A stretch of DNA of 64,000 nucleotides from Candidatus Poribacteria bacterium (GCA_965222225.1 CBDCTK010000002.1:2176001-2240000); one strand, 5' to 3'. Shown: positions 1 through 64,000, counted from the first letter of the stretch. Numbers and translations are program-made. The notes: generated from the letters alone by a model not told the origin.

Positions 1-4
1 AGCT

Positions 5-595
5 ATGGGAGCTGGGGCGGCTGCCAATATGTATGCCGGAGCGTCAGCGGGACCTTCAGAAGACTATAACGGTGTTGACATCATGAGTTACGCTTTGCCA
101 AATATCTCGGCAGGGTTTGCCGAGATGCCGCCGGACATGGAAGCCTTAATCCCCAATCAATGGAATCTTTACTACGCTATTGAAAACGAGAAACTCCTAA
201 TTTCCATGGCTGCCACGGCACAACCAATTAAGGACGCCTTGGACCGAATGGCTGGCGTCGGCACTTCCGCTGATAGTGGTATGGGATACGGCAAAGTCAT
301 TGATACACTGACATTACAAAACAACTGGATTCTCACAATGTCACCTATCGCGCTGGTGGATGGCGTCCTAGGTGCTACTGTCCAGTCTATGCCTGAGGCC
401 GGTTTATTCAAGATGGCATTCCAGAATAGCCCCAAAGTTCACAGTATCGGGATAGCCGGACAGAATCGTGATGGCGGTGTTCAAGTCAAGATTTTCGTTG
501 CGCTGGCGGATCTTAAAGACCTAATCAACGCGGGAACAACAATGCAACAGATGATGCAGATGCAGGAAATGCAGCAGATGCAACCGATGCAATAA
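5..595 (+). CDS. C-terminal part of a hypothetical protein (probably starts upstream of the window) with a Met/Gln-rich tail
   Basis: ORF open from the window edge; ends MQQMMQMQEMQQMQPMQ, encoded by ATGCAN-type microrepeats. Confidence 0.6.
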   Translation: MGAGAAANMYAGASAGPSEDYNGVDIMSYALPNISAGFAEMPPDMEALIPNQWNLYYAIENEKLLISMAATAQPIKDALDRMAGVGTSADSGMGYGKVIDTLTLQNNWILTMSPIALVDGVLGATVQSMPEAGLFKMAFQNSPKVHSIGIAGQNRDGGVQVKIFVALADLKDLINAGTTMQQMMQMQEMQQMQPMQ

Positions 596-701
596 GACTC
601 ATCACCTCAATTGGGCGAGAGCATGAGTTGATGCCGGTATTTTGGAAACACAGTCCAGATGGGTTAGCCAACCCTTCATCTACAGATTACGAGGTTTTTC
701 A

Positions 702-1139
702 ATGCGTTTATACTCACCAACGAAAGTGGTCGCCCTGATTGGCGTATGTTCCGCTTTAACTTTGACCGCGCCCGTTTTTCCCGCACAGGCTGGAGGAGGC
801 GCACGTGCGTTGAAGGTTGTGCTGTTTACCACCGGTATGGGTTTGAAATTTGGCAGCGTGTTCGTTGAGAAATCGGCTCAAGTTTCATATGACCAGTATT
901 TAACCACTGCGCTCCAAGCGGACATCGCCCGATACCGTACCGATTATACGAGCAAGCGCGACACCGGCGTGGTTATGTCGCGGGTTGGAATAGGGTTGGT
1001 TGGAGTTGCGACACTTATCTCAATTTTTGACCAACTGGACCTGATTTCCCAACGGTCCCAACCTGCCGCGCTGCGGCTCACGCCGGGTTATGATTTCCAA
1101 AACCGTGAAACAACTCTTAGTCTCCAAGGTCAATTTTGA
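702..1139 (+). CDS. Hypothetical exported/membrane protein
   Basis: ATG at 702 after GAGG; N-terminal signal-like segment, two hydrophobic stretches, C-terminal TTLSLQGQF; closely followed by the next gene. Confidence 0.6.
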   Translation: MRLYSPTKVVALIGVCSALTLTAPVFPAQAGGGARALKVVLFTTGMGLKFGSVFVEKSAQVSYDQYLTTALQADIARYRTDYTSKRDTGVVMSRVGIGLVGVATLISIFDQLDLISQRSQPAALRLTPGYDFQNRETTLSLQGQF

Positions 1140-1150
1140 GGTGTATTGTT

Positions 1151-2236
1151 ATGAAAATCGAGAATCTATCACCATTCCTCTTACTCTTTATCGGGCTGTT
1201 TTGTACGAGTTGCACGGGTGATGAAGATTATAGCAATCCGTTGGATCCGGAGAATTTGCGAACAGCCGGCTCACCTACCGGTTTAACGCTGTCGGCCGGC
1301 GATCAGCAAGTGAAGGTTTCTTGGAAAGACATCGCACTTGACGGGATAGTCACGTATCGCATCTACCGACGCTTTACCGGTCACCCAAACCCACAGTTTC
1401 AAAGGATTGGCGAAGTTGATGCGCCGACAACCGAATTTCTCGACACGAATGACATCAAGAACGATCAGTTCGACCTGGAACTCGGTAAACCGTTACTTTA
1501 CGAATATCGAATTTCGTACGTAGACCGGGACGGGTTCGAAACGCCTGATCCGAACGCACCGCCTGGCGACGACGCGGATCCTCGCAAAATCTGGCCCATC
1601 GTCAAAACCACACCGAGCAACCCGCCTCCGGCTCCACATGTCGTTCTCGGAGATCCGACGGATTTGACCGTGAAGCTGTTCTGGCTGGAATACGTACCTC
1701 CCGAGGACTTTGAAATTTTCAGAGTATTTGCGGCGGCTGTAGACGAAAACGGCGATCTCGGGAAGTTGCGCTTGGTCGGCGAAACAACGAAGGACAGACC
1801 GTTCTTTTTCGATGAGGATTTCGACCGGGATGGAATCACTAAAGTATATCATATCCTCGCCGTCGACCGCGTCGGCGTTGAAGCCGTTACAAAGATTCGA
1901 TCGACCTCGCCGGATTTACCCCCCGCGCCGCCACAAGGTTTTCGCGCTGCCATCATCCCGCTCCAGCCACGCGGTAGGTACGATGTATACTTCTCTTGGA
2001 TACCCAATAAAGAGGCGGACCTTGCGGGTTATCAGCTCTACGCGACATCGGCTGATGGCGAGTTGCTTTCGCGCCCACGAGTGGATGCGAAGCACAGTTC
2101 GCACAAATTTTCCGGCGACCAAGAAATATTGGTAGGTCAAAATCTTGTTGCCCGCCAATACTTCATCACCGCATTCGACGATACCCCCAGAGCCGACGGC
2201 AGCTTGGACGAAAGCGCGCTAGTTGCAGCGCCATAA
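1151..2236 (+). CDS. Fibronectin type III domain lipoprotein
   Basis: Lipobox-like FCTSC; FN3-type motifs PTGLTLSAGDQQVKVSW, YRIYRR, YEYRISYVD and EADLAGYQLY. Confidence 0.7.
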   Translation: MKIENLSPFLLLFIGLFCTSCTGDEDYSNPLDPENLRTAGSPTGLTLSAGDQQVKVSWKDIALDGIVTYRIYRRFTGHPNPQFQRIGEVDAPTTEFLDTNDIKNDQFDLELGKPLLYEYRISYVDRDGFETPDPNAPPGDDADPRKIWPIVKTTPSNPPPAPHVVLGDPTDLTVKLFWLEYVPPEDFEIFRVFAAAVDENGDLGKLRLVGETTKDRPFFFDEDFDRDGITKVYHILAVDRVGVEAVTKIRSTSPDLPPAPPQGFRAAIIPLQPRGRYDVYFSWIPNKEADLAGYQLYATSADGELLSRPRVDAKHSSHKFSGDQEILVGQNLVARQYFITAFDDTPRADGSLDESALVAAP

Positions 2237-2303
2237 TGATTCGTATGCTGTTTCTTCATCCGAATACTCAAATCAGACCCATTCAACCGATAAGGACAAC
2301 CTT

Positions 2304-3266
2304 ATGCGATTTCTTCGGTCAATACATCGTTGGGCTTTATTAACCTGTTGTATGTCACTGATTCTGGTCACGGAGTCCGGATTTGGGCAACTTCTCCCCG
2401 CACCCCACCTTGCGCTAATGCAGACCGCCGACACCTTGGGAAAAGGCGGATATACAACCGCCTTAGGACACTTTCAGTTTCAGAAGGGGCGAGTCAAAGC
2501 AGAGGACCAAAGTGTTGAAATCGGTAACTTCGAAGAGTTGCACACAGTGGAAATCGATGTACAGACTTTCTTGATGCCGATTCGATTCACCTACGGGATT
2601 GGTGAGAACCTAGATTTCATCCTGGGAGGGACATTCTCGACGGGCGGCGTTCGCAAGATTGTTTACGATTTCTATGAAACGGGGGATCCGGAACAAGATC
2701 GGCGAGTATACGATCAAGCGCTGTTCGACACCGTGGTAGGGTTAAAATACGGCATAAAACCCGACGATGGGGATGGGTTGCCCAAAATCTCCATCGGCGG
2801 AGACGTACAGGTAGGCTATTCCGCCGACAACAGACTCAGTGGCACAGGCGATTTTCTCGATTCGACACCTGCCGACGGTTTACCGTTTGTTGGAATCAAC
2901 ACCTATATTCTGGGGGCACTTCGCTTTGGCGAGTACGCTCGAGGGCACGCCGGCGTGGGGATGTATCTCTCCTCGAAATCCTTCAAAGCCACGGATTCAT
3001 TTCTATTGAATTGGCAGCTTGGAGGCGAGGTGTTGCTTACTCATGACCTGTGGTTGGTCGGCGACTTCACACGAGAATTGCCCCTCGCCGGAATGACAAT
3101 CAGCAATCTACTCAGCGTCGGACTGCGATACGAAATCTCCAATCGCTCCTCGTTTCATTTCGGATATGTCAGTGAACCGGGCTTTCAATTCTCTTTGGTG
3201 GTGGGCGGAGAAAAGGGCAGCATGATTGCGCCGACCGCTCCAAAAGGGGATGAATTGCAGTTTTAG
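2304..3266 (+). CDS. Putative outer-membrane beta-barrel protein
   Basis: ATG 2304 after AAGGA; signal peptide; TADTLGKG start and alternating amphipathic strands (RFTYGIGENLDF, VGLRYEI). Confidence 0.55.
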   Translation: MRFLRSIHRWALLTCCMSLILVTESGFGQLLPAPHLALMQTADTLGKGGYTTALGHFQFQKGRVKAEDQSVEIGNFEELHTVEIDVQTFLMPIRFTYGIGENLDFILGGTFSTGGVRKIVYDFYETGDPEQDRRVYDQALFDTVVGLKYGIKPDDGDGLPKISIGGDVQVGYSADNRLSGTGDFLDSTPADGLPFVGINTYILGALRFGEYARGHAGVGMYLSSKSFKATDSFLLNWQLGGEVLLTHDLWLVGDFTRELPLAGMTISNLLSVGLRYEISNRSSFHFGYVSEPGFQFSLVVGGEKGSMIAPTAPKGDELQF

Positions 3267-3279
3267 CTCAAGAAAGATG

Positions 3280-3332
3280 GGGATCAAGGGAACGGATAGT
3301 GAGTGCGATAAAGATCTTTCGTTATTCCCTAC
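3280..3332. repeat. GATCAA..GCGATAG motif, head-to-head pair ending at a CCCTAC REP foot
   Basis: GGGATCAAGGGAACGGATAGTGAGTGCGATAAAGATC followed by TTTCGTTATTCCCTAC (partial unit on the minus strand). Confidence 0.85.
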
Positions 3333-3348
3333 GTCCTGGTCTCTTTCT

Positions 3349-3412
3349 ATGAATCGGGCACGTAGGGAACGCAGATCTGCGTTCCTACAACCTGGATTGC
3401 GTAGTTCCTAAT
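3349..3412. repeat. ~65-bp GTAG-REP-containing element with an AGGA(C/A)(T/C)TACGCA-type end
   Basis: GTAGGGAACGCAGATCTGCGTTCCTAC hairpin; aligns end to end with the reverse complement of 21714-21778. Confidence 0.85.
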
Positions 3413-3497
3413 CATGTTTTGCTTGAAACGTGCTTAATGTGCTTGTTTATTGACAAGATACTACTGACGACCAAGCGTCGCCACGATGAAAGGAAGC

Positions 3498-3947
3498 ATG
3501 AGAGCTGTTGTTCAACGTGTAACATCTGCCAGCGTAACCGTGGATGGCAATCTGATTTCCGAGATTGGCAGAGGGCTACTCATCTTTCACGGGGTTGCCC
3601 AAGAGGATACTTCCACCGATCTCGATTATCTCACGAACAAGGTTACGAATCTCCGCGTTTTTGAAGATGATGAAGGACGGATGAATCGTTCCCTTTTGGA
3701 GATTGGCGGCGAGGCGCTTGTGGTCTCCCAGTTCACGCTTTACGGTGATTGTCGTAAGGGGCGAAGGCCAAGCTTTATTGATGCAGCTCCGCCTGATAAG
3801 GCGGAGGCGCTTTATCAACAGTTCATTCAAGCGCTTTCGAATACAGGGATTTCTGTCAAGGCGGGAATCTTCCAAGCCATGATGGATGTGAGATTGGTTA
3901 ACGATGGGCCGGTTACCATCTTACTTGATAGCAGTAAGCTGTTTTGA
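3498..3947 (+). CDS. dtd: D-aminoacyl-tRNA deacylase
   Basis: MRAVVQRV start, [14 protein letters not shown] and NDGPVT motifs. Confidence 0.95.
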
Positions 3948-3974
3948 TTGTGCAATCGCTAACGGAGAAGACTG

Positions 3975-4769
3975 TTGACATCACACCCCAGCTATCAAGT
4001 GGACATGACAGAGGAACAAACTTCCTTCTTCCGTGAAAATGGGTTCCTGAGCATTCAGCGTATCACAACAGATGCCGAAGTAGAGTGGTTGAAAAAGGTT
4101 TACAATCAACTCTTTGATCTGCGCACCGGCGAAAAAGAGGGCAAATATTTCGATCTCGCAGGGCCCCGCGCGCGCACGGGACGCGATGTACTGCCGCAGG
4201 TACTCGGTCCGGAAGCGACATTTCCCGAACTCAGGGAAACGACCTATTTCCGGAACGCACACCACCTCGCCGCCAAACTGCTTGGTGCTGAAGCGGAGAG
4301 CGTGACCGGCGGCGGACACATGATTTTGAAACCCGCTCAATACGGCGGAGAAACACCGTGGCATCAGGATGAAGCTTACTGGAACCCGGAGGTCATCCCT
4401 CACAGTCTTAGCGTTTGGTTGCCGTTGGATGCAGCCACGGTGGACAGCGGTTGCATGCAGTTCATTCCCGCCTCCCACAAAACCGATGTCCGTTGGCACC
4501 GCCACATCGACAACGACCCGCTGGTGCACGGATTGATTACCGACGATGTCGACCCATCTCAGGCAATTGCCTGCCCCATTCCAGCGGGCGGAGCGACCTT
4601 CCATCATTGCCGAACCCTCCATTACGCGGGACCAAACCTGACAGACGCCCCGCGTCGCGCCTACATCCTTGTATTTGGCACCCCTCCGAAGAGACGCGAT
4701 AAACCGGCTCACCGACCTTGGCAGACCGAGGAGCGCAAAGCACTGGCTAATGCTCGGCTTTCTACTTAA
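3975..4769 (+). CDS. Phytanoyl-CoA dioxygenase (PhyH) family Fe(II)/2OG oxygenase
   Basis: TPWHQD, SGCMQFIPASH, HCRTLHYAGPN..RR motifs. Confidence 0.9.
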   Translation: MTSHPSYQVDMTEEQTSFFRENGFLSIQRITTDAEVEWLKKVYNQLFDLRTGEKEGKYFDLAGPRARTGRDVLPQVLGPEATFPELRETTYFRNAHHLAAKLLGAEAESVTGGGHMILKPAQYGGETPWHQDEAYWNPEVIPHSLSVWLPLDAATVDSGCMQFIPASHKTDVRWHRHIDNDPLVHGLITDDVDPSQAIACPIPAGGATFHHCRTLHYAGPNLTDAPRRAYILVFGTPPKRRDKPAHRPWQTEERKALANARLST

Positions 4770-4842
4770 CCCGACAGTAATCGCATCTAATTTCCCTCTA
4801 CCTCGCTATAGACTGGATGCGCAATGAAAAGAGTGTCTTGGA

Positions 4843-4907
4843 GTTGAGTTTCGCGGGATCTCTATCGCGCTCTTTGTTTGGTCGCTTGATTGCTCAACCC
4901 TACCTAC
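4843..4907 (-). repeat. GTAG-REP (GTAGGTxGGGTTGA..GAAACxCAAC) with a GATCAA..GCGATAG unit in its loop
   Basis: Minus strand reads GTAGGTAGGGTTGAGC-AATCAAGCGACCAAACAAAGAGCGCGATAGAGATCCC-GCGAAACTCAAC. Confidence 0.8.
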
Positions 4908-4974
4908 GGCTCCAGATTGTAAAGTCCTGCCTTCCATTCGGCAATCGAAGAAAGAGAAGAACTCGACGATTTGA

Positions 4975-5061
4975 TGAGGGATCAAGCAAATGAATAATGA
5001 GTGCGATAGAACTCCCATAGAAAATCCCTCTCGCTATCCACTGTTTAATCGCTCGTTAATC
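4975..5061. repeat. GATCAA..GCGATAG motif, forward unit plus inverted degenerate unit
   Basis: TGAGGGATCAAGCAAATGAATAATGAGTGCGATAGAACTCCCATAGAAAATCCC then CTCGCTATCCACTGTTTAATCGCTC. Confidence 0.8.
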
Positions 5062-5103
5062 ACTATGTAATCTCCCTTAATCCTATTGAGGTCAATTCTT
5101 CCC

Positions 5104-5132
5104 TTGACACTTGAATAGCAGATGCGTATAAT
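5104..5132 (+). promoter_or_regulatory. Sigma70-type promoter
   Basis: TTGACA-17bp-TATAAT perfect consensus upstream of the LamG gene at 5262. Confidence 0.85.
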
Positions 5133-5261
5133 TGGAGATTACAGTAGGGTTGTACTGGGAAATCTGTCCTAGTGCAGTCACCCATATAAAACAAAAGATA
5201 GATGGATTGAAACCGGGATAAACACCGGTTCAATCAGAGTCTAATATCTGGAGATTAAACC

Positions 5262-6047
5262 ATGAAAAAAATGTTGTATATCCTCTCTTGTGTCGCATTG
5301 GTGGCAATGCCGATTCTGTCAGCATCCGCCAAGGTAACCTTCCATGCGGCTTTGGAAAGCAAGGATCAGGTGGAAGCGACCGGTGGAGAGGTCGTCGGCG
5401 GCGGTAGTTTCGTTCCGGGCGTTGTCGGGAACGGATTCATGAGTGACGTGGAAGAAGCTGTGGTGCACTATCCCTTCGAGGGCCACATCCCGGGTTATCA
5501 AGAACAAGGGACGCTAGAGTGCTGGTTGGTGCTAGGTTGGGACCTCGACAAGTTCTCCGATGTTACCGATAGAGGCGAAGCCTTTATGTTCTGGTCCTAT
5601 AATAAGGCCGGCACAGACGCCATCGGCCTGATGGTCGGCGGCGGTCATAATACGCCGATTGCTTGGTTCCGCGTTAGGGAAGTCGACGAAGAATGGCATA
5701 GTGCGGCTAGCGAGGAATTGGACTGGAAGGAGGGCGAAGCCCACCACATGGTCGGAACATGGGGGCCAAACGCAGTCAATCTGTACCTGGACGGTGAGTG
5801 GGCCGCAGACGACCCTTACGTCGGAGGGCCCAAGAATCCTATCGAAAGATTGTCTATTAACAACAACGAGTCCGATCCGGCTGCATTCGCAACGTTCTCC
5901 GTCGTGGACGAACTGCGGATTCATGACGTTCAGCTGGACGATGATCAGGTTGGTGCGTTGTACCAAGAGAGAATGGCAGAGGCTTCGACATCTGTAGATC
6001 CAACTGCCAAGCTTGCCACGACGTGGGCAGCAGTGAAGAGACAGTAG
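5262..6047 (+). CDS. Secreted LamG-like jellyroll domain protein
   Basis: Signal peptide; GTLECW, HHMVGTW, LYLDG and VDELRI motifs; C-terminal SVDPTAKLATTWAAVK. Confidence 0.85.
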   Translation: MKKMLYILSCVALVAMPILSASAKVTFHAALESKDQVEATGGEVVGGGSFVPGVVGNGFMSDVEEAVVHYPFEGHIPGYQEQGTLECWLVLGWDLDKFSDVTDRGEAFMFWSYNKAGTDAIGLMVGGGHNTPIAWFRVREVDEEWHSAASEELDWKEGEAHHMVGTWGPNAVNLYLDGEWAADDPYVGGPKNPIERLSINNNESDPAAFATFSVVDELRIHDVQLDDDQVGALYQERMAEASTSVDPTAKLATTWAAVKRQ

Positions 6048-6104
6048 ATAGTCTCGAACGGTTGCGGGCTGAAATTGGTTGAATTTCAACACACCCGTAT
6101 GTAT

Positions 6105-6159
6105 TGGCTCATGTGAACATGATGTGCAGGAGTTTTGCACAAACCGTTAACATGAGCCA
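6105..6159. terminator. Long intergenic stem-loop (terminator or processing signal)
   Basis: TGGCTCATGTGAAC...GTTAACATGAGCCA with inner GTGCA/TGCAC stem, downstream of the LamG gene. Confidence 0.5.
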
Positions 6160-6299
6160 TTCATTTATGTACCCGCAGGACTCACCCAGCTAGTCGCCGG
6201 AGCACCGCGGTTCGGCGATTTTCGCGGAAGAAGACAAGCCTAGGCGTTCGATGTATCGGTGTGTTGCAACCTTGCTGGCATGAGTCCTTGTTTTCTAAT

Positions 6300-7067
6300 A
6301 TGAAAAGAATATGCTATATCATCACTGCCGTCCTGCTTTTGATACCTTTTCTGTCTGCCTCCGCCAAAATAAAATTCCATACAACTTTGGAAAGCGAGGC
6401 CTCCGTCAAGAGAGAAGGTGGGAGCGTCATTGGCGGCGGTCAATTTGTGCCGGGAGTCAGAGAAAATGGATTCATCAGTGACGAGAGATCGGCGGTGGTA
6501 CACTTCCCCATGCACGAGATGTTGGGTAAACATTATCTGGATGAAGGCACCTTGGAATGCTGGTTGATTTTGGGTTGGGACATAGATAAGTTCACCAACA
6601 CAACCGGCAAGGACGAAGCCTTTATGTTCTGGGCGTATAACAGAGCCGAAACAGATGCCATCGGTTTAATGATTGGCGGAAGAAGAAACCATCCGGTTGC
6701 ACAATTCCGTGTGCGGGAAGTGCGTAACGAGTGGCACAACGCCGTAAGCGCCAAGCTGAATTGGAAAGAGGATGAAACCCATCACATGGCTGGAACATGG
6801 GGAGCAGCCGGGCTCCATCTGTATCTTGATGGCGAATTGGCTGCCCAAGACCGTTACAAGGGTGGTCCCGCCAATATTATTGAACGGCTGTCAATAAACA
6901 ACAACGAAACTGATCCGGCTACATTTCCCACATACTCGATCGTGGATGAATTGAAGATTCATGACGAACAGTTGCCCGCCCGCGCAATTCCTGATTTGAT
7001 GACCTTATCCGTAGAGCCGGGGGCAAAACTCGCCACAACGTGGGGCGGCATTAAGAAGATCCGGTGA
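6300..7067 (+). CDS. Secreted LamG-like jellyroll domain protein (tandem paralogue)
   Basis: Colinear with 5262-6047 (EAFMFW.YN, ERLSINNNE.DPA.F); ends SVEPGAKLATTWGGIKKIR. Confidence 0.85.
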   Translation: MKRICYIITAVLLLIPFLSASAKIKFHTTLESEASVKREGGSVIGGGQFVPGVRENGFISDERSAVVHFPMHEMLGKHYLDEGTLECWLILGWDIDKFTNTTGKDEAFMFWAYNRAETDAIGLMIGGRRNHPVAQFRVREVRNEWHNAVSAKLNWKEDETHHMAGTWGAAGLHLYLDGELAAQDRYKGGPANIIERLSINNNETDPATFPTYSIVDELKIHDEQLPARAIPDLMTLSVEPGAKLATTWGGIKKIR

Positions 7068-7108
7068 TGCCCGGGTGACATCCTAACTCTTAAGGAATAT
7101 CTTTCGAT

Positions 7109-8350
7109 ATGAACCAACCATTCTTCGAACAGACTCGTGTATTCGACCCGGTGCCGGGGCAGACAAAAAAGAGCAATACCTATCTGGAGGTGACCAACTC
7201 CGGCGCGGTTATCGCCTTCGGCACCAAGTTGCCGACTGCTCGCATGCCCGGCGGCGCCGACCACGGATTTCCCTGGATGCATCTTCGAGCACGCAGCGTC
7301 AACAGCGGTCGTAGTTGGACGCTTGAGGAGATGAACTGGTGGGAGCCCGAGAAAAGAGGTTTGCTAGCCAGTGTTGTTGACCGCAGCACGGGCGAAATTT
7401 TTATGTTTACACAAGGCACTTGGCCCCTTCAGGACGATCACGGTCAGCCGCTCTCCGAGAGCTGGCTCATCGCCAATTATCACAAAGGGCGTCAGATGGG
7501 CGCGTGCTTGACGATGGAACGCAGTGTGGACGATGGCCGCACGTGGACTTCAACCGACATCTCGGAGCAATTTTACACCTATCCGGGGGCTGGATTGGCA
7601 TGGTTTATCGGGACCGGCATCCAACTCCAACGCGGCTCACACCGGGGACGGTTGGTAGTGCCGGGTAGATACTTTACCGGGAATTGGAAGCAGGTAGACC
7701 CTTCCAAGCATAATATCATCTACGATCACCCCGCACTGGGGGATGTCTATGACGATGGTGAAGGAGAAATCGCGCAAGTTCTCGACCATGAAGCGCATAA
7801 CATGGTCATTTACAGTGACGACCACGGTGAAACGTGGCATTGGGGTGGGAGTTCACAGGGCCATTGCGGCGAAGCGTGTATCGTTGAGTTATCCGACGGC
7901 TCGATTTATATGAACAACCGCAACCACGATCCGAGAACGATGGGTTACCGTTCCTGGTGCATTAGCCGGGATGGCGGCGAAAGTTTCACCGAGTTTGGAG
8001 TAGACCGAACGCTTATTGAAAACCGCTGTCATGCGGCACTGATGCGCTATTCATACCCGAACGACAATGAACCGGGTTGCGTCCTTTTTTCCAATCCGGC
8101 TGTGCACGAGGGAAAGAGCCAATTGCACCCCCGGGGAGGACGGGCTGGTCAACGTCGCGACCAGACAGTGCGCGTGAGTTTCGACGATTGCAAGACTTGG
8201 CCGATATCGCGGCGAATTAGTGAAAATGCGTCGTATTCATCACTAGCGGTGTTGGCGGACGGCACCATCTTATGCGCGTACGACGTGTACGTCTGCCGTT
8301 TCAACCTCGCCTGGTTGAAGCTCGATCAGTCCGGCTTGGCGTCAATTTAA
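7109..8350 (+). CDS. BNR/Asp-box sialidase-like (GH33-like) hydrolase
   Basis: Asp boxes SVNSGRSW, SVDDGRTW, SDDHGETW, SRDGGESF, SFDDCKTW; GRLVVP; SYSSL. Confidence 0.8.
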   Translation: MNQPFFEQTRVFDPVPGQTKKSNTYLEVTNSGAVIAFGTKLPTARMPGGADHGFPWMHLRARSVNSGRSWTLEEMNWWEPEKRGLLASVVDRSTGEIFMFTQGTWPLQDDHGQPLSESWLIANYHKGRQMGACLTMERSVDDGRTWTSTDISEQFYTYPGAGLAWFIGTGIQLQRGSHRGRLVVPGRYFTGNWKQVDPSKHNIIYDHPALGDVYDDGEGEIAQVLDHEAHNMVIYSDDHGETWHWGGSSQGHCGEACIVELSDGSIYMNNRNHDPRTMGYRSWCISRDGGESFTEFGVDRTLIENRCHAALMRYSYPNDNEPGCVLFSNPAVHEGKSQLHPRGGRAGQRRDQTVRVSFDDCKTWPISRRISENASYSSLAVLADGTILCAYDVYVCRFNLAWLKLDQSGLASI

Positions 8351-8394
8351 TCGCCGACCTTTATCTGGATTCTTCGGCTTTACAGAATCGCGTA

Positions 8395-8449
8395 AGGGGT
8401 AGATAGCGGTGTTGTGATTTCAAAAACATCTATCTACCCCTCATTTTTT
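8395..8449 (+). terminator. Stem-loop followed by T tract
   Basis: AGGGGTAGATAG...CTATCTACCCCT then CATTTTTT. Confidence 0.55.
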
Positions 8450-8499
8450 GTCTGCACATTCATTACGGGTGATTAAGGTCTGTTGACATTTGACATCAC

Positions 8500-8534
8500 G
8501 TAGGTTGGGTTGAACCGGAACCGTGAAACCCAAC
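8500..8534 (+). repeat. GTAG-REP, short-loop (empty) copy
   Basis: GTAGGTTGGGTTGAACCGGAACCGTGAAACCCAAC. Confidence 0.8.
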
Positions 8535-8582
8535 GCTTAATCCAACTGAAGCGCGAAACGAGAGTTGGCGGAGCAGCAACCT

Positions 8583-8781
8583 GTAGGGGTTGGGTTTCCC
8601 AACCCATTGGGCGAGAGGAAGATCCCTATCGCACGGGATTTAATATCGCAGAATTGGCTATCGCGGTCGTTATTCACTCCCTTGGTCTCCTTATTCAGTC
8701 GCTGGATCGCTATTCACTCAATTGATCGTTCGTTTGAGAGATTTACTATCGCACTCACTATTCGTTCGTTTGATCCCCTAC
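8583..8781. repeat. GTAG-REP doublet interrupted by a tandem array of GATCAA..GCGATAG units
   Basis: GTAGGGGTTGGGTTTCCCAACCC...GGGCGAG then about 4 minus-strand units (8658-8777), closed by CCCCTAC. Confidence 0.8.
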
Positions 8782-8881
8782 GATTGGGTATTTATCGACG
8801 AATTGCGGACACAACTCGCATAAATGTCAACATGCCCTAGTTTTCGCCCGCTTAGAAAAGGAGCCGCGTATTACGGTTGAT

Positions 8882-10915
8882 ATGAACAAATATCTTTACC
8901 TCCTTCGGCAGAGGTCAACCTTTACATACCTAGTCATCGCGCTGCTCGTCGCTCACCTACTGCCACTCTGGGTATTCAAATACTTCCCGTCGCAAGACGG
9001 CGCCTCCCATATCTACAACGCCTATCTACTGAAAGAATACAACAACCCCGCCATGTATAAGGTTCGGGAGTGTTTCGAGCTCAACCTAACCCTCTTCCCG
9101 AACTGGTTTTCCCATGCCCTTATGGCTGGCTTGATGTTCCTCGTGTCCCCCCTTGTCGCGGAGAAAATCCTGCTGACTCTTTGCATCGCATTGGCGCCGT
9201 TATCGCTTTTTTACTGCTTGCGCGCGATTGCCGGAGGCAATGCTGAGACGTCATTCGGATCGGGCAACCAAATTCTCGGTTTGATCGGATTCCTTTTCGG
9301 ATATAACTATCTGCTGCACATGGGCTTCTACAACTTCGCAATCAGTTTCCCGGTTTTCTTCTTTCTCCTCGGCTACTGGTGGCGGCACCATGAGTCCATG
9401 TCACCCGCGAATATCGGCGTGTTTTACGTCCTCATGATTCTGTTGTACTTCTGTCATATTTTTTCTTACGGGCTGATGTTGGTGACACTGTCCATCTGTG
9501 CGTTAAGGTTGATTGTCACCCCGAGGAAACTGCTGGTTTTCGCCGGCTATATGCTTCCGGCGGGATTCATTATGATCAACTACCTGCTCAATGACGCCTC
9601 GGATAAGTTGTATCGATATTGGAGTTCCAAGGAGCTATGGGACTACTTTCTGCAGACAAAGGCACTCGTGTACTTCAACGAGAGTCACATCTGGGCAAAT
9701 TACGTGCTGCTCGGATTCATTGGGATACTTTTCCTGTGGACTTTGTGGAAGGACAAAATTCAACCGAGACGATGGATGGACGGACGCGACGTGTTCCTAA
9801 TTCTTTCTATCGTTCTCGTGATTGCGTATTTCATATCGCCCCGGTGGATAGGCGATGGAGGCTATATCAGTGAACGCATTCACATGTTTTGGATTCCCAT
9901 TCTGCTGCCGTGGCTCAACCTCGATTTTCACAAAGCGGCGAGATGGTGCGCCGTTGGATTAATGGTTTTCCTCTCCGCCGTTCACTTGGGATATACCTGC
10001 CGGGACTACTACAACTTTAACCGTTCAATGGATGACTATACTTCCGCGTTGGATACACTGCCGGACCACATTGTCTTCGATAATATGGGGCCCGACAACG
10101 ACGACTGGGATGACAGGTGGCAGACTGAAGTTCCGCATCCCCATTGTAACCTCTACCTCTACTACATGATACCCGGAGACAGGGTATATATTGGCAATTA
10201 TGAAGCGCAATTCAACTATTTCCCGCTTAATTTTAAGGATGACAAGAAGCGGAATGATTATCCGGGTGGATACATCAATTACCGGCTGGCATGGAACGTT
10301 GGGGAAAACAGCCCTCAACTGGACAAGTATTGGGGCGACTATGGTATTGTCCACTCAACCCCGGAATCTCGGAAATATTCTAAACCGTACAGAATTTTAC
10401 GGCATGGGTATCATCGCGAGAATACCCAAACCTGGGAAAAGTACGCAAACGTCGGGGAGGTAAACTTTCAGATGCAAGCTAGCGATGCGTCAAATCAGGC
10501 TGTTCCAGACGACATGTCTATGCCCGTATTCGTCGATACACGGTATCAGACCGGTAGTTTCGGATGGGACACGGCTTATCCCAGACATTCTTTCCAGAAC
10601 ACCAGTGCGCCGGTCGGGTCTGGCGTTTGGGATACGGAGGATGCGGCTTTCAGGATTGACTTGCCAAATGGAGAGTATGAAGTAACGTGCCGCTTCCAAT
10701 CGAACGACGGGAAAGCGCATCGCATCGAACTGTACGCAAATGGAAAGCGCGAGATCCAGATTGCGGCTCCCGGCAGCAACGAGGTAGTTGAGGGGCGATT
10801 TACCGCTGAAGTGAAAGACGGAACGCTCATCCAAGTTATCCATGCCGCTGGCAGCGAGCGCCGCGCGCACTGGGCATGGAGCGGATTCAACCTGCATCGA
10901 ATCGAGGCCAATTAG
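8882..10915 (+). CDS. Multi-pass membrane protein, GT-C glycosyltransferase-like, with C-terminal beta-sandwich (carbohydrate-binding-like) domain
   Basis: About 11 hydrophobic segments; PSQDGASH loop after TM1; GFYNF; C-terminal FRIDLPNGEYEVT and EVKDGTL. Confidence 0.55.
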   Translation: MNKYLYLLRQRSTFTYLVIALLVAHLLPLWVFKYFPSQDGASHIYNAYLLKEYNNPAMYKVRECFELNLTLFPNWFSHALMAGLMFLVSPLVAEKILLTLCIALAPLSLFYCLRAIAGGNAETSFGSGNQILGLIGFLFGYNYLLHMGFYNFAISFPVFFFLLGYWWRHHESMSPANIGVFYVLMILLYFCHIFSYGLMLVTLSICALRLIVTPRKLLVFAGYMLPAGFIMINYLLNDASDKLYRYWSSKELWDYFLQTKALVYFNESHIWANYVLLGFIGILFLWTLWKDKIQPRRWMDGRDVFLILSIVLVIAYFISPRWIGDGGYISERIHMFWIPILLPWLNLDFHKAARWCAVGLMVFLSAVHLGYTCRDYYNFNRSMDDYTSALDTLPDHIVFDNMGPDNDDWDDRWQTEVPHPHCNLYLYYMIPGDRVYIGNYEAQFNYFPLNFKDDKKRNDYPGGYINYRLAWNVGENSPQLDKYWGDYGIVHSTPESRKYSKPYRILRHGYHRENTQTWEKYANVGEVNFQMQASDASNQAVPDDMSMPVFVDTRYQTGSFGWDTAYPRHSFQNTSAPVGSGVWDTEDAAFRIDLPNGEYEVTCRFQSNDGKAHRIELYANGKREIQIAAPGSNEVVEGRFTAEVKDGTLIQVIHAAGSERRAHWAWSGFNLHRIEAN

Positions 10916-11195
10916 ATTATGGTTTGCGCAGTCGGACACCCAAAGCCTAGCAGTAAAATCTTCGATTGAATTGAAGATGGGATCTTCATCTATTGCCTGT
11001 TTCCACACAAAACAGCATGTCAGACTGTCCACGGGCGAGCGCACGATTAGCGGGACGCGCAATGAGTAGGAGCAATCTCCAAGTCGCGAGCCCTGTGGCG
11101 AGCAAAGCTTGCAAGCGAAGGTGCGAAGGAAAGTAATCCATGAATAGGTTGTGGATTCGTCAACCGGTTCACTGCATGGCTGCGACGCACTCCGG

Positions 11196-12704
11196 CTATC
11201 GCGGAAGGGCGCGGGGTTCATCCCATTCCTGCCGCGCGCGATAGAACACCGGCGCATAAGACTCGGCATAAAGCGGTTTGCTCAAGGGACCCACGATAGG
11301 ACCAAACCGATCCTGCGAATATGGTTGCGGGATCGGCGTGCCGAGCAGCGCTTCAATTCGCGCTCGACGGTCATTCACCACATCCGGATGCTGATCGTGC
11401 ACGTTCTCTCGCTCATCTGGGTCCGCTGACAAGTTGTACAACTCGGGGTTCGAATCCTCGAAATCCCAGCCTGTTGCGTAGACCCAGTGCTCGTCGCGAA
11501 TCGAAACACGACCGCCCCACGCCGTAGTGATGTACGGGCGCAGCGCTTCTTCCTGGCCAGTAACCAGCCGCCAAGCGCTTTGCCCATCCATCTGCTCGAC
11601 CCCATCTCCTACCCCCGCTAAATCAAGGATGGTCGGACCAAGGTCGTAGTTTTGCACCCAGGCTTCAATGTCGCGGTCCCGCCATCCTTCGCTCGGGTGC
11701 CGAATCGTTAAATTCTGCTGCGTGTTGAACGGATGCAGCTCGGTGTTGCGTTTACCCCAGCCCGTGTGATCAGCTAGCTCGGTGCCGTGGTCGGTGAAGA
11801 AGATGATTACCGTGTCATCCTGCAGTCCCAGTGCATCGAGTTGATCGAGAAAGCGGCCCACATGCGCATCCGTAAAGGTGATTTCGCCTTTGTAACAGGC
11901 GGTATAGTAATCAATATAATCCCGCGTTTTGACATCAAGATCCGCGCCCCTCATATCCGAAAAGAATGAGCGATCAAGAATATGGCGAGGCTGTTGGTAT
12001 ATCGGACCTTGCCACGAGTCGTCGTAGCGGTGCACATAGTCCAGCGGCGGATCGAACACCTCGTGCGGCTCGAAGCAGTCGATCCAAAGAAAGAAGGGCG
12101 CATTCGACGAATTGTCGCGCAGCCATCGGCTGGCTCTGGCGAAAACTTGGGCACCGAACCAGTCCGATTCCTCTTTTCGGTCGCGTATATTGTGTAAATG
12201 TTGAAGGAAATGGCTTCTGCCTGCCAGTTGAGAAGCATCGGGTTCGGCAGGTTCGTAAGCTCCGAAATAGTCCTTGAACAGTTGACTGATGAGATTCCAA
12301 GAACCGGTGCGCCAGCCATCACCTCCCGCGCCTCGTATGTGGTCCCACGTCATGAAACCACGGAGGTGATTCATGTTGGGCTTGAACAGATGGGGCGTGT
12401 CGGCTATCAAGCCCGTAGCGTAACCGTGTTCCAACAGAATCTCGGCAATGGTTGGGTACTCGTCCGGAATCTCGTGCCATCCGTAGTAGCCGTGAATGTA
12501 CGGGAATCCACGCATGCCGGTGAAACAACCGTTTCGGACTTGGACAGTCTGACCGGGTTCCGTGAAGCAGCGGTTGAATCGCGCAGATTCAGCGGCGAGC
12601 GCGTCAAGCGCCGGCGTGGCGACATCGCTAAACCGCTTGTTTGGCCCCACGATGTCGGCGCGGAATGTGTCGAGGCAAATGACTACGATGTTCAGGTGTT
12701 CCAT
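11196..12704 (-). CDS. Sulfatase/alkaline-phosphatase superfamily hydrolase with a non-canonical nucleophile motif
   Basis: NIVVICLDTFRAD, PFFLWID.FEPHE.FDPP, TDHG, ELYNL..DPDE..N; motif TVQVR instead of CxPxR. Confidence 0.85.
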   Translation of the reverse strand: MEHLNIVVICLDTFRADIVGPNKRFSDVATPALDALAAESARFNRCFTEPGQTVQVRNGCFTGMRGFPYIHGYYGWHEIPDEYPTIAEILLEHGYATGLIADTPHLFKPNMNHLRGFMTWDHIRGAGGDGWRTGSWNLISQLFKDYFGAYEPAEPDASQLAGRSHFLQHLHNIRDRKEESDWFGAQVFARASRWLRDNSSNAPFFLWIDCFEPHEVFDPPLDYVHRYDDSWQGPIYQQPRHILDRSFFSDMRGADLDVKTRDYIDYYTACYKGEITFTDAHVGRFLDQLDALGLQDDTVIIFFTDHGTELADHTGWGKRNTELHPFNTQQNLTIRHPSEGWRDRDIEAWVQNYDLGPTILDLAGVGDGVEQMDGQSAWRLVTGQEEALRPYITTAWGGRVSIRDEHWVYATGWDFEDSNPELYNLSADPDERENVHDQHPDVVNDRRARIEALLGTPIPQPYSQDRFGPIVGPLSKPLYAESYAPVFYRARQEWDEPRALPR

Positions 12705-12762
12705 AGTTGCGATAGTCCTTTCGACCCATCTTACTCATCTAACATGAAATGTGCAGTTTCTT

Positions 12763-12868
12763 GTAGGGATCAAACGAGTGAATAGCGAGTAAGATTTTCT
12801 ATCGCCCTCCTTATCCAGTCGGTTAATCGATAGAGATCCCCTTAACCGAGTGAATAACGAGGGATCCC
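12763..12868. repeat. Patchwork of forward/reverse GATCAA..GCGATAG units starting at GTAGG
   Basis: GTAGGGATCAAACGAGTGAATAGCGAGT / CTATCGCCCTCCTTATCCAGTCGGTTAATCG / ATAGAGATCCCC / TTAACCGAGTGAATAACGAGGGATCCC. Confidence 0.85.
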
Positions 12869-13012
12869 AAAGAATTCCCATTACGTTACACCATTATCGT
12901 TTGCTATGAATCGGGGCAACTTGCGCAAGTCCTAATGTAGTTTGCAAACGGACGGTTTCAATGGCACCATCGCAGAACACAGCGGTATGGCATGTCTGAC
13001 CGCTGGTTCACA

Positions 13013-14140
13013 CTATGCGAGGGTATCATCAGCCCCATCCGTGAGCCATTCGAGATCGAACCGCGCGAGGGTAAGCCCATCGTAGCCGCTTCCAAAACCA
13101 TGGTCATAGAGGCAGCAGATGCTCATATCGGGGGCAACACAAATACCCGAATAAGACGAGTGGTCTGCGTGGAGAACTTTTCCGGCGTTCCAAGTGCGGC
13201 ACTCATCATAGCTGATTCGAACGGTCATGCGCTCACGCCGGGTGCTGCTGGCAGGATTGGAGAAGAGAACACGGTTTTTGTCATGCGAAGTTTCGTCCGT
13301 GAAACGAGTCACGCCCGCATGGCAGATGGGTTCCGGCAGCGTTTCATCCCAGCCGAACTCCGAGAAGGACAAGCCATCATCATGACTCCAAGCATAGGCA
13401 CGTCGATGGTCGCCCACGTAGTTCCTGCAGTTCAAGTATAAGGCACCGTCATGCGTCTGAACGATGTTCGATTCGTTCGTGCCCGCTTGCGCCACGCCGC
13501 CTATGTGCCAATGTTCGCCGTGGTCGTCGCTGTAGATGACGTGCGAATGGCCAGATGCCGTCAGCGTTGCCACAGAGGACTTCACGTCTTGGTAACCGCC
13601 GGCTACGCCTTGAACATGATCGCACGGGATGACGAGCCGTCCGCTTTTCAATTGGATGCCGCCCCCGGGGCCCGTCGCATACCACGTCCACGAAGGGGCT
13701 TTTACCTCGTCTGTAATCTCCCGTGGCGTGTCCCACGTTTTGCCATCGTCTTTGCTCGACGTAACCCAGACCGTGCGCGGGGCTTTGCCTTCGACAATCA
13801 GGTTTTCGGGACCGTCCGCAAAGTTTTGGCAAAACACCAGCCAGATTGTTCCGGTGTCCCTATCCACTACCGGGGCAGGATTGCCATCGGTGTCCGGACC
13901 GGTGCGGACTGCAATCTGCATAGGTTCCCACGTGCGCCCATTGTCGAAACTGCGTCTGAGGCCGATGTTAATATCGCCAGAGTCGCCACCCATTACCGTT
14001 GGATCACTGTTTCTGGCTTCACAGAACGCCAGCATAGTACCGCTCACAGATCTTGTCAGGACGGGAGTGGTATAGGCGCGATATCCGCCTTCGCCGTTAT
14101 TAAATAATTGTGTCTGTTCAATCATAGTCTTATCACACAC
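13013..14140 (-). CDS. BNR/Asp-box sialidase-like (GH33) hydrolase
   Basis: LAFCEAR, SFDNGRTW, GNPAPVVD, YATGPG.GIQL..GRLVIP, five Asp boxes; RIP motif replaced by YTTP. Confidence 0.9.
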   Translation of the reverse strand: MCDKTMIEQTQLFNNGEGGYRAYTTPVLTRSVSGTMLAFCEARNSDPTVMGGDSGDINIGLRRSFDNGRTWEPMQIAVRTGPDTDGNPAPVVDRDTGTIWLVFCQNFADGPENLIVEGKAPRTVWVTSSKDDGKTWDTPREITDEVKAPSWTWYATGPGGGIQLKSGRLVIPCDHVQGVAGGYQDVKSSVATLTASGHSHVIYSDDHGEHWHIGGVAQAGTNESNIVQTHDGALYLNCRNYVGDHRRAYAWSHDDGLSFSEFGWDETLPEPICHAGVTRFTDETSHDKNRVLFSNPASSTRRERMTVRISYDECRTWNAGKVLHADHSSYSGICVAPDMSICCLYDHGFGSGYDGLTLARFDLEWLTDGADDTLA

Positions 14141-14433
14141 CCAAATGTTGAGATATACAGTTTATGTTGGATTAGCCTGCGCTGTGCTAAGACTAGCGGC
14201 AAAACTTCCAAACATTGAATTCCATGATTTCAATGAATACGTCGTTTTCTCTCAAAATCAACGACTACCATCTGTGGTCATGCGCGCAAACGATTACCGC
14301 GCTATATTCTTTATAAGCACACCACAAAAACCATTGGTTGTCAAGCGTTTTAGATGAGTTGGAGAATCGGTCACAATTTGGGGATCGATCCGAAGGGTGC
14401 GGCACGTTTCAGAACATGTCGACAACATCGCTA

Positions 14434-14717
14434 TGAACCTGTTTGAAAAGTACATTTGTAGGATGCGATCAAAGGAATGAATAATGACCGCGATAGAGAT
14501 CCCCCTGCGCATCAGTCTCTAAAAGCCCTGGAAGGGCGACAGGTGTATAGCAATGCCGCAACCCCACTCACTTAAGCCCCAGCGTGGGATCAAGCGAGCG
14601 AATAGTGAGTGCGATAGAAATCCTGACAGGTGTATTGCCGGATGACGACAAAAACACGGAAAACCTTTTATCAAATCACCAAATGTGAGTTCGCAACCTA
14701 TTTTTCAAACAGGATCT
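14434..14717. mobile_element. MITE-like element with GAxCCTGTTTGAAAA terminal inverted repeats and nested REPs
   Basis: Left GAACCTGTTTGAAAA, right TTTTCAAACAGGATC; related to 19194-19370. Confidence 0.65.
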
Positions 14718-14885
14718 AAAGAACGGCAATGTCCGTGCAGAAATAGAGGAGGATGTCGGCGCCAACGCGGTGTCGCCAGACCAATGACAAACTTTAGCGG
14801 TAGTCTCGTCAGCACAAAGACTCTTGACTCGCGTGATTGATAACGGCTATGGACGTTATCGTCGCGGTGTGGAATTCCAAAAGGC

Positions 14886-14914
14886 TTGACAGCGTAAGGT
14901 GTGAAGTATATAAT
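14886..14914 (+). promoter_or_regulatory. Sigma70-type promoter of the nfeD-floA operon
   Basis: TTGACA-17bp-TATAAT perfect consensus. Confidence 0.85.
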
Positions 14915-15026
14915 AGTGTCGTGTAATTCGAACGTTTTGATTGCAGATTGATGTCAGACCGTCTCTGAGCAACCCAAAAACTATTCCACCTCACTCGCCT
15001 GCAGGACTTAGGAAGAGGTGATTGCC

Positions 15027-16556
15027 ATGTCTAGCAAAACACGTTTGACAAGCCACATATTAATAATGCTCGGCGTTAGCCTGCTAGCCATGTCATTGGT
15101 TTCATCGGCTCAAGATGACGCCTTGGTGCACATTGTCAACATACGGAATCAGATTGGTAGCGGGATAAGCGTCTACATCAGCAACGGCATTGAACGCGCC
15201 GAAACAGCCAATGCGGATGCCATTGTTTTTGATGTTGATACCCCCGGTGGTCGAGTGGATTCCGCGGTCGATATAATTGACGCCATTCAAGACACGGAGG
15301 TGCCAACCATCGCCTTTGTGAATAGAGAGGCAATCTCCGCAGGCGCAATGATTTCCATCGCATGCGATCAAATTGTGATGGTGTCTGGTGGAACGATTGG
15401 CGACTCCGCGCCGGTCTCGATTCAGGGAGAAGAGGCTGGGGAAAAAGCGGTTTCTTATATTCGCAAGACAATCAAATCAACCGCGGAACGACAAGGGCAC
15501 AATTTCCATATCGCAGTCACTATGGTTGACAAGAAACGGGTACTTGTCAGAATGGCAGACGGCGAAATCGTTTCGTTCAGGCCTGACACTTATCAAGAAA
15601 AGAGGCAAAACGGAGAGGAGATGGAAGTCATCTCCGCCGAGGGCGAGTTGTTGACTTTGACCACGGACGAAGCCTTAGAGTATGGTTTCGCGCATGGGCG
15701 CGCGGATACGATTGATGAGTTACTGGCGATGTACCGGATCGTCGAGATTGATGGGGCCAGGAAAGCACTGACAGAAGAAGCCATAGCGCAGAAGCAGGAA
15801 GAACTTGGCACCGCAAGCATGCAGTTCATTAAATCACTTGAAGGCGCGGCAACCGACGAAGCCATGGTTTCGTTGGCGGATCGGATTGTCATTTTTCTCA
15901 CGAGCCCCCTCATTAGCTCGCTCCTGCTCTCCCTCGGAATGCTTGGATTATGGATAGAAATTCAGTCCCCAGGATTCGGCCTTCCCGGGATGCTCGGTCT
16001 GCTATGTCTAGGAATCTTCTTCGGCGGACACATGCTGAGCCAAATTGACGCCCAGTGGGCAGCGCTGGCTTTTGTTCTGGGATTAGGATTAATTGTGGTA
16101 GAGGTTTTCATCTTACCGGGATTTGGCATTGCGGGGATTTCGGGCATCATTCTTATGTTCGGCGGTATATTTTATGTATTCAAGAGTGCCTATCAGTTTG
16201 AAACGGCAATTCTGGCGTTTTCATCTGTTATCGTCCTCACCGCCATCGGTGTGATTGCCGCGTTTTATCTCTTCCCAAAGACGCGCGCATGGAAGCATTT
16301 CGCTTTGGCAACCGAGATGAGTTCGGATATTGGCTATCATTCCGCAGGGGATGAAGATTTTCAGAGTTACATCGGACAGACCGGAACAGCGATTACACCC
16401 TTGCGTCCGGCTGGCGCAATCCGCCTCGCAGGTAAGCGCGTTGATGTGCTTACCGCAGGCGATTTCATCCCTTCTGAAACCCCCGTTAAAGTGATAGAAG
16501 TGGAAGGCTCAAAGGTCTTCGTTGAAGCCTTGGATGAGGCAACCAACACAGCGTAA
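15027..16556 (+). CDS. nfeD: NfeD family membrane-bound ClpP-class serine protease (YqeZ/NfeD1b-like)
   Basis: DTPGG, AISAGA, LLTLT..EA, PGFG TM motifs and C-terminal TPLRPAG OB-fold. Confidence 0.9.
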   Translation: MSSKTRLTSHILIMLGVSLLAMSLVSSAQDDALVHIVNIRNQIGSGISVYISNGIERAETANADAIVFDVDTPGGRVDSAVDIIDAIQDTEVPTIAFVNREAISAGAMISIACDQIVMVSGGTIGDSAPVSIQGEEAGEKAVSYIRKTIKSTAERQGHNFHIAVTMVDKKRVLVRMADGEIVSFRPDTYQEKRQNGEEMEVISAEGELLTLTTDEALEYGFAHGRADTIDELLAMYRIVEIDGARKALTEEAIAQKQEELGTASMQFIKSLEGAATDEAMVSLADRIVIFLTSPLISSLLLSLGMLGLWIEIQSPGFGLPGMLGLLCLGIFFGGHMLSQIDAQWAALAFVLGLGLIVVEVFILPGFGIAGISGIILMFGGIFYVFKSAYQFETAILAFSSVIVLTAIGVIAAFYLFPKTRAWKHFALATEMSSDIGYHSAGDEDFQSYIGQTGTAITPLRPAGAIRLAGKRVDVLTAGDFIPSETPVKVIEVEGSKVFVEALDEATNTA

Positions 16557-16644
16557 GACAGGATTCAATTTACACAGCGCACTCGGCCTCTCTATGCCCT
16601 TGAAGGAAAGATTGAATTTCTGCGACAATCTCCTATAAAAGGAC

Positions 16645-17133
16645 GTGCTTATGCCGCCGCTACCCCTCTTTCTCCTCGGCTTAGGGGTTTTACTGCTATT
16701 CATCGAAATCATTCTGCTTCCCGGTTTTGGTGCGGCTGGCGTGCCGGGAATTATTCTCATTTGCGTTGGTATCGGGATTGTTTGGATGGAACACAGTTGG
16801 GAAACCGCATCGCTTTACGCCGGTGGGACAGTTATCCTTATTATCCCACTTGCTATCTTGGGATTGTGGCTCGCTCCTCGAACTAGACTTGGACGAACCG
16901 TCATTCTCAAGGCCGCTCAAAATAGCGCGGACGGTTTCCAAGCTCCACCACAGGAATTAACGACGTTAGTCGGCCACTCCGGTCAGTCCGTGTCTCCCCT
17001 CAGACCGGCAGGAGTCGTCTTAATTGATGGCAAACGGGTGGATGTAGTCACCAATGGAGAATTCATCCAGCCCGAAACAGAAGTGGAAGTAGTTGCCGTA
17101 GAAGGAAGCCGGGTTGTTGTCCGGAGTCGGTAA
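16645..17133 (+). CDS. Short NfeD family protein (TM + OB-fold only)
   Basis: EIILLPGFG, SPLRPAG, RVDVVT.GEFI, VEGSRVVV. Confidence 0.85.
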   Translation: MLMPPLPLFLLGLGVLLLFIEIILLPGFGAAGVPGIILICVGIGIVWMEHSWETASLYAGGTVILIIPLAILGLWLAPRTRLGRTVILKAAQNSADGFQAPPQELTTLVGHSGQSVSPLRPAGVVLIDGKRVDVVTNGEFIQPETEVEVVAVEGSRVVVRSR

Positions 17134-17159
17134 ACACTCTTCAAATAAGGAGATTCTAG

Positions 17160-18065
17160 ATGGATGACATTACAGGTTTTACAGCGATTATCGCCGTATT
17201 GATACTGATTTTCCTGTTAGTTTTCTTTTGGTTTGTGCCCGTCGGTCTGTGGATTGCCGCCCAAGCGGCAGGCGTACGAATCCGCATAGTCGGCGACTTG
17301 GTCGGGATGCGTTTACGACGGGTGACCCCAAACGTAATAGTCAACGCGCTGATTAGCGCGACGAAAGCAGGTCTGACAGTTAAAACTACCGATCTTGAAG
17401 CCCACTACCTTGCGGGCGGAAACGTGTTGCGAGTCGTGAACGCGTTGATTGCCGCGGATAAAGCTAAAATCGACCTCAATTTTCAGCGCGCCACCGCAAT
17501 CGATTTGGCGGGACGCGATGTATTTGAAGCCGTGCAGGTAAGCGTCAACCCTCGCGTCATCACGACGCCGCGCATTAGCACGGTTGCGCTTGATGGCGTT
17601 GAGTTGATTGCCGTCGTGCGAATCACCGTCAGGACAAACATCAACAGGCTCGTCGGTGGTGCAGGAGAAGAGACAATCCTTGCGCGAGTCGGGGAGGGCA
17701 TTATCAGCGCAATTGGCGCCTCGGAGACTTATGAGGATGTCCTTGAAAATCCCGACGTTATCTCCAAGACCGTGTTGGATCGAGGCTTAGACGCGGGCAC
17801 CGCCTATGAAATTCTCTCCATTGATATTGCCGATGTCAACGTTGGGAAGAACATCGGAGCTGAACTCCAAGCCGAGCAGGCTGAAGCAGATCTGGTCGTT
17901 GCTCAGGCAAAGGCGGAGGAGAGGCGAGCGATGGCAATCGCGCGTAAGCAGGAAATGACAGCGAACGTGCAAAAGATGCGAGCCGCCGTTGTCGAGGCCG
18001 AGGCTTCCGTTCCACGCGCTCTCGCCGGTGCGTTCCGCGAAGGCACCTTAACATTACCATCATAA
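17160..18065 (+). CDS. floA: Flotillin-like protein FloA (YqfA family), copy 1
   Basis: [44 protein letters not shown]. Confidence 0.92.
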
Positions 18066-18079
18066 AAGGAGGGTTTCAG

Positions 18080-19111
18080 ATGCCGTCAGCTGTTGCCATA
18101 CTTGCGGTTCTTGTTATTGTTTTTCTCATTTTCCTCACCACGTTCGTCCCTATCGGTTTGTGGATCGCTGCGATTGCGGCGAATGTCCGTGTGCGAATCT
18201 TTGGCGATCTGGTTGCCATGCGTTTGCGGCGCGTGCCTCCGAAAGGCATCATAGAGCCCCTAATCAACTCGACCAAGGCGGGGCTAAACCTTTCGCTTGA
18301 TGAACTTGAGGCGCACTATCTCGCTGGCGGAAGAGTTGCCAGTGTCGTCGCAGCGCTCATCGCTGCGGATAAAGCGAACATCTCACTAGGCTTCGCGCAA
18401 GCCGCCGCAATCGACCTTGCCGGTCGCGATGTACTGCAAGCGGTACAGGTCAGCGTCACACCGGAAATTATCGACATTCCCGCCAAGGGAGACAGCCAAC
18501 ACGGAATTACCGCCGTTGCGCGCGACGGCATTCAACTCATCGTCAAGGCACGGGTGACGGTGAGGGCAGACATCGATCGGCTGGTCGGCGGGGCTACCGA
18601 AGAGACGATTAAAGCCAGAGTGGGTGAAGGAATTATCACGACAATCGGCTCTGCGACAAGTCACAAGGAGGTCTTGGAAAGCCCGGTACGCATTTCGGAA
18701 ACCGTGCTCGAAAAAGGACTGTCTGCTGGAACTGCTTTTGAAATCTTGTCCATTGATATCGCCGACATTAACGTGGGCGAGAACGTAGGCGCCAAGCTGC
18801 AAACCGATCAAGCACAAGCCGAGTTGAAAATCGCTCAAGCGAAAGCGGAAGAGCGGCGAGCCCGGGCGCAAGCGGAGGAGGAGGAGAACAAAGCGCTCGT
18901 TGAAGAGATGACCATCACCCTTGTCGAGGCGGAAGCCGAAGTTCCTCGCGCCATTGCCGATTCCTTTGATTCGAGCCGAATGAGCGTCATGGACTACTAC
19001 AATCTCAGAAATATCCTCGCCGATACGGAGATGCGTCAAGCCATTGCTTCATCTGGCGGCGATGGCGAGATTGACACAACTCGATCGTCGCATTCCATGG
19101 GGCTTACGTAG
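18080..19111 (+). CDS. floA: Flotillin-like protein FloA (YqfA family), copy 2
   Basis: [48 protein letters not shown]. Confidence 0.92.
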
Positions 19112-19193
19112 GCAACCGAAGCAGGCTCGTGAGTTCGGCAATTAAGCGGCAGACTTAGCTCATCTTCATTTCGAACCTGTTCAAATCTCCATA

Positions 19194-19370
19194 AGAGCCT
19201 GTTTGAAAATTCATTTCGGGTAGAACTTGTGCCCTGAAACCGATCAAATGAGCGAATAGTGAGTGCGATAGAAATCCTGACAGGTGTATAGCAGGCGACC
19301 ACAAAAGCATGAAAAAGCCGCGCCCAAAGTGACCGAAATTGCTTTGCCACCTATTATTCAAACCGGCTCT
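19194..19370. mobile_element. MITE-like element, second copy
   Basis: AGAGCCTGTTTGAAAAT ... ATTATTCAAACCGGCTCT; contains GCCC..GACAGGTGTATAGC with an internal GATCAA..GCGATAG unit. Confidence 0.65.
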
Positions 19371-19641
19371 AAGTGGTTTGCTCGCTAAGTATAAAGGTAT
19401 AATTTACTGTGACAGTATTCTAGTTAACCGAGTTATATACTGAATGTCTAAAAATTTATCACTGATGAATATATCATAAAGATTTAGAAAGTAAACCACT
19501 AAGTTCGACTTTGTACCTTTAAGCCGAATAACAGACGGTGTCAATCAAGCGTTGAAGAAAAGTGGAAGAGATTTTAGCCATCGGGCCTTTTTGGTTGACC
19601 ATTGAAAAAGTCGGCAGTGGTTTCTGCGACCATGCAGAACG

Positions 19642-19733
19642 TGTTAGGTTTCGCTTGAATTTTGGTGTTGCACGGCGGGGCAAGATGCCCCGTCTACGGA
19701 TTTGGTGCTGCACCGCTTTACGTTCAATCCAAC
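19642..19733 (-). repeat. Nested REPs
   Basis: Minus strand: GTTGGATTGA..[GTAGACGGGGCATCTTGCCCCG]..GAAACCTAAC. Confidence 0.65.
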
Positions 19734-19788
19734 TGTTGTACGTTTGTACAAAGTCGAGCTAAGGAAGTTACAGGTAAGGTAAACAATC

Positions 19789-20262
19789 GTGGATGAATTA
19801 ATTCAACTAATTCCGTTCATCATCATTGCACTGACTCTACTGGGACGCGTTTTTCTCCGCAAGAAGCCGCGGGAATCGGAACCGGAGGTTGTGCTGGAGG
19901 ATGAACGGGAAGTAACGCTGCCACCTTGGGGTAACATTGCAACCACGGATGACAATACCGGCGGGCCTTTACCTGACTTCTTGGAACTAGACGAACGGTC
20001 GCCATCACCGAAACCTAGTCCATCAGTAACAGCGGCGAAAGAAACTCAACCTCCGCCTGATACTACAGCGTCGAAACCAATTGAGCGTCCCACTTTAAAT
20101 CAGGCAGAGGAACGAAAAGAAGCCACTCCTGTCCGAACAGCGCCTCGTACAATTGCGGGCATTTCTCTAACATCTCAGACGATTCGTCAGGGAATCATAC
20201 TGCGCGAAATCCTTGGGCCTCCCAAATCCCTCCGACGCCGCCGTGCTGAAACAGAAAACTAG
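19789..20262 (+). CDS. YqfB-like flotillin-operon protein
   Basis: N-terminal TM, Pro-rich linker, C-terminal IRQGIILREILGPPKSLR as in proteins downstream of floA. Confidence 0.7.
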   Translation: MDELIQLIPFIIIALTLLGRVFLRKKPRESEPEVVLEDEREVTLPPWGNIATTDDNTGGPLPDFLELDERSPSPKPSPSVTAAKETQPPPDTTASKPIERPTLNQAEERKEATPVRTAPRTIAGISLTSQTIRQGIILREILGPPKSLRRRRAETEN

Positions 20263-20338
20263 AGAAATGGGCAAGATTGTGGGGTAAGGAAATGATAATC
20301 CCCTCACAGAAGATAAGCCTGTCGTAAAGCGAGGCTGA

Positions 20339-21700
20339 CTACGATTCACGCTCAATTTCATATTGGCGCATTTTCCGATGCAAATGGGTTCGCTCAATGC
20401 CGAGTTGTTTTGCCGTTTCGGTGATGTTCCAACTGTTTCCCTTGAGACAGTTGAGGATAAAACGGCTTTCAAATTCTTGCCGCGCATCCTTGAGCGATGT
20501 CTCCGAATTGTCCCCGCCAGCGCTGTTCCGCCGGGTTTCCTCCGATAAATCGCTTTCGTCTATCGTTTGACTCGGACACAATATTACCACTCTCTCCATG
20601 AGATTGCGCAACTCGCGAACATTGCCCCGCCAGTCGCGTCTTCGAAGATTGTTCATGGCGGCATCGCTTAGGGACATCGTCTGTTTCCCGTTTTCACGAT
20701 AGAATCGCGACAAGAAATAATCCACAAGCAACGGGAGATCTTCAATCCGCTCTCGCAGCGCCGGGCTATGGATGGGGACAACGTTCAAGCGGTAGTAAAG
20801 ATCTTCTCGAAAATTGCCCTTTTCAATTTCGTCGGGGAGATGCTTGTTCGTCGCCGAGATAACGCGGACATCCGTCTTGAGCGTTTGGTTTCCACCGACT
20901 CGCTCATATTCCCGTTCCTCCAAGACGCGCAGTACTTTTGCCTGCGTCGACAAACTCATGTCTCCAATCTCGTCCAGGAAAATTGTCCCGCCATCCGCTT
21001 GTTCGAACTTCCCGACTCGTTTCTTGGATGCTCCCGTAAACGAGCCTGCCTCATGCCCAAACAGTTCGGATTCGATCAGTTCTTGGGGGATTGCCGCACA
21101 ATTGACTTTGACGAGCGGTGCTTCAGTCCGCTCGCTGAAGGCGTGGATGGCGTGGGCGATGAGTTCCTTGCCTGTGCCGCTCTCGCCGGTGATGAACACC
21201 CGTCCATTTGTCGGTGCCACCTGCCGAATCTTCAGTAGAATCTCCTGAATCTGGGGGCTGTCTCCAACAATTCCGTGTGCGCTCGCTTCCGCGTCGCCGT
21301 CTCTCTGGGAATGCCTAATGGCAATTTTCTCACTAATCGTTTCAACCTTGCTCAAGATGCTGTCAAGCGAGAGCGGTTTCCCCAAGAAGTCGGAGGCGCC
21401 TAGCTGTCCGGCTTCTAGGGCAAGGTCAAACGTTCCGTGACCGGAAATCATGATGATTTTTGCATCGGGTGATATTTGCCGTATCCGCTTCAGCGTTTCA
21501 ATCCCATCCATCCCGCCGGGCATAAGAATGTCCAAGAAAACGAGATCTATGTGCTCGCCCGCAAGACTACGAACCCCCTCCTCGCCGCTAAGAGCGGTTT
21601 GGACGGTGTAACCCTCGTCTTCCAAGACGCCTTGCAGGGACTCGCAAATGCTGATTTCGTCGTCAATAACTAGAATGTTGGGTTTGAATTTGGAGTGCAT
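20339..21700 (-). CDS. Sigma54-dependent response regulator (NtrX/NtrC family)
   Basis: Receiver (ILVIDDE, FLDI), GESGTGKE, GSFTGA, FLDEIGDM, FREDLYYRLNV, C-terminal Fis HTH. Confidence 0.92.
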   Translation of the reverse strand: MHSKFKPNILVIDDEISICESLQGVLEDEGYTVQTALSGEEGVRSLAGEHIDLVFLDILMPGGMDGIETLKRIRQISPDAKIIMISGHGTFDLALEAGQLGASDFLGKPLSLDSILSKVETISEKIAIRHSQRDGDAEASAHGIVGDSPQIQEILLKIRQVAPTNGRVFITGESGTGKELIAHAIHAFSERTEAPLVKVNCAAIPQELIESELFGHEAGSFTGASKKRVGKFEQADGGTIFLDEIGDMSLSTQAKVLRVLEEREYERVGGNQTLKTDVRVISATNKHLPDEIEKGNFREDLYYRLNVVPIHSPALRERIEDLPLLVDYFLSRFYRENGKQTMSLSDAAMNNLRRRDWRGNVRELRNLMERVVILCPSQTIDESDLSEETRRNSAGGDNSETSLKDARQEFESRFILNCLKGNSWNITETAKQLGIERTHLHRKMRQYEIERES

Positions 21701-21713
21701 GGTTTTTTGTGAT

Positions 21714-21778
21714 ATTAGGACTTACGCAGTTTAGATTGTAGGGAACGCAGAACTGCGTTCCCTACTTGCGTGATTCAT
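21714..21778. repeat. ~65-bp GTAG-REP-containing element
   Basis: ATTAGGACTTACGCA..GTAGGGAACGCAGAACTGCGTTCCCTAC..GATTCAT; inverted homologue of 3349-3412. Confidence 0.85.
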
Positions 21779-21983
21779 TGGGCAGCAGGATGTGTACGGA
21801 TTTCAGCGCTTAACGGAAGTCCCTCCTCCGCACGAACGGCTAAACATTCGGTGATAGCATCCCTGATGTTTTCCAACGCTTCCTCCTCGGTCCGTCCCTG
21901 AGAGACACAACCCGGAATTGCCGGGCATTCTGCGACATACCAACCATCTTCGTCTTTTTCAAGGGTTACAATCCATTTTGCAT
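21775..21983 (-). pseudogene. HicB-family antitoxin, frameshifted directly after the start codon
   Basis: KWIVTLEKDEDGWYVAECPAIPGCVSQGRTEEEALENIRDAI; GGAGG RBS and ATG are 2 nt out of frame (ATG-CA-AAA-TGG); not in the ORF track. Confidence 0.8.
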
Positions 21984-22083
21984 TCTATTTTCCTCCATCA
22001 GTGAATAGTGCGTGTACATGTGGTCGAAAGTCTAATGCCGGTTTCCTCGTCATTTATTAAAACGATCAGAACGTCGCGTAAAT

Positions 22084-23145
22084 TCATAATATCCGACTCT
22101 CATATGACAGGTCGTCCTTGTCATAACCAAAGTTGGCAATCAGATTTTCTGCGCGCCTCTTAATCACTTCAGAGCCACCAGAGGTTTCAACAAAGATCTC
22201 TGTCCCGTTAATTTGCTTCGGGGCAGTAAAGTCGCTGGCGTTTCTTGAAAAGGGCGATTTGATTTTTCCTTTGAAACTCAACACCTCCTCAAAGCGGTTC
22301 CCGTGTATCTCATGGATTACCTCACATAATCGGACAAACATTTCACGCCACGATTGGACCTCATATCTCCTCCCGTCAAATGTAAATGCCGTTGCTTTCG
22401 TGAGTTTCAAGGAACTAGAAGGTTTTGGTTCAGGGGGTGCATTAGGCTCTGAAGGAGGAACAGGAGTGGTTAGAAGCGGCGTTATCTGTATTTGTTCGAG
22501 ATGCCCGGAGAGGAATTGCTCTACTTCGTTTCTATCCGGCTGACGTACACATAATCTATGTGTACGTTTTGCGAGGAGATTTACAACTGAACTATCAGGC
22601 TCACTTACTAGTTGATTCCATACCTCTGGCAGGGCCTCTAAAATTTGGTGTCTCTCGGCATTTTGGATGGTTCTCCCAGAGAAAACATTGTCTTTACTGA
22701 GAAGGTCAACCAACTTTTGCGCAATCTCAGTGCTATCTTGTCGATCAAGTTCCAGAGCTGCGACCCTTCTCCGCTCCCAACTTACCGCTCGAATCGGCAG
22801 GTAAAACCACCAGGTTGCGCCGTTGGTGAGTATTGCGATTTCAACACCTTCGGCAAAAGCGTAATCGAGCAGTTGCTCGCCATGTCTTTCCAACGATTCG
22901 CCACCTCTTTTCGCCTCAATGAAGACCTTCAACGTGTCGTCGCAAAACAGTGCATAGTCTACAGATCGACTGCCTACAGAATATTCACGCCCCACCTCAT
23001 CAGGATCCACCACATCCCAACCCAGTTCGCGAAAAATTGGTTCTATGGCAGTGGCTTTTGTGTTAGCTTCATCAAACGAGGTTAAGCGCCCACTTGATAT
23101 ATATCCTTGAATTCTTTCTATCTCCCTCCGTACTTCATCAACCAT
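22084..23145 (-). CDS. HsdR_N-type PD-(D/E)XK endonuclease with C-terminal SeqA-like domain
   Basis: EANTK..I.PI..LGW, VDY..IEAK, QL.DY, ILTNG; Pro-rich linker; C-terminal KG...FSRN...PKQINGT.IFVET; ATG 23145 after GGAGG. Confidence 0.7.
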   Translation of the reverse strand: MVDEVRREIERIQGYISSGRLTSFDEANTKATAIEPIFRELGWDVVDPDEVGREYSVGSRSVDYALFCDDTLKVFIEAKRGGESLERHGEQLLDYAFAEGVEIAILTNGATWWFYLPIRAVSWERRRVAALELDRQDSTEIAQKLVDLLSKDNVFSGRTIQNAERHQILEALPEVWNQLVSEPDSSVVNLLAKRTHRLCVRQPDRNEVEQFLSGHLEQIQITPLLTTPVPPSEPNAPPEPKPSSSLKLTKATAFTFDGRRYEVQSWREMFVRLCEVIHEIHGNRFEEVLSFKGKIKSPFSRNASDFTAPKQINGTEIFVETSGGSEVIKRRAENLIANFGYDKDDLSYESRIL

Positions 23146-23167
23146 CTCTTTCCTCCATAATGTAGGT

Positions 23168-24808
23168 TCATCCAATTGTGGTCGTTTTCAGCCACAACAT
23201 AAACGTTGTCCCGGGCTGTCCGGGTTCGGCGTCTTCGAGGTGAATGTCACCCCCGAGATCCGTCATAATCTTCTTGACGATTGCCAACCCGAGCCCCATG
23301 CCATCCCTTTTCGTCGAAACATGAGGTGTGAATATCTTCTCTCGCACCTCGGGCGGAATCCCTCTCCCGGCGTCAGCGAAGTGAACGTACACCCTAGATT
23401 TGTCGAGGGACGGGAATGTCCGAATGGTCAACATTCCTTTCTCCATGTCATCCATCGACTCAAGTCCGTTCTTAATCAGGTTCAGGAAGGCGCGTTTCAG
23501 ATGCTCGGCATCCCCCACAACAGGTGGCAAATCAGAAGGGACCTCCATTCGCACTTCGACGTGGGGCGGAAACTCGCCGAATATATCTATCGTGGCTTCG
23601 ATAACCTCATCCAGCTTGAGAGATGATAGCTCCGGCGCTGGCAGCCGGGCGAGTTGCGAGAATTCGTCAAGCAGATGGCGTAAACCTTCAACCGCTGTAA
23701 TGATTGTTTGCGTGCACTGTTCGAGCAGCTCCGCATATTCACCCGGGTTGGTATGGTAACGACGATGAAGTCGCTGCGCAGAGAGTTGAATCGGCGTTAA
23801 CGGATTCTTGATTTCATGTGCCAGTTTCTGTGCTATCTCTTGCCAAGCCGCGATTTTTTCGGCGCGCTTTAACTCTTCGGTCCGCCGCCGCAGGTCGCCA
23901 ACCATCTGATTGAATGCTCTCGCCAACACAGCAAACTCATCTTTGCTTCGAACTTTGACCTCGTAGTCCAGGTTTCCATCGACAATCTCCTCTGTACCTT
24001 TGACAATTGACTGGATCGGGGTGTTGATTCCTTTGGCAAGAATGCGGCTTAACCAAAATGAGAGCCCAATCACCACGGCAGCCGTGATTAACAGCGCGAT
24101 AAAAGTCAATCGTTTTTCCGTTCGCCGATATTCTAGCTGGTCTTCGTCGATACCCGTGGCTAACGCGCCGATATTTGTCGCCAGAGCATCAACCCGACCC
24201 TGAATTGTCGCCAGAGCATCAACCCGACCCTGAATTGTCGCCAACTGGTCGCGTGCCTGAGCCGTGGTTAATGGAATCAACTTGCCAACGACGATTGCCC
24301 CGAGACGAGAGGTTCCATCTTCCGAAAAGATTGGCATCCCGGAAATCAGAACGCCTTGGTGCTTTAATTCCTCGGACGTGGTCGGATCTTCGGGCAACTC
24401 ATTTAAGGGGTAAAGAAAATCGGTGAGGTCCGTTGGTGGTATGTCGGGATGCGTGCGATAAATCGTCTGTCCCGATTGGTCGTACAGTGCGAGGATATAT
24501 TCCTGATACGCATCAGCGAGTTCGGTCATTCGCTGATTGATGAGACTGGAATCGGCTGGCGTTTCCAAAGCAGCCACTAAATCCGGATCAAGCGCTAACT
24601 CTTCAGCCGTAAACGTCAGCGGCTGATTTTCATGCAGTTCAAGTTGATAGGCAAGCTTCTTCGCATTTTCCAACGTTGCCGCGATCTTATAGTCCGCCCA
24701 GTGTTCAATGCTTTGGCTAATCAGATGGTAGGCGACCAGAACAAGGATAATTGTCGGAAACAGCGCCATCCCCGTAAAGGCCAATAGTAGCTTGCGTTGG
24801 AACTTCAT
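23168..24808 (-). CDS. Sensor histidine kinase (NtrY-like; TM-HAMP-HisKA-HATPase)
   Basis: AWQEIAQKLAHEIKNPLTPIQLSAQRL, NLIKNG, DAGRGI, GMGLGL. Confidence 0.92.
   Translation of the reverse strand: MKFQRKLLLAFTGMALFPTIILVLVAYHLISQSIEHWADYKIAATLENAKKLAYQLELHENQPLTFTAEELALDPDLVAALETPADSSLINQRMTELADAYQEYILALYDQSGQTIYRTHPDIPPTDLTDFLYPLNELPEDPTTSEELKHQGVLISGMPIFSEDGTSRLGAIVVGKLIPLTTAQARDQLATIQGRVDALATIQGRVDALATNIGALATGIDEDQLEYRRTEKRLTFIALLITAAVVIGLSFWLSRILAKGINTPIQSIVKGTEEIVDGNLDYEVKVRSKDEFAVLARAFNQMVGDLRRRTEELKRAEKIAAWQEIAQKLAHEIKNPLTPIQLSAQRLHRRYHTNPGEYAELLEQCTQTIITAVEGLRHLLDEFSQLARLPAPELSSLKLDEVIEATIDIFGEFPPHVEVRMEVPSDLPPVVGDAEHLKRAFLNLIKNGLESMDDMEKGMLTIRTFPSLDKSRVYVHFADAGRGIPPEVREKIFTPHVSTKRDGMGLGLAIVKKIMTDLGGDIHLEDAEPGQPGTTFMLWLKTTTIG
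24175..24243. repeat. Perfect 30-bp in-frame tandem duplication
   Basis: TTGTCGCCAGAGCATCAACCCGACCCTGAA x2 plus TTGTCGCCA; encodes LATIQGRVDA x2. Confidence 0.95.
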
Positions 24809-24867
24809 TAGCTGCCAAACGAGAATTGTACTCCGTTAAGTGGAATGCCCTAACAACGTTCAAACTC

Positions 24868-25743
24868 CTATATCAGATTCGTGAGTTCCAAGGTACGGCG
24901 CAGTTGCTCCAGATTCGCGGAGGTCATCGGCGCGAGAGGGAGACGCATCTTTCCGTTCAGTTTGCCCATTAACATTAGAGCGGTTTTCGCGGGGATGGGA
25001 TTCGTCTCAATAAAGAGGTCAACCGCCAACGGCATGGTCTCATAGTGCAGTTTTCGGGCGAGTTCAACATTACCCGCTTTGAAAGCGCCGCACAGCTCGG
25101 CAATGGGCGCGGGATCGACATTTGCCACAACAGAGATAACGCCTTTTCCGCCGACGGAGAGGATTGGCAACGTATTCACATCATCGCCCGAAAGCACGAC
25201 GAAATCGTAGGGGCACATGGAAATGACTTCGCTGGCGCGTTTGAGGTCGCCTGTGGCTTCCTTGAGTCCGACGATGTTCGGGTGTTCGGCAAGTCGAGCA
25301 ACCGTTACCGACAGAATGTCTGTGCCGCATCTGCCGGGGACGTTGTAAATGATAATCGGGATGTCGACGCTGTCGGCAATCTTCATGTAGTGGGCATAAA
25401 GACCATTCTGCGTTGGCTTGTTGTAATACGGCGTAACGATGAGCACCCCGTCTGCCCCGGCAGCTTTCGCATGCTCCGTTGCGTGCAATGTGCGCGTTGT
25501 CGAATTTGAACCTGTTCCCGCAATTACTGGCAGTCGGCCGTTGACCGTTTGGACAGCCAACTCGACGACGCGATTGTGCTCTTCATCCGAAAGTGCAGGA
25601 GACTCACCGGTTGTGCCACAGGGAACAATTCCGTCTGTGCCACCTTCAATCTGGAACTCCAGGAGTTCTTTGAGCTTGCTTTCGTCAAGCGATTCATCGT
25701 CCTTGAACGGCGTTACGAGTGCGACGAAGGATCCTTCGAACAT
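24868..25743 (-). CDS. dapA: 4-hydroxy-tetrahydrodipicolinate synthase
   Basis: ALVTPF, GTTGES, PYYNKP, YNVPGR, GLKEA, ETNPIP. Confidence 0.97.
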   Translation of the reverse strand: MFEGSFVALVTPFKDDESLDESKLKELLEFQIEGGTDGIVPCGTTGESPALSDEEHNRVVELAVQTVNGRLPVIAGTGSNSTTRTLHATEHAKAAGADGVLIVTPYYNKPTQNGLYAHYMKIADSVDIPIIIYNVPGRCGTDILSVTVARLAEHPNIVGLKEATGDLKRASEVISMCPYDFVVLSGDDVNTLPILSVGGKGVISVVANVDPAPIAELCGAFKAGNVELARKLHYETMPLAVDLFIETNPIPAKTALMLMGKLNGKMRLPLAPMTSANLEQLRRTLELTNLI

Positions 25744-26039
25744 GTCAGAACCTCCTTCAAATCAGTGGAAAAACCGTGGTCATACGTCCTGTGAATCGTC
25801 CTTTGAGGATTCTGTAAGGGTAGAAAAACAGGCTGCGTCACCCTGCTGTTTCCTATCGCAGGTGAAACCCTCTTTGTCGGGCATGTATTCAGTTATGCGT
25901 TTTTTTGAGTTGTAGTGAGATTGTCTAATCTGAGTGCGCAAAGTCCTAGAAACATCGTCAGGTAAATGACGGCTTCCGGTAGAGAACAATTTTTTCCCAA
26001 TTTCACACAGCGTGCACCGTCAATGTTGCTTTTTTAATT

Positions 26040-26477
26040 CTAGGAGTCCGACGCGCTACGCCATAGGTGGCAGCCAGTTGATCCAGCCACTAACACCAAC
26101 AAACCGTCAATAAACTCCCACCATACATCTTTTGCCGCTATACCGGCAGCGGGCAGGTTGTCTAGAAAAAAGTCGTAGGTCAAAAAGTTGGTGAAGAACC
26201 AAGGCGCCCGCAAGAGCGAGGCATAGAAAGCCACGTTGGCTTCCAAATACTCACGCGTGATTGGACTATCGGCTCCCCCATTTCCAACGGCTCGCTTCCG
26301 GGCGATATTCACGATTAACGCTACCAACACGGAGAACGCCATGAACCAATTCACAAATTTCCAGATCGGATATTGTGGAGATCCGTCGTGGTGGATCGGG
26401 GTAGTCACCCAGTTTATACCTACGACAATAGCGGTAGCTACGAGAATGATCCCGAGTATCCGTTTCAACGCTGACAT
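26040..26477 (-). CDS. Hypothetical 4-TM membrane protein
   Basis: GGAGG RBS, four hydrophobic segments, consensus promoter upstream. Confidence 0.6.
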   Translation of the reverse strand: MSALKRILGIILVATAIVVGINWVTTPIHHDGSPQYPIWKFVNWFMAFSVLVALIVNIARKRAVGNGGADSPITREYLEANVAFYASLLRAPWFFTNFLTYDFFLDNLPAAGIAAKDVWWEFIDGLLVLVAGSTGCHLWRSASDS

Positions 26478-26622
26478 AAGTCATTGCCTCCCGATTTTAA
26501 TAACCGTGGTCGAATCAAGCGTATCAAAACTAAACGAGCTATATTCACCGCAACCCAAGTCGACTGTTCGGGACGCCCGACGCTTCTCGGAATTGTTGAC
26601 CGCCCCAAATTAGCACCGACGG

Positions 26623-26651
26623 ATTATAGAATAGCCGGGTAAGACTGTCAA
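26623..26651 (-). promoter_or_regulatory. Sigma70-type promoter
   Basis: Minus strand TTGACA-17bp-TATAAT. Confidence 0.8.
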
Positions 26652-26692
26652 GCAAATTCAATAACTTAACCCAGGGGAAAACGCATCTGATT

Positions 26693-26891
26693 GTAGGAAT
26701 CAAGCGGAGTGAATAGATCAAGAGAGTGCGTAACGACCACGATAAAGATCACAGTGCAATAGGACGCTCTTCAAGCGGTTGAGTACGGAGTAGGAGTTCC
26801 TATCGATCAAAGGAACGGATAGTGACTGCGATAGAATTTCTCCCTCCTTAATCAGTCGGTTGATCGATAGAGATCCCTCGTTATTCCCTAC
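26693..26891. repeat. Two GTAGG-initiated clusters of GATCAA..GCGATAG units
   Basis: 26693-26750 tandem forward units; 26790-26891 GTAGG + forward, reverse and partial units + CCCTAC. Confidence 0.85.
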
Positions 26892-26998
26892 AAAAATCCT
26901 GGGACATGAGATTATCGTAGAAAATCATCATTTCTGCTTATTGCACAGATCGTGTTTAATATCAGGCGGGATTGCCTCGGCACATCGGAGAAAAACTG

Positions 26999-27027
26999 TT
27001 GACAAAGATTCCATTAACCTGTATACT
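26999..27027 (+). promoter_or_regulatory. Sigma70-type promoter
   Basis: TTGACA-17bp-TATACT. Confidence 0.75.
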
Positions 27028-27114
27028 TAAAAGATGTGTTGTGGACTCAAGTTTCCCCTAGTACCAACAGATAGAACCCCTTTCAAAACCACACTGTTCA
27101 GGAGAAAAGATCTC

Positions 27115-28014
27115 ATGATTCAACTCAGAAATATAACTACGATTATCGCATTGGCATTTGCGCTTGTCTGGATGTCCGGGTGTGGAGGCTGTAACCCCGA
27201 ACCACTGCCATCGGGCATGAGTCCCACGGAAGGGCCCGAAACAGGCGGGACGACCGTGCGGATTAGTGGCGAGAAGTTCGACATGAAAAACGGCGTCACC
27301 GTTACCTTTGACGACAAGAGCGCCCAAAGCGTAACCGTTCCAAGCAAGACCGAGATTACCGCTGTAACCCCCGCCGGAACCGCAGGCGAGTCTGTGGCAG
27401 TCGTTGTGACCAACAAGAAGAAAGTGGAGAAACCGGCAACGCTTTCGCAGAAGTTCACCTATACCGATGCGACACCGTCGACCGTGACCTCGGTAGATCC
27501 GCCAGACGGCACGCTGATCTCCGAATATGAGGATTCGCTTAACGTGAGAAACACCGTCTCATTTACGTTTAGTGAAGACGTGGATAGCATGAGCGGGATG
27601 ATATCCGTCATGGTCGAGTCAACGCCCGAGTCGATCAGTAAAGAATCGGGAACCGTTGCAGGCAGCGTGAGCGGCGCGGGAAACATGGTCACGTTTACAT
27701 CCGATGAACCGATGCGGGCAGGTCGCAAGTATATGGTAACTGTGTCAGATTTCAAAGACGCAAAGGGCAACGCTCAAACAGCCAGCTACAGTTCTAGTTT
27801 CTCAGTCTCTTATCCGGAAAAGGTTCGCAAATATCGAGTTCGACAAGGCGAAACACTACCGATGATCGCCGGACGTCCCGAAGTTTACGACGACGCCAAC
27901 CTCTGGTCAAGATTGGTCGAAGCGAACCAGGACGACTCCGATTTTAATCCACAGCGTCTGAAAGCGGGCTTAATGCTGTGGGTGCCGGATCGAGGACAAG
28001 CGTGGGGAGACTAA
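27115..28014 (+). CDS. Lipoprotein with IPT/TIG, Ig-like (Big_5) and LysM domains
   Basis: Lipobox MSGC; SPTEGPETGGTTVRISG (IPT); FTFSEDVD (Ig); YRVRQGETL..IA..Y....LW..L..AN (LysM). Confidence 0.8.
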   Translation: MIQLRNITTIIALAFALVWMSGCGGCNPEPLPSGMSPTEGPETGGTTVRISGEKFDMKNGVTVTFDDKSAQSVTVPSKTEITAVTPAGTAGESVAVVVTNKKKVEKPATLSQKFTYTDATPSTVTSVDPPDGTLISEYEDSLNVRNTVSFTFSEDVDSMSGMISVMVESTPESISKESGTVAGSVSGAGNMVTFTSDEPMRAGRKYMVTVSDFKDAKGNAQTASYSSSFSVSYPEKVRKYRVRQGETLPMIAGRPEVYDDANLWSRLVEANQDDSDFNPQRLKAGLMLWVPDRGQAWGD

Positions 28015-28091
28015 ACGCGTAAACGCCCGGCTCTTCACGCGAACATGCCATAATGTGTTTCTAGTGTGTTAACGTACTCTTGAGCGAGTTG

Positions 28092-28119
28092 AAGGAGGGG
28101 TTAGCTCCCCCTCCTTTTT
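28092..28119 (+). terminator. Rho-independent terminator
   Basis: AAGGAGGGG-TTAGCT-CCCCCTCCTTTTT between convergent genes. Confidence 0.75.
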
Positions 28120-28150
28120 CATCAGGAGATGTTTCCCCTGATAACGTGCC

Positions 28151-29287
28151 CTACCGTTTGTAGCCCGTCAATTCGACATAGCCACGGCCTTTTGAGGGCT
28201 GTCCGCTGATTGTTCCCTCCACTGATACGGCGCCCTCCCAATACATAAAACCGCTGGATAGTTCCTGATTTGGAATTAGCGGATCTATGCGCAATTCAAT
28301 ACCTAGAGACGGAAAATCCACCTGCCAGCCGGAAGGATAGGTAATTTCGGTCTCCGGACTTCTCCAACTCCCTGTCGCCGCGACTGTGAAGTCCCCCGGT
28401 TGGATTGGAATCTGCCGCCCATCAGCATGCGATACCGTTCCTTCAAAGATGCCGACATCGCCGCCTTCGCTCTCCCGCAATCGACCAAACATCAGTGCGA
28501 TGCCATCGTCGAGTTGCAGTCCGAACCAATCCCAACCAACCACACCTTTGCTGAGCGCGCTTGTCCCAAACTCGTGATCCATCCAACTCTTTCCCGTAAC
28601 GTTATGCTTTTCTCCACGACTGACAATTGTGCCCTCTGTATCCAATCCGACGAGACTGTAGTAGTGATTCGCGTTCCCGCGCTCGGGTCCCTTCTGACTT
28701 AGTCCCTGCCCCCCGTGCAACAAAGGCAGACGTGTTTCTCGCAGGCTCAAATCGATTGCGATACGCGGTTCAATCTGGTCGTCAACTGCCCGCAAACGAA
28801 AAACACTCGTACTATCCTGAGATACCGACCAATCCTCAAGCCAAACCTCGTAAGTCGGCGCCCCCTGTGCTCCAGCCAATCCGCCTGCGCCGCGGCTATA
28901 TCGTTCAAAACTCGTGTGCGTCTTTGCCTTAACGTCGGTTAGGGCGAAATGTGCCATGTAAATCTGATTCGTTCCCAGACGCGATTTTCGCACGGGCATC
29001 TTTGCCGCCAGCGCCCTTCGGAAAAAGGTGAGTTGGTAACCGAACTCTCTCCCGTTATCCGTTTTCAGGTTGCCCGTATAATACCACCACTCGGTTTTGT
29101 AATCGGGATGCGGTCCGTGATCCTTGGGAAACACGAGATTCATCGGTTCAACTGCACGAGCAAACCCCTCTCCGCTATCGCCGCTTAGTATCTCAACGAT
29201 GTTTTGTTGGCTTGTGTCTCCTTTAGCGTGGGCAAAGTGACTTAAGGCGAGAATAATTGTTGTGAAAAGTGTGAGCGGTTTGTTCAT
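28151..29287 (-). CDS. Lipocalin-like AttH/CrtC-type secreted protein
   Basis: FPKDHGPHP.YKTEWWYYTG, SWMDHE, GWDWF, YWEGAV, GYVELTGY. Confidence 0.85.
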   Translation of the reverse strand: MNKPLTLFTTIILALSHFAHAKGDTSQQNIVEILSGDSGEGFARAVEPMNLVFPKDHGPHPDYKTEWWYYTGNLKTDNGREFGYQLTFFRRALAAKMPVRKSRLGTNQIYMAHFALTDVKAKTHTSFERYSRGAGGLAGAQGAPTYEVWLEDWSVSQDSTSVFRLRAVDDQIEPRIAIDLSLRETRLPLLHGGQGLSQKGPERGNANHYYSLVGLDTEGTIVSRGEKHNVTGKSWMDHEFGTSALSKGVVGWDWFGLQLDDGIALMFGRLRESEGGDVGIFEGTVSHADGRQIPIQPGDFTVAATGSWRSPETEITYPSGWQVDFPSLGIELRIDPLIPNQELSSGFMYWEGAVSVEGTISGQPSKGRGYVELTGYKR

Positions 29288-29332
29288 CTGCTACGAGTGA
29301 GTTTCGGTATTAAGATAGCGCAAGCTGTCAGT

Positions 29333-29512
29333 TGTCGCCCCGCTGGGGCTTTGTAAGGCTGGTGCACTCGTCCTACAGGGATGATGGTTACAGAAACCAA
29401 TCTGTATCATCAAATCGAAGATGAAATCTTCTCCAGTTTGCGACAAAAGCCCCGGAGGGGCTTTATTACGTTGCTGTTTTCGCGGCTATATACCTGTCGC
29501 GCCGCTGGCGCT
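29333..29512 (-). repeat. AGCCCCAGCGGGGCGACAGGTGTATAGC-type palindromic repeats (empty copies)
   Basis: TGTCGCCCCGCTGGGGCT at 29333-29350; GCTATATACCTGTCGCGCCGCTGGCGCT at 29485-29512; homologous to 14524-14551. Confidence 0.75.
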
Positions 29513-29626
29513 ATGGGGTGTAGGGTCACGGTTACCATATTTAGAAATCTGGTTTTCAAGAAAAAACGAAGACTCCTGCTTCGATTTGACGATTGAAAAT
29601 CTTCGCTGGAGCGAAAAAGTGCGGGA

Positions 29627-29666
29627 TTCCCTTCCCTCCTTCCAATCTTCCTTCCCTTCCAGTCCC
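29627..29666. repeat. CTTCC/GGAAG pyrimidine-purine microrepeat
   Basis: TTCCCTTCCCTCCTTCCAATCTTCCTTCCCTTCCAG; related to 44073-44133. Confidence 0.6.
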
Positions 29667-29667
29667 A

Positions 29668-32235
29668 TTACTCAGTTCTCAACGCCTCGGCGGGCTGCAT
29701 CTGTCCCATGCGCCACGCGGGATAAATACTTGCCAACAACGCGGAAACAAGTGCGACCAAGAATGCAAGAGTAAATTGGGAAGGTTGTAACTGCATCTGC
29801 AGCGTCCATCCGAAAGAACGCAGATTGATGATGTAAATCAGAATGGTCGCAAGAACCAGACCGGTAGGCATCGCGATTAATCCGGCGATGGCGCCCATCA
29901 ATCCCGTTTCGAGGAGCGTTAATCTTGATAATTGACTGCGCGTGATGCCGATAGACCGTAGAGTGCCAATCTCACGCGTCCGCTCCAGTTGCAAACTCAT
30001 CAACGCCGAAAGCACTCCGATAAACGCAACCACTGCCGCGAGCATTTGCAGTGCAACGAAGATGCTGAACGTACGGTCAAACACTGCAAGCGCATTAGCC
30101 CTCAGCGCCCGATTTGAACGAATGACCAGATCCAGTTTGCCCGCCAAAGCGGATTTGAGCGCTCCAATTTTCTCGTCAATATCAACGCCGGGCTCGACAA
30201 TTAGTGCGGCAGACGAGAGGTGCGGATCGTCCCAATAGCTGCGGTAGACGGCATCATACATCATCACTCCCGGTCGGACATCGAAATCGTAAGCCACACC
30301 AACAATCTTAAAGGATATCTCGCCTTTATCTGTGAGAAGCGTTATCGTATCGCCGAGGGAGCGTTTGTATCGGTTTGCCAACGGTTCGTTGACAATGAGC
30401 CCACCCGCTCGGAATGCGTCCCACGTTTCGGCGTGATTTCCGAGGGCGGATTTGTAGTGGCGATTTCCCCCCGCAATGTCCTGAGTGACGGCGCTCAAGG
30501 TAATACACCCCATGCCTGTGGCATCAATTTCAACACTTCTAGCCGTGGCAACTTGGGCGATACCCGGAAACGTCTCAAACAGCTTGAGGGCGCCCGGATC
30601 GAGCCTCTCCGTCATCTGGCTATTGGCGATTACCGGCGGCGTGACGAAGATGTCCGCCCCCAGTAGGTCTGTCAGCCAACGTTCAACGGTCAATCGGAAG
30701 CTCCCAATCATGACGCTCACACCGACAATCACACTCACGGCAATCATGAGTGCGGCAACCGCGGTGGAGGTTCGGCTCAATGCGCGATCGATGTCTCGAA
30801 TTGCCATATTGCCCAGAATCGGAAGCCTTCGGCGCAGCCAACGAGTTGTCGCTAACGCGGTAAATCCGCGCATGAACGCTGGCGTCAGGAGCGCCATCCC
30901 GACCAGTACGGCAAGCACCCCTAGGAACGTGAGTCCGAGATGCCATTCGGGGAGCAGCAAGCTCGCACCGAGTAACAACGCAGCGACACCAGCGATGCTA
31001 ATCCAGCGGAGCGAGCGGCGTGTTCGGGATTCGATAGCGCTCCTCTGGAGCGTGCTGAGGGGAGATACTCGCGTCGCCTCAAACGCCGGCATTAAGGCTC
31101 CAATCATCGCCGCCGCGATACCGAACAGCCCACCTTTCAGGAGCATCAACAATGAAACATCGATCTCGCGTACACTGCTGACAAAAAACAGATCGTTGAT
31201 GCTGGTTGTTATCATTCCAATCGCGCCACGGCTAAGGAAGATTCCCAATCCAACGCCGAGAATCGCGCCGGCAATACCGAGCACAGTCGCCTCGGCAAGA
31301 ATCATGGCGAAGATTTCGCGGCGTGTCATCCCGATGGCGCGCAACCGTCCAATCACCGCACGTCGCTGAATAACGCTAAACGAGACGGTGTTGTAGATTA
31401 GAAACATACCCACCACCAAGGCTAACAAACTCAGCGCTGTCAGATTCAGCCGAAAGGCTTTTGTCATCTCAATGACCGCGCCGCGGCGCGCATCCGGGCT
31501 TTCGATGCGAGCGCCGGGCGGAAGCACCGATTCGATGCGTTCGAGTGCTTTGGTATTCGACGGGGCCTCCGGCAGGATGAGGTCAATTCGGTCCAGCTTT
31601 CCAATTTTGGCAAATACTTCTTGCGCAGTGGCAATGTCGGTTATCAGCAAATCTTTCAAGGAGCGTCGAATTCGCCTATCTTCGGACGCAATGACATCGA
31701 CAATTCGTAGTTTGCGCTGGTAACTCCCAACCTGAATCTCCAAGTTCTGGCCTATGGCAAGCTGATATTCATCACTGACATTTGCCCCTATTAGCACCGT
31801 GTTCGGTTCCGCCATGAACGCGCTAAACGACTTTTGATTTAACGTCGCAATCTTTGCGGTGCCAAGTTCCTCGCGAAAAGGTCGTTCAGCGAAACTATCG
31901 ACGCCGAGCAAGCGCATCGGTTGCCCGTTAAGCGTCTTCACCTTGACATATCCCTCAACGATAGGGGCGCTCTTGCGGTAACCGAGTTCTCGCCGGATTT
32001 GAAGATAGACACTCTCGTCCACTCCGTTCGGACCTCCGACAATCTGATGCGTTGCCTTGCCAACAACGGCGTTTGTACTGATGGTGAACGCCCGATTTGC
32101 CGACGAGTTGGCAAGGTCAATGGCAATAATCATGGCGACGCCGATGGACACACCTACGATAAAAAACAGACTTTGAAGAGGACGACGCCATGCACCTCCC
32201 CAAGCCAACCGAAGCAAGGTTCTCAGATTTCTCAC
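29668..32235 (-). CDS. FtsX/MacB-like ABC transporter permease (duplicated MacB_PCD-FtsX)
   Basis: LALVVGMFLIYNT..SV.QRR..IG.LRAIG and ERTREIGTLRSIG. Confidence 0.9.
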   Translation of the reverse strand: MRNLRTLLRLAWGGAWRRPLQSLFFIVGVSIGVAMIIAIDLANSSANRAFTISTNAVVGKATHQIVGGPNGVDESVYLQIRRELGYRKSAPIVEGYVKVKTLNGQPMRLLGVDSFAERPFREELGTAKIATLNQKSFSAFMAEPNTVLIGANVSDEYQLAIGQNLEIQVGSYQRKLRIVDVIASEDRRIRRSLKDLLITDIATAQEVFAKIGKLDRIDLILPEAPSNTKALERIESVLPPGARIESPDARRGAVIEMTKAFRLNLTALSLLALVVGMFLIYNTVSFSVIQRRAVIGRLRAIGMTRREIFAMILAEATVLGIAGAILGVGLGIFLSRGAIGMITTSINDLFFVSSVREIDVSLLMLLKGGLFGIAAAMIGALMPAFEATRVSPLSTLQRSAIESRTRRSLRWISIAGVAALLLGASLLLPEWHLGLTFLGVLAVLVGMALLTPAFMRGFTALATTRWLRRRLPILGNMAIRDIDRALSRTSTAVAALMIAVSVIVGVSVMIGSFRLTVERWLTDLLGADIFVTPPVIANSQMTERLDPGALKLFETFPGIAQVATARSVEIDATGMGCITLSAVTQDIAGGNRHYKSALGNHAETWDAFRAGGLIVNEPLANRYKRSLGDTITLLTDKGEISFKIVGVAYDFDVRPGVMMYDAVYRSYWDDPHLSSAALIVEPGVDIDEKIGALKSALAGKLDLVIRSNRALRANALAVFDRTFSIFVALQMLAAVVAFIGVLSALMSLQLERTREIGTLRSIGITRSQLSRLTLLETGLMGAIAGLIAMPTGLVLATILIYIINLRSFGWTLQMQLQPSQFTLAFLVALVSALLASIYPAWRMGQMQPAEALRTE

Positions 32236-32245
32236 GTTGCCGATA

Positions 32246-32956
32246 TTATCCCCTATGCAAGTTCAGTTTTCCGCCGTCAATGTGAAACACACGGTCTGCT
32301 CGCTCCGCGATTTCAGTTGCATGGGTTGCCATCACCAAGGCTTTGCCAGCGGTTCGGCTCAGTCGCAGCAGCAGCGAGAGGACGGATTCACTCGTTTCGG
32401 CGTCCAGATTACCGGTCGGCTCATCTGCGAGCACAAATTGCGGATTATGCACTAGAGCACGAGCGATAGCTACCCGTTGCTGTTCACCACCACTCAATTT
32501 GTCGGGATAGGTTTCCGTCCGCGCACCGAGACCAACGGCATCTAGCAAGGAAGCCGCAGACTTATGAGCGTCCCTTTTGCCCATCAAGTTTACGGGTAGC
32601 GTAACGTTTTCAATTACAGTCAGTGTCGGTATGAGATTGAAGAATTGGAAAACGAAACCGATATGATTCCGTCGGAACAGGGTGCGTTCGCGCTCCGTCA
32701 AGCGATTGAGTGCGATTTCCCCGTCAGATGTTCGAATAAGGACATCACCGTCGCTAGGCGCGTCAATGCCAGCGATGAGGTTGAGGAGGGTACTCTTGCC
32801 GCTGCCGGATTTCCCGTGCAGGCAGACGAATTCACCCCCATAGAACTCCTCGGTAATTCCGTCCAGCACGATATGATGTTGGTCGCCTTCCCTGTATATT
32901 TTTCTCAAACCGTTGAGGCGTATGAGCGGTTTGTGGGCTGAATTGCTTTCCCGCAT
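32246..32956 (-). CDS. ABC transporter ATP-binding protein (LolD/MacB-like)
   Basis: [32 protein letters not shown]. Confidence 0.93.
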
Positions 32957-32973
32957 TAGGAACCTCACTAGAC

Positions 32974-33011
32974 GATCTCTATGGGATTAGCTATCGCGCT
33001 CGCTTAACCGT
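32974..33011 (-). repeat. Partial GATCAA..GCGATAG unit in a short intergenic gap
   Basis: Minus strand ACGGTTAAGCGAGCGCGATAGCTAATCCCATAGAGATC. Confidence 0.55.
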
Positions 33012-36000
33012 TCAGTCCGTTTTTAACGCCGGAAGTAGTGGAGCGCACAGCACAAAAAAGACGGCAACGGCGCTAGCTATCACCCCCACAAGAAACACGA
33101 TGCCCAAGGTCGCCGCGAGGGAGACCCACGGAACATGGCTGCCGGGAGCAAGTATGTGCGGTGCAACGGCAATCAACGCGGAAACGGCGCCGATTGCCAT
33201 ACCGGTCAGAAGAAGAAACGCGTTCTCTATCAGGAGCATCGCGGACAGTGTTAACCGGCGAAAACCAATTGCGCGCAGGGTCGCCAATTCACCGCGCCGC
33301 TCAATCGCATTCCTCAGAAGAATCAAGCCCAGACCTAATGTCCCGAGCAGTAGTCCGAAACCACCAAGCGTCTGAAACGTAGAAAGATAGGTATTTTCGA
33401 CCGTTCTGTAGTTGGCTAGTTTTTCGGCGGTTGAGGTTACATCGAAACCGTGATCGCGAAGCACATTTTCAAGCACCTGCGTCACCTCCTCCGCGGCTTC
33501 GGGAGGCGTTTGGATTAGGAAAGACCTATGCCCGCTCTGGCTCGGAAAGTATTTGGTAAAATTGGCTTCGGAGATTAACAGTTCACTCTGGAAGATGCTG
33601 CCTCGCAAAAGTCCTACGAGCCGGAGCTTTAACGGTTCGCCCAATTCGTCCCGGATGATGAGATCTTTGCCAAGCCCAAGGTGTAAAATCCACATCACCG
33701 AATTATAATCTCCGATAGCCGGGACCGCCCCTTCTCCAAGTTCCTCGTATAGAAGGCGCCACGGTGCCTCCTCTTCGTTCACTCTTGACTGAAATTGGAA
33801 ACCGCCCCGTGCAATGAGATTATCGGAAACACCCCATACCCGAGGATTTTGGGGTTGATAGAGGTTCAGACAGCTCGCATCCTCGCCCGGGAGAACGCGA
33901 AGTGGAATAATTCGGGATTGAGCCAATGCCGCCTCATCTCGGTCCGAGAAACCCAATTCAAACCTTCCGGCTTCAGAGTTCAAGTCATGATGCAGCGGGA
34001 CGTCCGCCTCGGCGACCAGCGTAAACCCCCCTGTACCGGAGGTGCGCTCCAGAGATGAGTTGTGTCCGCTATTAACGTGTCGATTTGCGCCGACTGCAAC
34101 GATGACGAAACAGGCGCAACTAACCAGTGCCGCACAAAGCATACTACGCCCGGGACGACGTGCGCAATTTCGAATGCCTATTCGCGCGATGCCACCTCTT
34201 GAACTCGACGCTTCGGACGCCCCATCCAACTTCAACCATAAAGCAAGAAAGGAGAATCCCGCAATCAATAGAAGCGTCCCGATAGCGAAAAAGAGCGTCG
34301 GTGATGATGATGCTTCGGTAATCAACGCAAACAGCAAAAGCGCCAGAGCAATCCCAATCGTTGCAAAAGCAAAGATGCGCACCACACGTCCCGATGCTTT
34401 TTCTTCAAGCTCAGTTGCCCCGGCGACTAACGAGCGAATCGAGATTTTGCCCAGCCGTCGGATTGTCCATCCGATTGAAGCAAGAACGACAACAATGGAA
34501 ATCAAGTAGCCGAGTAGCAGGTTCAACCAATTGAGGTGAAGTGACAGGAACTGCGTTCCCACCGCTGCCACCCACCACGTCCGCAATCCTGTCATCATCA
34601 ACCAGGCATAGCCGATTGCTCCAACCAATCCTATCGCACCGCCGATTCCAGCTAGGATACCCGCCTCCCTCATGAAACGCCAACGTACCGTGGACAGCGG
34701 ATAGCCCGAAGTCAATAGAATCCCGATTTCGCCCGCTCGTCCTTCGACGCCAAGTCTAAAGAGCAATCCCACGAGTAGCGCGGCAGAGATGATGAGAAAG
34801 AGACTAAATCCGATAAACAGCATACTGAAGTCGGTGGCGCCTGAAGCGGCTTCCAAGCCTTGCGCCTTCACCGGCTGGAATACGAACCCGAATTGCTCAG
34901 GGGCAGCCATTTCCCGTAACTGTTCATGGAAAACCCTTTGGGTAGTCTGGAGATTTTCACCCGGATTTGCTCCGAAACGAATTGCCGTTAGGCTGCCAAA
35001 CTGACTGCTCCATAACCGATAGCCCGTCGCGGCAGAAACAAAAGCCTTGGGCGTCGCGCCGAATTCATCCCAATACGCTTCATCTCTAGGACGAATTCGA
35101 TTAAAATCGACCGGGAATGGCGCGTCCCATTCGGACATGTCATCCGCGTCATGCACCCCCGGAAAGTTTGGCGTCAATTCCCGATCTGCGGCTAGCCCCG
35201 TTAGGGCAATAACACCCTTTAGACGAAATTCTGCGTACTTTGTCAAAAACTGTTCGTTGCGCCCAATGACGTAATAACTCACATCAATCCTATCCCCGGT
35301 CTGTGCCTTTAATTCGCTCGCCGCCCATTCGTTGAGTAGAATTTCATGGTCACCGAGTCGCACGGCGTGAAACAGGACTTGATTGTCCGGTTGTCCGCCC
35401 GTTTGCACCCGCATCTGCTCATTCACGCCAAGCGCCGTAATGGTCGAGTAGGGAACTGACTTCCCATTCGCCGAGATCCCATTCGCCAAGTAGGTCATGA
35501 CGGTAGTCACAGGAATTTCGTTCTCGGCTGCGACAGTCTTTGCCAATTTTATGATGTTCGGTTTGAGAACGAACTGGGAGGTTTCAAGGGAGAAATAGCC
35601 GACGGAGCGTCGGAGCGTCAAGCCGAAGTCATCCAGCTTTAATAGCTGCCGAAGTTTTTCCCCCAATCGCTCCGTTGCGTCAGTGGCGGGAATCGCGGGC
35701 GATGAAATTAGAATTGCGTTGACTTTCGCTTCCTGCCCCAAGGCTTTCTGCAAAACAGGTAGGGAAACATAGGCATTGAATGGAAGACTTTGATTGGGGC
35801 GGAGACCGAATCGCCCAACGCCTAAATTTGGGACAATTTTCGCCACGGTGAGCCGGAGGGTTTGCACGACATCCGATGTATCTCGACGACCAAGCAGAGA
35901 TTCGGGATGAATATCGTTTTGCTTCTGAAAAGAGATGAGAAGCGTGCCTCCAACCTCGACGTTGAGTTCCTTTTTGAGGGATTGGTTAATAATGACCGAT

Positions 36001-36413
36001 GGGAAGAGTTGCCTCGGTTGCTTTTTCAGGAAATCGCCTAGATTACCTGTTTCAGAGGTTGACCAGAAGTCCAAAAAATCCTCATCAATTCCCTGGATTT
36101 GGACGCGCGACGCCCTGGTCTTGGTAGTCGCGTTAACCGCGGGGCCGCTCAACAGCATTGCAGGTACAACGCGGTCATATCCTTCGTCTGTCGTCAGGTA
36201 GGCTGACAAATCCGCCGTGAGTGTTTCTCGAAAGAAGCGCTCTGATAGCATCACATGGTCAATTTTGCCTAACCGATCCAGTGTTAGCTCTCGTAGGCTT
36301 CCGCGAACGGAATCACCGACCAGAAGCGCGCCGGTGAGAACTGCTGTCGCCACGGCGGCACTGAGCAATACGGCGAGATGAATTTGCCAGAAATGGATTA
36401 GACTTCGGCGCAT
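33012..36413 (-). CDS. Large FtsX-like ABC transporter permease
   Basis: TAVLTGALLVGDSVRGSL, R..EIGIL...G, ERRGELATLRAIG; multiple TM blocks. Confidence 0.88.
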   Translation of the reverse strand: MRRSLIHFWQIHLAVLLSAAVATAVLTGALLVGDSVRGSLRELTLDRLGKIDHVMLSERFFRETLTADLSAYLTTDEGYDRVVPAMLLSGPAVNATTKTRASRVQIQGIDEDFLDFWSTSETGNLGDFLKKQPRQLFPSVIINQSLKKELNVEVGGTLLISFQKQNDIHPESLLGRRDTSDVVQTLRLTVAKIVPNLGVGRFGLRPNQSLPFNAYVSLPVLQKALGQEAKVNAILISSPAIPATDATERLGEKLRQLLKLDDFGLTLRRSVGYFSLETSQFVLKPNIIKLAKTVAAENEIPVTTVMTYLANGISANGKSVPYSTITALGVNEQMRVQTGGQPDNQVLFHAVRLGDHEILLNEWAASELKAQTGDRIDVSYYVIGRNEQFLTKYAEFRLKGVIALTGLAADRELTPNFPGVHDADDMSEWDAPFPVDFNRIRPRDEAYWDEFGATPKAFVSAATGYRLWSSQFGSLTAIRFGANPGENLQTTQRVFHEQLREMAAPEQFGFVFQPVKAQGLEAASGATDFSMLFIGFSLFLIISAALLVGLLFRLGVEGRAGEIGILLTSGYPLSTVRWRFMREAGILAGIGGAIGLVGAIGYAWLMMTGLRTWWVAAVGTQFLSLHLNWLNLLLGYLISIVVVLASIGWTIRRLGKISIRSLVAGATELEEKASGRVVRIFAFATIGIALALLLFALITEASSSPTLFFAIGTLLLIAGFSFLALWLKLDGASEASSSRGGIARIGIRNCARRPGRSMLCAALVSCACFVIVAVGANRHVNSGHNSSLERTSGTGGFTLVAEADVPLHHDLNSEAGRFELGFSDRDEAALAQSRIIPLRVLPGEDASCLNLYQPQNPRVWGVSDNLIARGGFQFQSRVNEEEAPWRLLYEELGEGAVPAIGDYNSVMWILHLGLGKDLIIRDELGEPLKLRLVGLLRGSIFQSELLISEANFTKYFPSQSGHRSFLIQTPPEAAEEVTQVLENVLRDHGFDVTSTAEKLANYRTVENTYLSTFQTLGGFGLLLGTLGLGLILLRNAIERRGELATLRAIGFRRLTLSAMLLIENAFLLLTGMAIGAVSALIAVAPHILAPGSHVPWVSLAATLGIVFLVGVIASAVAVFFVLCAPLLPALKTD

Positions 36414-36526
36414 GAAAAGAGCTTTTGCGAATTGCGCATCAGGTTTCGTCAGATGGTCGGTTTTGCACTACAGGAATACAATAGCTGACAATGGTCGGGT
36501 AATCTTTAGGACTTAATGTCTTCATC

Positions 36527-37228
36527 TCAAACCTGTCCCGCGTGCCCTTCAATTCTGCCATTTACCAACTCAAATCGGCGTTCAAAGCGCTCCGCAAGTT
36601 CAAGGTTGTGCGTCACCACAATCAAGATATTTTGCTCGGCTTGGTGAAGTTCAAAGAGGAGGGAGGTGACTGTATCTGCTGTTGAACGGTCGAGATTTCC
36701 CGTCGGCTCATCGCAGAGGAGAAGGCTCGGCTTATTCATAAGCGCACGAGCCACGGCGACACGTTGACATTCGCCGCCGGAAAGCGCCGCCGGACGATGG
36801 CTCAATCGGTGAGAGAGACCGACGCCTTCAAGTAACATTCTGGCCCTACTTTCGACATGCTCATTGCGCCGATTAAACGCCAAAGTGGGTATCAAGACAT
36901 TTTCCAGAACCGAATATTGGGGTAGAAGGTGATGGTCCTGAAAAACAAACCCAATAACTTCGTTTCGAAATCTTGCCAACCGTGGTTCCGAGAGTCCAAA
37001 CGGGCTTTCACCGTTGATTTCAATCGTGCCGGCGGAAGGTGTGTCCAGCGTACCTATCAGGTGTAACAGCGTGCTCTTTCCTGAGCCGGAGGGACCGGTT
37101 AGGGCAAGCCTCTGCCCTTGAGTCATCTCGAACGAGACGCCGCGAAGGACTTCGACGGAACGTGCCGCGCTACCGAAGTTCTTATGGATTTCCGACACTT
37201 TGAGGGAAGTAAGATTTGATGTTGCCAT
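36527..37228 (-). CDS. ABC transporter ATP-binding protein (LolD-like)
   Basis: [32 protein letters not shown]. Confidence 0.93.
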   Translation of the reverse strand: MATSNLTSLKVSEIHKNFGSAARSVEVLRGVSFEMTQGQRLALTGPSGSGKSTLLHLIGTLDTPSAGTIEINGESPFGLSEPRLARFRNEVIGFVFQDHHLLPQYSVLENVLIPTLAFNRRNEHVESRARMLLEGVGLSHRLSHRPAALSGGECQRVAVARALMNKPSLLLCDEPTGNLDRSTADTVTSLLFELHQAEQNILIVVTHNLELAERFERRFELVNGRIEGHAGQV

Positions 37229-37312
37229 CTTTCACGGAGAGACATGAAGTCGCGCAGATGGATTTGGGAGTATCTTCGTACTACGCAGAAGGCTCCCATT
37301 TGCAGAGTGCAT

Positions 37313-37756
37313 TCAGACCATCCGTGGAGGACTCGGGGCTTCTTCAATTTGGTTTGCGATAAAGTCGGGGATTGGGATGGCTTTCATTTTTTCGCCCGGA
37401 TTACAGGTACAACACGCCGTTCGCATCTGACCACGCGCAATCTGGACATCATCTTTGGTAAACACAAATTGGTACGTCATAGATTTGCGCCCTTTTCTCG
37501 AAATCATCAGATTAATATCCAAGGTATCCTCAAACTTAACGGGATTCAAGTATTCACACGATGCCGACAGTCTTGGCCAACCAATCTTGTTTCCTTCCCA
37601 TTCTGCTGCAACGCTGGTTCCCAATGAACGCAGAAATTCATGTTCAGCGGTTTCCATGAAAACAAAAAATCGAGAAAAATGGGCAATACCGGCCATGTCG
37701 GTATCGGAAAATTCTATCTGCCGTTTTGTCCGATATTCATAGGGCATGACATTCAA
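37313..37756 (-). CDS. Acyl-CoA thioesterase (4HBT/YbgC hotdog family)
   Basis: IEFSDTDMAGIAHF..F...E.AE motif. Confidence 0.9.
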   Translation of the reverse strand: MNVMPYEYRTKRQIEFSDTDMAGIAHFSRFFVFMETAEHEFLRSLGTSVAAEWEGNKIGWPRLSASCEYLNPVKFEDTLDINLMISRKGRKSMTYQFVFTKDDVQIARGQMRTACCTCNPGEKMKAIPIPDFIANQIEEAPSPPRMV

Positions 37757-37874
37757 TCACAAGGGGGGTAGTTAATCAGAGTTGAGTTCCTCAGCGATCA
37801 AGGTTGGGCGAAGGAACGCTGAAGGTGATGTAGCGCGTATGCCGAAATTTATCAATCCTGTTTCCGGCGGTAAC

Positions 37875-38351
37875 CTACGACCCCGGTCGATAAAGCGTCA
37901 CGAGACAACCGCCTGCCGCGGCAAGCAGAATCCCAACGATGAATTGCCAGTGGAAACTACTCCAACCGCCCGCCGGTGGGTGCATCGCCGTCGCAACAAT
38001 CGCATTAACAATCGGAGCGCCGGCAAAGACAATCGACATCACCACGGCGGGCCTGCCTCCCACACCAAATGCCAACACGACGCCGAACGCCCCGATGGCA
38101 CCGACTGTCCCGGCGATTGTTGACCAAGCTATCCCCTTCGCCGGAAAACTCCATGTGGCACCGTTGGCAACGAGCATAATCGCTGATCCGATAACCGCTA
38201 TCAGCAGATAGGCTATGCCCACGAAAAAGAACGCTTTGTAGCGCCCATGCGCAGCATCCGCCATTGATAACTGTCCGGAATGAAGTAAAACGCCGTAAGA
38301 ACCCCATGCTGCAACCGTTATAAAAACAAAAATTAACCATGTCATACGCAT
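37875..38351 (-). CDS. Small 5-TM membrane protein (DMT/EamA-like)
   Basis: Five hydrophobic helices; WG.YG, VMSIVFAGAPIVN. Confidence 0.65.
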   Translation of the reverse strand: MRMTWLIFVFITVAAWGSYGVLLHSGQLSMADAAHGRYKAFFFVGIAYLLIAVIGSAIMLVANGATWSFPAKGIAWSTIAGTVGAIGAFGVVLAFGVGGRPAVVMSIVFAGAPIVNAIVATAMHPPAGGWSSFHWQFIVGILLAAAGGCLVTLYRPGS

Positions 38352-38361
38352 ATTGTTCTCC

Positions 38362-39657
38362 CTATGTCGAAAGGTATTTCCGATAAACCGCCAAAGTTTC
38401 ATCCGCCATGATGTCGTCGCTAAAGCATTGATGCACGGCTTCCTTCCCTTGCCGACCCAGCTCCTCGCGGCGTTTCGTATTGTTCATCAATTCAAGTATG
38501 CCCTCTGCAGTTGCAGTCGGCGACTCCGCATCTACGAGTATGCCGCCACCCGTCGCATCGATTAACTCCGGAAATCCCCCGTGGCGCGGGAGGACAACCG
38601 GCACGCCATTGGCGAGCGCTTCCAGAACGAATAGCCCTTTGGGTTCTTTGTAGATCGTCGGCACGGATAGGACGTGTAAGCCTCGAAGGAAATCAACCTT
38701 CTGCAGGCGATCAACCTCTCCCACATACTCGAAGGCGTCCGTTAATCCCCACGCCTCGATCTGCTTCACAATTTCCTCGAAGTACAGTGTGTCCCCCTTG
38801 CCGAGATACCCCGCAACCTTTAGCCGAATCTTATCAGATGCAACCTGCCGCGTCAACCGGTAAAACGCATCAACGAGCAGATGCAGCCCTTTCTCCGGAC
38901 AGATGCGCGCCAGATATCCAATCACGAAGGGAGAATCGGAAGCGGTGGTTTCCCTAGCTTCGCCGTGTCCTTCCAGATTCAAACCGAGTTTCACCACCTC
39001 AACTTTGTCCGCGGGAATCCTGAGATATGATGCCATGAACTCGGCATAATATCGGCAGGGCGCGATGAAACCATCCACATCGGAAGCCCGCGCTCGCAAA
39101 ACCTCCAACGCCTGCGCTTTGTAAGGCTCAATTAGACCTTCCAGAAAGATGTCTTCTCCCTGAAGCGCGCAGAGAATTGGGACACCCAACGCCTTTTTCA
39201 TCTCCTTGGCAAACCCCACGAACATTGAGTTGGTAAGTTGCACAAGATTTGGTCGGTAGGCATCTTTCAGCCATTTTGTCAGCTTTTCCAATTCCTTTTT
39301 CTGATGTCCGTTTTCCCCTTGAAGTACGGAAAGTGTGAGGGCACCGAGATCTTTCGCGTTTGTTGAACTGGCAAATCGAGATAACTTCCTCAGCAGCGCG
39401 GGACTGTTGAGCAATTCATCAAAAACCCACGGTGTGTGGCGGAACAGAGCCGACTTCTGCTCCAGATAGACGTTAATCCCGCCGTAAAAGATGCGGTGGA
39501 TGCTGACATCGGTTTCGTCTGTCCGGATAGGGGTATAGGTTGGGATGAGCGCGACATCGTGCCCCTTCTGTAGTAGCGCTGCAGCGAGGGTATTGTCGTG
39601 AATGCAGGTGCCGCAATACATGCCTGCGGCACCTGCGGCGATATAGGCAATTTTCAT
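38362..39657 (-). CDS. Glycosyltransferase family 4 with N-terminal CxxC
   Basis: IGYLARICPEKG, EPKGLFVLEALANGVPVV; MYCGTC. Confidence 0.9.
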   Translation of the reverse strand: MKIAYIAAGAAGMYCGTCIHDNTLAAALLQKGHDVALIPTYTPIRTDETDVSIHRIFYGGINVYLEQKSALFRHTPWVFDELLNSPALLRKLSRFASSTNAKDLGALTLSVLQGENGHQKKELEKLTKWLKDAYRPNLVQLTNSMFVGFAKEMKKALGVPILCALQGEDIFLEGLIEPYKAQALEVLRARASDVDGFIAPCRYYAEFMASYLRIPADKVEVVKLGLNLEGHGEARETTASDSPFVIGYLARICPEKGLHLLVDAFYRLTRQVASDKIRLKVAGYLGKGDTLYFEEIVKQIEAWGLTDAFEYVGEVDRLQKVDFLRGLHVLSVPTIYKEPKGLFVLEALANGVPVVLPRHGGFPELIDATGGGILVDAESPTATAEGILELMNNTKRREELGRQGKEAVHQCFSDDIMADETLAVYRKYLST

Positions 39658-39868
39658 TGGGTTAACGACGACTGGCTTTCAGTGGTAATCTGTCCCTTTC
39701 AAGCAGATGAGGCGATTGTAGGTGCTATCTATTAGGGACTTAGTAGTTAACTGCTTTTTGGTCGATTTGCTTGCTTTTCTCTTCTTAATGTACAATCATT
39801 TTAGACAGTGTTCGGAATCTTGATTCACACTAAAATACATCTCTATAAGAGAGAAATGGAGGCATATC

Positions 39869-39991
39869 ATGTTGACCAAGCGTTTGTACATGCTCGCGGG
39901 AGCATTGCGGGTTATCTGCGGGATTTTAATTTCCAACACTATGGGATTTTCAGCACACCATGATGTTGTCGTTGACAGAATATACCGATAG
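39869..39991 (+). CDS. Putative 40-aa passenger ORF inside the IS
   Basis: GGAGG RBS; MLTKRLYMLAGALRVICGILISNTMGFSAHHDVVVDRIYR, signal-peptide-like. Confidence 0.35.
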   Translation: MLTKRLYMLAGALRVICGILISNTMGFSAHHDVVVDRIYR

Positions 39992-40009
39992 CCAAACAAT
40001 TCATGTGGC

Positions 40010-40864
40010 TCAGGTGAAGCATTCATCAAAAAATCTTATGAAAATCTCATCATCTTTTCTGCGATTATATTTCCAGCAAGACTCCATGATATACAGTGGC
40101 AGCCACTTCTTGCTGTAGTGATGATGCGTTCCGTAGAATGACCTCTTGACACAAGCCCAAAACGACTCGATGGTGTTGGTGTGAGTTACGCCGTCCTCAG
40201 AAACATATCTCTCTTGGTGATGGATAACATGTCTTTCGATATCTTCGTCCAGACTATTGTAAGAGCGAAATTCATCAGTCATAAGAATAGACTCATCGGG
40301 TGAGACATTGCTAAGGATGAATTCTCTGATATTTTCACCAGATAGAACCTTCATGAATTTAGCAACCACCCGACCGCCTCTCTCGACTACGCCGATGACG
40401 GGAGATTTATTTGTGCCTCTACCTCTCTTAGATTTTGCTCTGGGTTTGCCGCCGACATAGGTTTCGTCCGCTTCAACTATCCCTTTCAGCAATTCATCAC
40501 TATCACTCATTTTCTCACGGAGGCGCATTGCCATATACCAAGCGGACTTTTGATTCATGTCCAAGTCACGAGCAAGCTGACAACTCGATATGCTTTTCTT
40601 GGCATTGGAAAGAATTGAGATAGCCAAAAACCATTTCTGGAGAGGTATCTTGGTACCATGGAAGATGGTTCCTGCTGTAGCCGAAAAGCTAGATTCACAA
40701 TCGTAGCAATTCCAACCAGTAGTAATGTCGTTTTTGTTCTTGCGTCCAACTTTTTCACTGCCACAGTGGATACAGCAAACACCGTCCTTCCAACGTTTTT
40801 CCTCTATAAATCTGAGACAAGATTCTTGATTTGGAAACTCTTTCATAAGATTCAAAATGTCCAT
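40010..40864 (-). CDS. IS1595 family transposase
   Basis: Zn ribbon CxxC..CxxC, GTIF..TK.PL.KWF, VEADETYVGG, MTDE, TNTIESFW. Confidence 0.95.
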   Translation of the reverse strand: MDILNLMKEFPNQESCLRFIEEKRWKDGVCCIHCGSEKVGRKNKNDITTGWNCYDCESSFSATAGTIFHGTKIPLQKWFLAISILSNAKKSISSCQLARDLDMNQKSAWYMAMRLREKMSDSDELLKGIVEADETYVGGKPRAKSKRGRGTNKSPVIGVVERGGRVVAKFMKVLSGENIREFILSNVSPDESILMTDEFRSYNSLDEDIERHVIHHQERYVSEDGVTHTNTIESFWACVKRSFYGTHHHYSKKWLPLYIMESCWKYNRRKDDEIFIRFFDECFT

Positions 40865-40987
40865 AGCAAACTCCTACGAGAAGAATAGTCACTATGGACA
40901 TCTACGTGTGACGAAAAGATTTACGACAGGGTACCAAGTTTTATGTTTGTCGTCAGTCTAAAAGCTACAAGCTACTAATTCCGATCT

Positions 40988-41016
40988 ATTATATTGTGAA
41001 ATTCCGTTATTTCCAA
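40988..41016 (-). promoter_or_regulatory. Putative host promoter overlapping the IS target site
   Basis: Minus strand TTGGAA-17bp-TATAAT; the -10 box overlaps the target duplication. Confidence 0.55.
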
Positions 41017-41161
41017 AAAGTTAATGCCATCTCATGAGATGTGGGAATTGTAGCTTGAAAATGGGGTGAAGGGAGTTGGTCCGATTGCAGAGAGGTCAGT
41101 ACACTCTCTACCATCCCATTGAATGAGATGCGATTGCCTTGCCTCTTCGGTCTCTTTAGGC

Positions 41162-41190
41162 TTGACGGCTTTCTGCCAGCGGAGTATAAT
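41162..41190 (+). promoter_or_regulatory. Sigma70-type promoter
   Basis: TTGACG-17bp-TATAAT upstream of the GH127-like gene. Confidence 0.75.
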
Positions 41191-41305
41191 TCAGCGCATT
41201 ATTTTGAATTCAATTCTATCAGGTTTAGGTAGCGGATTCAACAGAAAATTCCGATGGCAGTTCTTGTATGATTTCACTTCGCGCGATAGGGAATGTGTGC
41301 CATAG

Positions 41306-43198
41306 ATGAAAGAACCCATTTGTAGGAGAGTCCCAAAAACAGGGATGCAGATTGGCGGCTTCGTGGGGGATTACCTGAAGGGAATCACGCAGCAATGGTT
41401 GCTCGTGGCGCCAAAAGCCAATCCCGGCATGCTTGAAATGTTCCGCGATCGTGACATTTCCCCGCTACGGGAAATGGTGCCTTGGGCAGGGGAGTTCTCG
41501 GGGAAATATCTGACGGGCGCGGTGCAAGTTCTCCGAGTGACGTCAGATCCGGCGCTGAAAGTGTGGATGAAGGACTTCGTCCGCATCCTTGTAAACCTTC
41601 AAGATACCGACGGCTACCTCGGCCCTTGGCCAAAGCCGCACCGCTTAACAAACTCCAATTCCGCGGGGCAGAATACTTGGGATACTTGGGGCCATTACCA
41701 CAACATGCTGGGTCTGCTGCTTTGGCATGAAGAAACGCAAGACAAAGAGGCGCTGACTTGCGCGTCGCACATAGCCGACCTGCTCTGCGAGACGTATCTG
41801 GGGAAAAAGCGTCCGCGCTTGGTCGAGACAGGCTCAACCGAGATGAATCTGGCGCCGGCCCACTCCCTGTGCATACTCTATCGCAAGACGAAAGACGAAC
41901 GCTATCTTAAGTTGGCGCTCCAGATCGTGGATGAATTTGCAGCTACGGAGAATGGGGAACCTTTGGCAGGCGACTACCTGCGGAGCGCACTTGATGGCAA
42001 AGAGTTTTTCCAGACTCCCAAACCGCGGTGGGAAAGCCTACACCCAATCATGGCGCTGCCGGAACTCTACTGGATTACCGGTGAAGACCGCTACCGGAGA
42101 GCCTTTGAACGAATCTGGTGGAGCATTGTCAAGCTTGATCGGCACAACAACGGCGGTTTTTCGTCGGGAGAGCAGGCAACCGGCAATCCGTACCATCTAG
42201 CCGCGATCGAATCCTGCTGCACGATTGCGTGGACGGCGATGAGCGTCGAGATGCTGAAACTCACCGGGAATCCCATTGTCGCCGATGAACTCGAACTCAC
42301 GCTATTCAACTCCATCGTCGGCATGCACTCCCCAACAGGGCACTGGTCTACCTACGACACGCCGATGAACGGAATACGCCGTTCCAGCGCACACACCATT
42401 GTCTTCCAAGCGCGTGAAGGCACCCCCGAACTGAACTGCTGTAGTGTGAACACTCCCCGCGGATTCGGAATGCTAAGCGATTGGGCGCTCATGAAAGACC
42501 GCGAAGGTCTCATATTGAACTACTACGGTCCGTCAACGCTAGCGGCACGATTAAAGCCGGGTTTGTCCGTGACACTGACGCAGGAGACGGAGTATCCGCT
42601 TGATGGCAAGATTGTCGTATCTGTGAAACCATCCAAATCCTCCGAATTTGCTCTGAAGTTGCGCATTCCGCACTGGTCATCAGAGACGCACGTCAGAATT
42701 AATGATGAACCTCCGCTTAGCGTGAAAGCCGCTAGTTACCTCCGAATTGATCGCAAATGGAAAGCAAGTGATAAGATTCAGCTTACGTTGGACATGTCCT
42801 TGCGCGTATGGAGCGGAGAGCAGGAATGTGAAGGACTGGCATCAATCTATCGGGGCCCTATCCTGCTGGCGTATGACCACCGGTACAATCTCAAGCACGC
42901 CGAAGAGGGCAATCCGCAGATACGCGATGTTAAGGAGTGGGATCCGGTAACCTGCATGTTGGATATTCCGCTGGTTGACCTCGTGAACCTGCAATCGAAG
43001 CAGGTTCAGTGGACCGATTGGCTACCGCCTCAACTTCTGCTGGAATTTGAGGCGGCGAACGGCGAGACGGTGCGTCTTTGCGACTTTGGCAGCGCGGGCG
43101 AGGCTGGAACGCCGTATTGCTCCTGGTTGCCCGTTAAGGGCTGTCCCGAAACCCCCGAGTTTTCCAAAGAGAACCCGCTGCGGACTCTTCCCGTTTGA
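41306..43198 (+). CDS. GH127/GH146-like beta-L-arabinofuranosidase family protein
   Basis: WAGEFSGKYL, QDTDGYLG, GGFSSGE, IESCCT, NCCSVN, QETEYP, LRIPHW, RGPILLA. Confidence 0.85.
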   Translation: MKEPICRRVPKTGMQIGGFVGDYLKGITQQWLLVAPKANPGMLEMFRDRDISPLREMVPWAGEFSGKYLTGAVQVLRVTSDPALKVWMKDFVRILVNLQDTDGYLGPWPKPHRLTNSNSAGQNTWDTWGHYHNMLGLLLWHEETQDKEALTCASHIADLLCETYLGKKRPRLVETGSTEMNLAPAHSLCILYRKTKDERYLKLALQIVDEFAATENGEPLAGDYLRSALDGKEFFQTPKPRWESLHPIMALPELYWITGEDRYRRAFERIWWSIVKLDRHNNGGFSSGEQATGNPYHLAAIESCCTIAWTAMSVEMLKLTGNPIVADELELTLFNSIVGMHSPTGHWSTYDTPMNGIRRSSAHTIVFQAREGTPELNCCSVNTPRGFGMLSDWALMKDREGLILNYYGPSTLAARLKPGLSVTLTQETEYPLDGKIVVSVKPSKSSEFALKLRIPHWSSETHVRINDEPPLSVKAASYLRIDRKWKASDKIQLTLDMSLRVWSGEQECEGLASIYRGPILLAYDHRYNLKHAEEGNPQIRDVKEWDPVTCMLDIPLVDLVNLQSKQVQWTDWLPPQLLLEFEAANGETVRLCDFGSAGEAGTPYCSWLPVKGCPETPEFSKENPLRTLPV

Positions 43199-43278
43199 TA
43201 GCGGAATCAACGCCAATAGGACGAATTGCCGATTACCACACCTATCACCACGTGTCGAAACAGAGGAGGAACTTGATA

Positions 43279-44010
43279 ATGACAGCGAACGGTGCTGTAC
43301 CGAAAACCCGCTCGGAAGGACGAGGTCCCACAATCTGGCTCGCAGGCAGCCCCGATGAACTAAAGGAGTGGATGCCGTTGGGGATTGCCGGGATTGTCAC
43401 CAATACTGTCGTACTCAATCAGTACGCCAAGCCTTACGGCTCAGTTATCGACCTGATGAAGGCGTATCTCGACATCACCGACAAACCCGTGGTCATGGAA
43501 ATCGACGGTCACACGGTCGACGAACTGCTCGCAGTTGGGAAGGTTTTCACCGACCTGTCGGATCAGATTATTCTGAAAATTCCATGCACGATAAATGGCC
43601 TCAAAGCCTTCAGCATTCTCAAGGGTGAAGGAGTTGAGACCTTCTGCACGACGGTCTTTTCCTTGCCCCAAGCTGCGGCTGTCGCCCAAGCTGGCGTCGA
43701 TCATCTCCTACCGTTCTGCGATCCCGTGAAAGCGGTAGGCGGCGATCCGACCCAACTTATACGCGAGTGTGTGCAGATGTTCAGCGACTGGGAGCAGCGG
43801 CCCTATATCATGGCGGCGCTCGTACGCTCGGTGGAGACCGCTCATGCCGCCTTCCGTGACGGCGCCGACGAACTCGTCACCATGTGGACCGTCTACCGGG
43901 ACATGATGGATCACCCGCTTACCGAGCAGTGGAATAAGACGTTCATGGACGAGTGGGTCGACATGCACGAAAACGGCTTGCTAGAAGGTGTGCCGGTCAC
44001 ATTAGATTGA
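43279..44010 (+). CDS. Transaldolase/fructose-6-phosphate aldolase family protein, divergent
   Basis: ILKIPCT..GLKA, TTVFSLPQA..AQAG; ATG 43279 after GGAGG. Confidence 0.8.
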   Translation: MTANGAVPKTRSEGRGPTIWLAGSPDELKEWMPLGIAGIVTNTVVLNQYAKPYGSVIDLMKAYLDITDKPVVMEIDGHTVDELLAVGKVFTDLSDQIILKIPCTINGLKAFSILKGEGVETFCTTVFSLPQAAAVAQAGVDHLLPFCDPVKAVGGDPTQLIRECVQMFSDWEQRPYIMAALVRSVETAHAAFRDGADELVTMWTVYRDMMDHPLTEQWNKTFMDEWVDMHENGLLEGVPVTLD

Positions 44011-44072
44011 ATGTAAATCTAGTGCCGGGTTCCGTAGTTATCGGAGTAAGAGGACCAAGTGTCAGCGAAGAA

Positions 44073-44133
44073 TTGGAAGTCTGGAAGCGAGGGAAGGTTG
44101 GAAGGGAAGTCTTCCAATTTTCCATCCTTCCAA
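44073..44133. repeat. GGAAG/CTTCC microrepeat forming an inverted repeat
   Basis: TTGGAAGTCTGGAAGCGAGGGAAGGTTGGAAGGGAAG-T-CTTCCAATTTTCCATCCTTCCAA. Confidence 0.65.
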
Positions 44134-44196
44134 CGAATCAAATATCAGCAGAAACTAGCAGCGCGAGTAACTCATTCTTTAAAGTAGGGTGTAGAT

Positions 44197-45008
44197 ATGG
44201 CACGCGTTGTCCCCTTACGGTATGACACCGCTTTCAAGAAAGCTTTCAGCCAGCCCGACATCTTTTGTTAATTCGCCAAAGATGTTTTAGGCATTGAATT
44301 TCATACCAACGAGGTACATCAAGGCTATAAATTCCTCAAACCTGTCGGTCAGGTTGATATTGAGTACGACCTGTTCGCCGAGGATCCGGAATCTTGAATT
44401 GTCGTTGAGGTGCAGCATGTCAAAGAACGGCATTTCTACAATCGTTTTCTGTACTATCACCTTATCAACCTCGTCGAACAGGTGAAAAGCAGCAAACCTA
44501 TAAGTTTGGACAGACTGTATACACCATTGTCGTCTTGACCAGCCCTTCCCGCGAGAATGACATTGACTTCAGCGTTGCTGTCACGGATTTCAACCCCGTC
44601 AACGAGTTCAGCCGCAAAGTCGAAGCGTATCCTCATCAACTCGTGTTCTTGGTGCCCCGTATGGTCAATGAAAAAACTCCACCGGGCATCAAAGCGTGGT
44701 TGGAGCTTGTCTTGGATTCGCTTGACGGCGAGATTGATGAAAACCGCTTTACCATTCCAGTTTTCGAAAAGGTGATCCACGCGGTTACACGTGATAACAT
44801 CTCGCCCGGTGAACTTCGAGTGCTTAAGGATGAAGAGGATTGGGAAGATTCCCTAGTGTATGAACACAAACGAGGACTTGAAGAGGGAAGCCAACAGACG
44901 ACGGAGAAGATTGCTCTTGCACTAATCAGCGAAGGGGTAGACATTGAGTTCATTACGAGAACAACGGGAATGCCAGAAGCAGATATCGAAAAACTGCGGC
45001 AATCGTAG
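44197..45008 (+). pseudogene. Rpn/PD-(D/E)XK_2 putative transposase-family pseudogene
   Basis: MARVVPLRYDTAFKKAFSQPDIFC* ... IEYDLFAEDPES*IVVEVQH; two stops and a frameshift near 44510; C-terminal IA..L..G.DI.FI...TG. Confidence 0.8.
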
Positions 45009-45128
45009 ACAAATAGACGTGTTGATACTTTACTGTCACGACTATTGGGGATAAGAACAGAAGGTCAAAAGAAAAACCGTCATACCAAAACTTGCTCTAA
45101 CCAGCCTAAAGCTTGTCCCCGATCACCT

Positions 45129-45863
45129 ATGCATCGTGGCTATGTTCCGTCAACCGACATCTTTTCCGATACCATCCACATCCGTGACCCCGAGCGCCAT
45201 CACCTGCTCAATGTGCTCCGCTTAAAATCCGGTGATGACGTACAAATCTTCGACGGGGAAGGAAACAGTTACATCGCTTGCCTGAGGGATACAGAATCTT
45301 CTCCCGCGATAGCGTCAATTCGAGATCATCAATTTCACCCGCCAATCCCCCCCCACATCACCCTCTTTCAAGCAATTCCCAAATCCGACAAGATGGATTT
45401 GATTGTTCAGAAAGCCACGGAAATCGGCGTTGATGAAATCGTCCCGATGATATGTGAGAGATCGATTCCGAAGCAGGGAGGAGATACTCAGAAGAAACGG
45501 CGAGATCGTTGGGAACGAATCGCAATCGAAGCCTCCAAGCAGTGCGGACGCCCGAGATTTCCCAAGTTAATTGAAGCACGAAGTATGGACGAAAGTCTTG
45601 AACAAGCGAAGACTTGTGAATTGTCGCTGCTCCTCTGGGAAAATGAAGTAGAGCGCAAAATTAAGGATGTCTTGCGTTATTTTCAGGAAGTGAAATCGAT
45701 CGGTCTGTTCATCGGACCAGAGGGCGGAATTTCGGATGCCGAGGTCAAGAATGCGATTGACAGCGGGTGCCTACCTACCACATTTGGAGGGAACACACTG
45801 CGGACGGAAACAGCCGCTATCGTAGCGGTCACTCTCACCGTTTATGAGTTGCGTCGTTCCTAA
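45129..45863 (+). CDS. rsmE: 16S rRNA m3U1498 methyltransferase
   Basis: HH..VLR, K.DKMD.IVQKATEIG, EASKQCGR, IGPEGG, LRTETA. Confidence 0.93.
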   Translation: MHRGYVPSTDIFSDTIHIRDPERHHLLNVLRLKSGDDVQIFDGEGNSYIACLRDTESSPAIASIRDHQFHPPIPPHITLFQAIPKSDKMDLIVQKATEIGVDEIVPMICERSIPKQGGDTQKKRRDRWERIAIEASKQCGRPRFPKLIEARSMDESLEQAKTCELSLLLWENEVERKIKDVLRYFQEVKSIGLFIGPEGGISDAEVKNAIDSGCLPTTFGGNTLRTETAAIVAVTLTVYELRRS

Positions 45864-45869
45864 TGCGTC

Positions 45870-45898
45870 TTGACAATGGCATGGTCATACTATATCAT
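45870..45898 (+). promoter_or_regulatory. Sigma70-type promoter
   Basis: TTGACA-17bp-TATCAT upstream of mtaB. Confidence 0.7.
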
Positions 45899-46044
45899 CC
45901 AAACTCGGACAAACACGTTGTCGTGGAATCTCTGTAATCGACGCGCATGATGCGGAATAGGGGCACGCCCCTTCCGGCGACTTAACCACGACGAAGCGCA
46001 CGAAGTAAAAAAATTCCTCGACCTGAACGAGATAGAGTGTCAAC

Positions 46045-47403
46045 ATGCCGACAGCAGCATTCCTCACCATGGGTTGCAAGGTGAATCAATACGACACCGA
46101 CTCAATGCACGAAACGATGCATCGCAACGGCTACACAATCGTTGATGCGAACGAAATTGCAGATGTTTACGTCGTGAACACCTGCACAGTAACAAATGTC
46201 GCTGACCAGAAAGCCCGCAAATCGATTCGACGAATCGTCCGACAGAATCCGAAAGCCAAAGTGCTGGTTACTGGCTGCTATGCCGAAAGTGATCGCAAAA
46301 CCGTTGAAAAAATACCGGGAGTGACCTTCGTCTTCGGGAATCGCGAGAAAGCGGACTTTCAAGGCTATTTGGATAAACTCCGCGAATCCGATCTCTTGCA
46401 GATTAAGCCCATCCAGCATGATCCGGTGCGCGAACACGCAAGATTCAGCGCGGGGATTAGTCATGCGAATCAGCGGACGCGCGCACTAATAAAGGTTCAA
46501 GATGGGTGCAGCGCCTTCTGCACGTACTGCATTATCCCTTATGTGCGCGGACGGATGACGAGCCGTAGCCTGACGGACATTGTGAGAGAGGCGGAGCGTA
46601 TTGCCGCGAGTGGATACAAGGAGATTGTGATTACCGGTGTCCACTTGGGGGCTTACGGGCTAGACATTGAAAGAAAGGTGGACATCGGCGACATCTTGGA
46701 GCAGGTTCATCCGATTGAAGGCATAGAACGCATACGGTTTAGTTCAATCGAACCGATGAATTTTCCCGCCGACCTCGTTGATCGGATGGGGGCCTTGCCG
46801 AAGTGCATGCCGCACTTTCACCTCCCACTCCAAGCGGGCAACGATAAGATTCTGCGCAGGATGCGCCGACGCTACATCACGGCACAATACGCTCGGCTTG
46901 TGGAGAAACTGCGCGCCACCTTCCCGGATGTTGGAATAACGACCGATGTCATGGTCGGTTTTCCGGGGGAAACCGACCACGATTTTGAGGAGTCACTCGG
47001 ATTTGTTGAGGAAATCGGATTCAGCCAACTACACGTTTTCCGTTATTCTCCGCGGCGTGGTACACCAGCCGTAGACTATCCGGTTCAGGTCCCTCCAGGC
47101 GTTTCCGCGGCGCGTAGTGGGAGGATGATTGACTTGGGGAATCGCCTTGGCAACGCCTTCAAACGGCGTATGCTGGGGAAACAGGTGGACGTGCTGGTCG
47201 AAGATAGCCGCGAAGGGGAGATGGAGCAACTCGCAGGGTTTACGCCAAATTATCTGCGGGTTCTGTTGGACGTTCCCGCATCGAAAATCAATCGAATCGC
47301 ATCTGTCAAGTTGGTAGGACTGGAAAATGAACTGATTCAGGGAAAGACAGTCCATTTCGAGTCACCACGGGTATCTGCTAATGCCCCACAGCCGTCTATC
47401 TGA
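46045..47403 (+). CDS. mtaB: tRNA t6A37 methylthiotransferase
   Basis: TMGCKVNQYD, NTCTVT, KVQDGC..FC.YC, GVHLGAYG, HVFRYSPR.GT. Confidence 0.92.
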   Translation: MPTAAFLTMGCKVNQYDTDSMHETMHRNGYTIVDANEIADVYVVNTCTVTNVADQKARKSIRRIVRQNPKAKVLVTGCYAESDRKTVEKIPGVTFVFGNREKADFQGYLDKLRESDLLQIKPIQHDPVREHARFSAGISHANQRTRALIKVQDGCSAFCTYCIIPYVRGRMTSRSLTDIVREAERIAASGYKEIVITGVHLGAYGLDIERKVDIGDILEQVHPIEGIERIRFSSIEPMNFPADLVDRMGALPKCMPHFHLPLQAGNDKILRRMRRRYITAQYARLVEKLRATFPDVGITTDVMVGFPGETDHDFEESLGFVEEIGFSQLHVFRYSPRRGTPAVDYPVQVPPGVSAARSGRMIDLGNRLGNAFKRRMLGKQVDVLVEDSREGEMEQLAGFTPNYLRVLLDVPASKINRIASVKLVGLENELIQGKTVHFESPRVSANAPQPSI

Positions 47404-47489
47404 ATCCTTCACGAACAGTCGAACGAACATAGACTATACAGTCAATCGGTTTTTACCCGATCACACCTCACGCAAACCGGGCGGCAATC

Positions 47490-64000: not shown

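Follow-up and report, generated by a model that had tools for sequence, protein, structure and literature searches.

The window, by which we mean the whole 64-kb stretch of DNA analysed here, derives from the genome of a Candidatus Poribacteria sponge symbiont and carries a short repeat, referred to as the unit, of 34-37 nt (~35) with the consensus GATCAA-NN-GA-NN-GAATA-NN-GA-NN-GCGATAGAGATCC. With up to two mismatches, its core GCGATAGARATCC occurs 14 times in the window compared to 3.34 ± 1.49 times in shuffled sequences, and 0 of 100 shuffles reached 14. The features described below were assigned from the sequence and, where indicated, by nhmmer.

At 4843-4907 (minus strand), a long GTAG REP, GTAGGTAGGGTTGA...GAAACTCAAC, carries a unit at ~4855-4895 (nhmmer match 4895-4855, E = 1.1e-05), and a solitary unit in divergent orientation to it is present at 4976-5011 (plus strand, nhmmer E = 1.5e-05). 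An empty long GTAG REP, GTAGGTTGGGTTGA-ACCGGAACCGT-GAAACCCAAC, lies at 8500-8534 (plus strand); the left arm of this family has 195 matches genome-wide (at most two mismatches). Read on the minus strand, 8583-8781 is an array of one full unit and truncated or nested pieces (nhmmer matches 8777-8746, 8730-8707, 8688-8658 and 8649-8626), with GTAGGG at its head and a GGGTTGGGAAACCCAACCCCTAC hairpin after the array. The array at 26790-26891 (plus strand) is headed by GTAGGAG and contains a plus-strand unit (26803-26835, nhmmer), an inverted partial unit, the tail GATAGAGATCCC and the closing sequence ...TTCCCTAC. At 12765-12841, a plus-strand unit is split near the step ...GAGT(G)^CGATAG by an inverted full unit (nhmmer 12830-12796, minus strand), while at 49101-49157 (minus strand), beyond the range covered by the original prediction, a unit adjoins a partial one (nhmmer E = 7.7e-05 and 1.4).

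Plus-strand positions 14430-14713 form a MITE-like composite of ~285 bp with REP-A, two REPs of the H3 family and two units, and its ends are inverted copies of the 12-nt CCTGTTTGAAAA. The REP-A variant at 14458-14513, GTAGGATGCG^[unit 14463-14504]CTGCGCATC, is filled at host site 1 (nhmmer E = 8.6e-09). An empty H3 REP, AGCCCTGGAAGGGC-GACAGGTGTATAGC, occupies 14524-14551, and at 14575-14634 an H3 REP is filled by unit 14585-14624 after the right-arm G-run (nhmmer E = 7.3e-10; junction class AGCCCCAGCG[ggg]TGACAGGTGT). A second MITE-like composite at 19183-19365 (plus strand) carries unit 19240-19278 (nhmmer E = 1.6e-08), then GACAGGTGTATAGC.

The sequences quoted in the original prediction all lie where it had placed them, except that 29485-29512 (minus strand), given there as the same as 14524-14551, is an empty H3 family member with compensatory stem changes, AGCGCCAGCGGCGC-GACAGGTATATAGC. 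The prediction had also treated REP-A and H3 (its types 2 and 3) as separate hosts, which is correct genome-wide, but in the window both belong to the single composite at 14430-14713. The right arm GGGC, described as replaced in the H3 copies, keeps its G-run: the unit (GATCAA) follows ...GTGG, and about two bases (C and the next) are replaced. This junction had been set ~3 bases too early.

Sequence, stem and strand of the unit

Genome-wide, nhmmer returned 966 unit matches (E ≤ 0.01); 936 of these align without gaps. The core occurs exactly 340 times, and 816/936 units are intergenic as judged by crude ORF calling. Every sampled species of the genus harbours hundreds of copies, and the same consensus was recovered in 10/10 genomes of genus g1 and 4/4 of genus g4.

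The stem of the unit consists of 2 bp, a tandem G-A/A-G mismatch and another 2 bp, enclosing a 5-nt GAATA loop. Canonical pairing at model pairs 12-28, 13-27, 16-24 and 17-23 was found in 883, 868, 872 and 900 of the 936 units, respectively; each pair is realised by three to four pair types with a mutual information of 0.54-1.11 bits, and 842 and 879 units retain the mismatched G-A and A-G, respectively. Wobbles of the G-T and T-G type (431) greatly outnumber A-C and C-A (62), and therefore one strand of the unit is read single-stranded. Nearest-neighbour folding of three canonical units (top strand) did not give a stable hairpin as DNA (z = +0.07 to +1.27), and the fold of a fourth, degenerate unit is different (z = -1.45 as DNA). 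RNA folding z values ranged from +0.11 to +0.40, none being negative, and the RNA minimum-energy fold recovers the covarying pairs. A search of Rfam gave no family match at the gathering score.

A MITE has terminal inverted repeats 15-30 bp long and duplicates its target site. The two ends of the unit have GATC alone in common, with neither MITE-type terminal inverted repeats nor a target duplication, and we rejected this assignment. CRISPR arrays, which consist of regularly spaced identical repeats with unique spacers between them, were also rejected as an identity of the unit arrays, as the units in these abut, nest or are cut short with no spacers between them, and the 936 units comprise 754 distinct cores.

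The association with REPs noted in the original prediction extends across the genome: GTAG is located within 20 nt upstream of 268/933 units, compared to 5.6% of random intergenic positions, while downstream CTAC is not enriched near units (5.4% versus 7.0% at random). This GTAG belongs to the host REP, mostly at a distance of 9, 8 or 16 nt, and the unit is always on the strand of its host's GTAG. The strand bias of the unit is tied to replication, as read from GC skew, and not to gene direction. The C-rich strand carries 593/837 units (Fisher p = 8e-34; 125 to 52 by 20-kb bins), independently of the direction of the flanking genes (181:53 and 167:78).

Empty and filled host sites

Units reside in several GTAG REP families, in one non-GTAG REP (H3) and in other units. 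The host GTAG REPs exhibit the GTAG tag, covarying hairpin and high copy number typical of REPs. At 140 sites in the genome, GTAGGGTG and CCAGCCT stand 11 nt apart, mostly as empty hairpins, and a covarying C/G variant, GGTGGGCA..GCCCACC, exists as well.

For 307/936 units we identified an empty look-alike (paralogous) site elsewhere in the genome, in agreement with the claim that the motif is inserted in palindromic repeats and that empty and filled copies coexist. The insert extends from ATCAA as far as GATC(C)(C), and the insertion point is mostly a G^C step; in 145/307 cases the A of ATCAA is precisely its first base, and the majority of these inserts end at model positions 40-44. Of 150 unique empty contexts, 90 have G at -1, 115 have G or C at -2 and 64 have C at +1. 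Host bases lost numbered 0, 1, 2, 3, 4 and 5 in 55, 46, 72, 37, 17 and 24 of the 307 units, and six or more in 30; part of the 1-3-base losses (155/307 junctions) may be paralogue SNPs beside the junction. Target duplications were not seen at these junctions, and shared bases occurred in only 26/307, so that the predicted loss of host bases without duplication holds genome-wide. Insertion was thought to destroy the hairpin but often spares it, because the G^C step that is hit lies in one of the arms.

The junctions fall into 235 classes. REP-A site 1 holds 10 stem variants among 35 units, REP-A site 2 10 among 19 and the H3 site 13 among 23; at each REP-A site, identical flanks surround at least ten different variants. 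Of the multi-copy 34-nt cores, 50/91 occur in two or more unrelated contexts, and the commonest core (24 copies) occurs in three contexts only. The many junction classes, the variants per site and the cores in unrelated hosts indicate that most filled copies do not stem from a few amplified composites, let alone from the one or two that the original prediction had named as its possible undoing. Furthermore, 74/936 units split another unit, and the halves of split units pair across the insert in 30/38 cases compared to 23.0 ± 2.3 upon permutation (30 was reached in 3/2000 permutations). One composite class, GTAGGGTGC-[unit with AAGGAATGAATAATGACT]-CCTGCGCACC, exists in ~20 near-identical copies and shares its junction with 14458-14513. 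Inverted CCTGTTTGAAAA end pairs occur 144 times in the genome, and 51 of them enclose a unit; once formed, composites may also be amplified whole.

Across species, G000, G001 and G005 have a filled H3 site just downstream of the IS200-like gene, and in G002, G004, G009 and G012 this site is empty. An orthologous empty/filled site, proposed as a check in the original prediction, thus exists (filled in three species, empty in four); strain-level empty/filled polymorphism of units was not demonstrated. The unit content of orthologous spacers is wholly different between species. The counterpart of block 8464-8873 is a repeat-free spacer of 62-84 nt in G005, G002 and G004, and the ~600-nt block at ~19135-19760 is missing from G005, G001, G009 and G004, where the spacer measures 22-54 nt. 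The composite 14430-14713 is missing from the orthologous spacer of G005, and pieces of it are found in each of the 10 genomes of the genus.

A possible route of movement

The unit is a discrete element with fixed ends, a covarying strand-specific stem and many separate insertions into GC-rich hairpin repeats. The original interpretation, in which the motif was deposited at nicks or breaks, is therefore partly supported: 145/307 inserts share one start and the stem covaries strand-specifically, and the constant orientation to the host GTAG, the replication-linked strand bias and the identical copies in unrelated hosts also speak against mere deposition.

Probably, the unit is a non-autonomous single-strand mobile element that is moved in trans by a Y1 (HUH) transposase. 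Movement would take place at the replication fork with the unit in single-stranded form, and one or more Y1 (HUH) tyrosine transposases encoded in the genome would do the cutting and joining. As these enzymes may bind REP hairpins and nick close by with low sequence specificity, we propose that REPs, including those flanking Y1 genes, are preferred landing sites. The nested units and REP hosts would then provide a readable record of how mini-elements spread.

The search for RAYT and RT genes suggested by the original prediction yielded five Y1_Tnp matches, but none that tracks the unit. Two of the five Y1 genes are flanked on either side by units at most 100 nt away, compared to 21/4338 genes overall. 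These units sit in REPs that belong to the Y1 genes themselves, namely H3 and a REP of the GTAGTAGGCA type present on both sides of a RAYT-like gene, so that the adjacency may reflect REP targeting rather than a cognate pair. In three genera (g1, g4 and g6), the IS200-like Y1 gene has H3 REPs as its conserved flanks, and units are found at some orthologues only, inside H3. Across genomes, neither the IS200-like family nor two others tested tracked the unit: IS200-like homologues are present in 7/7 genomes of the unit-free genus g6 and were not found in 2/4 unit-bearing g4 genomes (E ≤ 1e-20), the two other families are equally patchy, and among 80 loci of relatives of the IS200-like protein a unit was within reach in only three. 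TnpB was not found, and the sole RT-like gene is sub-threshold and does not adjoin units.

A role of Y1 (HUH) enzymes in unit movement is thus what we infer, and several observations run against it. Described Y1 transposition is seamless, whereas 1-3 host bases are commonly lost here; no Y1 family tracks the unit, and folding gives no stable hairpin for the three canonical units. If GC skew is read in the usual way, the favoured C-rich strand is also contrary to the preference for the lagging-strand template that PMC6006769 and PMC3333891 give for IS608-type elements.

Healing of breaks, the idea of the original prediction, or template switching, in which replication stalls or breaks at a hairpin and the nascent strand copies a unit located elsewhere via 1-2 nt of microhomology before returning, would need no dedicated enzyme. 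Such a process would fit the hairpin hosts, the few bases lost without target duplication, the junction G and C, which match the bases flanking every donor copy, the link of the unit strand to replication skew and the lack of a co-occurring enzyme. We nevertheless regard it as unlikely given the sharp ends (145/307 starting at one base) and the fixed orientation to the host GTAG; moreover, non-stem positions are under strong selection and the stem covaries across two families of bacteria, which implies recognition by a protein. That composites alone move, with a few ancestral REP-plus-unit fusions amplified along with the MITE-like element bearing them and the unit itself never inserting, is suggested by the ~20 near-identical copies of the GTAGGGTGC...CCTGCGCACC class, the restriction of the commonest core to three contexts, the 51/144 end pairs holding a unit and the co-occurrence of type-2 and type-3 hosts in one composite of the window. 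It is hard to reconcile with 235 junction classes, at least ten stem variants within identical flanks at each REP-A site, 50/91 cores in unrelated contexts and nested units whose split halves still pair, and we consider it decidedly improbable.

We give very little weight to the unit being a functional cis-element (an RNA hairpin or protein-binding site) under selection with only incidental REP association. Covariation with a G-T excess (431 versus 62), the consensus shared by 10/10 g1 and 4/4 g4 genomes, the intergenic location (816/936) and the covarying pairs in the RNA minimum-energy fold would all be expected of such an element. Yet orientation follows GC skew and not the flanking genes (181:53, 167:78), Rfam offers no family at the gathering score, unit content differs completely between orthologous spacers of different species, copies are nested and truncated, and none of the three canonical units gave a negative folding z on its top strand (that of the degenerate fourth was -1.45 as DNA).

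Comparison with known systems

Elements of the IS200/IS605 type always insert 3' of one conserved tetra- or pentanucleotide, with seamless junctions. PMC6006769 and PMC3333891 describe them as lacking terminal inverted repeats and target duplications, as strand-specific and tied to replication, and as having cleavage sites chosen by a guide beside the hairpin foot. The unit shares the absence of terminal inverted repeats and of target duplication, the strand specificity and the replication-tied orientation, the latter with a sign opposite to IS608. Unlike these elements, it has one weak hairpin instead of two subterminal ones, appears to target a loose G^C step instead of a fixed tetranucleotide, often goes along with the loss of a few host bases and shows the opposite strand bias, and no TnpB was found.

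Insertion sequences targeting REPs were reportedly described by Tobes and Pareja in 2006, and J Bacteriol 181:6929 is said to report an IS inserting into the palindromic units of BIMEs. Such elements are full-length, encode their own transposase and produce target duplications, unlike the unit. REP hairpins also appear as insertion targets of IS in PMC3733652.

REP/BIME sequences with their RAYT/TnpAREP (REPtrons) resemble the unit in being short (20-40 nt), high-copy, intergenic and species-group-specific, in keeping their hairpin by compensatory changes with G-T pairs and in forming mosaics with other short motifs. As set out in PMC6006769, REPs have GT[AG]G (or CGTC) 0-2 nt 5' of the hairpin foot and a basal stem of 7-20 bp; the stem is taken as fully paired and the loop as 2-5 nt long. 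The E. coli TnpAREP binds single-stranded REP DNA, cleaves a neighbouring dinucleotide with low specificity and performs strand transfer in vitro (PMC3333891). For another TnpAREP, the GTAG guide selects the two dinucleotides that are cleaved (PMC8266576), and such cutting and joining in vitro is proposed to diversify BIMEs (PMC3333891; PMC8266576). The unit has the size and copy number of a REP (20-65 nt, many copies, mostly intergenic). Unlike REPs, it starts with GATCAA and lacks both a basal stem of 7-20 bp and a tag of the GT[AG]G or CGTC type, and it inserts into other REPs. It is the conserved flank of no Y1 gene, whereas the REPs of a REPtron flank a RAYT gene in inverted orientation and are conserved there among relatives.

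The small dispersed repeats (SDRs) of Nostoc and relatives (Elhai et al. 2008, Genome Res 18:1484) are reportedly 21-27 nt long with a shared hairpin showing compensatory changes, and are said to lie within one another and within other repeats and to have no known transposase. The unit belongs to another phylum and is unrelated in sequence. REPs inside small palindromes are also reported in PMC3733652, namely GTAG-23 of T. roseum in CCGSSCC..GGSSCGG, GTAG-15 of A. variabilis and CGTC-1 of H. neapolitanus, and the T. roseum genome holds hundreds of empty target palindromes. In these cases, as for the unit, a short palindromic repeat lies within another palindrome. However, their guests are GTAG- or CGTC-tagged and their hosts untagged, whereas in this genome an untagged guest occupies tagged REPs, and the unit goes beyond those cases in its self-nesting, its mapped junctions and its replication-strand bias.

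The unit family and its covarying stem

Within the 64 kb of the window, the core GCGATAGARATCC occurs 14 times with up to two mismatches, as compared to 3.34 ± 1.49 matches in dinucleotide shuffles, none of which (0 of 100) reached 14. The exact 13-mer core is present in 340 copies in the genome (5.70 Mb in two contigs, with the window at C2:2176001-2240000). With a profile built from these exact-core copies, 966 units were retrieved from the genome at E ≤ 0.01, of which 411 also passed E ≤ 1e-5; 936 of the 966 aligned without gaps. Their consensus is GATCAA-NN-GA-NN-GaATA-NN-GA-NN-GCGATAGArATCCc, and the information content drops steeply at either end. The copies are diverse, as the 936 units comprise 754 distinct 34-nt cores.

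The unit carries a covarying stem. The model pairs 12-28, 13-27, 16-24 and 17-23 show 0.71, 0.95, 1.11 and 0.54 bits of mutual information, and standard pairs occur at these positions in 883, 868, 872 and 900 of the 936 units, respectively, with three to four pair types each. The positions between the covarying pairs are occupied by G-A in 842 and by A-G in 879 of 936 units. Non-Watson-Crick combinations in the stem amounted to 431 for G-T plus T-G versus 62 for A-C plus C-A, so that it is the purine-rich strand alone on which the pairing is read. Nearest-neighbour folding of the hairpin strand of three canonical units did not yield a stable hairpin, either as DNA (z between +0.07 and +1.27) or as RNA (z between +0.11 and +0.40); a fourth, degenerate unit (4853-4897) adopted a different fold with a z of -1.45 as DNA. 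The RNA minimum-energy fold consists of exactly the covarying pairs together with an invariant ATC/GAT helix. We infer from these models that the structure of the unit would matter in a protein-bound state. A search of the whole window against Rfam at gathering thresholds gave no match.

A 30-nt scaffold pattern, allowing at most one mismatch, was used to follow the family into other Poribacteria; the reversed pattern served as control and gave zero matches in every genome. There were 826 scaffold matches in this genome, 529-1216 per species in the nine others of the genus and 184-202 in all four species of one genus from a different family of the same order. One further genome gave three matches, and the remaining 26 genomes gave none.

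Insertion into hairpin repeats and into other units

The unit is a discrete element with fixed ends that has repeatedly been inserted into hairpin repeats and into itself without target duplication. Look-alike sites in which the two flanks of a unit meet within 14 nt (11-nt exact anchors) exist at other places in the genome for 307 of the 936 units, and the proposed coexistence of empty and filled copies was confirmed; all sequences quoted in the original prediction were found at their positions. In 145 of the 307, the insert begins with the A of ATCAA, and most of these end at model positions 40-44 (...GATC, GATCC or GATCCC). The loss of host bases noted before was seen in most of the 307 cases, with one, two or three bases missing in 46, 72 and 37, four or five in 41 and at least six in 30, but no base was lost in 55. 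Bases common to both sides, as a target duplication would leave them, occurred in another 26, ten of which belong to one repeat-internal artefact class. Part of the losses of 1-2 nt may be paralogue differences adjoining the junction. Among 150 unique empty contexts, the insert is directly preceded by G in 90 and directly followed by C in 64, and position -2 is occupied by either G or C in 115; this loose S-G^C step is what the insertions target.

The hosts comprise GTAGGGTGCG^CACTGCG^CACC, which offers two insertion sites with identical local sequence, GTAGGCGGGG^CAT..GCCCCGCC, the AGCCCC-type repeat AGCCCCnnnGGGG^CG (referred to as H3), GTAGGAGCGAT.. along with further GTAG-headed hairpins, a long GTAGGTTGGGTTGA REP and, by self-nesting, other units. 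Of 933 units, 268 are preceded by a GTAG at a distance of at most 20 nt, versus 5.6% of 40,000 random intergenic positions. The left arm of H3 is found upstream of 71 of the 933 and its right part at 63, compared to 0.8% and 0.4% at random positions. Downstream CTAC is not enriched near these units (5.4% versus 7.0% at random). Thus, units are enriched at REPs and sit almost always on the GTAG strand, and their orientation relative to GTAG is fixed. The flanking arms can pair over at least 6 bp in 175 of 936 units (11.9% with shuffled partners), and hence only a minority lies between two intact arms; most insertions are located inside an arm near the loop or at the foot. The association with REPs that had been anticipated was thereby borne out across the genome, while the placement of the motif in the hairpin loop was too narrow.

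Some of the individual sites have to be read differently than before. The copy at 29485-29512, regarded as the same empty copy as one elsewhere in the window, does belong to the family, but as the stem-compensated variant AGCGCCAGCGGCGC. Replacement of the right arm had been proposed for the filled copies of the AGCCCC type; there, only about two bases are replaced and the G-run is kept. Two supposedly separate host types at 14430-14713 turned out to be one composite of about 285 bp with inverted CCTGTTTGAAAA ends. This composite represents a MITE-like family with 12-nt inverted ends CCTGTTTGAAAA...TTTTCAAACAGG (14430-14713 and 19183-19365), whose cargo is a GTAG REP, two H3 REPs and often units. 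The genome holds 144 such end pairs with a median span of 238 nt, 51 of them with a unit, and parts of the composite are present in all 10 genomes of the genus.

Independent insertions and amplified composites both occur. The junctions fall into 235 classes, and 50 of the 91 multi-copy cores (at least two copies) appear in two or more unrelated contexts, which argues against a descent of all filled copies from one or two composites. Single host sites have also received different units: 35 units with 10 stem variants at site 1 and 19 with 10 at site 2 of the GTAG repeat REP-A, 23 with 13 in H3 and 11 with 6 in a further repeat, REP-B. The composite of REP-A site 1 and one particular unit, on the other hand, exists in about 20 near-identical copies, and the most frequent core is found 24 times but in no more than three contexts. 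Self-nesting was found for 74 of the 936 units, which split another unit, in 50 cases after the G preceding CGATAG. Where the split falls inside the stem of the host unit (16 cases), the separated halves pair at 30 of 38 positions as compared to 23.0 ± 2.3 after permutation (30 was reached in 3 of 2000 permutations), a test that is supportive only because several cases are copies of one composite. Inverted nesting is seen at 12765-12841 and 26790-26891; at 8583-8781, a full unit and truncated pieces form an array that does not parse as a perfect nest.

Spacer turnover and strand bias

The spacers that harbor these repeats differ widely between relatives. In place of a 411-nt mosaic (8464-8873), three other Poribacteria genomes (G005, G002 and G004) have a spacer of 62-84 nt that is free of repeats, and in place of a block of about 600 nt (~19135-19760), four (G005, G001, G009 and G004) have 22-54 nt. 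The repeat content of spacer 4778-5097 is different in each of five relatives and unalignable. Spacer 14141-15017 is replaced in G005 by an unrelated one without a unit at E ≤ 1, and the flanking genes align at 87-92% identity. As flanking genes are about 10% diverged, such cross-species comparisons show turnover but do not order single events. The stretch is present in 20 of 24 public sequencing runs. Window positions 4000-20000 were compared with four of these 24 (X3, X7, X9 and X14), in which the short-read contigs break at repeats; the joints listed have sides of 21-29 nt and resemble other repeat copies. Contigs of X14 contain a 22-nt insertion after position 11065, in or near a sulfatase-like gene region, which was not seen in the other three runs. 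A further repeat of about 265 nt (19499-19763), ending near the hairpin GGCGGGGCAAGATGCCCCGTCTAC, has many copies of 72-90% identity in G005, G004, G001, G002 and G009 and is missing from the orthologous spacer in four relatives. The flotillin-like FloA genes at 17160-18065 and 18080-19111 form a tandem paralogue pair (470 and 472 bits, cut-off 393).

According to a crude ORF call, 816 of the 936 units are intergenic. Between co-directional genes, units are 181 sense and 53 antisense when the genes lie on the C-rich strand, and 78 sense and 167 antisense when they lie on the G-rich strand; 75 of 115 units in convergent and 88 of 123 in divergent spacers are on the C-rich strand. Overall, the hairpin strand is the C-rich strand in 593 of 837 units (71%, Fisher p = 8e-34), and counting by 20-kb bins gave a split of 125 to 52 in its favor. 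Empty GTAG REPs of the commonest family have a like bias (104 of 138). As the strand of the unit ignores transcription and goes with the C-rich strand, the bias points to a replication-linked process at the DNA level. By the usual reading of GC skew, the favored strand is the leading-strand template; passages in two publications describe the opposite preference for IS608-type elements (PMC6006769, PMC3333891). The smoothed skew of contig C2 flips its sign at about 16 places, though the assembly consists of two contigs, which suggests many rearrangements or assembly joins; the orientation of units and REPs still tracks the local skew across C2.

Candidate enzymes, mechanism and known systems

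The proposed search for RAYT and reverse transcriptase genes gave five Y1 transposase matches (Y1_Tnp, PF01797) and a single RT-like protein of 670 aa, which stays below the cut-off (RVT_1 26.8 bits, cut-off 29.6) and does not adjoin units, the nearest being about 1.5 kb away. TnpB (PF07282) had no match. Judged by its scores, the best Y1 gene (C2:3080255-3080728, 157 aa) would belong to the IS200/IS605 family (NF033573 65.8 bits, cut-off 55; REP_Tyr_transpos 30.6, cut-off 80). Units lie on either side, no more than 100 nt away, of both this gene and a truncated paralogue, an arrangement shared by only 21 of 4338 genes overall. In three genera, every orthologue of the IS200-like Y1 gene is enclosed by a pair of inverted H3 REPs, which makes H3 the cognate repeat of this gene. 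The unit immediately downstream of the gene sits within H3; this site is filled in three genomes (G000, the source genome, G001 and G005) and empty in four (G002, G004, G009 and G012), an empty/filled difference between orthologous sites that probably goes back to a single ancestral event. A role of the unit as cognate REP of the IS200-like gene was rejected, since the conserved flanks are H3 REPs. REPs of the GTAGTAGGCA type lie on both sides of a second, RAYT-like gene, and one of them also holds a unit. None of the three Y1 families profiled over 41 genomes tracks the unit.

In-frame TAG stops recur in the Y1 transposase genes of numerous genomes from the order (C2:3088883-3089344 in G000, and in G001, G004, G005, G009, G027, G030, G035 and G037) and could be due to decay, GTAG-repeat insertion or read-through. 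The IS200-like gene occurs twice in G001 (C1:1635189 and 1638233, 3 kb apart), both copies sharing 91% identity with the protein of G000, which has just one such gene besides broken paralogues at other loci.

How the unit moves may be approached from published TnpAREP behavior in vitro. As described in one study, TnpAREP requires single-stranded REP DNA with GTAG, cleaves with low specificity at a dinucleotide close by and also carries out strand transfer, activities proposed as a source of BIME diversity (PMC3333891); a passage on another TnpAREP reports two dinucleotides, chosen by the GTAG guide (PMC8266576). By analogy, the unit would move as single-stranded DNA, and Y1 (HUH) enzymes might cut and join it in trans at the REPs they bind. 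Three observations count against this mechanism: no Y1 family co-occurs with the unit, 1-3 host bases are often lost, and the strand bias has the opposite sign. Alternatively, as suggested in the original prediction, filled sites could be generated by break healing or template switching, which fits less well, as it accounts more poorly for the sharp unit ends and for the conserved, covarying stem. Along the line of Y1 activity in trans, a more specific scenario is conceivable, although we consider it rather unlikely in its full form: the unit, a minimal element (about 35 nt) whose single hairpin is interrupted by G-A and depends on protein, would live as a hyperparasite on REP systems. It would use any REP-bound Y1/RAYT enzyme to insert at G^C steps of the GTAG strand, and would accumulate on the leading-strand template with a polarity opposite to that of IS608-type elements.

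For research on HUH transposases and the spread of REPs, the family provides unusually clean material, namely a discrete guest whose ends are fixed, empty/filled pairs of hosts that number in the hundreds and a fixed orientation to the host GTAG. Self-nesting puts events in time order, and the strand bias separates replication from transcription. A Y1/HUH route makes testable predictions on the strand used, the step cut and the form of the circle junction; if the hyperparasite scenario is true, the thousands of junctions mapped across the genus would, for the first time, give a natural record of REP-class cut-and-paste in vivo. These uncultured sponge symbionts rebuild their intergenic DNA fast, with spacers of about 60 nt in some species being mosaics of 400-600 nt in others, which matters to the assembly and comparison of their genomes.

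Very small nested repeats with compensated hairpins were reportedly described in cyanobacteria by Elhai in 2008. The motif string of the unit was not found in the literature searched, nor, apart from one unrelated review, was a paper on REP elements in Poribacteria; in the entries listed, 'repeats' in Poribacteria genome papers appear to refer to proteins. One study still calls the spread of REP-class repeats poorly understood (PMC8266576). For three species, another describes REPs that lie within small palindromes, of which unoccupied copies exist at other places in the same genome, and insertion sequences that target REPs are already known (PMC3733652). Unlike GTAG/CGTC REPs, the unit has neither the tag nor a stem of 7-20 bp, and it is not a conserved flank of RAYT genes. 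The unit works like a mini-element of the REP class, yet it falls outside the definition of GTAG/CGTC REPs.
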